Both the position numbers and the translations under genes were made by a program. The notes below the pieces were generated by a model. That model saw nothing but the letters and a program-made list of their open reading frames with translations. It did no database searches and was not told the DNA's origin. DNA of 64,000 bases, taken from contig CAWFBH010000018.1 of the NCBI GenBank assembly GCA_963814035.1, positions 57,397 through 121,396 of the forward strand. The letters run 5' to 3'. Shown here one piece after another: positions 1-64,000 of this stretch (its first letter is position 1; each line of letters begins with the position of its first letter). Source of the stretch: an uncultured delta proteobacterium. GTDB lineage: Bacteria > Desulfobacterota > Binatia > Binatales > Binataceae.

Positions 1-171
1 GCGGATGTCCGGCGCGAGTTCCGGGTTTGCGATCACGTGTGGAATCGGTTTGCGATTCCACAGCATGCGCGCTTCTTCATAGGCGCCACGCGCGATATAT
101 CCGATGTTGCAGCCGGCAGAGCAAGCACCGCTGCTCGCCGCAAAAGAACAGCGCAGACTGCGCCGCACGCT

Positions 172-2016
172 TCAGTCCACAGCCTCGCCGCTGGTTCCTG
201 AAGCCGCCGCGTACTGCAGCTCGAAGAGCCGGTAGTAGAGTCCGCGCAATTTGAGCAGCTCGTCATGTGTGCCGCTCTCGCGCAGGATGCCGTCTGGCCA
301 GCACCATGATTCGGTCCGCGCGCTCGATGGTCGAGAGGCGATGGGCGATGACCAGCGCCGTTCTGTCCGCGAGCAATTCGTTGAGCGCGATTTGGATGAG
401 CCGCTCGGTCTCGCTGTCGACGCTCGAGGTGGCCTCGTCCATCACGAGAATTCTCGGGTCGTAGGCGAGAGCGCGCGCGAATGACAAAAGCTGGCGCTGT
501 CCCGATGAGAGATTCGCGCCTCGCTCGCTGATCTGCTGCGCGAGGCCCGCCGGCAATCCGATCGACGAAACGCAACGCCTGTGCGCGCGCCAACGCTTGG
601 CGAACTCCTTCTTCGGAAAGGTCTGCTCGCCCCAGCCGCACATTTTCCATGATGTCGCCGGCGAACAGGAAAACGTCCTGCTGCACCAGACCGATCGCGC
701 GCCGCAATGCGGTCAGATCCCATTCACGCACATCGATGCCGTCGACCAGGATGCGTCCCGAGGTCACATCATAGAAGCGGTTGAGCAGCTTCATGATGGT
801 GGTCTTGCCGGAACCGGTCGGCCCAACGATGGCGATTTTCTGCCCGGCTCGACGCTGAAGCTCAGGTCCTTCAGCACCGGCTCGCCCTTGCGATAGGCGA
901 AGTTCACGTGCTCGAAGACTACCGACCCGCCGCGCGCGCTGGGGCTCTTTGGCTGCGCGGGGCTCGAAATCGTAATCGGCTCCAGCATCACGCGCTCGAT
1001 TTTATCGACCGCCGCCAGCGCCGACTGCAGCGTCGTGTACTTGTTCGATATCTCGCGCAGTGGACCAAAGAAACGCTGCGTATAGTCGATAAAGGCGAAT
1101 AGCGTGCCCAAGGTGATCACTTGCCGAATGACATCGCCGCCGCCGAACCAGAGGACTACCGCGACCGTGATTGCGCTCAGCGACTCGACGGCCGAAAAAA
1201 GTCCGGCCTCGTAAATGTTCGCCAACATCTGCACGTCGCGGCTCTTCTGGTTCAGTGCGTCGAATTCGCTACGGCTGGTATCCTCACGAGTGAAGAGCTG
1301 GATCACGGCCATCCCGCCGATCGACTCGGACAGGTACGCGTTTACCGCCGCCAGGCGGTCGCGGATCTCGCGATAAACCACCCGAGCGCGCACGCGAAAA
1401 AAATTGATGATCAGGAAGAGCGGTGGAATCGCGCAGAAATGCCCACAGCGCGAGGCGCGGATTGAGCAGGAACATTATTACGGCAATGCCACCTAAGGTC
1501 AGGAAATCGATCAAAATCGTCAGCGAACCGGAGGCGAACATATCGTTGATCGCATCGACATCGGTGCTGATCCTGCTCACTAACTTTCCTATAGGCGTGC
1601 GATCGAAGAACGCCATCGGGAGTTTTTCTACTCGTTGAAACAAGGCGAGACGCAGATCGGAAAGGCTGTACTGCGCAACCATCATGGTCAGGTAGAACTG
1701 GCCGTAAAATGTCGCGAACTCGCCGAGAACCAGCACCAGGTAGAGCGCGCCCATCACCAGCAGTCCGTGGCCAGCGCGATCCTGGCGATGATCGGCGAAA
1801 GCCATCGGGCGGCGCGGTTTTGCGATGCGCAAGGAAGATATCGATCGTGAGTTTGACGACGTAGGGTTGCGCAAGTGCGAAGCCCGAATTGAGCGGCATC
1901 AGCATGGCCGAGATCCAGAAGAGGTGCTGGTATGGCCTCACGAACTGCCACACCCATCGAATCAGGTGGGTGTCGTAGACCTGCACCTTCGCGTGCTTTT
2001 TGTTCTTCTGGATCAT
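172..2016 (-). CDS. ABC exporter (MsbA/MdlB-like fused permease-ATPase), subunit 2; frameshifted in this sequence
   Basis: Pieces in several frames: TM domain, [11 protein letters not shown] Walker [10 protein letters not shown] signature, ILVMDEATS Walker B, IAHRLSTI. Start overlaps the upstream stop (TGATG). Confidence 0.9.
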
Positions 2017-3769
2017 CAGTACTGCGCCAGCTCCTCCTCCAGCAGTTGGCGATGGAAGAGTTCCGAGTAGATTCCGCGCTGCGCCATCAGCGCTCATGCG
2101 TGCCGCGCTCGGCGATGCGGCCCTCTTCGAGCACGATGATTTCGTCGGCATCGCGCACCGTGGACGCGCGATGCGCCACCACAATCGTGGTGCGGCCCTG
2201 CACGCTGTCGCTCAGATTGTGCAGCACGGCGCGCTCGGTTTCGGTATCGACGCTGGAAAGCGCGTCATCGAGGACCACCACCGACGGATGATAGGTAATG
2301 AGCCTCCCGATGGTGACGCGCTGCTTCTGCCCGCCGGAAAGCGACATGCCGCGCTCGCCGACGATGGTATCGAAGCCGCGCGGCAGCATCGCAACATCGG
2401 GCGCGAGGCCTGCGACCTGCGACGCTGACTCGATGTCCTTCATGGAGGCATTGGGAGCGCCGAATGCGATGTTGCGCGCGAGCGTATCCGAGAACAGCGT
2501 CGGCTCCTGTGGAACTACACCGATAGTCCGTCGCAATGCGCGAACGGGAATTTCGCGAATGTCACGCCCATCGAGCAGCACGCGACCCTCGGTCGGCTCG
2601 ATGAGCCGTGCGAGCAGCTTGATCATGGTGGATTTTCCGGAACCGGTGCGCCCGACGATCGCGAGCTTCTCGCCGGAGGTCACTTTCACGTTTATATTGC
2701 GCAGCGCGTAGAAGGACGCTCCGCGGCCTTGCCGTTGCCGTTCGAAGGGAAATAGCTGAACGAGACGTTCTGCCATTCGATGGCGCCTTCGACCTCCAGG
2801 CGTTCCTCGGGACCCGCGACGGTTTGCTGTTCTTGTTCGTCGAAGATCTCGTCGATGCGCTTCATCGCGGCCTTTCCGCGCTGATAAATCGACAGCGTCC
2901 ATCCGAGCGAGGTTGCCTGAAACGCGAGCTGCGTGACGTACAGCATGAACGCCATCAGGTTGCCGATGGACAGCTGGCCCTCGCGCACCAGCACTCCGCC
3001 ATAGATGAGAACGATCATCGTGGATCCGCTCGCGACCGCCCGAATCATCGGGAACAGCGCGCCACGGGTGCGCGCGAGTGCCAGGCCCTGTTCGTTGTAG
3101 CGGTCATTCAATGCTCGAAAGCGCTCCGCCTCGTGTTCCTCCAGGGTGTAGGCTTTGACGACATGAATGCCGGCGAGGCTCTCCTGAACCTTGGCTCCGA
3201 TGTTGCCGAGTTCTTGCTGCACTTTGAGGCTGCGCTCCATCAGGGCGCGAGTCAGTTTCCGAACGGCGAACAACAGCAGGATCGCGGGAATGATCGCCGC
3301 GACCGTGAGCCGTGCGATTCAGATAGGTCATGAAGATGAGGGCATAAATGAAGTAGACCGGCGTGTTGGTCATCATCAGCACGCCCATGCCGACCAGCAG
3401 GCGCAGCGCGGTGATGTCATTGACCATCCGCGACATCAGATCCCCGGTGCGCAGGCGCTGATAGAAACCTGGTCCGAGCTTCGCCATGTGCGCGAACAGG
3501 TCGTTGCGGATTTCGTATTCGATGTCGCGCCCGATGTTGAAAATGACGAAGCGCGAGATCCAGCGCGAGGCGCCGAGCACGATCGCGATCAGCGCGATCA
3601 GTTCAGCATAGTGCGCGAGCGAAGCGCGATGCCCCGCTTGCGCGGCGTTGATCGCATCGCCTGTGAAAAATGGGATGAAATTGTAGAAACTTGCCGTCAG
3701 GAAGGTCGCCAGAAGTCCGCCGGCATAGGTCAGCCAATGGCGGCGCATGTAGCTGAACAAACGTTTCAT
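2016..3769 (-). CDS. ABC exporter (MdlA-like fused permease-ATPase), subunit 1; frameshifted
   Basis: TM domain (RTGDLMSRMVND), GRTGSGKS, LSGGQKQR and LDDALSSVD across ORFs 3104-3769, 2692-3273 and 2087-2902. Confidence 0.9.
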
Positions 3770-3913
3770 GAGGCAGGGCCTAAGTTATTCGCTTGTTACG
3801 AAGAAATGAAGCGGCATTCCATGCCGGCGGGGCGCCTCCGGCGTGGGGAGGGCCCATTGCTCGCTCCCGTTGGTCGAGTGAAGACTTTCGAATAAGCAAG
3901 AAGCAGTGAATCC

Positions 3914-4672
3914 TCAGAGCCGGCGTGATTTGAGCTTGCGCTCGTACATCTTGGCGTACTTGAGAAAAACGTAGAATGCCGCGGTCATCGCCGCGTAGAG
4001 CCCACGGCCGCCGTCGCGAAAGCCTCCGCGCAGGATGTAGAAATTGAAAAATCGCCACATCGGATTAGTCAGCATCTGAACCGGCGTGAAGATGGTCGGC
4101 TCCTGTTCCATCGCACCGCGCGTCGAAAACCGATTGATCGTGGCAACGTGATCCGCGATATCCCGATAGCTGAAGTGCAGGATCGGACTCATCAGTTTGC
4201 CGATGCTCCCCTCGACTACCACCTTGTCGTGCGGATCGCGACCGCCGATGTGGCCGCGCTCGCGGCGAAACAGCCGCACCGGGTTATCGGGGTAGATCCC
4301 GAACGGGTAGTAGTGGCCGAGATGATACAGAATGCGTCGAATGCGGTAGCCGTCGGCGGCATTCGCCGAGGTTACCGCCGCGAGGATCTCCTCGCCGAGG
4401 TCGTGGGTCGCCTGCTCGTCAGAATCCATCAGCAGGACCCATTCGCCGGTCGCGCGATCGAGCGCCATCTGCTTTTGCATCACGTAGTTGGTGAACTCAT
4501 GCTGGAAGACCCTGGCGCCAAGGCTCTGCGCGATTTCGACCGTGCGATCGGTCGAGAAGGAATCGATCAGGATCAGTTCGTCGCAGAACCATGCGCTGCG
4601 CAGGCACTGCCCGATGTGCTCCTCCTCATCGCGCGAGATCACGATGAGCGAAATCTTTGGTTTCTCGGTCAC
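3914..4672 (-). CDS. Glycosyltransferase family 2 (WaaE/KdtX-like)
   Basis: ISLIVISRDEE, IDSFSTDRT, DSDE DxD motif, C-terminal GGFRDGGRG. Confidence 0.85.
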   Translation of the reverse strand: MTEKPKISLIVISRDEEEHIGQCLRSAWFCDELILIDSFSTDRTVEIAQSLGARVFQHEFTNYVMQKQMALDRATGEWVLLMDSDEQATHDLGEEILAAVTSANAADGYRIRRILYHLGHYYPFGIYPDNPVRLFRRERGHIGGRDPHDKVVVEGSIGKLMSPILHFSYRDIADHVATINRFSTRGAMEQEPTIFTPVQMLTNPMWRFFNFYILRGGFRDGGRGLYAAMTAAFYVFLKYAKMYERKLKSRRL

Positions 4673-5415
4673 GCGATTTTCTTGCTGGCGGGCGCTTCTT
4701 CCTCGGCCATGAAATGTTGCGACGCTTCCGAGGCCGCGCGATAAGTAGCTTCGCTGATCTCCCCGCGCATCAGCGCGACCCGCAAAAACAGGAAGTAGGT
4801 TTGCACCACGTCGCTGCGGCAGTAGCGATGGATTTCCTCGAGGCGTCCGGCCTCGAAATATTCCTGCACCATCGAACCGTCCATGCCGGTTTTTCCCGGC
4901 ATCCCGATCATCTTGAGCAGCAGGTCCATGCCTCCCGCGAGCGAAACCGCGCCGTGGTTGGTCAGATAGTCGAACAGATCATAATGACGCGCGCTGGAGT
5001 ATCGACTGCGGGCCTGACTGTCCTCATCGAAATGCAGCGGCGCAGGGACGCCATGGCGCAGTGCCGCAAGCTCCAGCACCGGGAAATCGAAGCGCCGTCC
5101 ATTGAAGCTGACTAGCGTTCCGGCGAAGCGCTCATAGCGCGACCAGAATTCGCGTATGAGGTGTTCTTCCGAATAATCGGCGAGGGCGAGGCTTTCGACC
5201 GCGTTCAGCACGTAGTCATCGCCGACATTGCCGATCGCTATCGAAATCGGCAGATGCAACGTGATGGGGAAGAAATCACTGTCACGCCGCCGCCGTAGAT
5301 CTTCACGATAGCGCTCGAAAGCCTCGCTATCGCTGAGTCCTTGACCTTCGAAGTAGACCTGGTTCAGCAGGTGTTTGTCGACTCGGGTCTCGACGTCGAA
5401 GACGGCGAAAGCCAT
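4669..5415 (-). CDS. PolB-type 3'-5' exonuclease domain protein
   Basis: ExoI FDVET, ExoII SFNGRRFDFP and ExoIII YCRSDV motifs. Confidence 0.85.
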   Translation of the reverse strand: MAFAVFDVETRVDKHLLNQVYFEGQGLSDSEAFERYREDLRRRRDSDFFPITLHLPISIAIGNVGDDYVLNAVESLALADYSEEHLIREFWSRYERFAGTLVSFNGRRFDFPVLELAALRHGVPAPLHFDEDSQARSRYSSARHYDLFDYLTNHGAVSLAGGMDLLLKMIGMPGKTGMDGSMVQEYFEAGRLEEIHRYCRSDVVQTYFLFLRVALMRGEISEATYRAASEASQHFMAEEEAPASKKIA

Positions 5416-6464
5416 CAGTGCGGATGCTCCTCGAGGCCTTCGATGATTTTCGCGGCTACTGCTTTGAACGCGGCAGTCACCGGATGTGCCGGGTTCACTG
5501 CCACCAACGGCATCGCGTTATCGCCGCCTTCGCGCAGCTCGCGCGTGATGGGCAACTCGCCGAGGAACGGAACCTCGAGCGTTTCGGCGAGGCGCGCGCC
5601 ACCGCCATGGGAAAAAATCTCGTGACGTTTGTTGCACTTGCCGCAAACGTAATAGCTCATATTCTCGACCACGCCGAGGACCGGGACATTCACCTCGGTG
5701 AACATCTGCACGCCGCGGCGGACGTCGATCAGCGCGATTTCCTGCGGCGTGGTGACGATGACGCCGCCATCGAGTTTCACCCGTTGCGTGATCGTCAATT
5801 GGGCGTCGCCGGTGCCGGGCGGCAAATCCAGCACCAGGCAATCGAGCTCGCCCCATTCGACATTGAAGAGGAATTCCGTTTCCAGCTTGGTCACCATCGG
5901 ACCGCGCCAGATCACGGCCTGCTCATCGCTGACGAAAAACGCCATCGAGACGTAGCGGATGCCGTACCTTTCCAGCGGTATGATTTTCCGCTCCGGAGTA
6001 AGGTTAACCTTGCCCTCGGTCCCCACCATCATCGCGACACTGGGGCCGTATACATCCGCGTCCATCAAACCGACGCGCCAGCCCAAGGCCTTCATCGCGA
6101 GGGCGAGGTTGACCGCGACGGTGGATTTGCCGACGCCGCCCTTGCCGCTGGCTACCGCGACGATGTGGTTGACGCCTTCGATGCTGCGTTTCCCGGCCGA
6201 GGCGGTGCGGGGCTGGGTCGCGGCCGGCTGCTCGACGTCAACTTTTACGCTGGGAACGCCAGGCATTGCACCCACGGCGGTCTTGATATCTTCGACAATT
6301 CGGGCGACAACTTCGGGTTTGGCGGACTGGATGGTCAGCGAAACGGTGACACCGGAGTAACCGACCTCGATATCTTTAATGATGCCGAAGGACACCACGT
6401 CGCGGGTGAAGCCGGGGTATTTGACCTTTTTCAGTTCGGTCAGGATTTCATTGGGGCTGGGCAT
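5415..6464 (-). CDS. apbC: Mrp/ApbC/NBP35 Fe-S cluster carrier ATPase
   Basis: GKGGVGKS, DADVYGPS, WRGPM, DLPPGTGD, ENMSYYVCGKC. Confidence 0.93.
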   Translation of the reverse strand: MPSPNEILTELKKVKYPGFTRDVVSFGIIKDIEVGYSGVTVSLTIQSAKPEVVARIVEDIKTAVGAMPGVPSVKVDVEQPAATQPRTASAGKRSIEGVNHIVAVASGKGGVGKSTVAVNLALAMKALGWRVGLMDADVYGPSVAMMVGTEGKVNLTPERKIIPLERYGIRYVSMAFFVSDEQAVIWRGPMVTKLETEFLFNVEWGELDCLVLDLPPGTGDAQLTITQRVKLDGGVIVTTPQEIALIDVRRGVQMFTEVNVPVLGVVENMSYYVCGKCNKRHEIFSHGGGARLAETLEVPFLGELPITRELREGGDNAMPLVAVNPAHPVTAAFKAVAAKIIEGLEEHPH

Positions 6465-6636
6465 GTTTTCGCGCGAGACGTTTGGCGCTCCACTTTCACT
6501 GGATTCGTCTGTTACAGATCAACAAGAATAGTCAACTGGCTGTTTATGTTTGTTTTTCAGCTAAACTGGATTACTCATGTTATCATCTCAAGAGAGCCGG
6601 AAAAAACTCAGCGATTGAGGGGGGATTCAGGGGACG

Positions 6637-8520
6637 ATGCCGAAGAAAGCGGGCGGGGGAACGTCCAAAGTCGTCATCAAACATAGCAAAAGTCCAAGTC
6701 AGGTTCCGTCGATTGCCGCTCGTGAGTTGGCTGACGGTCTTGCCACGATGCTTGGAAGCAAGGCGTCGGTTCAGTCGGATGTCGCCATTGGTCCTGCTGC
6801 CATGCTGGTTTCGTTCGGCTCGGAGGTTGCGGAGAATCCCCGACCGGCTGGCCTTACGGATGACAGCTTCCAGATTGCGCGCTCCGGCAGGAACGCCTTC
6901 GCGATTCAGGCCGGCAGCGAACGCGGTCTCTTGCACGCCGCATATGACCTGATGGAGCGCCTCGGCGCGCGGTTGATCCCGGGCGCCGCCCCCATTTTTC
7001 CGAAGCTCGCGCCTGCCGCGATGGCGCGGCTGAAACCTTATGCGGTAACCCCACCATTCAAGCGACGCGCTTTCGTGTCGGACATCATGACGTGGAACTA
7101 CACGTTTTCCGACCGGCTCAAGCTGCATCTCCAATTCGATCGCGAGTTCATCCCCTGGATGGCGCGGCGCGGAATCAATGCTTTCGAGTACATCCGCCAT
7201 GCGCAGGACACGCGCCTGCGGATCGATGAGATCACGCCCTTGTATAAATCGTACGGCATCGGTGTCGAGTACGGCGGCCACGTCCTTCAAATCCTGATGC
7301 CTCGCAGCCAGTTCGAATCTCATCCGGAATATTTTCCACAGGGAGCGGACGGCGCCCGGATGGCGCGCGGAAACCTATGCGTCTCGAATCCCGATGCGGT
7401 GCGCATCGTATGCGATGGCGCGTTGGAGTACATCCGCCAATACCCTGAAAACGAGCTCCTGCACATCTGGGGCGCCGACGTATGGGAGGGCGCCTGGTGC
7501 CGCTGCGCCCAGTGCAAAAAGCTTTCGCCGCAGATGCAGTACATGAAGATAGTCAATGCGGTCGCGGCCGCAGAAGGGACCGCCGCGGGAGGAGTTCCGG
7601 TTGCGTATCTCGCTTACCACGACACCATCGATCCCGATCCGAAATTGCGCCCGCTGCCGAATGTCTGGTTTGAATGGGCGCCGCGCGAGCGCTGCTACAT
7701 CCACGCGATAGATGATCCCGCCTGCACCATCAATCCGCACTACTTCGAGTCGCTGAAACGCTACATCGACATCTTCGAGGGTCGCGGCCATGTGTTCGAG
7801 TACTATGCCGACGCCATCCTCTTTGGGGGCGTCGGATTCGCGACGCCCACGGTGATCGCACGCGATCTGCGCGCCTATAAAGCACTCGGCATCGAAAGCA
7901 TTTCCAACCTGATGTTCGGCGCCTACAGCGTTCTGGCCTATCCGGTAAACCTCGAAGCTTTTGTGCGCGGCACGATGTCGCCCAAATTTAGCGCCGCCCA
8001 GGTCATCGACGATTGTGCCGCGAGTCGGCATCCGAAAGATGCGGAGGCGCTTGGCAAGGCCTACCGCGGCCTCGAGCGAGCGGCGCGGCTGTTGCTCGAC
8101 TATGCCGATGTGATGCGGCCCTACAAGATGACGCCGCAAAAGGCGGCCACCAAAAAACCGCAAATCCTGAGAGCCATCACCCAGTTCGAGCACGCGGCCA
8201 AAATCGCTGCAGATGCGAAAGCGAAGCACGGCGATGCCCTGGCGGGTGCGGAAGCGGATCTTTGGAACTACAGTGTCGAGGCCTTGAGCGGCATCGGCGA
8301 CTACATTCGCGCGCGCACCGAGAAGGGTATCGTGCGCCATACGCTCGGTGACGGCGCCGTCGCACTGGTCGCGACCGCGATCGAGCACATCCACCACATC
8401 AAGCCGCCGATCAAAGGAACCTGGGGCGCCTACGACCTCGAATGGATTCGCGAACTATGGCTCGATGGCCTGCGAAAGAACCTCAGCGACGGTGGAACGA
8501 TGCTCGAAGACCTATTCTGA
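6637..8520 (+). CDS. DUF4838-like protein with GH20/GH67-type N-terminal domain
   Basis: DDSFQI...GSERGLLHAAYDLMERLG N-terminal motif, HPEYF, LCVSNPD, WCRCAQC, YLAYH. Confidence 0.65.
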   Translation: MPKKAGGGTSKVVIKHSKSPSQVPSIAARELADGLATMLGSKASVQSDVAIGPAAMLVSFGSEVAENPRPAGLTDDSFQIARSGRNAFAIQAGSERGLLHAAYDLMERLGARLIPGAAPIFPKLAPAAMARLKPYAVTPPFKRRAFVSDIMTWNYTFSDRLKLHLQFDREFIPWMARRGINAFEYIRHAQDTRLRIDEITPLYKSYGIGVEYGGHVLQILMPRSQFESHPEYFPQGADGARMARGNLCVSNPDAVRIVCDGALEYIRQYPENELLHIWGADVWEGAWCRCAQCKKLSPQMQYMKIVNAVAAAEGTAAGGVPVAYLAYHDTIDPDPKLRPLPNVWFEWAPRERCYIHAIDDPACTINPHYFESLKRYIDIFEGRGHVFEYYADAILFGGVGFATPTVIARDLRAYKALGIESISNLMFGAYSVLAYPVNLEAFVRGTMSPKFSAAQVIDDCAASRHPKDAEALGKAYRGLERAARLLLDYADVMRPYKMTPQKAATKKPQILRAITQFEHAAKIAADAKAKHGDALAGAEADLWNYSVEALSGIGDYIRARTEKGIVRHTLGDGAVALVATAIEHIHHIKPPIKGTWGAYDLEWIRELWLDGLRKNLSDGGTMLEDLF

Positions 8521-8551
8521 CCAGCGGCCTTTCGGTGCTAGAGATTCTCCA

Positions 8552-9715
8552 ATGGAGAACGACACCGGTTTCCAACTCTCGGAAGAGCTGTCGGCGCTGC
8601 GTGAGCAGGTCCGCCGCATCATCCGCGACGAAATAATCCCGATCGAAAAAACTCTCGATCCCGACGCCGCCGAAATTCCCGAAGAAGATTACTGGCGCAT
8701 CGCCAAAAAAGTTCAGGCCGCCGGGATGTGGTGCATGAGCGCGCCCAAGAAATATGGCGGCGGCGGCCTCGGCACCTTCGATATGTGCGTGCTGATGGAG
8801 GAAATGGCACAGCATCGGATGGGCCTCTACAATCCCGGCGCCAGCGTCTTTGGACGCAACCCACCGCCGGTGATCTACGGCGGCAGCGAAGAGCAGATTC
8901 AGAAGTACGTGGTGCCGACGCTCAAGAACGCGTGGTACACCTTCTTCGCCATCACCGAGCCTAGCGGCGGCTCCGATCCCGCCGGATCAATTCAGTGCCG
9001 CGCGGTTCGCCAGGGCGATACGTACGTCCTCAATGGCACCAAGATTTTCATTTCGCATGCGCACGAAGCCGAATGGGGCGTGGTGTTCACGCGCACCGAT
9101 CCCAAAGCCGGCCGCAGCGGTATCACCTGCTTCATCGTTCATAAGGGCACGCCAGGGTTTACCGCGCGTCCGTTCGCAACGCTGCGCACCGCGGCGCTTC
9201 CCAACGAAGTTCACTTCGAGGATTGCGTCATTCCGGCGGAGCAGCGCATCGGTGAGGAAGGGCAGGGGCTGAACCTATGTCTCGATCTGTTGACGCGGCT
9301 GCGGTTTCCCTATTCGGCCGCTAATGTCGGCGTCGGTGTCGCCGCGCTCAAGATGGCGATTGAGCATGCAAAGACGCGCAGCACCTTTGGCGAGAAACTC
9401 GCGAGGCGCCAGGCCGTTCAGTGGATGCTCGCGGATTCCGAGGTCGAGTTGCGCGCCGCGCGATGGCTGACCTGGGAGGGCGCATGGAAAGCCGATCGCG
9501 GCGAAGACGCACGCAACGAAGCGTCGATCGCGAAGTTGTATTCGAGCGAGGTGCTGGGGCGCGTCATCGATCGCGCGGTGCAGATTCATGGCGGCTATGG
9601 CGTGAGCAAAGAATTTCCGCTCGAGCGATGGTATCGCGAGGCGCGCATCCGCCGCATCGGCGAGGGTCCCTCCGAAGTGCATCGCATGGTCATCGCGCGC
9701 AACCTGCTGCGATAA
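8552..9715 (+). CDS. Acyl-CoA dehydrogenase
   Basis: FAITEPSGGSD, LNGTKIFIS, QIHGGYG, IGEGPSEVHR. ATG at 8552. Confidence 0.93.
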   Translation: MENDTGFQLSEELSALREQVRRIIRDEIIPIEKTLDPDAAEIPEEDYWRIAKKVQAAGMWCMSAPKKYGGGGLGTFDMCVLMEEMAQHRMGLYNPGASVFGRNPPPVIYGGSEEQIQKYVVPTLKNAWYTFFAITEPSGGSDPAGSIQCRAVRQGDTYVLNGTKIFISHAHEAEWGVVFTRTDPKAGRSGITCFIVHKGTPGFTARPFATLRTAALPNEVHFEDCVIPAEQRIGEEGQGLNLCLDLLTRLRFPYSAANVGVGVAALKMAIEHAKTRSTFGEKLARRQAVQWMLADSEVELRAARWLTWEGAWKADRGEDARNEASIAKLYSSEVLGRVIDRAVQIHGGYGVSKEFPLERWYREARIRRIGEGPSEVHRMVIARNLLR

Positions 9716-9725
9716 AGGATTGGAA

Positions 9726-10908
9726 ATGAGTCTGCCGCTGGAAGGGATTCGCGTTATCGATTTCGGACAAATCTACGCGGTGCCGTACTGCACGCTGCAG
9801 CTTGCGGCGTTGGGTGCCGAAATCATCAAAATCGAGCCGCCTAAGACCGGCGAGATGTTGCGTCGTCCTGACCTCCCTGGCGGGGCGAATTACTCGTTCC
9901 TGATGCTCAATCCCAACAAGAAATCGGTGACGCTCAACCTCAAGCATCCGAGTGCGCGCGAGATCGTTTTCAAATTGCTGGAGGACGCCGACGTGTTGGT
10001 CGAGAACTATCTCGACGGCGTAATGGAATCGTTCGGACTCGGGTATGCCGAAATCTCCGCACGCTTTCCGCGTCTCATCTATGCTTCGGGAAAAGGCTAC
10101 GGTTCTGTCGAGCCGATTCGCGAAGCTTGGCTCGATGGATAACACCATTCAGGCTTCATCGGGTTTCATCAGCATCACCGGGTTTCCCGATCGCGGAGTG
10201 AAAACGTCCGCGACCTTTATCGACATGGGAACCGGCAGTCATCTGGTGAGCGGAATTCTCGCGGCCCTGATTCATCGCGGGAAAACCGGCAAGGGCCAGA
10301 AGGTTGAAGTCGCGATGCTCGATGTTGCAATTCCCGCGCTTACCAGCGTCCTCGCTCCGGTGCTGCAGGGACGCAAGTTCAAACGCCTCGGCAATCGGCA
10401 TTGGGGAGTTTGTCCCACCAACATCTATCCGGCGAGCGATGGCGAAGTGTTGATCATGGTTCTGACCGAGCAGCATTGGCGCGCGCTCGCAAAGCTGATG
10501 GGACATGAGGATCTGATCGGGAAACCGGAATATCGCGATCACGGCGCGCGCATGGCCGTGGCGGATCAACTTGATGAGACGGTGTCGAACTGGACCCGGC
10601 CGCAACGACGCGACGACGTCATCGGGATTCTCATCGAGGCGGGAATTCCGTGCGCTCCGGTGCGTGAGGTTGAGGAAGTGATTGCCGATCCTGAGGTGGC
10701 GGAGCGAGGTACGCTCGTCGACAGCACCTATCCGACCCGCGGCGATGTCAAAGTAGTCGGCTCGCCGTTGAAGTTGTCCGCCATTGCGCCCGCAGAGGTG
10801 CCTCAGGTTCGCCCACCGCAACTCGGTGAGCATACTGATGAAGTTCTCGCGTCAGTCGGGATCTCGCGCGAACGAATCGCGCAGCTTCGTGCGGAGGGCG
10901 CTATCTGA
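9726..10908 (+). CDS. CaiB/BaiF family CoA-transferase; one frameshift near 10110
   Basis: PLEGIRVID, LGAEIIKIEPP, NPNKKSVTLNLK, ADVLVENY, PQLGEHTDEVL. Confidence 0.9.
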
Positions 10909-10930
10909 GGTTTCCTCGACAGCGCGAAAG

Positions 10931-11173
10931 CTATGCTGTCTTATGGCGGCGAGGGCTGCCGGGCGGAAACGCGCTTACACGCCGACTAGGACGCGCTTTG
11001 ATGTTCAGATGATCCAGCGATCTAAACCAGAAATTGCGCACCGCCTCGAGGCTCCATAGTAGGCCAAGGCCGAGCATGACCCCGGTTCCATGAACTAACT
11101 CGACGAAATAGCCCTTCATTCCCAGTTGCTCAATCTCTAGAGGGATCTGCTTCTGTTCCGGTATTTCTTCCAT
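10931..11173 (-). CDS. Small hypothetical membrane protein
   Basis: GGAGG RBS upstream of the ATG, one hydrophobic segment, fills an intergenic gap. Confidence 0.45.
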   Translation of the reverse strand: MEEIPEQKQIPLEIEQLGMKGYFVELVHGTGVMLGLGLLWSLEAVRNFWFRSLDHLNIKARPSRRVSAFPPGSPRRHKTA

Positions 11174-11189
11174 CAAGCCTCCAGACTAA

Positions 11190-11225
11190 AGGGCGCGTCG
11201 CCCTTGTGCAAGAACGACGCGCCCT
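11190..11225 (-). terminator. Stem-loop, probable intrinsic terminator
   Basis: AGGGCGCGTCG / CGACGCGCCCT 11-bp inverted repeat downstream of the 11249-12061 gene. Confidence 0.5.
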
Positions 11226-11248
11226 CAATCAGGTCCTTTAGAATTCGA

Positions 11249-12061
11249 TCACGGAGGTGGTGGTGGCGGTGGCGGAGTCCCCGCTGGAGTCCCACCTGCA
11301 GCGGCGCCCGTGTCGGCGCCCGGAAGCGGCAGCGTCAACGTCAGATTATCGAAGCGCGCCTGCGAATCGTTGCTGGACCAGAAACCGATCCTGCCCTTGG
11401 CGATCTTGTTGTCCTGCACGTCGAAGAGCATTTTGCCCTCATCGTATGCGATGAAGTGATCGGCCTGAACTTCAAGTTTAACCTTGATCCAGTTGCCGGG
11501 ATCGATCGCGACCACCTTTTGCTGAAGCTGATCCATCTTGCCCTGGTACATACGAAGCAACTGGACGTAGTCACTCGGGCATCCCAGCGCGAGGACGTAG
11601 TAGTTCTGTGGATTGCTATATCGAATAACCAATCCGCCGGAGCAATCGAAGTAGCCCTTGATCGGCTTGAAGTCGGCTTCGAGCGTGAAGTCGGAATATT
11701 CGGTCGGATCCTTCATCACTACAATTGGATGGTATTCCAGTCCGTGAGTTAGGGAGGTCACCATGCGGCCCGCGGGCAAACCGAAATCATTGGGCTGACT
11801 AGGCGCAGTTCCGTCGGCGAAGACGACCCACCCGGCGCCGTCGATATCATCCCACCCGTCGGGTAGTTGACCGACTTTGTCAGAATCGAAGTTCCACACC
11901 TTCGCCTCAGGGGTAGGCGTCGCGGTCGGGGTCAATGTGGCAGTAGGCGTGGGGGTTTCCTTCTTTTTCCGCGAGTATGCCGGAGGCGCCACCATCACCA
12001 CCGCTATCATCACGCCGGCCACGATCAGTGCTGCACTGCGCAGCCATGTTCTGACTGTCAT
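11249..12061 (-). CDS. Secreted protein with ConA-like/DUF1080-like beta-sandwich domain and Pro/Thr linkers
   Basis: Signal peptide, TPTPT linker, YSDFTLEADFK, GLVIRY, KGRIGFWS, ARFDNL. Confidence 0.7.
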   Translation of the reverse strand: MTVRTWLRSAALIVAGVMIAVVMVAPPAYSRKKKETPTPTATLTPTATPTPEAKVWNFDSDKVGQLPDGWDDIDGAGWVVFADGTAPSQPNDFGLPAGRMVTSLTHGLEYHPIVVMKDPTEYSDFTLEADFKPIKGYFDCSGGLVIRYSNPQNYYVLALGCPSDYVQLLRMYQGKMDQLQQKVVAIDPGNWIKVKLEVQADHFIAYDEGKMLFDVQDNKIAKGRIGFWSSNDSQARFDNLTLTLPLPGADTGAAAGGTPAGTPPPPPPPP

Positions 12062-12305
12062 AATCCTCCTCTCCGGTCCTAACCCTGGACTGATGCCCCA
12101 ATCCTGAAGGCGAGTTCTTCTTTAATGAGCGAGTAACCGGCGGAAGTTTCGCTAATGCGAGGCCATCGTGTCAAGCAAGCGTTTCTACATTGATACCTTT
12201 GTGATGTCCTTACTCGAGGCCTAAGTCTCGCTAGTTTCGCTTTTTCTTCGTCTTAGCTAGGCAATAGTATCCACAAGACATTTTCGAAAGTTAGCCGCCC
12301 CTTCC

Positions 12306-12349
12306 TTGACTGATGTGGGGTTAAGTGGGAGATTGTGGGGGATCTTGGA
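12306..12349 (+). promoter_or_regulatory. dcw promoter with MraZ-binding GTGGG direct repeats
   Basis: TTGACT at 12306. GTGGG at 12315, 12325 and 12335 (exact 10-bp period) directly upstream of mraZ. Confidence 0.8.
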
Positions 12350-12359
12350 GTGACCAACA

Positions 12360-12809
12360 GTGTTCAATGGAAGATTCGATCATTCGATCGACGACAAAGG
12401 CAGGGTGAATATCCCTGTCCGCTTCCGCGAAGAACTGGAGCGCGATGGTCACGACCGTGTGTATATCACAAATTCTGTCTTCGAGAATCAGCACTGCCTC
12501 GAAGCATACCCTCCCAATGAATGGACTCGTTTGCAGGAACAGATTCGCCAGAAGGCGCGCTTCGATAACCAACTCCGATCGTTCGAGGTCTTTTATATCG
12601 GCGGCGCGCATGAGGTCCTCGTCGACAAGCAGGGTCGCATCCTGGTGCCGCCCAAGCTGCGCGAGTTCGCGGCGCTCGATCGCGAGGTGACCTTTTCTGC
12701 GATGACCGACCATTTTCAACTTTGGGACAAAGCGGTGCTCGAACAGGTCCTCAAGGCGACCGAGCAACGTTTCGCTGATCCGGAATTTTTTCAGAAGCTT
12801 GGCCTTTAG
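12360..12809 (+). CDS. mraZ: Division/cell wall cluster transcriptional repressor MraZ
   Basis: Two DxxGR motifs (IDDKGRV, VDKQGRI), first gene of the dcw cluster. Confidence 0.96.
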   Translation: MFNGRFDHSIDDKGRVNIPVRFREELERDGHDRVYITNSVFENQHCLEAYPPNEWTRLQEQIRQKARFDNQLRSFEVFYIGGAHEVLVDKQGRILVPPKLREFAALDREVTFSAMTDHFQLWDKAVLEQVLKATEQRFADPEFFQKLGL

Positions 12810-12839
12810 GCCATGGGGCCTAGCCTTTAGGCGATAGGA

Positions 12840-13775
12840 ATGAGTTACGCGATGAGTTTCGCGGCTATGAGTCACGACGGAGCGGACGGGCAATTGCATG
12901 TGCCGGTGATGGCGGCGGAGGTGGTAAAACTCCTGTCCGCTCCGAACCCTTTGACGCTTGTCGATGCGACTCTGGGCATGGGAGGCCATGCCGCCGCGAT
13001 GCTCGAGGCTGCTCCCGACGCGCGACTGCTAGGCCTGGATCAGGATGCCTCCGCGATCGCCCAGGCGCGCGAAGCTTTGGCGAAGTTCGAAGGCCGCGTC
13101 ACGTTGGTCCAGGCCAACTTCGCTGAAATTTCGTCCACGATGCGCGAGACCGGCTTCGATCACGCCGATGCGATCCTTGCCGACCTCGGGATGAGCAGTT
13201 TCGCCCTCGACGATGCGGCACGCGGCTTCAGCTTCCGCCTCGACGGTCCTTTGGATATGAGGATGGATCAGCGCGCCGAGCTGTCCGCCTACGATCTCGT
13301 CAACGAAGAGCCGGAAGCCGAGCTTGCGCGCATCTTTCGCGAGTACGGCGAGGAGCGCATGCCCGGCCGGATCGCGCGCACCATCGTCGAGGCGCGCCGC
13401 AAGCATCGGATTGAGACCACCGGTGAGCTGCGCATGCTGGTGGAGCGCGCCATCGGACCGCATCGGCGCGGCGGAGTGCATCCCGCGACGCGCACCTTCC
13501 AGGCCATTCGCATCGCGGTCAATCGCGAAATCGAAAGCCTCGAAAAATTCCTCCGGGACGCGCCCGCGATGCTCGCGCCCGGTGGGCGGCTTGCCGTCCT
13601 CGCCTATCATTCGCTGGAAGATCGCGCGGTGAAGGAACGCTTCCGCGAGCTGGGACGAACTGACGACTACAACAATCTGACGCAAAAGGTGATCAAACCG
13701 ACGCAGCGCGAGATCGTGGAAAATCCGCGCGCCCGCAGCGCGCGCCTGCGCGGTCTCGAACGGAGGCCGGCGTAA
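12840..13775 (+). CDS. rsmH: 16S rRNA m4C1402 methyltransferase
   Basis: HVPVM, DATLGMGGH, GPLDMRM, HPATRTFQAIRI, HSLEDR, NPRARSARLR. Confidence 0.97.
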   Translation: MSYAMSFAAMSHDGADGQLHVPVMAAEVVKLLSAPNPLTLVDATLGMGGHAAAMLEAAPDARLLGLDQDASAIAQAREALAKFEGRVTLVQANFAEISSTMRETGFDHADAILADLGMSSFALDDAARGFSFRLDGPLDMRMDQRAELSAYDLVNEEPEAELARIFREYGEERMPGRIARTIVEARRKHRIETTGELRMLVERAIGPHRRGGVHPATRTFQAIRIAVNREIESLEKFLRDAPAMLAPGGRLAVLAYHSLEDRAVKERFRELGRTDDYNNLTQKVIKPTQREIVENPRARSARLRGLERRPA

Positions 13776-13787
13776 GCGGATATCATC

Positions 13788-14081
13788 GTGAGCCCGCGGC
13801 ATCGAAAAAGCCCCGTCCACAAACGCTCGCGCCTGGTGCCCGCGCTGCTCGCCGTCGCGATCGTGGTGGTCGGCTTCGCCACGCTGCTGATGCGCCTGGA
13901 AGTCACCCAGGAAGGCTATCGGCTCTCGGCCGTGCGGCTCGATATCGTGAAGCTCGAAGATCAAAATCGCCGGCTGCGCCTGACCGCCGCGCAGCTTGGC
14001 TCGCATGATCGCCTGCGCGCGCTGGCGCCGAAATATCATCTGGAGCCCGCGCGCGACGGACAGGTGGTGATGGTGCCATGA
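13788..14081 (+). CDS. ftsL: Cell division protein FtsL
   Basis: Single TM plus leucine-zipper coiled coil, located between rsmH and ftsI. Confidence 0.8.
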   Translation: MSPRHRKSPVHKRSRLVPALLAVAIVVVGFATLLMRLEVTQEGYRLSAVRLDIVKLEDQNRRLRLTAAQLGSHDRLRALAPKYHLEPARDGQVVMVP

Positions 14082-16198
14082 CCACCGCGGCGAAACAGCG
14101 GCGCGCGCGTATCGGCGTGCTGACCTTCGCGATGGCCGCGCTGTTCGGCCTCGCCGTGCTGCGCCTGATTGCGCTGGTGGTGCTGCAGGGCTCGCGCCTC
14201 AACACCATGGCGCGCGAGGAGCATACCGCGGAGACCGAGCTCGCCGCAGTCCGCGGGCCGATCATCGATCGCCACGGCGAGCCGATGGCGCTGTCGGCGG
14301 AAACCCGCTCCGTTTATGCGCGGCCGAAAAAAGTTCTCGAGGCGAATCCCGCCGAGCGCTCGAAACTTGCGGCGGCGTTGAATATGAGCGCGGACGATCT
14401 CGATCGGCGCCTCGCCAAGCCGTCACCCTTCATATGGCTGCGGCGTCGGATGGATCCGGCGCAAGCCGCCGCTGCCGAAGCGCTCAATATCGACGGGCTC
14501 GGCGCGTTCAGCGAGTACAAACGTTTCTATCCGGAGAGCAACCTGGCCGCGGCGGTGGTGGGGTCGGCGGGTATGGATGGCCAGGGGCTCTCCGGAGTGG
14601 AACTCGAGTACGACAAGCTGATTCGCGGCGAGCCGGTCGAGTTGAGTTTCTATCACGACGCGCTCGGCCATCCGATTCTCGACAGTCCGCTCGCGATCAA
14701 GTCCTCGCAGCCGGGCGCGCAGGTCGAATTGACCATCGATGGGCGCATCCAGTCGCTCGCCGAAAATGAGCTGACGGCGGAAGTTCAGACCAGCGGCGCG
14801 CAGCGCGGCACCGCCATCGTCCTCGATCCGTGGAGCGGCGAGGTGCTGGCGCTGGCCAACGTGAATGCGCAGCCCGATCCGGTGCATGCGCGCCTTCATG
14901 ACGCGGCGGTGCAGGACGCCTTCGAGCCGGGCTCGACGATGAAGGGTCTGCTGGCGTCGATCGCGCTGGCTAATCACGCGATCACTCCAGGTGAGCAGAT
15001 CTATTGCGAGAACGGCGTTTATCATCTCGATGGCCGCACTATCCACGATGACAGCCGCCACGGATGGCTCGATCTCGCGGGCATCATCGAGGTGTCATCC
15101 AACATCGGCGCCTCCAAGATCGCGCTGCGCCTTGGTGCACAGCGTTTCTATGACGGCCTGCGCGGTTTCGGAATCGGCCGCCGGACTGGTATCGACCTGC
15201 CGGGTGAGGCGGGCGGTCTGCTGAGCAAAGGTTCGACCTGGCGCCAAATCGAGCTTGCCAATCATGGCTTCGGACAGGGCGTCGCGGTCACCCCGATGCA
15301 ACTCGCGGTCGCGTATTCCGCCATCGCGAACGGCGGCCTCGTCGTCCGTCCTTATGTGGTAAAATCCGTCTCCGACGCCGAAGGCCACGTCGTCCTGACG
15401 CATACGCCGCAGGTGATGGGGCGCGCGATTCCTCCCGACGTGGCGCATCAGATGAACCTGCTGCTGCGCAACGTGGTCAATGGCGCCGACGGCACCGCGC
15501 ATAAGGCGCAGGTCGACGGCTTCATCGTCGCGGGGAAGACCGGTACCGCGCAGATGGTGAATCCTGTCACCCATGGCTATTTTCAAAATCGACACGTTTC
15601 ATCGTTCGTGGGATTTCTGCCCGCCGACGATCCACGATTGCTGATCCTGGTGGTCCTTTATGATGTCGGCCACGGGCATTTCGGTGGCCTGGTCGCCGCT
15701 CCGGTGTTCAGCGAAATCGCTTCCGGCGCGCTGCGCGATCTCGATGTTGCCGCGACCGATTCATCGTACGACTCCGCGAGTATGCTTCCGCTCAGCAGCT
15801 TCGGCACCGCGCGCAAGAAGAACGCCGATCCGCTGGCCGCGATCGATCCCGGTGTCGACTACGATGCCGCCGTCGATCGCAAAGCCACCCCCGACTTTCG
15901 CGGCGCGAGCCTGCGCCATGCGCTCGACATCGCGCGCCAGTTGGGCATCAACCTCGACGTGAAAGGGCAGGGCTATGTTGCCGGTCAGGAGCCGGCGCCG
16001 GGCAGCCCGCTGACGAGTTCCCCAATCAAACTGACGCTTGCGCCTGCCGGCATCATCAATCATGAACCGACGAAAACCGCCGCGCCGAAAGTAATTCGGA
16101 CGGGGGTGACTGCAAAGTTTCGTTCGGTGGGGAGCGCGAGCCTGGCTTTTTTGGAGCAGATGAAAGGAAAGAAATCGAATCGAAGGGTACTGCGCTAG
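14078..16198 (+). CDS. ftsI: Penicillin-binding protein 3 (FtsI) with C-terminal PASTA domain
   Basis: EPGSTMK (SxxK), SSN, KTGT motifs, and PDFRGASLRHA PASTA-like segment. Confidence 0.95.
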   Translation: MTTAAKQRRARIGVLTFAMAALFGLAVLRLIALVVLQGSRLNTMAREEHTAETELAAVRGPIIDRHGEPMALSAETRSVYARPKKVLEANPAERSKLAAALNMSADDLDRRLAKPSPFIWLRRRMDPAQAAAAEALNIDGLGAFSEYKRFYPESNLAAAVVGSAGMDGQGLSGVELEYDKLIRGEPVELSFYHDALGHPILDSPLAIKSSQPGAQVELTIDGRIQSLAENELTAEVQTSGAQRGTAIVLDPWSGEVLALANVNAQPDPVHARLHDAAVQDAFEPGSTMKGLLASIALANHAITPGEQIYCENGVYHLDGRTIHDDSRHGWLDLAGIIEVSSNIGASKIALRLGAQRFYDGLRGFGIGRRTGIDLPGEAGGLLSKGSTWRQIELANHGFGQGVAVTPMQLAVAYSAIANGGLVVRPYVVKSVSDAEGHVVLTHTPQVMGRAIPPDVAHQMNLLLRNVVNGADGTAHKAQVDGFIVAGKTGTAQMVNPVTHGYFQNRHVSSFVGFLPADDPRLLILVVLYDVGHGHFGGLVAAPVFSEIASGALRDLDVAATDSSYDSASMLPLSSFGTARKKNADPLAAIDPGVDYDAAVDRKATPDFRGASLRHALDIARQLGINLDVKGQGYVAGQEPAPGSPLTSSPIKLTLAPAGIINHEPTKTAAPKVIRTGVTAKFRSVGSASLAFLEQMKGKKSNRRVLR

Positions 16199-16226
16199 TG
16201 GCTGAAGAGGGGCGCGCAATCCATTT

Positions 16227-16324
16227 CTGGTGGCACAGGCTTTAGCCTGTGTTCTGGTCCGGTAGCTGTGGTGCTGAGGTGGTGCGGAGAGCGGAAAGAC
16301 ACAGGCTAAAGCCTGTGCCACCAG
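16227..16324. repeat. REPIN-like doublet: perfect 26-bp inverted repeat whose arms are GTGG-tagged hairpins
   Basis: CTGGTGGCACAGGCTTTAGCCTGTGT (16227-16252) and its exact reverse complement (16299-16324). Confidence 0.85.
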
Positions 16325-16362
16325 GGACAACATGACGACTTGATGTGATGGACGATTAAACA

Positions 16363-17923
16363 GTGAAACTCGCGGAGCTGATTGCCGGAGCGCCGGTTCG
16401 AAACGTCGATGGTGACCACGACGTGGAAATTACCGGCCTCAGCTACGACTCGCGCGAGACTAAGCCCGGGCATGTGTTTTTTGCCCTGGCCCGCGATGCC
16501 GCACGCAACCGGGCCAATATAGATGATGCATTAAACCGCGGGGCGCGGGCGGTGGTGGCGGATGGAAGGGCGGGATGGAAAGGTGAGGCGCGCCTTGCGG
16601 TCAATGTTCCCGCTGGACAGCCGGCGGGAACCATGGTCGATGCGCCGCAGCCACGGCACCTGATGGGCGTGGCTGCGGTGCGCTTTTTCGGCGCGCCCAG
16701 CGAGCGCGTCCGCGTCGCAGGCATCACGGGCACCAGCGGCAAGACCACCACGACCTATCTGCTGCGATCGATTTTCGAGGCGGCGGGTCGCCCGACCGGC
16801 ATCATCGGCACTATCGGAATCTTTGTACGCGACCGCACGATTTATCATGGCCTCACCACGCCGGAATCGCTCGATTTCGAATCCAGCCTCGCGCAAATGG
16901 AGCGCGAGGGCGTTCATGATGCGTTCGCCGAGGTATCGTCGATCGGCATCGCGGAAGGGCGCGTCGATGCGATCAACTTCAGCGCATGCCTGTTCACCAA
17001 TCTCGGCCGCGACCATCTGGACTATCACGGCACGATCGAAAATTACTTCGCGGCGAAATTGCGGCTGTTCACCGAGATTTTGCCCAGGAGTTCGCATCGC
17101 GAGCCGGTCGCGATCATCAATGGCGACGATCCTTATGGGCGCCGCATCCTCGACGCGACTGCCGGTAGCAAAATCCGTCGCATCAGTTTCGGCCTCGATC
17201 CTGCCAACGACGCTCATCCCCTCAAGATCGAGACCGGCATCAACGGCATTCATGGAAGCATCAGCGTGCTGGGCGCCGAGATCGCGATCGATTCTCCGCT
17301 GCTCGGCGAATTTTACCTGCGCAATATTCTCGGGGCCTCCGCGCTGTCGGTGGCCTCGGGCATCGATGGGCCGGCGGTGACTGAGGGTGTGAGGCGATGT
17401 TCCGGGGCCCCCGGCAGGATGGAGGCGGTGCCCGCGCGCGCCGGCGTGACGGTGCTGGTGGACTACGCGCACAAGCCCGACGCGCTCGAAGCCGTGCTCA
17501 ACACGCTGCGTCCGCTCACCGGCGGTCGCCTGATCTGCGTGTTTGGATGCGGCGGCGATCGCGATCGCGGCAAGCGTCCGCTGATGGGCGGGATCGCGGG
17601 CCGCCTCGCCAACCTCGCGATTCTGACCTCCGACAATCCACGCACCGAAGACCCGTTGAAAATAATCGCCGGACGTCGAAGCCGGCCTGACCGGCGCGGG
17701 CCTCACTCGCACCGACGAAGCCCACGCGGATGCTTCGACCGGCTATCTCGTCGAACCCGATCGGCGCGGCGCGATTGCGATCGCGCTGCGCCTCGCGCGC
17801 CGCGGCGATGTGATAGTAATCGCGGGCAAGGGGCATGAGGATTATCAGTTGGTAGGAAATCGCGTCTTAAAGTTTGATGATCGCGCGGTGGTTCGCGAAC
17901 TGGCCTCCGAGCTTAAATCTTGA
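16363..17923 (+). CDS. murE: UDP-MurNAc-tripeptide synthetase MurE; frameshift near 17675
   Basis: GITGTSGKTT, TTPES, DHLDYH, DYAHKPDA, FGCGGDRD, DNPR (mDAP-type). AGKGHE lies in the shifted frame. Confidence 0.95.
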
Positions 17924-17944
17924 ATATTTCTTTCTTGCTCCCTC

Positions 17945-18038
17945 GTCCCTCTGCCCCTCCCCCTATGATCGGGGGAGGTGTCCCGGCGCGATTTTCGCCA
18001 TGGCTGCGGGCGAAAATCGTGCAGGGACGGAGAGGGAC
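17945..18038. repeat. Multi-branch palindromic element
   Basis: Outer GTCCCTCT/AGAGGGAC stem enclosing CCTCCCCC/GGGGGAGG and CGATTTTCGCC/GGCGAAAATCG hairpins. Confidence 0.7.
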
Positions 18039-18067
18039 CTCAGCTCTGGATTCTTTGCCGCGCTGCG

Positions 18068-18200
18068 GACCTAACCCCCGCCCCCTTCCCCTGAAGTGGA
18101 AGGGGAGAAGAATCGGCAGCGATGCCCAGGCTATTGCTATGAGATCGAGGTCTTCTCTGGTCCCCCTTCCACTTCAGGGGAAGGGGTTAGGGGTTAGGTC
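18068..18200. repeat. Inverted-repeat doublet of the CCCTAACCCC-CCCCTTCC type
   Basis: GACCTAACCCC...CCCCTTCCCCTGAAGTGGAAGGGG is mirrored at 18162-18200. Confidence 0.8.
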
Positions 18201-18253
18201 TGCCCGCTCCTGCGATCCCCTCCCACCTCTGCTACTGTCTGTGGCCTGACCCG

Positions 18254-19333
18254 ATGCTCTACCTTCTCCTCTACCCACTCCACACCCACTACCTCGGTTT
18301 CGGCGTTCTGCGCTACGAAACCTTTCGCTCCGTAATGGCGGGCCTCGCCGCTTTGGCCTTTTCGCTCGCCCTCGGACCGATTCTCATCGAACGCTTTCGC
18401 GCCGCGCACGTCGGCCAGACCATTCGCGATGAAGTCCCCCAGACTCATCAGAAAAAAGCCGGCACCCCGACTATGGGTGGATTGCTGATTCTCGCCTCCG
18501 CCGTACTCGCGACCATCCTGCTCGCCGATGTGCGCGATCTCTATGTCTGGATTGCCGTTTTCGTCGCGGTCAGCTTCGGCGCGGTCGGCCTTTCCGATGA
18601 CTTGCTGAAACTCAAACGCGGGCGCGGGCAGGGAATCAGCGGGCGCACCAAGCTCGGTTGGTCGTTCGTCTGCGCCGCGATCGCCGCCGTCGTGCTGTTC
18701 GGCCCGATGCATTTCGATACGCATCTGACGATTCCGTTCGCGAAAAATCTCCATCCCGATCTGCATTGGTGGGGATATATCCCGTTCGCGATTTTCGTCA
18801 TCGTCGCGTCGTCTCACGCGGTCAACCTGACTGACGGTCTGGACGGCCTCGCGATCGGCCCGGTGATGACGGTGGCGCTGACTTACTGGGTCTTCACCTA
18901 CGTCGCGGGCAACATCAAATTTGCGACTTACCTTGCGGTGCCGCACATCCCGGGCATCGGCGAGGTCGCGATCTTTTGCGCCGCGCTGGTTGCTGCGTCA
19001 CTCGGATTTTTGTGGTTCAACGCATACCCCGCCTCGATGATGATGGGTGACGTCGGCGCGCTGTCGCTGGGTGGCGCGATCGGCACCATCGCGGTGCTAG
19101 CCAAGCAGGAGTTGGTGCTCCTGATCGCGGGCGGCATCTTTGTGGTCGAAACGCTCTCGGTCATAATTCAGGTCTATTATTTCAAGATGACGCATAAGCG
19201 AGTTTTTCTGATGGCGCCGCTGCATCATCATTTTGAGCTCAAGGGATGGCCGGAAACGATCGTGGTGATTCGTTTCTGGATCGTATCGATCGTGTGCGCG
19301 CTGTTCGCGCTCAGTACGCTGAAACTCCGATGA
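18254..19333 (+). CDS. mraY: Phospho-MurNAc-pentapeptide transferase
   Basis: KAGTPTMGG, NLTDGLDGL, GDVGAL, APLHHHFE. Confidence 0.97.
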   Translation: MLYLLLYPLHTHYLGFGVLRYETFRSVMAGLAALAFSLALGPILIERFRAAHVGQTIRDEVPQTHQKKAGTPTMGGLLILASAVLATILLADVRDLYVWIAVFVAVSFGAVGLSDDLLKLKRGRGQGISGRTKLGWSFVCAAIAAVVLFGPMHFDTHLTIPFAKNLHPDLHWWGYIPFAIFVIVASSHAVNLTDGLDGLAIGPVMTVALTYWVFTYVAGNIKFATYLAVPHIPGIGEVAIFCAALVAASLGFLWFNAYPASMMMGDVGALSLGGAIGTIAVLAKQELVLLIAGGIFVVETLSVIIQVYYFKMTHKRVFLMAPLHHHFELKGWPETIVVIRFWIVSIVCALFALSTLKLR

Positions 19334-20659
19334 TCGAACTCAAGAGCAAACGCGTGATGGTGGTCGGGCTCGGCGTGAGCGGACGCGCCGCCGCGCGCTT
19401 CCTCGCCGGCCACGGCGCCGCACTGCTACTGACGGACAAGAAAGCCGACCTCGCGACGGATGCGCTTCCGGCCGGCGAACTGCACCTCGGCGCGGAAAAC
19501 GCGGCATGGCTCAAGGGCATTGACCTCGTGGTCACCAGCCCCGGCATCCCGCGCGATTCGATCTTCCTGCGCGAGGCGCAGCAGCGCGGCATTGCGGTGG
19601 TTGGGGAACTGGAGCTCGCGTATCACTTCGTGAAGGCGCCCATCATCGGCATCACTGGCACCAACGGCAAGAGCACGGTGACGACGATGGTCGGCGACAT
19701 CCTGAGGGCGGCCGGCAAGAATGTTTTCGTCGGCGGCAACCTCGGCACCCCGCTGATCGAGGCCGCGGAGCATGACGTGGATGCGCTCGTCATCGAGATT
19801 TCCAGCTTCCAGCTCGAGTGGATCGATAAATTTCGCGCGCACGTCGCGATTCATCTGAACCTCACCGATGATCACTTCGAGCGCTATCGCGACCTCGAGG
19901 ATTACGGCGCCGCGAAGGCGCGCCTGTTCGAGAATCAGGGCGCCGGCGATTTCGCGATCCTCAATCGCGACGATCCCAACGTGTGGAAGCTGCGCCTGGC
20001 GATGCGCTCGCGCGTCATCGGCTTCGGCCTCTCGGCTGCATCTCCCGGTGGCGATGCGATCTGGACCGATGACAAGCAGCTCTACTTCGATATCAACCGA
20101 AGGCGTGGGCGGATCGACCTCGCGCAGTTCAAGCTGCCGGGAAAGCACAACCTGGCAAATGCGATGGCGGCGGCCGCGGCGGCGCTCGCGATGGACATCG
20201 AGCCGCTTGCGATCGAAGAGGGCCTCGCGCGCTTCAAACCGCTGAGCCATCGCATCGAAATGGTGCACGAATGGCGCGGCATCAAGTTCATCGACGACTC
20301 GAAAGGAACCAACGTCGGTGCGGTGGTCGAAGCCCTCGAGGCGATGAGCGCGCCGGTCATCCTCATCGCCGGCGGGTTCGACAAGGGCGGTGACTATGCG
20401 CCACTGCGAAAGCCGCTGATGGAAAAAGTCAGGCTGGCGATCTTTCATCGGAGCCGCGCGCGATAAAATGCGCGCCGCGCTCGATGGTGCCACGCGGATC
20501 GAGGTGGTGGAAAAACTGGCCGACGCGGTGACCCGCGCGGCGGAGGTGGCGGTCGCTGGGGACACGGTGCTGCTTTCGCCGGCATGCTCCAGCTTCGACC
20601 AATTCAAGGACTATGCGGAGCGCGGTAACTTATTTCAAAAGCTGGTTCGGGCGCTTTGA
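19330..20659 (+). CDS. murD: UDP-MurNAc-L-Ala-D-Glu ligase; frameshift near 20445
   Basis: [42 protein letters not shown]. Confidence 0.95.
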
Positions 20660-21762
20660 GGCGGTAAGTCATCGGCGCCCCGACCCATGGTTGTGGCTGC
20701 CGGCGATGGCGCTGCTGATGCTGGGCTGCCTGATGGTGCTCAACACCACCTATTTCATGAGCCAGGAAAAGACCGGCGACGCCTTCCACTTTTTCAAGCT
20801 GCACCTGCTCCATCTCGGGGCCGGCCTCGTGATGCTGATGGCGCTCTCGCAATTCTCGCTGCGCGGTTTGCGGCGCCTCGTGTTTCCACTCCTTGTCATC
20901 TCAATCGCGATGCTGCTGCTGCTCTATGTTCCCCATCTGGGAATCGTGCGCGGCGGCGCGCGCCGATGGCTGCGGCTCGGCCCCTACGTATGCGAGCCGG
21001 TGGAGTTCGCGAAACTCGCGCTGGTGTTTTTTCTCGCGGATTTTTTGAGTAAGCGCCAGGAGCGCATGCGGTTGTTCGAGCAGGGGCCGTTGCCCGCGTT
21101 TCTCATCGTCGCGCCCATCGCGCTGATGATTCTCAAGCAGCCTGACCTCGGCAACACGGTGATGATCGCGCTGGTACTCTTCGCGATGTTGTATGCGGCC
21201 GGCGCGCAGATGAAGCATCTGGGCATGGCGGGCGGCGCGGCGCTTTGCATCCTGGTGCTGCAAACGATGGAGAAGGCGTACCGGATGCGGCGCGTCACCG
21301 CGTTTTTGCATCCATGGGAAACCGCGCAGGGTGCGGGCTTCCAGCTCATCCAGTCATTCATCGCGCTTGGCGCCGGTGGCGGATGGGGCGTCGGCCTCGG
21401 CGAAGGGCGGCAGAAAATGTTCTACCTGCCGCAGGCGCACACCGATTTCATTTTCGCCGTGGTGGGCGAGGAATTCGGGATTCTGGGCGGCGTGGTCGTG
21501 GTCGCGCTTTTTTGCATGATACTTTTTCGTGGGATGCGCATCGCGCAGGACGAACCCGATTCCTTTGCCAGCCTACTGGCCGTAGGACTTACCGCCAGCC
21601 TCTCGTTCCAGGCGCTCATCAACATGGCGGTGGTGATCGGGATGATTCCGACCAAAGGATTGCCATTGCCGTTTTTGAGTTACGGAGGCACGGCGATCAT
21701 GATGTCGATGGCAGCGCTCGGCGCGCTGCTGGCACTCGGCCGCCGTCCCGGCGGTCAGATAG
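20613..21762 (+). CDS. ftsW: Peptidoglycan polymerase FtsW (start and stop approximate)
   Basis: [37 protein letters not shown]. The ORF read-through past 21762 is most likely an indel artefact. Confidence 0.93.
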
Positions 21763-21771
21763 AGCAGTTCG

Positions 21772-22863
21772 ATGAAAGTGATCATCGCCGGAGGCGGAAC
21801 GGGAGGACATCTGTTTCCCGCCGTCGCGCTGGGCGAGGAACTGGTGCGCGAGCGTCCCGACACCGAGGTGCTCTACGTCGGCACGCGCTACGGCTTCGAG
21901 GCGAAATGGCTGCCGAAGACCAACTATCGTTACGAGTTGTACGATGTACACGGATTGCTCGGCGGGCGCGGCGCGATGGCGCGGGTGAAATCGATCGCGG
22001 AGCTCGTGAAGGCAATCGTCCTCGCGCGCGCGACGTTGAAGCGATTCGCTCCCGACCTGGTCGTGATTGCGGGCGGCTATGCCTCCGCACCGATGGGGCT
22101 CGCGGCGATTTTGTCGCGGACGCCGCTCGTCTTGATGGAGCAAAATACTACGCCGGGTTTTTCCAACCGGATGCTGTGGCGCTTCGCCAGAAAAATCTGT
22201 GTCGCCTTCGAAGCGAGCGCCGCGCATTTCAGTCGCGCAAAAGTGGTGGTGACCGGGATTCCATTGCGTTACCAGCCGCTGGCTGACCGGAGGCCGATTT
22301 CGGACAGTCCACTTCAAATCCTTGTTTTAGGCGCGTCGACCGGGGCACATCGTCTCAATTTAGGCGTCCTGAACGCTTTCAAAATCTGGAGAAATAGTGT
22401 TATAAAGTTTGCGGTCACCCATCAAACGGGCGAGGCGGATGAGGAGCTGGTGAGGGCGGAGTACCAAAAGCTGCCGCTGAAGGCGGACGTGATCGGGTTT
22501 ATAGACGATGTTCCGGGCGCATTGAGCCGGAGCGATCTCGTCGTCGCGCGCTCCGGCGGCGGCACCGTCACCGATGTTGCGCTGGCCGCCCGTGCGGCGA
22601 TTTTTGTGCCGTATCCGTTTCATCGCGATCGCCAGCAGTTTCACAACGCGCGCGTCATCGAAGGCGCGGGCGGCGCGATCATCGTCAATGACGATGACAA
22701 CCTCGGCGCGAACCTTGCGCGTGAAATTGAGCGGCTTGGGTCGAATCCGAAACTGCTGCGCGAGATGGGTGACAAGGCGCATGGCGCGGTACCATCAAAC
22801 GCCGCGCAGAAAGTTGCGCAAGTATGTTTCGATGTTGTTGAGCGCCGGAGCGTGACCCCGTGA
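21772..22863 (+). CDS. murG: Undecaprenyl-PP-MurNAc-pentapeptide GlcNAc transferase
   Basis: GGGTGGHLFP, GGYAS, EQN, RSGGGT, QFHNA. Confidence 0.96.
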   Translation: MKVIIAGGGTGGHLFPAVALGEELVRERPDTEVLYVGTRYGFEAKWLPKTNYRYELYDVHGLLGGRGAMARVKSIAELVKAIVLARATLKRFAPDLVVIAGGYASAPMGLAAILSRTPLVLMEQNTTPGFSNRMLWRFARKICVAFEASAAHFSRAKVVVTGIPLRYQPLADRRPISDSPLQILVLGASTGAHRLNLGVLNAFKIWRNSVIKFAVTHQTGEADEELVRAEYQKLPLKADVIGFIDDVPGALSRSDLVVARSGGGTVTDVALAARAAIFVPYPFHRDRQQFHNARVIEGAGGAIIVNDDDNLGANLAREIERLGSNPKLLREMGDKAHGAVPSNAAQKVAQVCFDVVERRSVTP

Positions 22864-24284
22864 CGCAATCGTCTTCGACATCGCTGCTCAATCGCCAGCG
22901 GCGGTTGCACTTCATCGGCATCGGCGGTGCCGGTATGAGCGGAATCGCCGAGCTGTCGTTGCGCCTCGGCTTCGCAGTCAGCGGATGCGATCTAAAGGAT
23001 GGCCGGGTAACCGCGAGACTCAAATCGCTCGGCGCCGAAATCGACACCGGTCATCATGCCGCGCACATCAAGCCCGAACTCGATGCGGTGGTAATTTCTT
23101 CCGCCGTGAAATTTTCCAATCCCGAGGTTGCGCGTGCTCGCGAGATGAAGATTCCGGTCATTCCGCGTGCCGAGATGCTCGGCGAGCTGTTGCGGATGGC
23201 GCGGGTCGGGATCGCCGTCGCGGGTACCCACGGCAAGACGACCACTACCGGTCTGGTCGGCCTCATCCTCGAAGAGGCGGGGCTCGATCCGACGGTCGCG
23301 ATCGGCGGGAATCTGCGCTCCCGCGGGAGCAACGTCCGCCTCGGTCGCGGCGATTACATGGTGGCCGAGGCCGACGAGAGCGACGCGTCATTTTTGCTGC
23401 TGGTGCCGACGCTCGCGATTGTCACCAACATCGACGCGGAACATCTCGATCATTATGGAAACATCGATCGCGTGCGCGATGCGTTTTTAAGCTTCATCAA
23501 TCACGTTCCTTTCTATGGCGCGGCGGTGCTGGGCATCGACAGCGTCAACGTGCGCGGACTGCTCCCGTCGATTCGCAAGCCGGTTGTCACTTACGGCATC
23601 GCGCCCGACGCGGACTTGCGCGCCGAGAAAATTGTCATCGATGGCCTCTCGACGCGGTTCGAAGTGGTGCGCAAGGGTGAAGTTCTTGGCGCGGTGACGA
23701 TTCCGACTCCGGGTGTGCATGTCGCGATGAATTCGCTTGCCGCGATCGCGATCGCCCTGGAGTTGGGCATCAGTTTCGAGGTCGCGGCGAAAGCGCTGGC
23801 GAAATTTTCCGGCATCAGCCGCCGTTTCGAGATCAAGGGCGAGGCCGCCGGCCGCATCGTCATCGACGACTACGCGCATCATCCTGAGGAAGTGAAGGCA
23901 ACGCTGGCGGCCGCGCGCGCGGCATTCAAGCGCCGCATCGTCGCGGTGTTCCAGCCGCATCGCTATACCAGGCTGCGCGATTTGTTCGATGGATTTTTAA
24001 GCGCGTTCGATGACGCCGATATGCTTTGCCTGATGGATATTTATTCCGCCGGCGAGGATGCGATTCCGGACGTGTCGTCGCATCGATTGTACGAGGCCAT
24101 CCTGAAACGCGGCCATCTCAATGTGAGATACCTCGGCGGCCTCAAGGGCACGGCGCAGAAGCTCGCCGACCTGACGATGCCGGGCGATGTGGTGCTGACG
24201 CTTGGCGCGGGCGATATTTATCAACTGGGCGACCAACTGCTTGCGGAACTTGGCGTTGAGCGAAAGACGCATGAGCAGGCTTGA
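22860..24284 (+). CDS. murC: UDP-MurNAc-L-alanine ligase
   Basis: GIGGAGMS, GTHGKTTT, EADESD, DDYAHHP, FQPHRYTR. Confidence 0.97.
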   Translation: MTQSSSTSLLNRQRRLHFIGIGGAGMSGIAELSLRLGFAVSGCDLKDGRVTARLKSLGAEIDTGHHAAHIKPELDAVVISSAVKFSNPEVARAREMKIPVIPRAEMLGELLRMARVGIAVAGTHGKTTTTGLVGLILEEAGLDPTVAIGGNLRSRGSNVRLGRGDYMVAEADESDASFLLLVPTLAIVTNIDAEHLDHYGNIDRVRDAFLSFINHVPFYGAAVLGIDSVNVRGLLPSIRKPVVTYGIAPDADLRAEKIVIDGLSTRFEVVRKGEVLGAVTIPTPGVHVAMNSLAAIAIALELGISFEVAAKALAKFSGISRRFEIKGEAAGRIVIDDYAHHPEEVKATLAAARAAFKRRIVAVFQPHRYTRLRDLFDGFLSAFDDADMLCLMDIYSAGEDAIPDVSSHRLYEAILKRGHLNVRYLGGLKGTAQKLADLTMPGDVVLTLGAGDIYQLGDQLLAELGVERKTHEQA

Positions 24285-25174
24285 TGATGAACTGCGTGAT
24301 GAATTTCGGGAGCGGCTCAAAGTGAACCAGTCACTCGCGGAATTCACTTCGTTTCGCATCGGCGGTCCGGCGGATCTGCTGGTTACCGTTGAGAGCGAGG
24401 CCGAGCTGATGCGCGCCAAGGCCGCGGCGCATCGCGCGGGCGTGCCTACTTTTTGCCTTGGTCATGGGACTAATTTGCTGGTCAGCGATCGCGGCATTCG
24501 AGGCCTGGTGATTCGGCTCGGCGAGGGATTCAACCAAGTCTCCATCGACGACGTGAAGGTTACCGCCGGTGCGGGCGTGGATTTTGGCGAATTGGTGGAA
24601 GCGGTCGTTGAGCGCGGCCTCGAGGGCCTGGAGTTCGGCGAGGGTATTCCCGGCACCGTCGGCGGCGGTCTGGTGATGAATGCGGGTGCATTCGGCGGCG
24701 AAATCGCGCGCGTGGTCAAGCTTGTTCATGGTGTGACCGGGGAGGGCGAAGCCCGCGCGCTTGCTCCCGACGAAGTAAACTTCGCATATCGGCGCACCAA
24801 TCTTCCCGCGCACTTCGTCATTACGCGGGTTGACTTCGAGTTGCATTATGGCGATCGCGATGAGTTGCGCGCGCGTGTGATGGAGGTTCGAGCCAAGCGC
24901 GCATCGCGCCAGCCGCGCGACGTTCCCAATGCGGGATCGATTTTCAAAAATCCTCCCGGCAACTTCGCGGGCCGTTTGCTCGAGGCTGCCGGGATGAAGG
25001 GTCATCGCATCGGCGGCGCGGCGATTCTCGGAGCAGCACGCTAATTTCATCGTCAATCTTGGTGGTGCGCGCGCCGACGATGTTCGCGCACTCATCGAGT
25101 TGGCGCGCGCAAAAGTTCGAGAGAACAGCGGGATTCATTTGGAGACCGAAGTGAAACTGGTTGGCGAATGGTAG
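24271..25174 (+). CDS. murB: UDP-N-acetylenolpyruvoylglucosamine reductase; frameshift near 25030
   Basis: FRIGGPA, GTNLLV, GIPGTVGG, MNAGA, GSIFKNP. HANF and LETEV lie in the shifted frame. Confidence 0.95.
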
Positions 25175-25300
25175 GCGCGATGAAGCTGGACGCACGTTGA
25201 TAAACGTGGATTTATAAAGATAGTAGTGGATACTGGGGCGACGGCGCCCGACTGACAGCGCGCGGGGCGCTATCAGGTTGGCGGGGTAGCGGGAGTTGAG

Positions 25301-26131
25301 GTGGCGGTGGCGGCGGCGAAGAAAAAGAAGACTGAAAGCGCATCGGGCTGGAGTCCGCGGTTGGCGGGCGTGCTGCTGTGCGCTTTTTTCGTTCTCGGCG
25401 TGATGACCGGTTTCAGCGAAGCCGGCCGCCGCGTCGCTCTGCGAACGAAAAATCTGCTCACGACCTGGACCGATCGCACGCTCGCGAAGCTCGGTCCGTT
25501 TCGCCATGCCGCCGATACGTTCGATCAGAGCATCGCGCCGATTGAGGTATTGCTGAAACTGAAACATCCCGCGTCGATGCCGTCTGCCTCGGGCGCCGAC
25601 GAACTTTCTCGCGCGCACGACGCTGACGATCCGATCGCGATCATCGAACGTCATGACGGCTTCTATGCGCTGCTGGCGCGGCGGTGAAATTCGCGGGCCG
25701 GTCTCGCCCGCCCAGCAGCCCGATCTCCCGATCATGAGCGGACCCGGAGTCGAGAGCGCGAGAGCGCCCGAGCTCTGAGCGATGCCGCGATTCTGGTCCG
25801 CGCTGAGGCGCAGATGTCGAGCCTCGTTTCCGAAATGCGCATCGATAACGACGGCACCGCCTCATTTTATCTCGATCGCGAGCGGATGGCGGTGGTGGTC
25901 GATCTGGATCGGCAGGCGGTTGAATTGCCGCGCGCGCTCGATGTCCTCAAGCAGTGGCAGGGGCGCGAGCGCCTGATCGCGATGCTCGATATGACCACGC
26001 CCGACATGGCGGTGGTGCGACTCAAGACCGATTTGCCAGCGCTCAAAAAGCGGCCTTCCACGATCGCGCGAACGACAGTCGCGGAGCCGGCGCGAGTCAG
26101 CATCGCGGAGCGCGGGGCGGTGGTGCGATGA
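25301..26131 (+). CDS. ftsQ: Divergent FtsQ/DivIB-like protein; frameshifted
   Basis: Basic N-terminus plus TM, PIAII and DLPIMSG-like segments, LDMTTPDMAVVR C-terminus, position just before ftsA. Confidence 0.65.
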
Positions 26132-27348
26132 GGAACATCGCTCGCAGCCCTCGACGTCGGCACCAGCAAGGTCTGCGCGATCGTCGCCGAGGTGCCGGTC
26201 GAAAATGAGATCGCGGTGCTCGGTTACGGCGTCGCACCGTGCGCCGGGCTGCGCAAGGGCGTAGTTGTCAACATCGACGCGACAGTGGAAGCGATTCGTG
26301 CCGCGGCTGAAGAAGCCGAGCGCAGCTCGGGCATGCGCATCGGTTCGGTTGCCGTCGGAGTCGCGGGCGCGCACATCCGCGGCCTCAATAGTCATGGCAT
26401 CGTTGCCGTGCGCGGTGGCGAAGTTGGGTCGCGCGATCTCGATCGCGTGATCGATGCCGCGCGCGCCGTCGCGATCCCGCTCGATCGCCAGGTACTGCAC
26501 ATCCTGCCGCAGCAGTTCGCGGTGGATGATCAGGAAGGGGTGCGCGATCCAATCGGGATGGCGGGGGTGCGCCTCGAGGCGCGCATCCATATCGTCACCG
26601 CCGCGCAGAGCTACGAGCGCGAACCTGACCAAGTGCTGCGAGCGCGCGGGGGTGACGCCTTCGGAGCTGGTGTTCGAGCCGCTCGCCTCCGCCGATGCGG
26701 CGCTGTTTCCTGAGGAGCGCGAACTGGGAGTGGCGTTGCATCGATATCGGCGGCGGCACCACCGACATCATCGTGTTTCATGGCGGCGCGGTGATGCATA
26801 CCGCGGTGCTGCCGATCGGCGGCAATCATCTTACCAATGATGTCGCGGCGGGCCTGCGCACGCCGGCCGCCGACGCGGAGAAACTCAAGATCGATTACGG
26901 CGTCGCGACCAGCCTGGTGGTGCGCCGCGATGAAACGGTGCAGGTGCCGGGAGTCGGCGGGCGCGAGCCGCGCATTATCGCGCGCCGCATCCTCGCGGAG
27001 ATCATCGAGCCGCGAATGGAAGAGATCTTCGCGATGGCGCAGCGCGAGCTGATGCGCTCGGGGGTCGCCGACAGTCTCGCCTCGGGACTGGTACTGGTCG
27101 GCGGCACCTCGCTGCTCGAAGGAACGCAGGAACTCGCGGAACGCGTCTTCAATCTTCCGGTGCGGCGCGGACTGCCGACGAATTTGAAAGGAATGCCTGA
27201 AGAGCTGATGAAGCCGATGTACACCACGTCCGCGGGCCTGTTGCTGTATCAGGCGGCATCGCGCGGGATGGGCAACGGTTCGGCGCGGTCGCGCAAGATC
27301 GGGCGGCTGCGCGCGCGGCTCTCAGATTGGGTAAGAGATTTTTTTTAG
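26128..27348 (+). CDS. ftsA: Cell division protein FtsA; frameshifted
   Basis: ALDVGTSKV, GLRKGVVVNI, DPIGMAGVRLE, IDIGGGTTD, C-terminal amphipathic LSDWVRDFF. Confidence 0.95.
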
Positions 27349-27414
27349 GCCGCGCGACAAGAAAGACTCCAGCGACGGCGGCAATCCACCGCAGTGGTGG
27401 AGGAGGAAGTGCTG

Positions 27415-28740
27415 ATGATTGAGTTGGTGGAACAATGCCGATCCGGGCGCACGAATCAAAGTGATCGGCGCGGGCGGATGCGGCGGCAACGCGGTCGCCC
27501 ACATGATCCAGGCCGGAGTCCGCAACGTCGATTTCGTCGCGGTCAATACCGACGCGCAGGCGCTGCAGAACAGCAGCGTGCCGGTGCGGCTGCAGATCGG
27601 CGAGAACATCACGCGCGGCCGCGGTACCGGCGGCAATCCGGAAATCGGGCGCAAGGCCGCGCTCGAAGAGTGAGGAGCGCCTGCGCGACATGCTGTCCGA
27701 AGCCGAAATGGTGTTCGTCACCGCGGGAATGGGCGGCGGCACCGGCACCGGCTCGGCGCCGGTGATCGCGAAAATCGCGCGCGAGCTCGGCGCGCTGACC
27801 GTCGGCGTTGTGACCAAGCCGTTTCAGTTCGAGGGTCGCAAGCGCGCGGCGCAGGCGGACCACGGACTGCGCGAGCTGAAGGCCGCCGTCGATACGCTGA
27901 TCACGATTCCCAATCAGCGCCTGCTCTCGGTCGCGAGCCGCAACATGTCGCTGCGCGAGGCGTTTACCAAAGCCGACGACGTGCTGCTGCAGGCGGTGCG
28001 CGGAATTTCCGAGCTGGTGACGGTGCATGGGCTCATCAATCTCGATTTCGCCGACGTGCGATCGATCATGGCCGAAATGGGCATGGCGATGATGGGTGCG
28101 TCGAGCGCGTCGGGCGAGAATCGCGCGGTCGAAGCGGCGCAGCGCGCGATCTCGAGTCCCGCTGCTCGAAGACGTATCGATCAAGGGCGCGCGCGGCTTG
28201 CTGATCAACTTCACCGGCGGCCCCGACATGTCGCTGTATGAAGTGAACGAGGCCGCCAGCCTGATTCATGAAGAAGCGCACGAAGACGCGAACATCATAC
28301 TGGGCGCGGTGATCGACGATCGCCTGACTGAGAGATTCGCGTGACCGTAATCGCGACCGGATTTGGCGAGCTGGAGCGCGCATCGCTCAGCCCCAAATAT
28401 TCGCCCTCGGGCACCGCGGTCACGACGCCGATCATGGCGTCCTCGACGCGGCCGGTGGATGCGAATGAGCTGCGACCGCTGTCATCGAGTATGCCCGCAT
28501 CGCACGGCGTCGCACGTCGTGCCGCCCACGCCAGTCCGCCACCGATCGGCCATTGCCCGGTTCGGAATCGTCCGGTGCGCAAGATGGGAATGATCGTGGA
28601 TGACAACACGCTCGACATCCCGGCCTTCAAGCGCCGGGGCGAAACGCCGTCGCTCTGACGAGAAACTGGAGCCCGAACGGATCGCGGAAGATGCGGACAA
28701 GCTCGACGTGCCGACGTTCCTGCGCAAACACCTCGACTGA
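27415..28740 (+). CDS. ftsZ: Cell division protein FtsZ; several frameshifts
   Basis: [41 protein letters not shown]-terminal [12 protein letters not shown]. Confidence 0.96.
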
Positions 28741-28792
28741 AGAGATCATTGAAAGAGCGCCTGGAGAAATCCAGGCGCTCCGACTTTTCGGG

Positions 28793-29020
28793 CTAGAGCG
28801 ACAGCAGCTTGCGCAGCCTGGGCGCGCTGAAACCGAGCATCGTTTCGTTGCCGACCTTGATGACGGGAACCGCGCGATATCCCATCGCGAGGAGCTCGTC
28901 GCGCGCCGCGGGATCATCGGCGAGGTTGCGCTCCGTATAAGTCACGTTGTGGCGATTCATAAAATCCATCGCCAGATGACACGCTGAACATCCGACGTTG
29001 GTGAAAATAGTGACGTCCAT
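28793..29020 (-). CDS. NrdH-like glutaredoxin
   Basis: CSAC CxxC motif, AVPVI cis-Pro motif, GFS; 75 aa. Confidence 0.88.
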   Translation of the reverse strand: MDVTIFTNVGCSACHLAMDFMNRHNVTYTERNLADDPAARDELLAMGYRAVPVIKVGNETMLGFSAPRLRKLLSL

Positions 29021-29033
29021 AGGATTTCCCTCC

Positions 29034-29426
29034 TTAATGTAGGCGGCCGCTTTTGCGTGCGCCGTTCGAGGACTGCATACATCGCCCGTCGCAATCCTTG
29101 ACCATCTTGCGCAGCGTGCGCCGTAGCCGCTGCAAGCGCTCGATTTCCGCATCCATCTCCGCGAGCTTGTGCTGAGCCTTATGCGTGACGGGGCCGCATT
29201 CGCGCGTCGATTTGACGCCCATCGAAAGCAGTTCCTTGATTTCACGCAGTGAGAAGCCGAGGCCTTTCGCCTCCTTGATGAATTCGAGGCGGTCGAGCAC
29301 ATCCTCCGAATAATCGCGATAGCCGGAGAACAGCCGTCGCGGCGATGAGATGAGGCCCTCGCGCTCGTAGAATCGCAACGTGTCGATGCTCAGTTCGGCC
29401 TTGTTCGCGACGCTGCCAATCTTCAT
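29034..29426 (-). CDS. MerR-family heavy-metal-responsive regulator (ZntR/CadR-like)
   Basis: KIGSVA...TLRFYEREGL, GYRDY, GFSLREI, Cys at the start of the dimer helix (RECGPV), C-terminal CDGRC. Confidence 0.9.
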   Translation of the reverse strand: MKIGSVANKAELSIDTLRFYEREGLISSPRRLFSGYRDYSEDVLDRLEFIKEAKGLGFSLREIKELLSMGVKSTRECGPVTHKAQHKLAEMDAEIERLQRLRRTLRKMVKDCDGRCMQSSNGARKSGRLH

Positions 29427-29447
29427 CCTTTGTAGCTCTCTTGGTAA

Positions 29448-29479
29448 ATCCTAGACCCTTGACCGTACTCCAGAGTCAA
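29448..29479 (-). promoter_or_regulatory. MerR-type promoter/operator with 20-bp spacer
   Basis: Minus strand reads TTGACT-CTGGAGTACGGTCAAGGGTC-TAGGAT, resembling the E. coli zntA promoter architecture. Confidence 0.8.
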
Positions 29480-29557
29480 GCGTCGAGGCGATGTTGTGAC
29501 GTTGAGAAACGCGGGGTGCCGCAGTGTATATATGGATGCGTTGCGACGAAGATTTTC

Positions 29558-29583
29558 ACGGGCCGTTCGCGAACGGCCCCTAC
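29558..29583 (-). repeat. GTAG-tagged REP, single copy
   Basis: Reverse complement GTAGGGGCCGTTCGCGAACGGCCCGT is identical to 33029-33054. Confidence 0.85.
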
Positions 29584-29618
29584 ACGATCCGGACGCGGCG
29601 GACTTTTAGGAAATATAA

Positions 29619-30599
29619 ATGAAAGCTGTGATTGCTGAAAAACCGGGTGACGAGAGCGTTCTCAAACTCGCCGAGGTTCCCGATCCCGTTCTTCGCGACG
29701 AAGACCTCATGATTGGCGTCACGCATGCCGCGCTCAATCGCGCCGACATCATGCAGCGCCAGGGATTTTATCCTCCGCCGCCGGGCGCGTCGGACATCAT
29801 CGGGCTGGAGGTTGCGGGAAAAGTCATCGCGGTTGGGCGCAAGGTCAAGGGATGGAAGGTCGGTGAGCGCGCGATGGCTCTGCTGGCCGGCGGCGGCTAC
29901 GCCGAGAAGGCCGCGGTGCATCATGGCTCGGCGATGCACGTGCCCGAGTCGCTCAGCGATGCGGAGGCCGCAGGCCTGCCGGAAGTTTTTCTCACTGCGT
30001 TTCTCAATCTGTTCATGCTGGCCGAAGTGAAGTTCGGCGACACCGTCCTGGTGCATGGCGGCGGGAGCGGAGTCGGCACCGCGTCGATCCTCCTGCTCAA
30101 GGAAATCGGCGCGCGCTCGATCGTGACCGCGGGCTCCGATGAGAAGTGCAATCAATGCCTCAAGCTCGGCGCCGATGTCGCGCTTAACTACAACAAGGCG
30201 CCTTTTGCTACCCAGGTTAAGACGGCGACCAACGGCCGCGGCGTTGACATCATCCTCGACAGCATCGGCGCGGCGTATCTGACGCCGAACATCGAGTCGC
30301 TCGCGCAGGGCGGGAGGCTCGTCCTCATCGGCTTGATGAAGGGCAACAAGAGCGAGATCGATCTGATGCCGGTGCTGCGCAAGCATCTGAAGATAATGGG
30401 CTCGACCTTGCGCAGCCGCCCGGAAGCGGAAAAGGCGGAAATCGTGAGGGCATTCGTGAACATGAATGCGCCGGCGCTGGAGCAGGGCAGGCTGCGTCCG
30501 CCGATTTATAAAGTGCTACCAGCCTCGGAGGCCGCCGCGGCACATCGGATGATGCAGGCGAGCGAGCACTTCGGAAAAATCGTCCTGAAGTTCGCGTAG
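29619..30599 (+). CDS. NAD(P)H:quinone oxidoreductase (PIG3/zeta-crystallin family)
   Basis: NRADIMQRQGFYPPPPG, GLEVAG, GGGYAE, HGGGSGVG, GSTLRSR, HFGKIVL. Confidence 0.92.
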   Translation: MKAVIAEKPGDESVLKLAEVPDPVLRDEDLMIGVTHAALNRADIMQRQGFYPPPPGASDIIGLEVAGKVIAVGRKVKGWKVGERAMALLAGGGYAEKAAVHHGSAMHVPESLSDAEAAGLPEVFLTAFLNLFMLAEVKFGDTVLVHGGGSGVGTASILLLKEIGARSIVTAGSDEKCNQCLKLGADVALNYNKAPFATQVKTATNGRGVDIILDSIGAAYLTPNIESLAQGGRLVLIGLMKGNKSEIDLMPVLRKHLKIMGSTLRSRPEAEKAEIVRAFVNMNAPALEQGRLRPPIYKVLPASEAAAAHRMMQASEHFGKIVLKFA

Positions 30600-30604
30600 C
30601 GGAC

Positions 30605-31441
30605 CTACATTCTCGGGGGGCCGGCTTCGATGCGCGCGCGGACTTCCTCGAGGGTGGTTTTCCAGGGCAGCGGCGCTTCGTTCCACCAGGTCGCGCCCGC
30701 CTCGATGAACGGTGCGACGATATCGGCAGCCTCGCGCTTTGATCTTCCCGCCGTGTCGCCCGCATGCACGATGTCGAACCGATCCGCACTGTTGCGATTC
30801 TCGCGAATGAACTTCGCGATCGCGCGCACATCATCGACGCTGAGATCCTTTTCGATGTTCGAGGACATTGGCACTACGCCATCGAAGCGCGCGGCGCGGC
30901 GAAATGGCCGAGGTCGCGGCCAGGTGCCGGCGATCCAGATCGGGATGCGAGGCTGAATTGGCTTCGGCAGGAACTGCGTCGGCTTGATGGTGTAGTGTTT
31001 GCCCTCGAATGAAAATTCCTCGCCGCTTAAGAGTCCGCTGACGATCGCGAGACCCTCATCGAGGACTTCCGCGCGCGCCACATCATCAGTCGGATATCCA
31101 AATGTGCTCAGCTCGCCGAACCAGTCGCCGCCGAGCCCGATCCCGAGGATGAGGCGTCCGCCGGAAAGATGATCGAGCGTGATCGCCTCGCGCGCGAGCT
31201 TCCACGGATGTCTGCGCGGCAGCGGCGTGATCATCGGACCGAAATTTATGCGCGAAGTCCCTGCCGCGATCGCCGCGAGTTGCACCGTCGGGTCGCCGAC
31301 CGCGCCCCCTCCCATCATCAGGACATGGTCCCAGATGAAAAAGCCGTCCCAGCCGGAGTCCTCGGCGCGATGCGCCAGGTCGGCGAGCACGCGCGGGTCC
31401 GCATAGGGTCCGAAGTTGGCGACATCGAATGCGTATTGCAT
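30605..31441 (-). CDS. LLM-class flavin-dependent oxidoreductase
   Basis: AEDSGWDGFFIWDH, TLDHLSGGRLILGIGLG, PKPIQPRIPIWIAG. Confidence 0.9.
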   Translation of the reverse strand: MQYAFDVANFGPYADPRVLADLAHRAEDSGWDGFFIWDHVLMMGGGAVGDPTVQLAAIAAGTSRINFGPMITPLPRRHPWKLAREAITLDHLSGGRLILGIGLGGDWFGELSTFGYPTDDVARAEVLDEGLAIVSGLLSGEEFSFEGKHYTIKPTQFLPKPIQPRIPIWIAGTWPRPRPFRRAARFDGVVPMSSNIEKDLSVDDVRAIAKFIRENRNSADRFDIVHAGDTAGRSKREAADIVAPFIEAGATWWNEAPLPWKTTLEEVRARIEAGPPRM

Positions 31442-31603
31442 GGGATCGTGATTAGGGAAGGTGCTCGGCCTGCGCAAGGGCTCGCGGCTGGTCACTCACT
31501 GCCTGCATAGATGACGGAGCGGCGAGTATCTGTAATCATCAGAAAGGGTGCGTTGATGGGGCGAAAATAAGACGAATCGATCAAGATCGATCTCGCGCGA
31601 AGT

Positions 31604-31942
31604 GCAAAAACAAATCCACTTCGAGCGTCGCGAGAAGTGATCGCGAGGCTCAGCGAGGGACCTCAGGTTGCATGACGCGGCGATCGTAAAAAGCGCAAAA
31701 ACAAACCCACTTCGCCGGAACGATCGAATAGGAAACTTACCAAACGAAGCCAAAAACATCAGGCAAATGCTGGAGTTCGGGAATATCGAGGTGCTCCACC
31801 GCCGGTCGCGAAGCGCGACCGGCTCTCACCCGTCTGGCACAGTTGTCGCGCAGCATAAGAGCGACAACTGCGCCATCCACCCTCTCTCGCGTCGCAAGAG
31901 AGGGGACATGGATGGGAGCATTTTGACGAAACGAAGCCAAAA
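31604..31942 (+). repeat. Four dispersed direct repeats, consensus AAAC[AG]AAnCCA
   Basis: GCAAAAACAAA(T/C)CCACTTCG at 31604 and 31695; AAACGAAGCCAAAA at 31742 and 31929. Confidence 0.65.
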
Positions 31943-31975
31943 GATCCGTTCGAATGTTGGATTTTCTTTGATCGA

Positions 31976-32995
31976 ATGAAACTCGACGAACTCGATTATA
32001 ACCTGCCCGAGGAACTCATCGCGCAGGAACCGCTCGCCAAGCGCGACGATGCGCGGCTGCTGGTGCTCAATCGCAAAAGCGGCGAGGTCGAGCATTCGCG
32101 CTTCTACAAACTCGCGCGCTACCTCAACGAAGGCGACCTGCTCATCCTCAACGACACCCGCGTGATGCCCGCGCGAATGTTTGCCAACAAGGAGTCGGGC
32201 GGCCGCGTCGAGATTCTATTCGTCCGTCCGATGACCGAGCGACCGGGTTGCTGGCAGGCGATGGTGCGCGCGCATCGCCCTCTCAAGGAAGGCACCCGCC
32301 TTCTTCTTGATGATGGCCATGCGATCATCGTGCAAGGTTATGCGCGTCCGGGACGTGCGATTGTCGCGAGCGAGAACACCGTGCCGCTCAATGATCTCAT
32401 CCGCGAGCACGGGAAACTCGCGCTGCCGCATTACATCAGCCGCGAGGTTAATCCGGCCGACGCGGAGGACTATCAGACCGTGTATGCCTCGCATGAGGGA
32501 GCGATCGCGGCGCCCACTGCCGGTCTGCATTTTACTGACGAGGTTTTCCGCTCGCTGGCCGAGGCGGGTGTTCGGCGCGCGTTCGTGACGCTGCACATCG
32601 GGCCGGGAACTTTCGCGCCGTTGCGCTCCGATGTGGTCGAGCAGCATTCGATGGAAGCGGAGTGGTACGTGATGCCGCCCGAGACCGTCGAGGCGATCGC
32701 GCATGCGAAGCGGACCGGCGGCCGCATCATCGCGGTCGGCACCAGCAGCGTGCGCACGCTGGAATCACACGCGGTGACGGGCGATACCGAGGGCTTCACC
32801 GGGCTCTTCATTCATCCGGGGTTTCGCTTCAAGCTGGTTGACGCGATGATCACGAACTTTCATATGCCGCGCACGACCGTGCTGGCGCTGGTGATGGCGA
32901 TGGCGGGACGCGACAAAGTTCTCGCCGCCTATCGCGATGCGATCCGGCATCGGTACCGATTCCTCAGCTACGGCGACGCGATGCTGATTCTGTGA
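31976..32995 (+). CDS. queA: SAM:tRNA ribosyltransferase-isomerase
   Basis: LPEELIAQEP, DYQTVYA, AAPTAGLHF, TNFH, YRFLSYGDAM. Confidence 0.97.
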   Translation: MKLDELDYNLPEELIAQEPLAKRDDARLLVLNRKSGEVEHSRFYKLARYLNEGDLLILNDTRVMPARMFANKESGGRVEILFVRPMTERPGCWQAMVRAHRPLKEGTRLLLDDGHAIIVQGYARPGRAIVASENTVPLNDLIREHGKLALPHYISREVNPADAEDYQTVYASHEGAIAAPTAGLHFTDEVFRSLAEAGVRRAFVTLHIGPGTFAPLRSDVVEQHSMEAEWYVMPPETVEAIAHAKRTGGRIIAVGTSSVRTLESHAVTGDTEGFTGLFIHPGFRFKLVDAMITNFHMPRTTVLALVMAMAGRDKVLAAYRDAIRHRYRFLSYGDAMLIL

Positions 32996-33028
32996 AACAA
33001 AGCATGGTCGCAATCCATCCGATTCGTG

Positions 33029-33146
33029 GTAGGGGCCGTTCGCGAACGGCCCGTCAGAATCTTCGATGGCTTTGGTCCTTCGCCAAACAGAATGGAGGCG
33101 CTGCGCGCGATCAGGATTCAACGGGGCGTTCGCGAACGCCCCCTAC
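33029..33146. repeat. GTAG-tagged REP doublet (REPIN-like)
   Basis: GTAGGGGCCGTTCGCGAACGGCCCGT (33029-33054) and inverted ACGGGGCGTTCGCGAACGCCCCCTAC (33121-33146). Confidence 0.85.
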
Positions 33147-33170
33147 CGGGAAGGGCCGGGCGTTGATTTC

Positions 33171-34313
33171 GTGAGCATCGCACCGATCCAATTCCAGATC
33201 ACCGCGCGCGATGGGCTCGCGCGCGCCGGGCGCCTCGTTACCGGACACGGTGAAATCGAGACGCCATGCTTCATGCCGGTCGGCACCCAGGCTGCCGTCA
33301 AAGCGATGTCGCCCGATGAACTATGGAACATGGGCTATCGGCTGATTCTGTCGAATGCCTACCACCTCGCGGTGCGGCCGGGTCAGGATCTGGTCGGCGA
33401 GATGGGCGGGATCGCGAAGTTCATGGGATTTCCCGGCGCGGTACTCACTGATTCCGGTGGGTATCAGGCGATGAGCCTCGCGAAAATCAATTCCATTACC
33501 GAGGAAGGCATTCGGTTCCGTTCGCATCTCGATGGCGCGCCGCTGATGTTCACGCCGGAAAGTGCGGTGCAGATTCAGGAACGGCTCGGCTCCGACATCA
33601 TGATGGCGCTCGATGAATGCACCCCTTTTCCCGCCGACCGGAGTCGCGCGCGCAGCTCATTGGAGATGACCGCGCGATGGGCCGAGCGCAGTCTCCGTGC
33701 GCGAACCAGTTTGACGCAGGCGCTGTTCGGGATCGTTCAGGGCAGTATCTATGCCGACCTGCGTGAGATCAGCGCCCATCAGATCACCGCATTGCCCTTC
33801 GACGGCTTCGCAACCGGGGGCCTTTCCGTCGGCGAGCCGAAAGCCGCGATGCGCGAGATGGCGGAGCTGTCGGCGTCGCATCTTCCCGCTGACAAGCCGC
33901 ATTACCTGATGGGAGTGGGGACGCCCGCCGATCTCATCGCATGCGTGGGGATGGGATACGACATGTTCGATTGTGTGCTGCCGACGCGCAATGCGCGCAA
34001 CGGGAGCGCATTTACGAGCACGGGAAAAATCTCGGTAAAGAGGGCGGAATATGCGCGCTCGCAGTCGCCCCTCGATGCCGATTGCGATTGCCGCCCATGC
34101 CGGACATTTACCCGCGGCTACCTGCGTCATCTATATATGTCAGGCGAGATACTCGCAGCGCGGGCTCTGACAGAGCATAATCTGTACTTTTATCGGCGCT
34201 TGATGCGGGAGGCCCAAGCTGCTATCGCATCGGGCACCTTCAAATCCTTCGCGGACACGACGCTTTCGAAGCTCGCCGCGGACGAAGCTGAGGGACCTTC
34301 AGCGGGCCATTGA
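33171..34313 (+). CDS. tgt: tRNA-guanine transglycosylase
   Basis: TPCFMPVGT, TDSGGYQ, GGLSVGE, DMFDCVLPTR, CDCRPC zinc site. Confidence 0.97.
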   Translation: MSIAPIQFQITARDGLARAGRLVTGHGEIETPCFMPVGTQAAVKAMSPDELWNMGYRLILSNAYHLAVRPGQDLVGEMGGIAKFMGFPGAVLTDSGGYQAMSLAKINSITEEGIRFRSHLDGAPLMFTPESAVQIQERLGSDIMMALDECTPFPADRSRARSSLEMTARWAERSLRARTSLTQALFGIVQGSIYADLREISAHQITALPFDGFATGGLSVGEPKAAMREMAELSASHLPADKPHYLMGVGTPADLIACVGMGYDMFDCVLPTRNARNGSAFTSTGKISVKRAEYARSQSPLDADCDCRPCRTFTRGYLRHLYMSGEILAARALTEHNLYFYRRLMREAQAAIASGTFKSFADTTLSKLAADEAEGPSAGH

Positions 34314-34370
34314 AAGCGTCTTTTCAATGGCCCGCGCCCTCACTCTTATCTCTCCCAGTAGGGAGAGAAG
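34302..34370. repeat. 14-bp hairpin over the tgt stop followed by a CTCTCCC/GGGAGAG palindrome
   Basis: GCGGGCCATTGAAA/TTTCAATGGCCCGC, then CCCTCAC...TCTCTCCCAGTAGGGAGAGA. Confidence 0.55.
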
Positions 34371-34470
34371 ATGAAGGAAGGACAGACAAATTCAGATTCA
34401 GGGTGTTGAATGAGAACGCGGATGGTCAGGCTCGGTCGATGCTCAACACCCTGCTAGGGGACGAAAACTG

Positions 34471-34821
34471 ATGTGGTCGTTGTTCGAAGGAACGGCATGG
34501 GCGCAAGGAGTCGCCGCCGGTGCGCAAGGTTCGGAATACGGGACGCTGATCCAGATGGCGCCGATCGTCGGCATCATCGCGATTTTCTATTTTCTCATCA
34601 TCCGGCCGCAGACGCAGAAGGCTTCGGAGCATACGAAAATGCTCGGTGGGCTCAAGAAAAATGATGAGATCGTGACCACCGGCGGCCTTATCGGCAGGAT
34701 CACAGAACTGGGGGACAAGGTCGTGACGTTGGAGATCGCGCCCAACGTGAAGGTCAAGGTTGAGCGGGCGCAGGTGGCGGGGCCTTCGACCTATGGCAAG
34801 ACGCCGGCCACGAAGTCTTAG
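34471..34821 (+). CDS. yajC: Preprotein translocase subunit YajC
   Basis: IFYFLIIRPQ, LKKNDEIVTTGGLIG. Confidence 0.96.
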   Translation: MWSLFEGTAWAQGVAAGAQGSEYGTLIQMAPIVGIIAIFYFLIIRPQTQKASEHTKMLGGLKKNDEIVTTGGLIGRITELGDKVVTLEIAPNVKVKVERAQVAGPSTYGKTPATKS

Positions 34822-34858
34822 TGGGAAGTCACAAACAAATGCGGGGCGGCGTCTTTTC

Positions 34859-35015
34859 TTGTCATTCTGAGACAAGCGTCAGCGCGGGCGAAAAATCTCG
34901 ATGCTCGCGCTGCCACGGTACTCCGACTGCGGCACCAGCGGATGCGCGAAAGTGCGGCGGCATTCGAGGCATCGGGATTCTTCAACTTCGCGTTCCGCTC
35001 GCTTCAGAATGACAA
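34859..35015. repeat. TGTC/CGTC-type palindromic repeat doublet
   Basis: TTGTCATTCTGA...AAAAATCTC is mirrored by GGGATTCTTC...TCAGAATGACAA. Confidence 0.7.
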
Positions 35016-35038
35016 AGTACAGGCGTTAAGGTTTTCAG

Positions 35039-36703
35039 GTGGAATCAGCAAATCAAAATTTCGCTCCGGTTTTAGTTCTCCTGTCGTTGATCGCGGCGTT
35101 TCTCTATCTCCATTTCACCGGCAGCAGCGGCCGCAGCCGGCTCTATCTTGCAGCGGTGCTGACGGTGGTCGCGGTGGTGCTGCTGCTGCCATCGGCCAAT
35201 TTCGAATTGCCGGATCAGCTTAAATCCTGGATGCCGGGGGCCAAGATTCAGTTGGGCCTCGATTTGCAGGGCGGCACGCATTTACTGATGGCGGTCAAGC
35301 TGGAAGATGCCGTCAGAACGCAGCTCAAGCGGCGCGGCGACGACCTCAAGAAAGAGCTCAAGGACAACAAGATCGACGCTGACATCACGCAGGATGCGAC
35401 CGGAGACCTGGTGGTCTCGATCAAGAACAGCTCCGATGCTTCCGCGTTCAACGACATCGTAACGAAGTCATATCCTGATCTATCGATTGCTTCCGGCAGC
35501 ACCGAATCCGGCGCGCCCGCCTACATCCTCAAATACAAACCGATGCAGGTCAGCCAGATCGAATCCAATGCGATGGACCAGGCGCTGGAAACCATCCGCA
35601 ATCGAATCGATCAACTGGGCGTGCGTGAAACGACCGTCGTAAAAGAAGGCGACAACGAAATTCTCGTGCAGCTTCCCGGCATCCAGGACCCACAGGAGGC
35701 CAAAAATCTCATCGGCAAGACCGCAGTGCTCGAATTCAAGCTCGAAGACGATTCGCATAGCGTGGCGGATGCGCTGAAGGACGGGCCACCTCCCGGTGAT
35801 GAGATCCTCTATGGACAGCCGCAGGCCGGTGGACGTCAGCCGTACCTCGTCGAGAAGCAAACGCTGATGCAGGGTGACGTCGTCACCGATGCGCGCGTGC
35901 GTCCGGGCGGCAAATTCGAGGGCAATTACGTGAGCGTCGAGCTCGATGCGCGCGGGGCGCAGATTTTCGATGCGCTCACGTCAGAAAACGTCGGGCGCAA
36001 ACTCGTCATCGCGCTCGACAATACCGTGTATTCCGATCCGGTCATCCGCGAGCGCATTCCCGGTGGGCATGTGCAAATCACCGGACGTTTCTCGCTGCAG
36101 GAAGCGCATAACCTGGTCATCGTGCTCAAGTCGGGAGCATTGCCGGCGCCGATCGAATTCGAAGAAGAACGTACCGTCGGCCCGTCGCTGGGTCGCGATT
36201 CGATTCGCGCGGGCGAAATTTCCTTCATCGTCGGCGCGTTTTTCGTGCTGGTTTTTATGCCGGTCTATTATGACCGCGCGGGAGTTCTCGCCGACTTCGG
36301 CCTCACGCTGAACATCCTGTTGTTGCTGTGCATGATGGCGGCGCTCGGCGCGACGCTCACTTTGCCCGGCATCGCAGGTATCGTTCTGACGCTCGGAATG
36401 TCCGTCGATGCGAACGTGCTGGTGAATGAGCGCATGCGCGAGGAGTTGCGCAACGGAAAAACTCCGCGCGAAGCGGTGAAGCTGGGATATCAGCGCGCGT
36501 GGGATGCGATCCGCGATTCGAACATCTCAACTTTCATGGCGGGAGTGATTTTGTTTCTTTATGGCGGGACGGGTCCGGTGAAAGGATTTGCGGTTACCTT
36601 GTGCGTCGGAGTGGCGACCGGACTTTTTTCCTGCATCGTTGTAACCCGAGCGTGGTATGATTATCTTATTTCGGCGCGCAAATTAAACACCATTAGTGTC
36701 TAG
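35039..36703 (+). CDS. secD: Protein translocase subunit SecD
   Basis: LGLDLQGG, IRNRIDQLGV, LKSGALPAP, VGPSLG, TLPGIAG, VDANVL, GPVKGFAVTL. Confidence 0.97.
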   Translation: MESANQNFAPVLVLLSLIAAFLYLHFTGSSGRSRLYLAAVLTVVAVVLLLPSANFELPDQLKSWMPGAKIQLGLDLQGGTHLLMAVKLEDAVRTQLKRRGDDLKKELKDNKIDADITQDATGDLVVSIKNSSDASAFNDIVTKSYPDLSIASGSTESGAPAYILKYKPMQVSQIESNAMDQALETIRNRIDQLGVRETTVVKEGDNEILVQLPGIQDPQEAKNLIGKTAVLEFKLEDDSHSVADALKDGPPPGDEILYGQPQAGGRQPYLVEKQTLMQGDVVTDARVRPGGKFEGNYVSVELDARGAQIFDALTSENVGRKLVIALDNTVYSDPVIRERIPGGHVQITGRFSLQEAHNLVIVLKSGALPAPIEFEEERTVGPSLGRDSIRAGEISFIVGAFFVLVFMPVYYDRAGVLADFGLTLNILLLLCMMAALGATLTLPGIAGIVLTLGMSVDANVLVNERMREELRNGKTPREAVKLGYQRAWDAIRDSNISTFMAGVILFLYGGTGPVKGFAVTLCVGVATGLFSCIVVTRAWYDYLISARKLNTISV

Positions 36704-36913
36704 ATGGATGCATAAGATATAAATAAGATGTGTAAGCGCCAGCGCGATGATTTTCTCGACATCGAGTCGAAAAGTAAGAAATGTCTTAAAAAGCCGCCAA
36801 CTATGGTTGGCCAGAGCCTTTAGCCGAACTAAACTTGACAGCGCGAAGAGGCACGTATTAGTAGAAGCGCTTCCACTACGGGACGAGGTCCAAGCCGCTC
36901 CGTTGAACTGACG

Positions 36914-37111
36914 ATGGCCGATAGAGACGACATTCTTTTGAATTCGCGGGAGGTTGCGTTCCTCCTCGACATGAGCCCGGACACGGTGAACGAGTTCGCG
37001 CGCCGCAATATCCTGCCCGCCTTCAAAAAAGGCCGGCAATGGCGGTTTCGCAAACGCGATATCACTTCGGCGAAGCGTCAGCTTACGCGAGGAATCAACG
37101 CCGCCGCTTGA
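36914..37111 (+). CDS. Excisionase/BldC-like HTH_17 DNA-binding protein
   Basis: LLNSREVAFLLDMSPDTV...LPAFKKGRQWRF. Confidence 0.85.
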   Translation: MADRDDILLNSREVAFLLDMSPDTVNEFARRNILPAFKKGRQWRFRKRDITSAKRQLTRGINAAA

Positions 37112-37190
37112 AGCGCAGCAGTTGGGGCGGGGCGGAAAGCTGGGGCCTTTCGCATCTCCTTCCCGCATAACAGACCCCTGGGGATGAGTG

Positions 37191-37802
37191 ATGGCTGAGC
37201 CGCACGAGAGCAAGGTCTATTCTGACCTCGCAATAATCTACGATTCAATTTTTGGCCGGATGTTCGTTGACAGTGAACATTCCGTGATCGACAGCCTCAA
37301 GCTGCGCCCCAATCAGCGGGTCCTCGAAGTGGGAGTCGGCACCGGCATCGCGCTCGATGCGTATCCGCCTTACGTGCACGTGGTCGGCATCGATCCATCG
37401 GCGGATATGCTCAAGGTGGCGCAGAAGAAAGTCCGCGAGAACAAGCTGAGCAACGTCGAGCTGAAGCAGGGTGACGCGCTCAACCTCGATTTTCCCGACG
37501 AAAGTTTCGACGACGTAACGACTTTCCACGTGATGACGGTGGTGCCCGACCCGGTAAAAATGATGCGCGAGATGATCCGCGTCTGTAAGCCCGGCGGCCG
37601 CATCGTGATCATCAATCATTTCGGGAGCGAGAAACCCGTCCTGTACGCTTTGGTCGCGATGATGAATCCGATCACGCGCCATCTCGGATGGACCACGCGG
37701 CTGCGCGCGCGCCACATCCTCGAAGGGCAGCCGATCGTGGTCGAGCGCAACGAGCGCATCAAGCTCTCGGTGCATCGGCTAATCGTGGCGCGCAAAGCGT
37801 AA
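37191..37802 (+). CDS. Class I SAM methyltransferase, PmtA-like (phospholipid N-methyltransferase)
   Basis: YDSIFG, VLEVGVGTG, GIDPSADML, VVPDP, RVCKPGGRIVIINHF. Confidence 0.8.
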   Translation: MAEPHESKVYSDLAIIYDSIFGRMFVDSEHSVIDSLKLRPNQRVLEVGVGTGIALDAYPPYVHVVGIDPSADMLKVAQKKVRENKLSNVELKQGDALNLDFPDESFDDVTTFHVMTVVPDPVKMMREMIRVCKPGGRIVIINHFGSEKPVLYALVAMMNPITRHLGWTTRLRARHILEGQPIVVERNERIKLSVHRLIVARKA

Positions 37803-37816
37803 GGCTCTTTCCGCGG

Positions 37817-38611
37817 CTACGATGCCGCGCCCTGCACGACGATAACGCATCGATCGCCTTCGGGGACCTCGTCGAGGGGAAGGCGGATTTCGTCGGCCAG
37901 CCTCTTACCGACAATCAGCAGGCGGCCGGGGCTCTGTTGCAGCAACTGCTCGAGGCTGCGCTCGCTGAGCACGTCGCTATGAAAGCGGCGGCCGAGCTTC
38001 TTTCTCACGTCGCGAACAATGTCAACCATCTCATCTTCCGCCTGGCGGACACTGTTGGCTACCAGCAACGCATGAAGCCGCGCCTTGTTCGAGCGCGCGA
38101 TGCGGACCGCGAGGTCGAGTGCCGCGCGACCGTCGGCTCCCGAATCCACCGCCGCAAAAATCCGCTCGATCGGTCGATCAGTGCCCTGGATGAAGACGCC
38201 GACGTGAACGGGTTCGTTCTTCGCAGTCGCGAAGACATCGCGCACAACCCCGCCCATCGTGTCCTGTCCTGACTCCGCGCGATGATAACCGAGCAGGATC
38301 CATCTCAGGTTCCCGTCACGCGCCGCGGTGGTGATGTCGGCACCCGGACTCGATGACCATACACCGCGCGGTTCGAGTTTTACGCCGCGGGCCGCCGCAT
38401 ACTCGATAGCCGAGGTTAATGCCGGCGGATGCGGGGGTGCTTCCGATGCGTCGTCGCTGACGCGGCGGACGAAGGCGACCACGCGCGCGGGAGGATCGTC
38501 AGGCGCGGCGGCGGCGAAGGCAATCGCGAGCAGCGGCGCAACCCCCTCAGGGTTCGCGACGGGCACCAATAGCCCGCGTCGTAATGGCACCGCTGTATCA
38601 GAACTATCCAA
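37817..38611 (-). CDS. Tandem USP-like protein resembling the cytoplasmic tail of CPA2/CHX antiporters
   Basis: LLVPVANP, ILLGYHR, GGVVRDVF...VGVFI, ALDLAVRIA; no TM segments. Confidence 0.6.
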   Translation of the reverse strand: MDSSDTAVPLRRGLLVPVANPEGVAPLLAIAFAAAAPDDPPARVVAFVRRVSDDASEAPPHPPALTSAIEYAAARGVKLEPRGVWSSSPGADITTAARDGNLRWILLGYHRAESGQDTMGGVVRDVFATAKNEPVHVGVFIQGTDRPIERIFAAVDSGADGRAALDLAVRIARSNKARLHALLVANSVRQAEDEMVDIVRDVRKKLGRRFHSDVLSERSLEQLLQQSPGRLLIVGKRLADEIRLPLDEVPEGDRCVIVVQGAAS

Positions 38612-38818
38612 CCCCTGAATATCTACTCAAATACGCGGCGGAACCCAAACATGCTGTTCGCCCAGGTTCAAATCCGGATGCGAGGCAAACATATTTTCAC
38701 CAGGGGCGTCATCGCGAATCGCCGCTCATTTAGCCGCCGGTTGGTTTCGATGGCGCCGGTCAAATAGCTTGATGGCCGAGCGCCGACGACTTTAGCTCAT
38801 TCCTTCGCGGAGGTTTCC

Positions 38819-39868
38819 ATGACCACTCGAATTACGTTGGATCGCTACGTCTATGAAGACATTTATCCGGCCTTCAAAGCGGCGACCGACGAAAAGGACA
38901 TAACCGCGAAGATCAATCGCATCTTCCTGAACAGCCTCGCGCAGCGAGGTCTCCTGCTCACCGGCGACCGTCCGGCGATAGTCGCTGACATCGGATGCGG
39001 TCCCTGCGACACGGTCATCAAATATCTGACCGGGGTGAATTTCCCGCCCGGGTTTGTCCTTCGCGCGACCGACTTCATTCCCGAGTATGCCGATGCCGAG
39101 CGGGGAGAGTCGTTGCGGGTCCTCGCGGCAGGGCAAGCCTCGAACGTAATAAAGCTAGTGGATTTTTCAGTTCGCGCCGGCAACGCATTTGGCGGGCAGC
39201 TCCTCGAACTTCTTTCCGGCCCGAATGATGGAACGCGGATGCGAAACGCTTTCCGCATCGTGTTCGCCTCGCATGTGATGTATCACGCGAACGGCGCATC
39301 AGATCTGGAGCGCACCGTCGCGGATATCTCCAGCAATGTCCTCTACCCCGAGGGCGTTTGCATCCTCTACCACATCGCCAATCGACGCGGGACGTTCCAG
39401 GAATTCCGCGCACGTTTCGGCAGCGAAGCCGGCGCCCATAGCGAGAGCGATACCGGGGCGGTTACGATCGATGATCCTCCCGCACAGATAGCCGCCGCAT
39501 GCGCTGCCGTTGGTGTGCCCCTCTATCAAGCGGAATTTCCCACCAGGTTGTTTTTCGGATCGCTCGGCGATGACGAATGGCGCGCGTTCAAGGACCCTCG
39601 CGCGTATGATGCGCTGGCCGATTCCAATCCGGCCGCCTACGAGGATTTGAAGCGGCTCTACTTCGTGATCCAGCGCGCGCCATTGGAGTTTGCCGCTGAC
39701 CATTCACCGACCGGGCTGGAAAGCTTCATGAACGAGGTCCGGGCCGTCATCGAAGCCAATCACGGTGTGCTTCCATCCGCCGAATTGATGCAGGTCTTCA
39801 CTCGCGCCGACGCGCCATCATCATTGACCGAAGCGATTCCCGCCGCAATCGCTTCGAGCATCAACTGA
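38819..39868 (+). CDS. Putative class I SAM-dependent methyltransferase
   Basis: ADIGCGP motif I, FRIVFASHVMYH, GGAGG RBS. Confidence 0.65.
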   Translation: MTTRITLDRYVYEDIYPAFKAATDEKDITAKINRIFLNSLAQRGLLLTGDRPAIVADIGCGPCDTVIKYLTGVNFPPGFVLRATDFIPEYADAERGESLRVLAAGQASNVIKLVDFSVRAGNAFGGQLLELLSGPNDGTRMRNAFRIVFASHVMYHANGASDLERTVADISSNVLYPEGVCILYHIANRRGTFQEFRARFGSEAGAHSESDTGAVTIDDPPAQIAAACAAVGVPLYQAEFPTRLFFGSLGDDEWRAFKDPRAYDALADSNPAAYEDLKRLYFVIQRAPLEFAADHSPTGLESFMNEVRAVIEANHGVLPSAELMQVFTRADAPSSLTEAIPAAIASSIN

Positions 39869-40088
39869 GGTGCGAGGGTGGGAGCCGACGCCAACGCCTC
39901 ATCCTGAAGATATGCTCCCAAACAGTACAACAGTGCAGGCACAAGTGCAGTTTGGAGACAACGGTGTCATCTTCACGACGAGAGCAGCAACAAAGTCGAA
40001 AAAATCCAGTTCCAGCGTAAATTGGTCGTCCGATAAATAAACTGCTTCAAAGCAAAATCAGTACAAACGTTATGCACAATTCTACTTT

Positions 40089-40105
40089 TTGGCGCGTTCA
40101 TTGCT
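40089..40105 (+). promoter_or_regulatory. Sigma54 (-24/-12) promoter candidate
   Basis: TTGGCGCGTTCATTGCT: GG-N10-GC, preceded by an AT-rich tract. Confidence 0.6.
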
Positions 40106-40285
40106 CTCCCGACCAGCGTCCGGGTTAGGACCACGGGGGTCATCGAAACCCGCACCTCCTGCCGCTAGCGATCGCTGACCTCAGCGCGCGTCTGGCGCTC
40201 ATCCTCGCCATACCCCCAGTTCAGGACCTTGCGATGGGGCTCGCTCTGAATCTTCGGCTACCCGGAGCCGGCCCGGTTATGCGCG

Positions 40286-42985
40286 TTGGGGGCACAGATG
40301 CGTCAGCGGAGTTCGAGCTGTTTCTGGAAGCCACGGGTCTATGGGCTGGTCTGCTTGGTCATCTTTATGTCATTTGCAGGCCGGGTCCGCGCCGCAACCT
40401 CGATAACGTTTGTCGGAGCGAGCGCGCTTTCCGATTACGGCAGTCCCGTGACCAGCGTCTTAATCGATGTTCCCTCGGGGGTTCAAGCCGGAGATATTCT
40501 GATTGCGCAAATCGCCGACTACGACGGCACCGGTTCCGATCTCCCGACGCCTCCGGGCGGGTGGGCCCTCATTCGCCACGACTCCGGATCCAACAGCAAC
40601 CGGATAACCTCGTGGCTGTATTACAAGATCGCCGGCAACAGTGAACCATCTTCCTATTCATGGGGTATCGGTGCTCAATGGGCGGTAGGCGCGATGGGCG
40701 CATGGCGGGGAGCGATGTCGGCGCCGATCGATATCGCGACCGGTACCGTAGCGACCGGAAACAGTCCGGTCTCAATAAGTCCGCCGACCGCGAGCCCAAG
40801 CTACAGCAATGAACTTCGAATCTGTTTCTATGCTTCTCAGGGCGGCAGCGCGCCCGGTCTCTCGATGCCTGGAATTCTTGCCGAGCGCCTGAGCGTCGGT
40901 TCCTCGAAAGAAGGATTCTCGCTCGAATTTGGTGACGCGAACGCGGCGGCGTTCGGGAACTATTCTGCAACCGAGACCGGTAGCGGGGTGTTGGCGGCTC
41001 AATCGGTGTTGATTGTCGCAGCGTCGGGCAGCGGTCCGACACCAACCCCACCTGCTGCTCCGACCTCGACTCCGACCCCGCCATCATCAACCCCGATCGG
41101 CACGCCAACCGCGATCGGCACGCCAACCGCGCACCCGACGCCGGTCGCTCAACCGACCTTGGTTTTTGGTGGTGCGACAGCAGGAATCGCATTCGTTGCG
41201 GCAAGCCGGCTCTCCGACTTTGGCGGACCCGTGAGCAGCGTTGTAGTCAGCGTACCTGAAGGGGTGGAGTCTGGAGATTGTCTGCTTGCGCAAATTGTCA
41301 TCTTTGATCCCAACGCCTCCAATGTGCCCACGCCGCCGGCCGGCTGGTCGCTGATTCGGGAGGATTCGGTGAATGGGGGATATAAGTTGACCTCCTGGAT
41401 TTACTACAAGATCGCCGGTTCGGCCGAGCCCGCGACCTATTCATGGAACATCGCGTCGCAATGGGCGGCCGGGGCGATGGGCGCATGGCGCGGCACTTCG
41501 AGCCAACCGATCGATGGTTCCGCAGGCGCGACGGGCACCGGAAAAGGTGTCGCAGCGCCATCTGTTACGCCGAGCTATGGCGGGGAGTTGGAGGTCGATT
41601 TCTACGGCTCTCAAGGCGACAGCGCTCCGACCATAACCATTCCAACGACGCTGACCGAGGTTTTCAACACCTCGTCGTCGCTGGAGGGTTTCGCCCTCGC
41701 ATTCGGGGAGGCGCAGGCGCCGTCGGCGGGGACTGCATCGCCGACCTACAAGGCGACCGAGACCGGAGGAGCCGCGACCAGCGCACAAGCGATCCTGCTC
41801 ATTCCGGCCAACCACTCAGCGGCAACGCCGACGCCGACCGCGACCGCAACTCCGGTTGCGACGCCCACTCCGGGTCCGACCGTGAAGCTGGTCGCGCCGC
41901 AGGCCGCGGCAACGGTGGCAGGGACCGTGCAAGTCGTGTCTCAGGTCACTGGCTCGGTGAGCTACATAAACCTCTACGTGGATTCCAATATGCTCGCGCA
42001 GACGGCGCCGCTTACCTACAACTGGGATACCACGAAGAGCGCGAATGGGTCGCACATCTTATCGGTTCAGGGTTACAACTCGAGCAACATCATGCTCGGC
42101 ACCAACGCAATCAATATCAGCGTTCTCAACCAGGTAAATCCGACGCCGACACTGACTCCAACGCGAACCGTCGCGCCCACTCCAACTCTGACCCCGACGG
42201 CGACGCCGACCGTTATCGCGGATCCACTGCGGCCTTCGAATACCATCCCGAACAATCGGGTCCCGACCGCCGCGGAACTTACTACCTTCCACAATGGGAC
42301 CGGCGCGTGTGGCGGCCTCGATACTTGCAGCTACATGGAGAATGTCACGGGGCATTTCACCGGCACCACCGCGCAAATCATCCAGAATGTGGCTGATAAA
42401 TGGTGCGCCAACTGCACCATCCTCAACCCGGTCGATGGGGAAACCTACACCTTCGGCAATCTTCTTAAGGCGATCGCGGTAAACGAAACCCATTGGTACC
42501 AATGGCGAACCGCGAACCTCGCCACCCCGGACCCAATTACCGGTCTTACGACGCTGACTCCTTCGCATGGTGACCTCGAGCACGTCACCGTGAGCGAACC
42601 GTTCGGCGGTTCATGGGGTCTGTATCAGATTGCGGAGGGTGTGAACCAAGGCTGGCCGGCATCCTTCCCGCTGAGCGCGGTTTCGACCGGCTTCAATGCC
42701 GACTTCAAGATCGCGTACCAGATGGGAGTCGAGCAGGGGCATCTGGACTATCTGGGTGACCCAAGCCGCGCGGAGATCGCGATCGCGAATGGATACGCAC
42801 CGTACACCGCCTACACCGATTCCAACGGCGTGCTGCATCCTGCCTCGACCGACATCAATCAGCGTCGATGGGGCGCGGTGGGAGCCTGGTACAGCGGTGG
42901 ATGGTACGATTCAGCCGCGCTCACCTACATGCAGCAGGTGCAGCAGTACCTTCACTCCCAGCCATGGAATCAACCCGGCTTCTGA
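40286..42985 (+). CDS. Modular secreted protein: two repeated beta domains, Pro/Thr linkers, Ig-like domain, C-terminal lysozyme/SLT-like domain
   Basis: Signal-like N-terminus, internal ~200-aa duplication, YNWDTT Ig-like segment, AIAVNETHW / SWGLYQI / GAVGAWYSG. Confidence 0.7.
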   Translation: MGAQMRQRSSSCFWKPRVYGLVCLVIFMSFAGRVRAATSITFVGASALSDYGSPVTSVLIDVPSGVQAGDILIAQIADYDGTGSDLPTPPGGWALIRHDSGSNSNRITSWLYYKIAGNSEPSSYSWGIGAQWAVGAMGAWRGAMSAPIDIATGTVATGNSPVSISPPTASPSYSNELRICFYASQGGSAPGLSMPGILAERLSVGSSKEGFSLEFGDANAAAFGNYSATETGSGVLAAQSVLIVAASGSGPTPTPPAAPTSTPTPPSSTPIGTPTAIGTPTAHPTPVAQPTLVFGGATAGIAFVAASRLSDFGGPVSSVVVSVPEGVESGDCLLAQIVIFDPNASNVPTPPAGWSLIREDSVNGGYKLTSWIYYKIAGSAEPATYSWNIASQWAAGAMGAWRGTSSQPIDGSAGATGTGKGVAAPSVTPSYGGELEVDFYGSQGDSAPTITIPTTLTEVFNTSSSLEGFALAFGEAQAPSAGTASPTYKATETGGAATSAQAILLIPANHSAATPTPTATATPVATPTPGPTVKLVAPQAAATVAGTVQVVSQVTGSVSYINLYVDSNMLAQTAPLTYNWDTTKSANGSHILSVQGYNSSNIMLGTNAINISVLNQVNPTPTLTPTRTVAPTPTLTPTATPTVIADPLRPSNTIPNNRVPTAAELTTFHNGTGACGGLDTCSYMENVTGHFTGTTAQIIQNVADKWCANCTILNPVDGETYTFGNLLKAIAVNETHWYQWRTANLATPDPITGLTTLTPSHGDLEHVTVSEPFGGSWGLYQIAEGVNQGWPASFPLSAVSTGFNADFKIAYQMGVEQGHLDYLGDPSRAEIAIANGYAPYTAYTDSNGVLHPASTDINQRRWGAVGAWYSGGWYDSAALTYMQQVQQYLHSQPWNQPGF

Positions 42986-43026
42986 TCGGAACGGACAAGA
43001 GCGGACAGACATCCCTTTGACGGCGT

Positions 43027-43059
43027 CGCGGCGGTGAGAGGACATCACTCACCGCCGCG
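43027..43059 (+). terminator. Strong stem-loop after the 899-aa gene
   Basis: CGCGGCGGTGAG / CTCACCGCCGCG 12-bp stem; no U-tract. Confidence 0.45.
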
Positions 43060-43543
43060 GTCGTGCGTCCGGACGCCGACGAATTCGAGCCCGGCGTCGT
43101 TCAGACAAAGCTTTACTTGCTTCAGGTAAAAAACCCCGTCAGGCTCGACGCACTGTTAGAAACTGAGAAAGACCTTCGCGCAACTTTTCGCGTGAAGTAC
43201 GTCTTGCGCTTCACTACTGATCTGATTATCTCGATGTTCTGAAAAATCTACATAAAGTAGATTTGGAATCTGGATCCGCGGATCCCGTAGTCGGCTGGAT
43301 TGGGAATGGGATCAAAAAGATTCGAAGGGCTGGGCGAGGCCCACCTCCCGCGGGTGGAATTCAACCATGCGGATCAGTTCTGTGGATCGTTGGGGAGGCT
43401 CCTAAAAAGCGGGATCGAAATTCTTCCGTCATCCTATCGGCTACGCTCCTGTCCTGCTCGATACTGCCTGTTTTACGAGGACTGGTACTGGTTCTGCGAA
43501 TACTCACGCAGGCTGCGACCCAGCAGCCCTTTCAGCCCGGAGA

Positions 43544-45124
43544 ATGAGTATGAAAGCATTCGCAGCGCTTAGGGCATTCGTGTGCCCATCTCTCGCAAAT
43601 GGTTACCCTACGGCTAGATCGCGAGTCCCCTGGACTCAGGTCACATCCGTGTTCTTTCTCTTCTGTCTGGTTGGGACTGCTTCGGCGGGCTCCCAACCAT
43701 CCCACTTTCGTAATCCGCGCCCCGGCGGCGGCATTCCGCTCTTTATCGGGATGGGCGATCCGCTGTCCGGTATCAGCAACAACCCGACCGACCTGACCAA
43801 CTTCAGTAACGGTCTTCTGAATTTCCAGGAAACCGAAACGCTCAATCCCGCCAACAGCTCATCAGGACCCGCGGGACAGCTCGGGCCGCTATTTAACAAC
43901 AACTCCTGCGCCTCATGTCACAGCAATCCGGTGCGTGGAGGCGGCGGGCTCGACTTGATGGAGCAGCGACTCTCGACCGGAGGACCGCCGGTTCGCATCT
44001 TCGCGGTTGATCACATGCTGTTCGGCGGCTCCGAGCAACAGGGCGACCTTGGAACCATCTTTTCGTTCGGTATGGAGTCGGTTCCACTCGGCGCGCAGAT
44101 TGGCATTCCGGATAACACTCCGTCCGCATGCCAGAATGTCGAATTCGCGCGAGGCTTCTCGCCCGATCTCCCGATGTGCATTGCGGATAGCGCCAACGAT
44201 ACCGGGCTTACCGGCACGCCGACCTGTATCGCACATCGTCTGAGTTTGCCGCTGTTTGGTGATGGACTCGTGGAGGCAACTTCGGATCAAACATTCCAGT
44301 CGATCGCGGCGGCGGAGCCGTCGGCGGTTCGGGGCACCGTGCGTATGGTGGCCGACATCGGCAACTTCGACGGGCTGGCGACCGAGGTCAGTTCCAGCAT
44401 GCGTTCGGCGCTGGGAACTCCTCACGTGGCGCGGTTCGGGTGGAAGGATGATTTCTCGACGCTGGTCGGCTTCGCTGCCGATGCGTACCTCAACGAGATC
44501 GGCATAACCAGCGATCTCAACTCACAACCCAACACCACCTGCGCGATGGGTGTGACGCAATTCGGGGTGACGCTTCAGACCGCGGATGACCCGGAGGATA
44601 CCGTCGATTCGACCGGCCGCGCGGATATCGATCGCTTTACCGATTTCATGCGCGCGTTGCAGCCGCCTCCCGAGCTGGCGGAAACTTCCTCCGCGATGGC
44701 GGGGCGACAGCTGTTCAACCAAATCGGATGCGCGAGTTGTCACACGCCCTCGATCACGACCGCCAACAATCCGGCATCGTTCCTGACGCCCACCGTCAAC
44801 GGCATGATGGTATCGCGCAACGTCAATCAGACGCTGGCGAATGTCACCTACCATCCGTACGGCGACTTCCTGCTGCATGACATGGGTTCGCTTGGCGACG
44901 GGGTCAATGACGATGCGGCGATCCCGAGCGACGAGCGGATGATGCGGACGATGCCGTTATGGGGCATCCGGGCGCGCGACGTCTTCCTGCACGATGGCCG
45001 TGCCTCCGATCTGCCGACAGCCATCTCACTGCACGACGGTCAAGCGGCGGCTGCGGCGGCGGCATTTAAGGCGCTGAGCTCACAGCAGCAAACCAATGTC
45101 ATCAACTTCCTTGACACGCTCTGA
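43544..45124 (+). CDS. Di-heme oxidoreductase (DHOR-like) cytochrome c, exported
   Basis: LGPLFNNNSCASCH, RFGWK, FNQIGCASCHTP, DFLLHDMG, RTMPLWG, FLHDGRA. Confidence 0.85.
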   Translation: MSMKAFAALRAFVCPSLANGYPTARSRVPWTQVTSVFFLFCLVGTASAGSQPSHFRNPRPGGGIPLFIGMGDPLSGISNNPTDLTNFSNGLLNFQETETLNPANSSSGPAGQLGPLFNNNSCASCHSNPVRGGGGLDLMEQRLSTGGPPVRIFAVDHMLFGGSEQQGDLGTIFSFGMESVPLGAQIGIPDNTPSACQNVEFARGFSPDLPMCIADSANDTGLTGTPTCIAHRLSLPLFGDGLVEATSDQTFQSIAAAEPSAVRGTVRMVADIGNFDGLATEVSSSMRSALGTPHVARFGWKDDFSTLVGFAADAYLNEIGITSDLNSQPNTTCAMGVTQFGVTLQTADDPEDTVDSTGRADIDRFTDFMRALQPPPELAETSSAMAGRQLFNQIGCASCHTPSITTANNPASFLTPTVNGMMVSRNVNQTLANVTYHPYGDFLLHDMGSLGDGVNDDAAIPSDERMMRTMPLWGIRARDVFLHDGRASDLPTAISLHDGQAAAAAAAFKALSSQQQTNVINFLDTL

Positions 45125-45185
45125 AAATTGTTTCTGACGGCGGCGAGTCGAACATTCGGCTCGCCGCCGAATCAAAATATAGAGC

Positions 45186-47231
45186 TTACTTCCAGCAGCA
45201 GCCACGGCCAGTCCCGCGGTAGCGCGGTTCGCCGGTATCGCGGAAATTTATCGAGATTAGATTTGGATCGGGGGTCGGCACGGACAGTAGCCTCGCGCTT
45301 CGCCAGCTCGAATGGTCTTCAATCGCGCGCGAGGGCGTTTCGCCCGACAGCGACATCCAGCGGGATCCATAGAAGGAAGTGGCGCCCAGTTGCACGCGAA
45401 GATTTCCATCGCGCGGAGGTCCCGCGACTCCCAACGCCGGCCACGGCAGAAAGATTTCTTCTCTGATTCTGGCGTGGTCGCTGCGGAGGTCCGTCGCGAC
45501 GGCCGCAGGAACCCCTACGCATCGTCCCTGGATCGTCTCACATACCTCGACGCGCATCGCGGAATTCCGCGTTTTCGCGGCACTCCCGGTGGGAAATACG
45601 AACATGGCGAATCTACGTGGACCGGTGCCCGCATCCACACCGAAGTCGATCCGAAAAGCATCCTGCGAACGGAACCGTTCGGCCTCCGCGAACAGGTCGG
45701 GGTCGTAGTAATCCATGCTGACGGTTGCCAGATGGAGACCTTGCGCGCTCCAGGCCAGAAAAAAATCCCCGAAGATGGCATCGGGCGTCGAGGCTTTCAA
45801 TCCTTTCAGCAATGCCGCGTCCCTGAGCCATTGCGCCGGGTCAGCCTCATTCGCATCGGCCCCGGCTGGAGGGATCTCAATCTCGTTCGGGTTCGTCGAT
45901 GCCTCCGAAATTGAGCTGTCGCGATGGATTTCGCCCAGACTGCGATTCACCTCGCCCAGCGCGATGACAAGTTGTGCGTATGGCTCGCCTTCGATGTCAA
46001 CGAGGCCGAAGTTGTAGTTCTCGCCGTCGATCGGCCGGCCGCCGCGCGGTTCGTCGTAGTACTGGAACCAGTGAATTCCCACGATGTTGGGTACCCGCGC
46101 AAAATAGCGCGCCGCGCTGGCCGCCCCGCGCGCCCGTTCATCCTGGTTGCGCACCGTCATCAGGTAGCCATTGTTGATATTTCCGGAGCGATTCTCCTGC
46201 GCGGAAAAATACCATTCGGAGATCAGAATTGGTTTATTGCCGGTCAAATACCGCAGCGCATCGAAATAGTAATGTCCAATCCAACCGTCCGGGCTATCGA
46301 CGTCGTAATTGGTTGCGACGGCGTCGAGGTATGGCGCCATTGCGCGGACCGCATCCTGGTCATAGTAAGGCGGCAGCCGGTCGCCAAAGATCAACGCTTC
46401 GGGGTCCGCCTCCCGCAACGCATCGTGCACCAACTGGTAGTAACGGCCCGTTATGATACTGGTCCAGCGCCGAATCAGTCCGATGCCGCCGTGGCCGGAA
46501 CGCATCCGCACCCGCGTCCCGTTGCTTTTCAGGAGCTTGCCGAAATCCGAGATTGCCGCCGGCATCACGAAGTCTTCGGTGAACCGTCGCCAGTCCTGCC
46601 CGTAATACTCACGGATCAAATCAACCAGTTTGCGCTTGGTGAAGCTGGTTGGAGGCTGGGCGATGTAGAAGCGAAAGAGAGCGCCACTCCACCAGCCCAC
46701 TTCATTGTCGGAGAAGTACCCGATCCGTTTGCCCGCGTGGCGATAAACCCCGGCCGCTTCGTGCGCCGCGCTGCGCATTCTATCGACGGTCGCAGGTGCG
46801 AACGGGTCTCCCCACAGGAAGTGCGATTTCCAGCCCAAGTCGAGTTCCGGAATTGTCGGCAGCGGCAAATCGTGGGAGCTGAAACTCCCTGCGGTGTTGA
46901 AACCCCATTGCCCCATCAGCCCCAGGGTCTGCTCGGTCCATGAGGGCGCGTTATGAAATGCGATCTGTGATTCTGCCGGCGCGCCTTCTATTGGCCCCGC
47001 TCCGAGGTTTGGATCGATTCCGTTGATGCCAACGGAAAAGAATCGCTCGCCACACGGAGTCATCAACCATGAAACGCCGCTTTGCACCTCGAGGCGCCAG
47101 CGATCCTGCTCGACCGCGGTGGGGCATTCGGCTTGGGCGAGGCCGCCCCAAAACAGAGCCATCAGCAGCACTATGGCCGCAGCAATTCGAATCGGTCTGA
47201 ATTCGGTAAACTTGCGCTCGTTAAAGTTCAC
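45186..47231 (-). CDS. Secreted GH50/beta-agarase-like clan GH-A glycoside hydrolase with C-terminal beta domain
   Basis: FFSVGIN, WGFNTAG, GYFSDNE, PILISEW, VGIHWFQYYDEP...DGENYNFGLVD. Confidence 0.8.
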   Translation of the reverse strand: MNFNERKFTEFRPIRIAAAIVLLMALFWGGLAQAECPTAVEQDRWRLEVQSGVSWLMTPCGERFFSVGINGIDPNLGAGPIEGAPAESQIAFHNAPSWTEQTLGLMGQWGFNTAGSFSSHDLPLPTIPELDLGWKSHFLWGDPFAPATVDRMRSAAHEAAGVYRHAGKRIGYFSDNEVGWWSGALFRFYIAQPPTSFTKRKLVDLIREYYGQDWRRFTEDFVMPAAISDFGKLLKSNGTRVRMRSGHGGIGLIRRWTSIITGRYYQLVHDALREADPEALIFGDRLPPYYDQDAVRAMAPYLDAVATNYDVDSPDGWIGHYYFDALRYLTGNKPILISEWYFSAQENRSGNINNGYLMTVRNQDERARGAASAARYFARVPNIVGIHWFQYYDEPRGGRPIDGENYNFGLVDIEGEPYAQLVIALGEVNRSLGEIHRDSSISEASTNPNEIEIPPAGADANEADPAQWLRDAALLKGLKASTPDAIFGDFFLAWSAQGLHLATVSMDYYDPDLFAEAERFRSQDAFRIDFGVDAGTGPRRFAMFVFPTGSAAKTRNSAMRVEVCETIQGRCVGVPAAVATDLRSDHARIREEIFLPWPALGVAGPPRDGNLRVQLGATSFYGSRWMSLSGETPSRAIEDHSSWRSARLLSVPTPDPNLISINFRDTGEPRYRGTGRGCCWK

Positions 47232-47296
47232 GAGCGCAAGTTTAGACAGATTTCTGACCTTATGTCCCGAAGTTCATTCCTCGTGGGAAATGGCGC

Positions 47297-48137
47297 CTAC
47301 CTTTGAAACGATGGTCCCGCGAAACCCTGCGGCGGCAGGGCGTTGGTGTCCGCGTCCTGCGCCAGCCGAATCGATTCACCCGCGATTGCGCCGCCGTCCA
47401 CCACCATCGCCGCACCGGTGATCCATTCGGATTCATCTGACGCGAGGAACAGCGCCATGTTCGCGATGTCCAACGGGCTGCCCGCGCGCTTGATTGGCTG
47501 CGCTTTGAGAGCACGCGCTCCATGATTTTTTCGCCGCCGGGCGTGGTGCCATACAGAATCGGCGTATTGATTCCGCCCGGGCAGATGCAATTGACGCGAA
47601 TCTTGTCGCGGGCCGAGCTGGATCGCCGCCGAGCGCGTGACATTGACCACGGCGGCCTTCGCGCCCGAGTACGCGTGGATGCCATCATAGCCTTGCAGAC
47701 CCGCGAGCGAGGCGGTTGAAATGATCGATCCGCCGCCCTGTTTGCGCATGATCGGAATCGAATGCTTGATGCCGAGGAACACGCCGCGCACCAGCACCGC
47801 GAAGGTTTTGTCCCAATCCTCGACCGTGATGTTTTCGATCGGTCCGACCGCGCCGCCGAGGCCGGCATTATTGTAAGTGATGTCGAGGCGGCCGAATTCC
47901 TTGACCGCGCGATCGATCATCGCCTTGACCTGATCTTCCGCGCTGACGTCGGCCTTTTGAAAAACCGCGTTGCCGCCATTTTCTTTGCATTCGCGGACCA
48001 CCGACTCACCGCCATCCACGTTGAGATCCGCCACCACGACCGAGGCGCCTTCCTGCGAGAATCGGATCGCCGTCGCGCGTCCCATCCCGCTCGACGGCTC
48101 CGGTTATCACTGCCACTTTGTTTTCCAGTCTTCGCAT
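47297..48137 (-). CDS. Short-chain dehydrogenase/reductase; frameshifted
   Basis: KVAVITG...SGMG, NNAG, YSGAK catalytic motif, LFLASDE, VDGG. Confidence 0.9.
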
Positions 48138-48339
48138 TGCTGCCGCTCCAGGCCCGGATGATCTTTGACGCGCGCCGCGCCCCCGGGTTGTTCGCCTTCT
48201 ATCTCAAGCCTCGCCGGATACCAACCAGAATCAGTGATCCGCTATTCGAGCGCCCGCTTCGCGCTGATGATCCACCTCCGCGTTGACAATTCGGCCGGGC
48301 ATCGATAGGTCTTAGCCGCGCATTCCGACGCCGCGAAAA

Positions 48340-48735
48340 ATGAGCGATCCCATCGATAAATCAGGAGAAAACTCCGCCGCCGAGGAGGAAGGCGCCGAGC
48401 GCAACGTCGAGGAGCTCGCGAAAGAGCTCGCCGACAAACTGCGCGGCCTGAAAAATCGCGACGAGCTAACCGATTACGCGGTCAGCGTCCTGCGCGACAG
48501 CAATGAGGAAGCGGATCAGAAAGAGTACCAGAAGCGCACGGTCGCACGTGCCTCGAAGGGCGATCCCTTCAATCCGATCGCATTTGGAATCCCGCTCCTC
48601 GTCATCGGCGTGGTGCTCTGCGCCACCGGCATCCTGATCGGACCGGGACTCGGCGTGATCGGAATCGGCGTGCTGATGGTGCTTTATGGTTTGGTGGTGT
48701 CGATATTCAGCCGCCGCGGTAAGAGCGGTGAATGA
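48340..48735 (+). CDS. Hypothetical protein with two C-terminal TM helices
   Basis: Clean ORF with acidic N-terminus and hydrophobic hairpin. Confidence 0.65.
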   Translation: MSDPIDKSGENSAAEEEGAERNVEELAKELADKLRGLKNRDELTDYAVSVLRDSNEEADQKEYQKRTVARASKGDPFNPIAFGIPLLVIGVVLCATGILIGPGLGVIGIGVLMVLYGLVVSIFSRRGKSGE

Positions 48736-48921
48736 TGTGGATGCATCAGCGGGGTTTTATTGCACACACGGACCGCAATTAGATAATCTTACCCTCGCTC
48801 GATGCGGAAGTTGGGGACCGGGGCGTTGAAAAGTATCGAGTCTTTTAGATATTCATCAGAATCGGACACACGACAAACGACGGGAAGGAAAAGGCTGCCT
48901 GAAGGGAGCCGTTAGTTAGGA

Positions 48922-49695
48922 ATGGCCAAATTCGACTGGAACGAAACCAAGCGGCAGATTGTCGAGTCTCAAGCCTGGCAATCGATCTTCCGCCATGGCT
49001 ACGAGGACACCCCGCGCAACCGCATCCTGATGGTGTCGGGCAACATCTGGTTGCATCTGCATCCCTCCAAGGTGCAGAAGCATACCGTTCGCCTGCGCTT
49101 CACCTGGTGCATGGGCGGGATCACCTTCCTGCTCTTCATGGTGACCGTCATCACCGGCGTCTACCTGATGTTCTATTATCGGCCGACCGCCGAATACGCA
49201 TACGCGGACATGAAATATCTCGAATTCGACATGCCGTTCGGGATGCTGATGCGCAACATGCATCGATGGGCCGCGCACGGGATGGTCATCGCGGTCTGGC
49301 TGCATATGTTCCGCGTGTTCATGACCGGATCGTATAAACCTCCGCGCGAGTTCAACTGGGTGGTCGGCGTCATCCTGCTGGTGTTGACCCTGCTGCTCTC
49401 GTTCACCGGATACCTGCTGCCCTGGGATCAGCTGTCGATATGGGCGGTTACCGTCGGATCGAACATGGCGCGCGCCACCCCGCTGTTAGGACACGGCGGC
49501 CCGTTCCATGAGGTGATGGGCGTGAATCCGATTTACGATGCGCGCGCATTTATCTTCGGCGGCGCGGAAATCGGACCCCATACGCTGTTGCGCTTCTACA
49601 TCCTGCACTGCATCTTCTTCCCGCTCATCGCGAGCTTGTTCATGGCGGTGCATTTCTGGCGAATTCGCCGCGACGGAATGTCGGGGCCGCTCTAA
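48922..49695 (+). CDS. Cytochrome b6-type subunit of a cytochrome bc complex
   Basis: WCMGGI (heme ci Cys), four heme b His ligands with b6-like 14-residue spacing in helix D, TGYLLPWDQ. Confidence 0.92.
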   Translation: MAKFDWNETKRQIVESQAWQSIFRHGYEDTPRNRILMVSGNIWLHLHPSKVQKHTVRLRFTWCMGGITFLLFMVTVITGVYLMFYYRPTAEYAYADMKYLEFDMPFGMLMRNMHRWAAHGMVIAVWLHMFRVFMTGSYKPPREFNWVVGVILLVLTLLLSFTGYLLPWDQLSIWAVTVGSNMARATPLLGHGGPFHEVMGVNPIYDARAFIFGGAEIGPHTLLRFYILHCIFFPLIASLFMAVHFWRIRRDGMSGPL

Positions 49696-49715
49696 GCGGG
49701 GTTGCGGACGGGACT

Positions 49716-49859
49716 ATGGGTGAATTGTTCTCAGGATTGCTGCGCATGGGTATCGTGCGCGTTCTCTTTGTGCCGATCGTGATGGGCCTCATCATGTATG
49801 GATTATGGGTGTTGGCCGCTCCGCCCAAGGACGAGGACGATAATCACGCGCAAAGTTAG
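49716..49859 (+). CDS. 47-aa single-TM peptide inside the bc operon
   Basis: MGELFSGLLRMGIVRVLFVPIVMGLIMYGLWVLAAPPKDEDDNHAQS fills the gap; below the ORF-track cutoff. Confidence 0.65.
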   Translation: MGELFSGLLRMGIVRVLFVPIVMGLIMYGLWVLAAPPKDEDDNHAQS

Positions 49860-49880
49860 CAGTCGCGCAGAGGATTGATC

Positions 49881-50780
49881 ATGGCCGAAGGTAGTGGACC
49901 GATAATGCGAGCGGCGGGCGCTGGCGCCGTATCCGCGGGTGGCGCGGCGCGGCCGATAGCCGCGCCCGGCGGCAAACGTTCCGAGGTTCCGATCAAGAAA
50001 GCCGGGTCGGGAATCGAGGAAAAGCTGCATACTTGGCCGTTCCTGGTCCGCAATGAATTCCTGATGTCGCTGCTAGTGATCGCGGTGCTGACGATCTGGT
50101 CGCTGACCATCAATGCGCCGCTGGAAGAGCCCAGCAATCCGACCCGCACGCCGAATCCCTCGAAGGCGCCATGGTACTTCCTCGGTTTGCAGGAAATGCT
50201 GGTCTTCTTCGATCCATGGTATGCGGGCGTGGTGTTGCCCAGCTTCATCATCGTGGGTCTGATGCTGGTGCCGTATCTCGACATCAATCCAAAGGGGAAC
50301 GGTTACTATACCTTTAAGGAGCGCACTTTCGAGATCCTGACTTTCTTCTTCGGATTCCACATCCTATGGGTCTCGTTCATCATCATCGGGACGTTCTTCC
50401 GCGGCCCCGGATGGAACTGGTTCTGGCCGGGTCAGATTTGGGATCCGCATCTGGTCGAGGCGCTGACCAACGTTGACCTTCCGTACATGTTCGGCTTCCG
50501 CGACTACTTCATGTCCGCGATGTTCGGGCTGTTTGTAATCGGCGCGTACTTCGTGGTCGGTTACATCGGATTTTATTGGTGGATAAGGCGCAGACCCGCG
50601 GGCGATCCATGGTCGGCGTTTCCCGGCGGCGGCAAAGAGATCCTCGAGGCGTGGGGACCGGTGCGCTTCGGGATCACTGGATTTTTGCTCATCGCGATGA
50701 TCGGCGTGGTGGTCAAGATGGCGCTGCGTCACGCGTTCAACATCAAGTACATCCTGGTTACGCCGTGGATTAACATCTGA
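49881..50780 (+). CDS. Cytochrome bc complex subunit IV (cytochrome b C-terminal part)
   Basis: HTWPFLV, APLEEPSNP...NPSKAPWYFLGLQE (PEWY variant), PYLD, RGPGW. Confidence 0.88.
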   Translation: MAEGSGPIMRAAGAGAVSAGGAARPIAAPGGKRSEVPIKKAGSGIEEKLHTWPFLVRNEFLMSLLVIAVLTIWSLTINAPLEEPSNPTRTPNPSKAPWYFLGLQEMLVFFDPWYAGVVLPSFIIVGLMLVPYLDINPKGNGYYTFKERTFEILTFFFGFHILWVSFIIIGTFFRGPGWNWFWPGQIWDPHLVEALTNVDLPYMFGFRDYFMSAMFGLFVIGAYFVVGYIGFYWWIRRRPAGDPWSAFPGGGKEILEAWGPVRFGITGFLLIAMIGVVVKMALRHAFNIKYILVTPWINI

Positions 50781-50795
50781 GACCAAAACATCTGA

Positions 50796-50972
50796 GTGTT
50801 CTTCCTGGCGAAAACTCTCGAAGCGATTGGCTGTGTCGATGTGCTGTTCGCATTGTATGTCGGCATTACCCAGCCGCACGGGATGGGGCGTGAGTTCGAG
50901 ATTACCGGGGTCGGGATTCTGATTTTCATGGTGGGCGTGGCGATCGAGCGTTACTTTGGCGAGCAACTATAA
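50796..50972 (+). CDS. 58-aa two-TM peptide inside the bc operon
   Basis: GTG start, FFLAKTLEAIGCVDVLFALYVGIT...GVGILIFMVGVAIERYFGEQL; fills the gap. Confidence 0.65.
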   Translation: MFFLAKTLEAIGCVDVLFALYVGITQPHGMGREFEITGVGILIFMVGVAIERYFGEQL

Positions 50973-51015
50973 AAGATTTCGGCGGAAGGTTCGTTCCGTG
51001 GCAGGTGTGAAGTAG

Positions 51016-53925
51016 ATGGCTGGCAGACCGGGACTCGATCCCATCGAAGAGGGGAAATCGTTCAGCGCGCTTTTCGTACTCATGATCGCCGTGCTGCTGG
51101 TCAGCGCAATCTGGGCAATCTGGGACGACAATATTTCGCGCCGGCCGTGGAAGGAATACCAGGTCGAGTTCGATCGCCTCGCCTACAACAAGTACATGAA
51201 GGATGTCGCCGATGAGCAAAAGAAGCTCAACGACAATCCCGAATACGTGAAGGACGAAAAGGACCTCACCGAGGCCGAGCGCCAGCTCAATTCCGGCGAG
51301 ACTCAGCGCAAGCTCGATGAGCTCAAGGCCTCGGAAGTCAACCTTAAGAACATCGCCGACGACAAAGACCAGGCGGTCCGCTTCACCAAGTCGATGCTCA
51401 CCGAGCGCATGTATGACTACAATCATGCGATCCAGGTCAAGGAAGATGCGGCCCCAATCTGGAGCGACATTCAAAAGCTCCAGAAGGAACTTAACGGTGA
51501 AAATGCCGCCTCCGACAAGGCCAAGAAGGATCTCCAGGACGTTAAGGACGAGGTCGACAAGATCAATTCCCAGGTCACCGACCTGACCGACAAGCTGAAG
51601 GTTCTGACCAAGACCCGCGACGACCTGACGGACAAGGCCGACACCTACATGATCCCGATCAAGTTCATGGGCCGGGTCATCGCGCGCTATCCCAAAATTC
51701 CCAAGATTCAGCAGACCGCCATCGATGACTTCGATCGCAACGCCTTCGACGAGGCTATCGCGCGGGTCGATCGATGCCAGAGCTGCCACATGGGCGCCGA
51801 TAAAAAGGGCTTCGAAAATGCGCCGCAGCCATTTCGCACCCATTCGAATTTCGACGCCATCATCTTGAAGCATCCGCCGGAGAAAACGGGTTGTACTCCT
51901 TGCCACGAGGGTCAGGGCCCCGCGGTTAATTCGGTTGCGATGGCGCATGGCAACGAGGAGCATTGGGATCATCCGCTGCTCCAGGGCGAGGAGATGCAGT
52001 CGCGATGCATCACCTGTCACATCGACGTCGGGTCGCTGCGCAACAAGGAAGGCAATCAGATCGCGATCAATTGGGTCGATGGCGAGCGCGACTTCCAGCA
52101 GCTCGGCTGCCCCGCCTGCCATCTTGTGGCCGGCTATGAAGACATGCCCAAGATCGGTCCCTTCTTGAAATTGGCGTCGGCCAAGCTCGATCCGTCATGG
52201 ACCGTGCGGTGGATCACCGATCCACACATCTTCCGGCCGCATACTCGGATGCCGAACTTCATGTTCAGCACCGAACAAGCCACGCAGGTTGCCTCCTACA
52301 TCCTGAGTAGCTCGCAGAAGGACGGCGACGAGTGGAGCAAGGCTCATCCGGAGCCTGCCGATCTCCAGGCCGCGCTGACCAATGCGGGCATGATCGAGGA
52401 AGGCAAGGGCCTCTTCGAATCAGTCGGATGCAAAGGCTGTCATGCGATCGAACCGGATGCATACGGCTCGCCGGTCGGCTCCGCTGTGGACTTCAAACCG
52501 AAGGAAACGCGAACCACCAAAGACTTCGCGCCCAATCTCGACAACATCGCCGAGAAGACCGACGCGCGATGGGTCTGGTGGTGGATCAAGGATCCGACCA
52601 ACTATGCGGCGCATCCCGCGATGCCGTCGCTGCGCCTGAATGATCACGAAGCCCTCGCGCTGACGTCATTCCTGATGACGCACGGTCAAAAGAAGGAAGA
52701 TCCGGGCGTCGAGGTAGCGCTGAAGGATCCGGCGAACATCCAGAAGGGCGAAGCGCTGGTGCGCAAATACGGATGCTTCGGTTGCCACGAGATCAACGGC
52801 ATGGAGCATGAGTCGCGCATCGGCGTCGAGCTCAGCACCGAAGGCTCCAAGCACGTCGACGAGTTGTTCTTCGGCAACCATACCGACATCGCCGAGACGT
52901 GGAACGCCTGGATTTACAATAAGTTGAAGAATCCGCGCACCTACCAGACCAAAGATGTCGAGCAGGTGATGCCGAACTTTGACTTGCAGGACACGGACAT
53001 CAAGAACCTGCGGACGTTCATCGCCAGCTTGCATGAAGGCAAGGTACAGGAACGTTATCGCGCCCCGGGCACCGCGCGGCAGGAACAGATCGTGATGGGC
53101 CGGCGCGACGTGAACTATCGTAATTGCGTCGGATGCCACATCATCGAGAATCGCGGAGGTTACATCCGGCGCTTCTATCCTGCGGATCAGCTCAACCTCG
53201 CGCCGCCGATCCTCAATGGCGAGGGCGCCAAGGTGCAGCCGGAATGGCTTTTCAGCTTCCTGCAGGCCCCGACCCCGATCCGGCCGTGGCTCAAGATCCG
53301 GATGCCGACCTTCCACGTTGATAACCATGAAGGTGACACGCTGGTTGACTATTTCACGGCGATGGCCGACCTCCAGGTGCCATTCGTGTACCTCAATACG
53401 AATCTGTTCCCGGCGATGGATTTGGACGCCGGCGCGAAGTTGATGTCCAAGGACTACTTCAACTGCTTCAGTTGCCATCAGCAGGGCGACAAGCATCCGG
53501 AAGGTCCGCCCGAAGGATGGGCGCCCGATCTGGGCCTCGCGCATGCGCGCCTCAACCCGGATTGGATCCCGCTATGGCTGAAGGACCCGCAGGCGATTCA
53601 GCCCGGCACCAAGATGCCGTCGTTCTACCCGGGTGGTCCCGACGACATCCTTAAGGGCAACGAGGAAGAACAGCGCAAAGCGATTCGCGACTACATCTTC
53701 TGGTTCGGCACGCATCCCGGACAGACGCTGCCTTCGCAGGTAGCGAGCCCTGCCGCGGCGCCCAAGCCGTCGGCACCCGAGAAGAAGCAGAAGGTGAGCG
53801 AGCAAAACAAGGTTTTATCAGGAATTTCGTCGGATAACCGGAGGAAAATCAGCAATGAAACGTTTGGCAAAGGTCGCCACGGCATGCGCAGCGGTGGCTC
53901 TCGGATTGACTTTCAGCGCCTATAG
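51016..53925 (+). CDS. Membrane-anchored octaheme cytochrome c with coiled-coil stalk (3' end uncertain)
   Basis: N-terminal TM, long coiled coil, 8 CxxCH motifs (CQSCH, CTPCH, CITCH, CPACH, CKGCH, CFGCH, CVGCH, CFSCH), repeated MP axial-ligand motifs. Confidence 0.92.
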   Translation: MAGRPGLDPIEEGKSFSALFVLMIAVLLVSAIWAIWDDNISRRPWKEYQVEFDRLAYNKYMKDVADEQKKLNDNPEYVKDEKDLTEAERQLNSGETQRKLDELKASEVNLKNIADDKDQAVRFTKSMLTERMYDYNHAIQVKEDAAPIWSDIQKLQKELNGENAASDKAKKDLQDVKDEVDKINSQVTDLTDKLKVLTKTRDDLTDKADTYMIPIKFMGRVIARYPKIPKIQQTAIDDFDRNAFDEAIARVDRCQSCHMGADKKGFENAPQPFRTHSNFDAIILKHPPEKTGCTPCHEGQGPAVNSVAMAHGNEEHWDHPLLQGEEMQSRCITCHIDVGSLRNKEGNQIAINWVDGERDFQQLGCPACHLVAGYEDMPKIGPFLKLASAKLDPSWTVRWITDPHIFRPHTRMPNFMFSTEQATQVASYILSSSQKDGDEWSKAHPEPADLQAALTNAGMIEEGKGLFESVGCKGCHAIEPDAYGSPVGSAVDFKPKETRTTKDFAPNLDNIAEKTDARWVWWWIKDPTNYAAHPAMPSLRLNDHEALALTSFLMTHGQKKEDPGVEVALKDPANIQKGEALVRKYGCFGCHEINGMEHESRIGVELSTEGSKHVDELFFGNHTDIAETWNAWIYNKLKNPRTYQTKDVEQVMPNFDLQDTDIKNLRTFIASLHEGKVQERYRAPGTARQEQIVMGRRDVNYRNCVGCHIIENRGGYIRRFYPADQLNLAPPILNGEGAKVQPEWLFSFLQAPTPIRPWLKIRMPTFHVDNHEGDTLVDYFTAMADLQVPFVYLNTNLFPAMDLDAGAKLMSKDYFNCFSCHQQGDKHPEGPPEGWAPDLGLAHARLNPDWIPLWLKDPQAIQPGTKMPSFYPGGPDDILKGNEEEQRKAIRDYIFWFGTHPGQTLPSQVASPAAAPKPSAPEKKQKVSEQNKVLSGISSDNRRKISNETFGKGRHGMRSGGSRIDFQRL

Positions 53926-54559
53926 CGCGAACGCAGCCGGCGGAACCATCAGCGGCACCGTCAAGTATGACGGCACGCCTCCCGCGCCCAAGACCGTCGA
54001 GGTCACCAAGGACAAGGAAGTTTGCGGCCTGACAAAGCATGTCAACGAGGACCTGCTGGTCTCCAGCGACGGCGGCATCGCAAATGCCGTGGTCGTCGTC
54101 AAGGGCGCCAAGGGCGACTTGAAGCCGGAAACCGTGACCTTCAATCAGAAGGGCTGCCGTTACGATCCCCATGTCCTCGCGTTCCCGGCCGGCAGCACCG
54201 TCAAGATCATGAATGACGACGGCATCCTGCATAACATCCACACCTACTCGACCGTCAATCCTTCCTTCAACGCGGCACAGCCGAAGTTCAAGAAAGAAAT
54301 GGATAAGGTGGTCGAGAAGCCGGAAGCCATCAAGGTCACCTGCGATGCGCATGGCTGGATGCACGGATGGTGGGTCGCGACCGACACCCCGTACTTCGCC
54401 GTTACCGACGACAAGGGCAACTACACCATCAAAGATGTTCCGGCGGGCAACTATACTGTCGAGGTATGGCAGGAGAAGCTCGGCACTGCGGATGAGAAGG
54501 CGGACGTGAAGGACGGCGGTTCCTCGACCGTCAACTTTTCGATGAAGCCCAAGAGCTGA
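53855..54559 (+). CDS. Exported cupredoxin-like protein with carboxypeptidase-regulatory-like domain
   Basis: Signal peptide, HNIH and CDAHGWM (amicyanin-like C-x2-H-x2-M type 1 Cu spacing), VTDDKGNYTI. Confidence 0.8.
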   Translation: MKRLAKVATACAAVALGLTFSAYSANAAGGTISGTVKYDGTPPAPKTVEVTKDKEVCGLTKHVNEDLLVSSDGGIANAVVVVKGAKGDLKPETVTFNQKGCRYDPHVLAFPAGSTVKIMNDDGILHNIHTYSTVNPSFNAAQPKFKKEMDKVVEKPEAIKVTCDAHGWMHGWWVATDTPYFAVTDDKGNYTIKDVPAGNYTVEVWQEKLGTADEKADVKDGGSSTVNFSMKPKS

Positions 54560-54586
54560 TCGCAGCTGCGATATTGTTCGCTTAGG

Positions 54587-54622
54587 CAGGCGCCGGATTC
54601 CTCCGGCGCCTGTTTCATTTTT
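54587..54622 (+). terminator. Intrinsic terminator
   Basis: CAGGCGCCGGA/TCCGGCGCCTG stem followed by TTTCATTTTT, between convergent operons. Confidence 0.8.
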
Positions 54623-54647
54623 CCCTCTCCCGCTGCTGGCGCGGCAG

Positions 54648-56111
54648 CTACTGCACGCGAGCGTCGAAGTAGGCGGTCTCGATGTGGCCGGCGCGCTTGA
54701 ACTGCAGGAAGATGCGGTAAAGCCCCGGCTTCGGAAAGCCATAGGGCATCGAGAGTTCCGGCGCGATCTTCTCGGTCGGCATTTTCATCTCGGCCATTGA
54801 TGCCGACCCCGGGCTGTCGGCGCTCGCCATCATCATCGAAGCCATCGAGGCTGAGCCCGAGGGATGGATGTGCGCGAACACGCTCAGGTCATCGCGAATG
54901 ATCTCCGCATGCGCCGCCATTCCCATGTATGGTTCCAGATCATCTGCAGGCGCGCCGCTTTTATCCCGCACTTCGAACTCCAGGATCATTGGAACGTTAG
55001 CCTTGAGCGGCGCGCTGTCGCGTTTCCAAATCAGCTGCGTGCCGTCGGCGAGTATCGAGGTCGTCGTATCGCTCGTCGGCGTCAGGGCCGCAGCGATTCC
55101 TTCCGAATCGTCGCCATGCATCGCGGGTCCCGCGACCGCCGGCAGATCGACAGCTCCAACCAATGTCCACGGGAATCCGTACTTATCGACGACGTCTGCG
55201 AAGACCTCATAGTGGCCCGCCTCCATCGAGGGCAAATCCTTGTCGAAGGTACCCCTCTCGGTGCGATCCGGATGTAGATGCCAGAGGCGATCGAATCCCG
55301 GCGTCCGCAGCAGGAATAGATGCATGATGTGGCCGTGGTCGGGGATCAGAGCCTCGACGCTTTCGTTTTTAAGCCAGATCTCATCGCTCGGGCGGATTGA
55401 TAGTCGATTGCCGTCCAGAGTCGCCGCGCACTTCGGCGATCGGTAAAACTTCGCGAGGGTCGCATAGGCGTTCGCGTCGGCATTCCACCATGTGAATGCT
55501 CCCCAAAAAATCAGTCCGACCAGCACCGTCGTAATCGCCATCGCGCGCCAGCCACGGCGACGGTATGCGGATGAAACTTCCGCACCGGGTGCGATGCGCG
55601 ATTCGCGAGCCGCAGCGCCTACGATCGAGATCGCGCCGATTGCGAGGCCAATCGCCAGCACCAGCAGCAAAGCGCCGAGTGCTTTCGGCATCAGGAGAAT
55701 GGCCTGCCCGAACGATGCGACCGGCACCGACAGCTCGGCGGGGCCGCGCGTGCCTTTCACGTTGAGGAGGACACGCAACGATCCGTATTCCATCAGCCAT
55801 AGGCTCGAGGTGAAAAATCGCGGGTCGGTCTTCGATTGCTTCGCGACATCGGGAACCGGCACGTACTTCGAGCCGGCGCCGGTCAGTCGCGCGACCGCGG
55901 TGGTGATCTCGCGCACATCGTCGGAGTTGGTGCGAACCTCAACTTCCGCGACGCCCGGAATTACTTGCGGCACTCGTATTGTGACGAAGAGATGATACGG
56001 TCCGGCGTCGCCCTCATAGAAGACATCCGGGCTGCCGACATGCGCCGATGCTGGATGCGCGGACGCGATCAGCATCATCAGGACCGCGAGAAATGTGAGC
56101 CGCCGCTTCAC
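54648..56111 (-). CDS. Exported, membrane-anchored His/Met-rich putative copper/metal-binding protein
   Basis: Signal peptide ending ASA-HVGS (N-terminal His), two TMs, DHGHIMHLF, WHLHP, YMGMAAH, FAHIHP, Met-rich tract. Confidence 0.7.
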   Translation of the reverse strand: MKRRLTFLAVLMMLIASAHPASAHVGSPDVFYEGDAGPYHLFVTIRVPQVIPGVAEVEVRTNSDDVREITTAVARLTGAGSKYVPVPDVAKQSKTDPRFFTSSLWLMEYGSLRVLLNVKGTRGPAELSVPVASFGQAILLMPKALGALLLVLAIGLAIGAISIVGAAARESRIAPGAEVSSAYRRRGWRAMAITTVLVGLIFWGAFTWWNADANAYATLAKFYRSPKCAATLDGNRLSIRPSDEIWLKNESVEALIPDHGHIMHLFLLRTPGFDRLWHLHPDRTERGTFDKDLPSMEAGHYEVFADVVDKYGFPWTLVGAVDLPAVAGPAMHGDDSEGIAAALTPTSDTTTSILADGTQLIWKRDSAPLKANVPMILEFEVRDKSGAPADDLEPYMGMAAHAEIIRDDLSVFAHIHPSGSASMASMMMASADSPGSASMAEMKMPTEKIAPELSMPYGFPKPGLYRIFLQFKRAGHIETAYFDARVQ

Positions 56112-56124
56112 GTTCGAGCTCGAG

Positions 56125-57328
56125 CTAACGCTGAACCTTGCGCATCCAGTTTCCGAGGGCCATTCCGATCGAGCAAAAGATGATTGCGGTTATGAGGGCC
56201 GCCGCCATCCCGCCGTAGAAGGCCGCCTGGGTCTTGTCCATCCGCGCGAAATGATACGGGTTGTAGAGGACGTTTGCGGCATCGAAGTAACCGAAGTAGG
56301 TGGTCCCGAAGATGCGATTGCGTGCAAGCGGCGACATCAGAAAATCCGCAAACGGCCACTGCGCCGCGATGAAGACCGCGAGGTACACGCATCCCGCCGC
56401 GATGGCTGATTTCAAGTTGCCCCATCCCTCGCCCAGGCGATGACGAAGGAGGTCGAGGGCGAACGCCGGCACGATCAGCAGGGTCGGGAACCATAGCGGA
56501 ATCATATGCGTGATGTGCTGGTAAACCGGACCGAGCTTCGGCTCGGCGGGGAACAGCGGGAAAATCCACAGGAACGCGAGGAAGCCCGCGGTGTAGATCG
56601 CCGCCATCGTAGTCGCCGGCCACTTCGATTTCGAAACGCACGAAAGCGCCATCAGCACGAGGGGAAAGGTGCTCGCCATCGTGCGATAGAACTCGCTGCT
56701 ATGCATCAGGCCGACCCACGTCGATTCAAGCGCGAAGAGCGCCGCGCCGAAAACCTCGACCCCGCCAACGTAGAGCAACAGGCGGTCTAGCTTCCGCTGG
56801 TACTCTCCCGAGGCGCGATTGAGTTGCGCGCACACCAGCACCATCGCGCCGAGGCTGATCATCGCCTCGCCAATCGCGAGCATCGAATGAGGCAGGCTGA
56901 CGATTTTCACGTCGAGGCCGTAAGCGTTATGCCACCAGTTGTCGAACGGCGCCGAGGTCAGCATCGCGAACGCGCCCCACGTCGCGATGAAACATCCGAG
57001 CGGTCCGCGAAAGCCCCAGATCGAGACCGACTGATCTTTCATCTCGCGCGAAGAGCCGAAGGTCGTGGCGAGGATCGCATAGCCGCATGAGATGCCGGCC
57101 AGCACTCCCGCGAGGTAGACCATCATGTGCGCGGGGGTCCAGAAGGTGTCGCGTCCGATCGAGATGTGCCACGAGATATCCCAATACCCGCCGAACGCGT
57201 CGGAGGTCACCGCGGCAGCGAGGCACCATACGTACCACGGGATCGAGGCGACTTGCGCGCGTCGTCGATGCGCGCTCTGCAGCGCGGCTCTCGCGGCCGA
57301 TCGTGATTGGAAAGGCGGCGTTTCCCAT
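56125..57328 (-). CDS. Polytopic membrane protein with two D-x3-H-x12/13-H motifs; 5' frameshift
   Basis: WDISWHISIGRDTFWTPAH and FDNWWHNAYGLDVKIVSLPH, many TM segments, GAGGTG RBS before the ATG at 57328. Confidence 0.8.
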
Positions 57329-57354
57329 AAACACCTCGCGAGAAATAGAAACGA

Positions 57355-58182
57355 TCAGCGCTCCGATTTCCACTCCACGATGACATCAGAGTTTAGCGCA
57401 TCGACGACAATTTGTGGTGCAGGCGCGAGGCTGCAGTTATGTCCGCTCACGCACTTGCCGGTCGCGATGTCGAATTTGAAATCCATGCCACGGGCATTCG
57501 ATGATGCCGTCGGTCACCGTCGCGGTGCCGAGCGGCCCCAGCGTATGCGGGCATACGGTGGCATGCGCGAGGAATTTTCCATCCAGTCTCGACGATGCGA
57601 AATCGTCGCCCGCGTTCCTCGATCGTCATCGGCAACCGCATGCGAACCTGATCGAGCGGACCGAGCACGCGGCGTGATGACGACCATTCTGGAGCGCGCG
57701 TCTTTATTGCGTCGAGTTGCGCCTGGCGGCCCGACATCATTTCGACATCTTCATCGTAGAGTCGCGTATAGAGAGCTTTGGAGGAGTTGAAGACCTCGGA
57801 TGCACGATCCGCCGCGAGGCCGGGAGCGAAAAAATCCACCACGATATGGGTCTCGCGATCGCCGACCGGAAACGCATGCGTCCAGACTTCGTTGCCGCGG
57901 CCGGGACCATCCAGCGTCGAGGTGATCCAGCGGCGGCAATCGCGATCGAGCTTCAACATCGATGATGAACATGCGGCGCTCCTCGTAGGGCTGCGACCAC
58001 ACGCGCGCGCGAAAACCCCATTCGCCCGCCTCAATACATTCGATGCGCGCGAAACTGGTCCGATGCAAATATGGTAGATGCTCCCAGTCGATCGCGTTTT
58101 CATAGAGGCGCTCGACGCTGACCGGAAGTTCGCGCCGATAGGTACCGAGGTGCGGGACCTTTCTGTCGAGAGCCTCATTCAT
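57355..58182 (-). CDS. Rieske oxygenase-like protein: non-heme Fe (SRPBCC) domain N-terminal, Rieske domain C-terminal; frameshifted
   Basis: ENAIDWEHLPYLH and EDVEMM, then CPHTLGPL...ECPWHG after frame correction. Confidence 0.75.
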
Positions 58183-59739
<1,557 letters not shown>

Positions 59740-59791
59740 TCATTCCGAAGGCTGGTGTAGATAAACATCTATCGCTAGAACTGATGACATC

Positions 59792-60154
59792 ATGATCAAA
59801 CGTTTCGACCGCCTCGATGTGGCGACCGGCGACCTCAGCGACGCGGCCTCGATTTACGAAAAGAATTTCGCTTTCAAAGTCACCCGCTCCGCAGAGCAGG
59901 CGTCGGTGACGATTGGCGGCGCGGAGATCAGGCTCGCATCGGGCGCCTCCGCTGCCGATGCTATCAAGGCGAATGGCGAGGGGATGTTCGGCTTATGGCT
60001 GGAGGCGGACGACCTCGATGAGGTTGTCGCATCGCTTAAGCGCGCAGGCATTGCGACCGGCGCGATCAAGAAGGAAGCGGGGCAACGCATCCTCGCGGTC
60101 GATCCGAAGATCGCGAGTCAGGTTCCGCTGTTCATCTTCGATCGGAAGGCTTAG
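59792..60154 (+). CDS. VOC/glyoxalase family protein
   Basis: FDRLDVATGDLSDAASIY, GEGMFGLWLEADDLD. Confidence 0.75.
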   Translation: MIKRFDRLDVATGDLSDAASIYEKNFAFKVTRSAEQASVTIGGAEIRLASGASAADAIKANGEGMFGLWLEADDLDEVVASLKRAGIATGAIKKEAGQRILAVDPKIASQVPLFIFDRKA

Positions 60155-60160
60155 CGCCAC

Positions 60161-60256
60161 TCATGCGAGTTCGGCGCGGCGGTGAGTCAGGACGATCGCG
60201 GGGCCAACCGTGATCGCAATCGTCGTCAGCAGCGTGCCGCGCTTCGATTCTCCCAT
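60161..60256 (-). CDS. Possible 31-aa peptide
   Basis: GGGGAGGG RBS, MGESKRGTLLTTIAITVGPAIVLTHRRAELA, downstream of plsC. Confidence 0.3.
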   Translation of the reverse strand: MGESKRGTLLTTIAITVGPAIVLTHRRAELA

Positions 60257-60295
60257 GATGCTTCCCTCCCCAGGACTATGTCGATCGACCGGCCG

Positions 60296-61105
60296 TCAGA
60301 GTTCCGGTACGAACGCTGAGCGCACCGCTTCCTCGAGCTGATGAGTCAGCGCTTCGCGGTCGCCGCTCTTCGCGCGCTCGCCGGGTACGGCGGGCATAAT
60401 CGGAGGCAGCAAAGTCATCCGCATCCGGCCACCGGCCTGCGGAACGATCGCCTTGCGCGGGAAGAATGCGCCCGAACCGCTGATGGCGAGCGGGACGCAG
60501 GGCAGTTTCGCCATCGTCGCGAGCCATGCCGCGCCTTCGTTGAATTCGTGGACCTGGCCATCGTTAAAACGATGGCCCTCGGCGAACACGCAGATGGGAT
60601 AGCTGCCCTTGCGCGCCGCGTCCAGCGCGTGACGAATCGAGCGCCCGCCGCCCTGCCGATCGACGATGACGTGGCCGTTTTGCACCATCGCGTAGCCGAC
60701 CACGGGAATTTTGAGCAATTCCTTTTTTGCGACGAAGCGCGTCTCGCCGGGCAGATATGCCAGCACTGCAAAAATATCGAAGAAGCTCTGATGGTTGGCG
60801 ACCAGCACGTAGGATTTCAGCCCGCGAAGGTTTTCGAGGCCTTCGACCTCGACCTTGACGCCGCAGGTGACGATGATCATTCGCGCCCACACGCGCGAGA
60901 CGACGCAAGCCATGTGATGGAAGCCGAGGCGGGCAAAGATACCAGCCAGCGGAGCAGCGATGGCCGTATACACGAGTCCCATCGCCGAGCCGACGGCACC
61001 CCAGATTGATTTCAGCATGCGTGCAGGTGCGGGGTTCTGGATCCTGGTCGCTTCAACGTGATTGGCCATCGCGGGTATTTGAGCGGTCTGGTTGCGCATT
61101 ATCAA
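60296..61105 (-). CDS. plsC: 1-acyl-sn-glycerol-3-phosphate acyltransferase
   Basis: ANHQSFFD, FVAKKEL, FAEGHR motifs. Confidence 0.88.
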   Translation of the reverse strand: MIMRNQTAQIPAMANHVEATRIQNPAPARMLKSIWGAVGSAMGLVYTAIAAPLAGIFARLGFHHMACVVSRVWARMIIVTCGVKVEVEGLENLRGLKSYVLVANHQSFFDIFAVLAYLPGETRFVAKKELLKIPVVGYAMVQNGHVIVDRQGGGRSIRHALDAARKGSYPICVFAEGHRFNDGQVHEFNEGAAWLATMAKLPCVPLAISGSGAFFPRKAIVPQAGGRMRMTLLPPIMPAVPGERAKSGDREALTHQLEEAVRSAFVPEL

Positions 61106-61221
61106 GCCCGCAGATCACGCTTGAAGGCGCCTCTCGTTGACACTGCCACATAGCGTTGATTGAATGGAGACAACGAATTTTATCGCGCTTGGCTTTGAGA
61201 ACGCATATCTGAGAGGGGCGA

Positions 61222-61407
61222 ATGGAACAAATCAGCGGACTCCAACAGTTCATGGGTATCGTTACCCAGCCGGACAACATCCCCATCATGGCGATGATGC
61301 TGCTGGTGCTGTTCTTCACCTATCTCGGCTTGAAGCAGGCGCGGCGCAACGATCAACTGATTGAGCGCGGCCAGCGCGACAAGATCATCGAAGAGATGCG
61401 CAAGTAG
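61222..61407 (+). CDS. 61-aa single-TM protein (PDNIPI motif)
   Basis: GAGGGG RBS, IVTQPDNIPIMAMMLLVLFFTYLGLKQARRNDQLI. Confidence 0.8.
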   Translation: MEQISGLQQFMGIVTQPDNIPIMAMMLLVLFFTYLGLKQARRNDQLIERGQRDKIIEEMRK

Positions 61408-61450
61408 GTTCACCGGATTCGTCGCCATACCGAATCGAAAGGTCTAACTG

Positions 61451-61921
61451 ATGCCATTTACCATCATCGCCGAAGCCTGCACCGGATGTAGCGCGTGTGA
61501 GAAACGCTGCCCTACCGGCGCTATTTCCGGCGAATCCAAAAAGGTCTACTTCATCGAGCCCGGCGCGTGCATCGATTGCGGCGCATGCGGTGTCATTTGC
61601 CCCGACGAAGCGATCATGACCAATCACGGGGTGATCACGCACGTGCTGAAGCGCGCCGAGCGCCCGGTCGCCGTCGTGCACCCGGACAATTGCAACGGAT
61701 GCGGTGTCTGCGTTGACGTATGCCCATTCGATTGCATCTCGCCGTCGCCGGAAAACAACGCGGTCTATCTCGGCAAGGTGCAGGTCAACGAAAAGACCTG
61801 CGTCGGATGCCTGCTCTGCGAAGAGGTTTGCGGATGGGACGGTATCTACATAATGCCCACCGCCCAGAAAGTGGAATTCCTCGAGTCGCTCGGCTATTCG
61901 AGCGGCGAGGAAGCGGCCTGA
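61451..61921 (+). CDS. Polyferredoxin with four [4Fe-4S] motifs
   Basis: Four CxxCxxCxxxC motifs (three ending CP, one ending CG). Confidence 0.92.
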   Translation: MPFTIIAEACTGCSACEKRCPTGAISGESKKVYFIEPGACIDCGACGVICPDEAIMTNHGVITHVLKRAERPVAVVHPDNCNGCGVCVDVCPFDCISPSPENNAVYLGKVQVNEKTCVGCLLCEEVCGWDGIYIMPTAQKVEFLESLGYSSGEEAA

Positions 61922-61995
61922 GGCGAGCGCGCTCTCCAAGGACGGATTTCCGAGAGCCGACCCTTGGGTCGGCTCTTTGCTTTCGCTACGCCGCG

Positions 61996-62427
61996 TTGGC
62001 GCTTCTCTTCCTCACGATGACGCTGAATCCAACCTTGGCGATCGGCGCCGAGGCTCCGCCGATTCCTCCGGATCTGGCGTGCCCGCAGATTCGCGATGCG
62101 GTCCATTCGATGGCATCCGCCGAACGCAACCAGGCGCTCGCGCTTCATCTCATGGCCGATGGCAAGCCGACCCCGATCGTGCAGACGCGGCTAACCGAAT
62201 TGCAGGCGCAGATCGGCAATCTTCGCGAAGTGCTCCGGCGCGCGCGCAAGGGTTCGCCGCGCCATAACGTGGATGTACAAGAATGTATTTCGATGGGAAC
62301 TCAGTCGCTGACGGATGCGGAAAATGTGAGCCGTCAGATCGAGGACATCGTGATGGGCGAGGGCGGGCCGCTCGGATTGCCGCCGCAGATCAAATCGGGC
62401 GAATCGGATGCGGCGAGAACTTCCTGA
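61996..62427 (+). CDS. Hypothetical exported helical protein (start uncertain)
   Basis: Signal-like segment, helical content, one Cys pair. Confidence 0.5.
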   Translation: MALLFLTMTLNPTLAIGAEAPPIPPDLACPQIRDAVHSMASAERNQALALHLMADGKPTPIVQTRLTELQAQIGNLREVLRRARKGSPRHNVDVQECISMGTQSLTDAENVSRQIEDIVMGEGGPLGLPPQIKSGESDAARTS

Positions 62428-63246
62428 GCCGCCTTTGCCGCCTGCGCCCGAGCCGCGCGGAATAAGCATCGACAAGGCGGCGAATACGATAAGCAGCAAT
62501 TGGGCGACGATTCCCTGTACCGTCGGATAGAGGCCGAGCATCGGGATCGTCGGGACGTGCTCGACGAAGGTCGCGCTGATCCATTCGGATTCCTGGAAGC
62601 TCGCGATTCCCTGTCCGATGAAAACCACCGCGAGGCCATACAGCAGAATGGTGGTCGCGAAAAAGAACTTCCCGAACGGAATCCGATGCGCCGCGCGATT
62701 GAGCACGATGAAAGTTATCGCGAGGCCGACGGTGGCGGCCGCGATACCGGCCATCACCGCATGCTTCTCGACTGCTTCGGTCGCGCCGACCGTGAGCGCC
62801 TGGAAGAACACGATGGTCTCGGCACCCTCGCGAATCACGGCTAGAAAGGCCGTCAATGCGAGCGCCAAGCCGGGCGCGGCGCTGTCCTGCGCGCCCCTGA
62901 CCTGATCGTTGATGAAGCTCTTCCACATCTGAGCCTGGCTCTTCGAAGTGAGCCATGAGCTGACATAGAAGAGCGTCGCGGCGGCGAGTACCTGAAAAAT
63001 TCCTTCGAGGGTGTCGCTCGCATCGTCACTGATTATGTGATTAACGCCCCATGCGAGCGCGATACTTGCGGCGACGGCTATCAGCGCGCCGATATAGATA
63101 TCTTTGGTGCGATTTTCGTGGCCCGCCTCGCGGGTGCCCGCGACCAACGCGATGACCACCAGCAGGGCTTCGAGCCCCTCGCGGAACAGAATGCCTGCGG
63201 CATAGAAAAAATATGGAAGAACGGTGCGAGCCACGTGAAGGGTCAC
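62191..63246 (-). CDS. FTR1/EfeU-family iron permease (true stop probably near 62400)
   Basis: REGLE and REGAE motifs, multiple TMs, MLGLYPT. Confidence 0.9.
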   Translation of the reverse strand: MTLHVARTVLPYFFYAAGILFREGLEALLVVIALVAGTREAGHENRTKDIYIGALIAVAASIALAWGVNHIISDDASDTLEGIFQVLAAATLFYVSSWLTSKSQAQMWKSFINDQVRGAQDSAAPGLALALTAFLAVIREGAETIVFFQALTVGATEAVEKHAVMAGIAAATVGLAITFIVLNRAAHRIPFGKFFFATTILLYGLAVVFIGQGIASFQESEWISATFVEHVPTIPMLGLYPTVQGIVAQLLLIVFAALSMLIPRGSGAGGKGGSGSSRRIRFARFDLRRQSERPALAHHDVLDLTAHIFRIRQRLSSHRNTFLYIHVMARRTLARAPEHFAKIADLRLQFG

Positions 63247-63274
63247 TCTAGCACTAAGGACTACAGTCCGCGCA

Positions 63275-63293
63275 ATTGAGAATCATTCTCAAT
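63275..63293. promoter_or_regulatory. Fur-family box
   Basis: Perfect 9-1-9 palindrome ATTGAGAAT-C-ATTCTCAAT about 30 bp upstream of FTR1. Confidence 0.85.
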
Positions 63294-63620
63294 AAGGAAT
63301 TTAGTTCGGTTGGCAAAATTTGTCAAATCATCACACCCAAACCCGTCTCCGTATTTAGTGTGGCGGCGTTGAATCCCGAAGCCTTCGGGGCGGCTTGCGG
63401 CCCATTGGGTAGCGGTGTAACGTCGATTTGAAGTCGGGCCCTCGCGTCATTCGCGTGCGCCCGCTTCGTTTGTTTTAAGGGGTCGTAACTTACTAATGAG
63501 GTCCTTATAGGGACATTAGCCGATGCGATGCGTCTATTGCCGAGCACGCGCGGGATTGTATGCGCCGTACCTGCCCAACCTGCGCGAGGGTAATCGTAAT
63601 CGTCGATAAAGCAGCTGGTA

Positions 63621-63890
63621 GTGTCGGATTTCCAGACCTTGGTCGACATCTTCAGGGCCGAAGGGCTGACGAAAGAGCAGGTTGATCGCGTCCTCGATGC
63701 CCACGTCGGGCAGGGCGCCTCAATTCGGGATCGTCTTACCTCGCAAATGACCAATGCCCTGATGCGTGGACTGGGGATGCCCGGCCGGCAATCGCCTGAT
63801 GATGTGAAGAGGGTGCGCGAATCGATGAACAGTTCGTCGGGGCAGGGCACCTACACGCAAGGCGAAGAGCCGCCGACCGGAGCGCACTAG
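63621..63890 (+). CDS. Hypothetical protein
   Basis: Clean 89-aa ORF with typical codon usage. Confidence 0.6.
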   Translation: MSDFQTLVDIFRAEGLTKEQVDRVLDAHVGQGASIRDRLTSQMTNALMRGLGMPGRQSPDDVKRVRESMNSSSGQGTYTQGEEPPTGAH

Positions 63891-63902
63891 CGAGGGCATC
63901 CG

Positions 63903-64000
63903 ATGGAAAAGGATCGCAGCGACTTTGCCGTGATGAATCGGATGATCGATCACATTCGACTGCTGATCGCGGTCGACGACGACGCCATTCCGGTCAAGAA
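63903..64000 (+). CDS. Hypothetical protein, truncated by the window edge
   Basis: GAGGG RBS, MEKDRSDFAVMNRMIDHIRLLIAVDDDAIPVK... Confidence 0.55.
   Translation, partial: MEKDRSDFAVMNRMIDHIRLLIAVDDDAIPVK

Follow-up and report, generated by a model that had tools for sequence, protein, structure and literature searches.

A membrane protein gene on the minus strand of the window (the whole stretch of DNA analysed here, 64,000 nucleotides) and the gene that follows it point to an undescribed copper-handling system. The first of these, which we call gene 1 (56125..57328), specifies a PmoC-like protein of ~400 amino acids with 10 predicted transmembrane (TM) helices, and the second specifies a His/Met-rich partner. 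Judging from sequence, gene 1 helices 1-4 are very probably homologous to helices 3-6 of PmoC and AmoC. Published work now regards the CuC/CuD pocket of those two proteins as the active site of the enzymes with which methane and ammonia oxidation begins. The best reading we can offer, which is made by analogy, is that the pair would form a copper-binding two-gene module working like CopCD or YcnJ. Our literature search returned no description of relatives of the CuC/CuD pocket outside the operons of copper membrane monooxygenases (CuMMO), a group that comprises pMMO, AMO, and hydrocarbon MO and in which PmoC/AmoC is subunit C.

Relation of gene 1 to PmoC and AmoC

Residues of gene 1 are numbered here on the minus-strand frame at window positions 56128-57270, and the stop codon occupies 56125-56127. 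Two motifs quoted in the initial annotation are present with the spacings given there, and both are encoded on the minus strand. Motif 1, WDISWHISIGRDTFWTPAH (57127-57183), carries D31, H35, R40, D41, and H48 with the spacing D-x3-H-x12-H, and motif 2, FDNWWHNAYGLDVKIVSLPH (56887-56946), carries D110, H114, and H128 with the spacing D-x3-H-x13-H. The bare spacings are common, with 9 and 9 occurrences, respectively, in the six-frame translation of the window, which amounts to 127,996 residues. The narrower pattern D-x2-W-H-x12/13-H is found in that translation only at the two motif sites, and the double D-x2-W-H pattern occurs there once. Both triads are predicted from hydropathy to lie at periplasmic helix ends. 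They belong to TM1-TM4 (56821..57249, minus strand), which form two duplicated helical hairpins and for which TM3-TM6 are the aligned counterpart in PmoC/AmoC. Relatives of the C-terminal six-helix part, TM5-TM10 (56128..56793, minus strand), were found only within the gene 1 family and its actinobacterial kin.

Profile searches bear out the suggestion that gene 1 is distantly related to the metal-binding module of PmoC/AmoC. A family profile (A1) gave five matches at E≤10 among 177,635 PDB sequences, all of which are AmoC or PmoC chains (E 2.3e-5 to 0.0044), and an independent actinobacterial profile (A6) retrieved the same five chains and nothing else. By hhalign, A1 scored 89.7% against four real C subunits and 90.3% against 39 of them (E 1.5e-6, 121 columns), whereas reversed alignments gave 0.3% and 20 local shuffles gave at most 0.6%. 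Hairpin 1 alone aligned with the CuC region at 95.9% (E 5.7e-9). Furthermore, a direct tblastn search with real C subunits retrieves gene 1 genes (best E 1.9e-6 over 144 aa), and Pfam AmoC is the sole recurrent family among gene 1 members (11 of 44 at E≤1, best E 0.0011). The curated cut-offs of Pfam AmoC, NCBIfam AmoC_BACT, and CH4_NH3mon_ox_C are not reached by gene 1; the window protein scores 14.9 bits (E 0.018) with Pfam AmoC, for which the cut-off is 26.7, and 15.1 with AmoC_BACT, for which the cut-off is 319.

These alignments place D31, H35, R40, D41, and H48 on D129, H133, R138, D139, and H146 of real C subunits, and the CuC ligands of PmoC are reported to be Asp/His/His. As had been proposed, motif 1 shares with the CuC site both its spacing and its W-H, R-D-T, and T-P-x-His context. 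The weight of the profile match comes wholly from ~26-50 columns around motif 1, but the match continues into the flanking helices. By one hydropathy method, basic cytoplasmic loops and acidic motif-bearing loops follow each other in the same order in the gene 1 protein and in PmoC/AmoC.

An internal duplication had likewise been noted, and it is evident when hairpin 1 of gene 1 is compared with hairpin 2 (hhalign 92.4%, E 5e-7). The same comparison between the two PmoC hairpins gives 2.4%, and therefore the duplication is visible in the gene 1 family and not in PmoC. Both motifs had initially been called CuC-like. This description fits motif 1, but motif 2 is better read as the counterpart of the CuD site (Asn/His/His in PmoC/AmoC) than as a second CuC, and PmoC would therefore carry the same pair of sites. 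The assignment comes from collinearity, spacing, and topology, without independent sequence similarity. Specifically, the full-length alignment places D110, H114, and H128 on N200, H204, and H218 of C subunits, whereas hairpin 2 alone scores 0.1% against the CuD region. Spacing and topology equal those of CuD (Asn-x3-His-x13-His), with Asp in place of Asn. A sub-profile of motif 2 (A3) had 0 matches in the PDB at E≤10, and shuffling the CuD half of PmoC left the profile score unchanged. The alignment reaches over motif 2 with real PmoC, but does so in only 1 of 30 shuffles.

The architecture of gene 1 is distinct from that of PmoC, which is described in the literature as having about 250-300 amino acids and six helices. 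Gene 1 lacks the first two of these helices and adds six others, and it lies beside a different partner gene rather than with A and B subunit genes (xmoCAB). C subunits belong to alpha3-beta3-gamma3 complexes, with copper bound at their sites. The absence of pmoA and pmoB stated in the initial annotation was confirmed, in that A and B subunit families were not found among 55 open reading frames (ORFs) of the window (E≤1e-5) or six further ORFs (E≤0.1), and tblastn with real subunits (two of type A and two of type B) against the window gave no match better than E 4.7. C-type genes without adjacent A and B genes have been reported before as singleton amoC/pmoC genes (e.g., amoC3), some of them on plasmids. 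However, such singletons are full AmoC members close to the operon copies, whereas the gene 1 family is remote and has another architecture.

Conservation of the D/H/H ligands across homologues, which had been named as a check on the motifs, is pronounced. In a set of 44 diverse homologues, three of the ligands (D31, H48, and D110) never vary, and conservation of the other three (H35, H114, and H128) is 90% or higher. When the 198 of 269 family proteins that cover both motif regions are considered, all six ligand residues are retained in 196. The family comprises 2110 clusters at 50% identity (E≤1e-3), and relatives of gene 1 were confirmed at no fewer than 586 stretches among the 600 matches listed from species-representative genomes. 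It is chromosomal and widespread in soil heterotrophs.

The partner gene and the surrounding loci

Gene 1 had been described as stand-alone, and this proved incorrect. In 69 of 80 related loci, gene 1 is followed downstream by a partner gene in the same orientation. The median gap is 4 nt over 63 pairs, and overlap is seen in 20 pairs. In the window, the partner gene (54648..56111, minus strand; 487 aa) starts 13 nt past the gene 1 stop codon, and a terminator-like hairpin of 14 pairs (54584..54615, plus strand) is situated between the operon end and a convergent cupredoxin gene. A sigma-70 scan of the minus strand upstream of gene 1 showed no promoter-like site, and neither an Rfam family nor a tRNA was found. 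We tentatively place gene 1 at the head of a two-gene operon, which would encode a copper-binding membrane module, a view that we hold with a little less than even confidence.

The partner begins with a signal peptide, after which come a predicted N-terminal His and one small periplasmic domain. Two TM helices then lead to a second, large periplasmic domain, and all of these parts are encoded on the minus strand. Residues 1-23 form the signal peptide, which together with the Ala23-His24 junction is encoded at 56040..56111. Cleavage is predicted and would leave His24 as the N-terminal residue. The Ala23-His24 pair is invariant in 31 of 31 partners, and 66 of 69 partners carry the N-terminal His motif, with a variant of it in one more. 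Between residues 25 and 144, no invariant His occurs among the 31 partners. The TM hairpin (residues about 145-210; 55482..55679) has a basic loop between its helices and precedes domain 2 (residues 213-487; 54651..55475), which has putative tandem YtkA-like repeats. Domain 2 has seven to eight invariant His, and the invariant positions identified are H259, H261, H264, H278, H280, M398, H401, H414, H416, and M423. Its variable loop (residues about 420-455; 54747..54854) is rich in Met and His, which together make up 17.1% of the loop versus 5.9% elsewhere.

Domain 2 aligns at 99.8% with stand-alone plasmid homologues. Sub-threshold YtkA matches are seen in all four of these homologues, and two of the four examined adjoin P-type ATPase, HMA, and cupredoxin genes. 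Automatic names in the Atlas for clusters of the partner are YtkA-like or CopC-family. No match to CopC, CopD, or YtkA was found at E≤1 in 31 partner and 44 gene 1 sequences. Nothing recurrent emerged for the partner from Pfam and NCBIfam, and its profile had one stray match in the PDB (E 0.59). Comparison of repeat a with repeat b gave 5.5% (E 0.007), which is suggestive only, and comparison of domain 1 with the C-terminal domain of the actinobacterial relatives gave 4%.

Clustering of the flanking ORFs in the 80 loci revealed no conserved neighbour besides the partner and no conserved third gene. Nor was any regulator, reductase, or downstream pathway gene found to be conserved beside the gene 1 family in these loci, and at 12 of the 80 an SDR gene comes after the pair. 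When ten copper-homeostasis queries were run against the same loci, only a P-type ATPase matched, in a single locus, and copper-specific Pfam families were found in none of 77 sampled flanking ORFs. This lack of copper gene context in the 80 loci counts against a copper-handling reading of the gene 1 family.

Copper genes do surround more distant relatives. Actinobacterial plasmid proteins of 475-496 amino acids, which are annotated as hypothetical, are homologous to gene 1 over helices 1-7 (99.5%, E 5.8e-23), and five of five keep both triads and the Arg-Asp unchanged. The plasmid loci examined (5/5) lie among YHS, CopY, CsoR-type, P-type ATPase, multicopper oxidase, or cupredoxin genes. Unlike gene 1, these proteins have a C-terminal part made of additional helices, an extracytoplasmic domain, and one final helix, lack a separate partner gene, and are embedded among copper-homeostasis genes. 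Copper-resistance islands host these actinobacterial relatives and the stand-alone relatives of the partner domain, but not the gene 1 family itself.

Proposed copper handling and alternative functions

The metal of the gene 1 sites is probably copper. For the role of the pair, uptake or delivery of copper is our tentative proposal, to which we give a chance just short of even. The partner would capture periplasmic copper at its N-terminal His and its His/Met sites and would pass it to the twin sites of the gene 1 membrane protein, from which copper may move into or across the membrane to supply cuproenzymes. With capture, hand-over, and membrane entry in this order, the pair would thus work like CopC-CopD or YcnJ/YcnI, on a PmoC scaffold rather than on CopD. 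YcnJ has been reported to combine a CopC His brace, His in a CopD membrane domain, and a YtkA domain, and to exchange Cu(II) with YcnI. The features that the pair shares with these published systems are a predicted extracytoplasmic N-terminal His and a polytopic protein with conserved His, to which a putative YtkA-like domain may be added. However, the pair has no detectable sequence relation to CopC, CopD, or DUF1775, its parts are distributed over two genes in another order, and no Cu-responsive regulator lies near it. The gene 1 helices contain few conserved polar residues beyond the two periplasmic triads, and therefore no obvious ion path is seen. Reports that the CuC/CuD sites of PmoC are catalytic rather than sites of transport also count against a transport reading.

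It is also conceivable, if doubtful, that the pair is a copper-dependent membrane oxidoreductase, in effect an analogue of CuMMO reduced to two subunits. O2 activation or substrate oxidation would then take place at the twin CuC/CuD-like sites, while the place of PmoA would be taken by the six extra helices and that of PmoB by the partner, which would give copper or electrons. The sites conserved in gene 1 are those of the presumed active site of pMMO/AMO, both of which, according to published work, can be occupied together and lie about 5.7-8 Å from each other, and the Arg-Asp beside CuC is likewise kept. The layout of the partner is also that reported for PmoB/AmoB, in which a signal peptide and an N-terminal His are combined with two periplasmic domains joined by two TM helices. 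The invariant His of partner domain 2 and the SDR gene that follows some pairs are further points in favor of this possibility, as is the absence of copper-homeostasis neighbours, which suits a metabolic enzyme. However, hhalign gave 3.8% for the C-terminal half of gene 1 against AmoA and 2.3% for the partner against AmoB, with the signal peptide alone aligned in the latter case (each a thin profile of two sequences), and the partner has no Pfam match. In PmoB and AmoB, a His-x-His in the N-terminal domain completes the CuB site. The partner lacks this motif, and its N-terminal domain has no invariant His for a CuB-type site. Moreover, its Met/His-rich loop and putative YtkA-like repeats, the latter in a C-terminal part that is kin to heavy-metal-island proteins, mark copper trafficking, relatives of both proteins reside in copper-resistance islands, and the surroundings show no conserved reductase gene and no conserved gene of a downstream pathway. 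A broader version of this proposal is that soil Acidobacteriota and Binatia possess, in this pair, a widespread but unrecognised copper membrane oxygenase or oxidase of two subunits, with a catalytic twin site and with the ancestral scaffold of CuMMO subunit C. We regard this version as unlikely. If it were true, a duplicated copper-binding hairpin would have been the starting point of the PmoC active site.

Whichever function applies to the family, the copy in the window could be a pseudogene from which a truncated product or none is made. The limits initially assigned to gene 1 are correct, although this copy is frame-shifted. The span from 56125 to 57328 is 1204 nt long, which is not a multiple of three, and the motifs are not read in the frame of the ATG at 57328 because of one extra base near 57262, as seen when the DNA is aligned with two related loci (L008 and L009). 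The exact position of this 1-nt insertion is ambiguous within a GC-rich repeat (approximately 57255..57265, minus strand), and the shift falls after about codon 23. That the limits are right follows from this alignment and from the 400-aa homologues (P0001, 93% identical), which begin with the peptide encoded in the frame of ATG 57328. The extra base would be expected of a pseudogene, as would the motif frame, whose first start codon is a GTG at 57210 inside TM1. Nevertheless, a pseudogene seems improbable. The rest of gene 1 is 93% identical to the intact homologue, the partner gene is intact, and a related record (P0099) likewise has frame jumps. Other genes of the window are split in the same manner (e.g., 57447-58182, which is a single open frame in L008), a pattern suggestive of indel errors in the assembly.

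Copper tolerance rather than supply is another function to consider, with the pair sequestering or oxidising periplasmic Cu(I) or passing copper outward. The Met-rich loop of the partner fits such a role, and relatives of gene 1 and of the partner domain adjoin genes for efflux ATPases, CsoR/CopY-type regulators, multicopper oxidase, and TolC/RND. However, resistance genes are usually clustered and regulated, whereas the gene 1 family has resistance genes nearby in only the one locus of 80 and copper-specific Pfam families in none of the 77 flanking ORFs. The chromosomal location and wide occurrence of the family in soil heterotrophs argue in the same direction, and we consider a tolerance function quite unlikely.

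Finally, it is very unlikely that gene 1 encodes an unrelated membrane protein whose resemblance to PmoC is one short convergent motif, or whose sites bind Zn, Fe, Mn, or nothing, because the narrow span of columns behind the match, the missed Pfam and NCBIfam cut-offs, and the fact that Asp/His/His is not copper-specific (Zn and Fe have been linked with pMMO sites in published work) are opposed by two independent profiles that retrieve only AmoC/PmoC, controls of at most 0.6%, a match that runs on into the flanking helices, a collinear arrangement of second triad, loop charges, and helix order, coverage of motif 2 that shuffled sequences rarely reproduce, and copper-pointing features in the partner and the relatives.

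Significance and distribution of the family

Copper uptake or delivery remains our preferred reading of the pair. Between the two roles initially suggested, a Cu enzyme or a Cu transporter/chaperone, the features of the pair itself and the loci of its relatives incline toward copper handling. Because the family is large and carries a CuC-type triad together with a triad at the CuD position, in another architecture and with another partner, it offers a natural comparison for the twin site acting alone, a lead on the origin of subunit C, and, in the pair, a candidate system by which Acidobacteriota and Binatia would take up or deliver copper.

Clusters of one gene 1 homologue (P0032) are named only 'hypothetical' in the Atlas. 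The phage collection contained no real match to the gene 1 family. Fifteen family members have N-terminal extensions, in which no Pfam domain was found. An apparent fusion ORF in one locus (L039) and long ORFs in three others (L017, L045, and L066) are not fusions but artefacts of frame shifts or overlapping frames. Among the carriers of the family are two cultured bacteria, Chondrinema litorale, in which the gene is on a plasmid, and Acidobacteriaceae bacterium KBS 89, which make the system open to testing.

Reading frame of the target gene

One minus-strand gene, with its stop codon at 56125-56127, occupies the target region. Translation of the frame ending at this stop yields motif 1 at 57127-57183 (-) and motif 2 at 56887-56946 (-), and both Asp/His/His strings are encoded exactly as the initial annotation had reported. 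The motif frame is open up to 57354, and its first start codon past the upstream stop is a GTG at 57210. The ATG at 57328 that was originally assumed to be the start sits in a different frame from the motifs because 56125-57328 comprises 1204 nt. In the nearest homologues, which span 400 aa, the N-terminus corresponds to the peptide of the ATG-57328 frame followed by motif-frame sequence. Furthermore, when the two closest loci are aligned at the DNA level, the window copy shows one surplus base near 57262. Thus, the proposed gene limits of 56125..57328 are right, and the window copy they enclose is frame-shifted after approximately codon 23.

The neighboring VanA_C-like gene upstream at 57447-58182 (-) is also broken, over two overlapping frames, and its counterpart in one of the closest related loci (L008:6080-6700) is a single open frame. 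Other genes in the window that look split lie at 794-3273 (-) and 48922-50777 (+), with ABC-transporter and cytochrome b pieces separate. Therefore, an indel-prone assembly is the likelier cause of the frame shift. Immediately beyond the VanA_C-like gene, at 58183-59658 (-), is a ketol-acid reductoisomerase that is unusually long at 491 aa and falls just under the TIGR ilvC cut-off.

Relationship to PmoC and AmoC

The bare motif spacings are unremarkable, as a six-frame translation of the window contains D-x3-H-x12-H and D-x3-H-x13-H nine times each. In the same translation, the spacing with W-H is found only at the two motif sites, and the double pattern occurs once. Among 44 aligned homologues (identity down to 29%), residues D31, W34, G39, H48, D110, W113, G118, and P127 are invariant, and H35, R40, D41, H114, and H128 reach 90% conservation or more (numbering from 56128-57270 (-)). 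We collected 269 family proteins, of which 198 span both motif regions. All six putative ligands are kept in 196 of these, and the D/H/H conservation raised in the initial annotation is therefore evident. One of the two exceptions is a fragment. The other, protein record P0217, has three putative ligands replaced together (H to E, Q, Q) and represents a natural loss-of-site variant.

Single-sequence family scans of the target remain below threshold (Pfam AmoC, E 0.018; NCBIfam AmoC_BACT, E 0.01), and AmoC is the sole family matched repeatedly (11 of 44 members at E<=1). When searched against all 177,635 distinct PDB sequences (E<=10), a 44-sequence family profile matched five chains, all AmoC or PmoC (E 2.3e-5 to 0.0044). 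A separate profile of five actinobacterial relatives matched the same five chains and no others. A tblastn search of 7.3 Gb of plasmid sequence with the first 97 residues (E<=10) returned 14 records, six of them annotated as subunit C. The profile comparison with AmoC/PmoC that had been suggested earlier was made first with four real C subunits from plasmid records (89.7%, E 1.8e-6, 115 columns) and then with 39 more diverse ones (90.3%, E 1.5e-6, 121 columns), all carrying the Pfam AmoC domain. The reversed-alignment control gave 0.3%, and 11 of 20 local column shuffles gave a match, none above 0.6%, with the other nine giving none. Direct tblastn searches with real C subunits likewise recover the target genes, both in the window and in many loci (best E 1.9e-6 across 144 aa), and the window matches (E 3.6e-4 to 3e-3) all fall inside 57046-57354. 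The PDB matches and the margin of the profile comparison over its controls support the proposed PmoC/AmoC kinship. We file the family as a remote offshoot of the PmoC/AmoC superfamily whose architecture and partner are new, and not as a member of the AmoC family.

According to passages of a published account of PmoC (PMC12576850), the CuC ligands are Asp156/His160/His173, the CuD ligands are Asn227/His231/His245, and Arg165 is hydrogen-bonded in the pocket. The corresponding spacings are therefore x3/x12 and x3/x13, equal to those of motifs 1 and 2, and the CuC identity agrees with the original claim for motif 1. Full-length alignments place D31, H35, R40, D41, and H48 on D129, H133, R138, D139, and H146 of the C-subunit alignment, and D110, H114, and H128 on N200, H204, and H218. 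Support for the two placements is unequal. Hairpin 1 alone matches the CuC region at 95.9% (E 5.7e-9), and hairpin 2 alone matches the CuD region at 0.1%; a motif-2 sub-profile finds no match in the PDB, and the score does not change when the CuD half of PmoC is shuffled. We consider motif 2 to be probably equivalent to CuD because the spacing is identical and the residues are invariant in both families, because helix order and loop charges agree by one hydropathy method, with basic loops alternating with acidic motif-bearing loops in PmoC helices 3-6 and family helices 1-4, and because the alignment continues across motif 2 with real PmoC versus only one of 30 shuffles.

By averaged hydropathy, the target protein has 10 predicted helices with both termini inside, placing motif 1 at the outer ends of helices 1/2 and motif 2 at those of helices 3/4. 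The first two helices of PmoC are without counterpart in the family, and helices 5-10 have no detected relative beyond the family and its actinobacterial kin (3.8% versus AmoA). The internal duplication claimed initially is recognizable, as hairpin 1 matches hairpin 2 at 92.4% (E 5e-7). In PmoC, by contrast, this duplication is no longer detectable (2.4%).

A conserved partner gene

The protein was initially described as stand-alone, a view that does not hold. A partner gene (54648-56111, (-), 487 aa) starts 13 nt past the target stop codon. We compared 80 related loci, which come from Binataceae, many Acidobacteriota, and one bin each of Myxococcota, Verrucomicrobiota, and Chloroflexota; in 69 of them, the partner homologue is the next gene downstream, in the same orientation. 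For the 63 pairs with both ends placeable, the gap between the genes has a median of 4 nt, and 20 pairs overlap. No other neighbor is conserved across the 80 loci, and 10 of the 11 partnerless copies fall within one 17-member clade of a quick tree. The same gene pair is carried by a Chondrinema litorale plasmid (40% and 33% identity), and both genes are present in Acidobacteriaceae bacterium KBS 89 (L065). Two contigs of one Binataceae MAG (L001 and L002) each hold a near-identical copy of the pair. In the window, a terminator-like GC-rich hairpin (14 pairs plus a T run, 54584-54615) separates the partner from a convergent cupredoxin gene.

Hydropathy suggests that the partner has two periplasmic domains, the first small and the second 275 residues long (domain 2, residues 213-487), joined by a transmembrane hairpin whose loop is basic. 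Its signal peptide ends in an invariant Ala-His in 31 of 31 sequences; a strict pattern finds this ending in 66 of 69 partners, the other three being one variant and two disrupted copies. His is thus the expected first residue of the mature protein. The searched passages of a paper on N-terminal-His proteins do not mention PmoB or PmoC. Within domain 2, H259, H261, H264, H278, H280, M398, H401, H414, H416, and M423 are invariant, and a variable loop of the partner is 17.1% Met plus His versus 5.9% elsewhere (30 of 31 sequences measurable).

The partner has no match in Pfam, NCBIfam, or PDB sequences. Domain 2 homologues lacking the rest of the partner occur in 57 further plasmid records (58 counting Chondrinema, a full-length match), with hosts including Hymenobacter, Priestia, Streptomyces, cyanobacteria, and haloarchaea. 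Four of these match domain 2 at 99.8% (hhalign), and all four give a YtkA match below cut-off. Two adjoin P-type ATPase, HMA, cupredoxin, and metal-regulator genes, and the other two have no such neighbors. Atlas auto-names for the partner's own clusters ("YtkA-like" or "CopC family") and its structural neighbors there, HMBD and EfeO-type cupredoxin clusters (TM-scores 0.43 and 0.41 query-side, 0.65 and 0.50 cluster-side), are leads only.

Possible functions and genomic context

No Pfam or NCBIfam family covers either protein, homologues are named only "hypothetical" or "predicted secreted protein" at source, and a full-text search of a limited literature library found no paper on a PmoC-like/AmoC-like family of this sort or its origin. 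The initial annotation had suggested a copper enzyme or a transporter/chaperone. In our proposal, both proteins would bind copper and the partner would deliver it to the membrane protein. YcnJ/YcnI and CopCD offer the closest working analogy: in published accounts, YcnJ has an extracellular His-brace domain that hands Cu(II) on to its membrane domain, where one His is essential, and a YtkA domain aids CuA assembly. By this analogy, we tentatively favor copper uptake or delivery to cuproenzymes, at somewhat under even odds.

Genomic context bears on these possibilities. Helices 1-7 of the target have clear homologues (99.5%, E 5.8e-23) in actinobacterial plasmid proteins of 475-496 aa, which retain the two triads together with the Arg-Asp. 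In all five loci examined, the genes for these proteins are set among others for copper homeostasis, although the sample is biased because all five were found on plasmids only. Their neighbors are YHS, CopY-type and TetR regulators, and CcdA; cupredoxin, DUF5134, HMA, and a P-type ATPase; a four-helix-bundle copper protein, a CsoR-type regulator, two ATPases, and YHS; or a multicopper oxidase and CcsB/ResB. DUF5134 genes recur in these copper islands (L088 6618-7490; L090 9282-10081). For the family itself, 10 copper-homeostasis queries (tblastn) matched only one of 80 loci (a P-type ATPase in L079), and none of 77 flanking ORFs scanned (of 411 within 3 kb, ORFs >900 aa left out) contained a copper-specific Pfam family. 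Both results count against a copper-island reading for the family.

This lack of copper-regulatory context fits an enzyme, and catalysis by the pair is the main rival to uptake or delivery, though an unlikely one. Passages of the pMMO/AMO literature present CuC/CuD-type sites as the presumed active site, state that both can be occupied simultaneously, and describe for PmoB the gross layout seen in the partner. A role in copper tolerance seems improbable, and convergence with PmoC, or a metal other than copper, slightly more so.

In 12 of 80 loci (including L010, L015, L021, L027, L031, L047, L059, and L066), the gene after the pair encodes a short-chain dehydrogenase (SDR), possibly as an accessory to the pair in one subgroup. 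In the window, the gene convergent with the partner encodes an amicyanin-like protein behind multihaem cytochrome c and cytochrome b genes, an arrangement common only to one close relative. This 234-aa secreted protein (53855-54559, (+); shared only with L009) matches plastocyanin/amicyanin weakly and carries a C-x2-H-x2-M pattern, with a CarboxypepD_reg domain at its C-terminus. The preceding region (48922-53922, (+)) encodes N- and C-terminal parts of cytochrome b and then a multihaem cytochrome c of 969 aa that has MtrC/MtrF-like and cbb3-type domains. It is a possible cluster for respiration or extracellular electron transfer beside a blue copper protein. Elsewhere in the window, a dcw cluster for cell division and cell wall synthesis (14078-27345, (+)) includes genes for a PBP transpeptidase, Mur ligases, MraY, FtsW, MurG, MurC, MurB, and FtsA.
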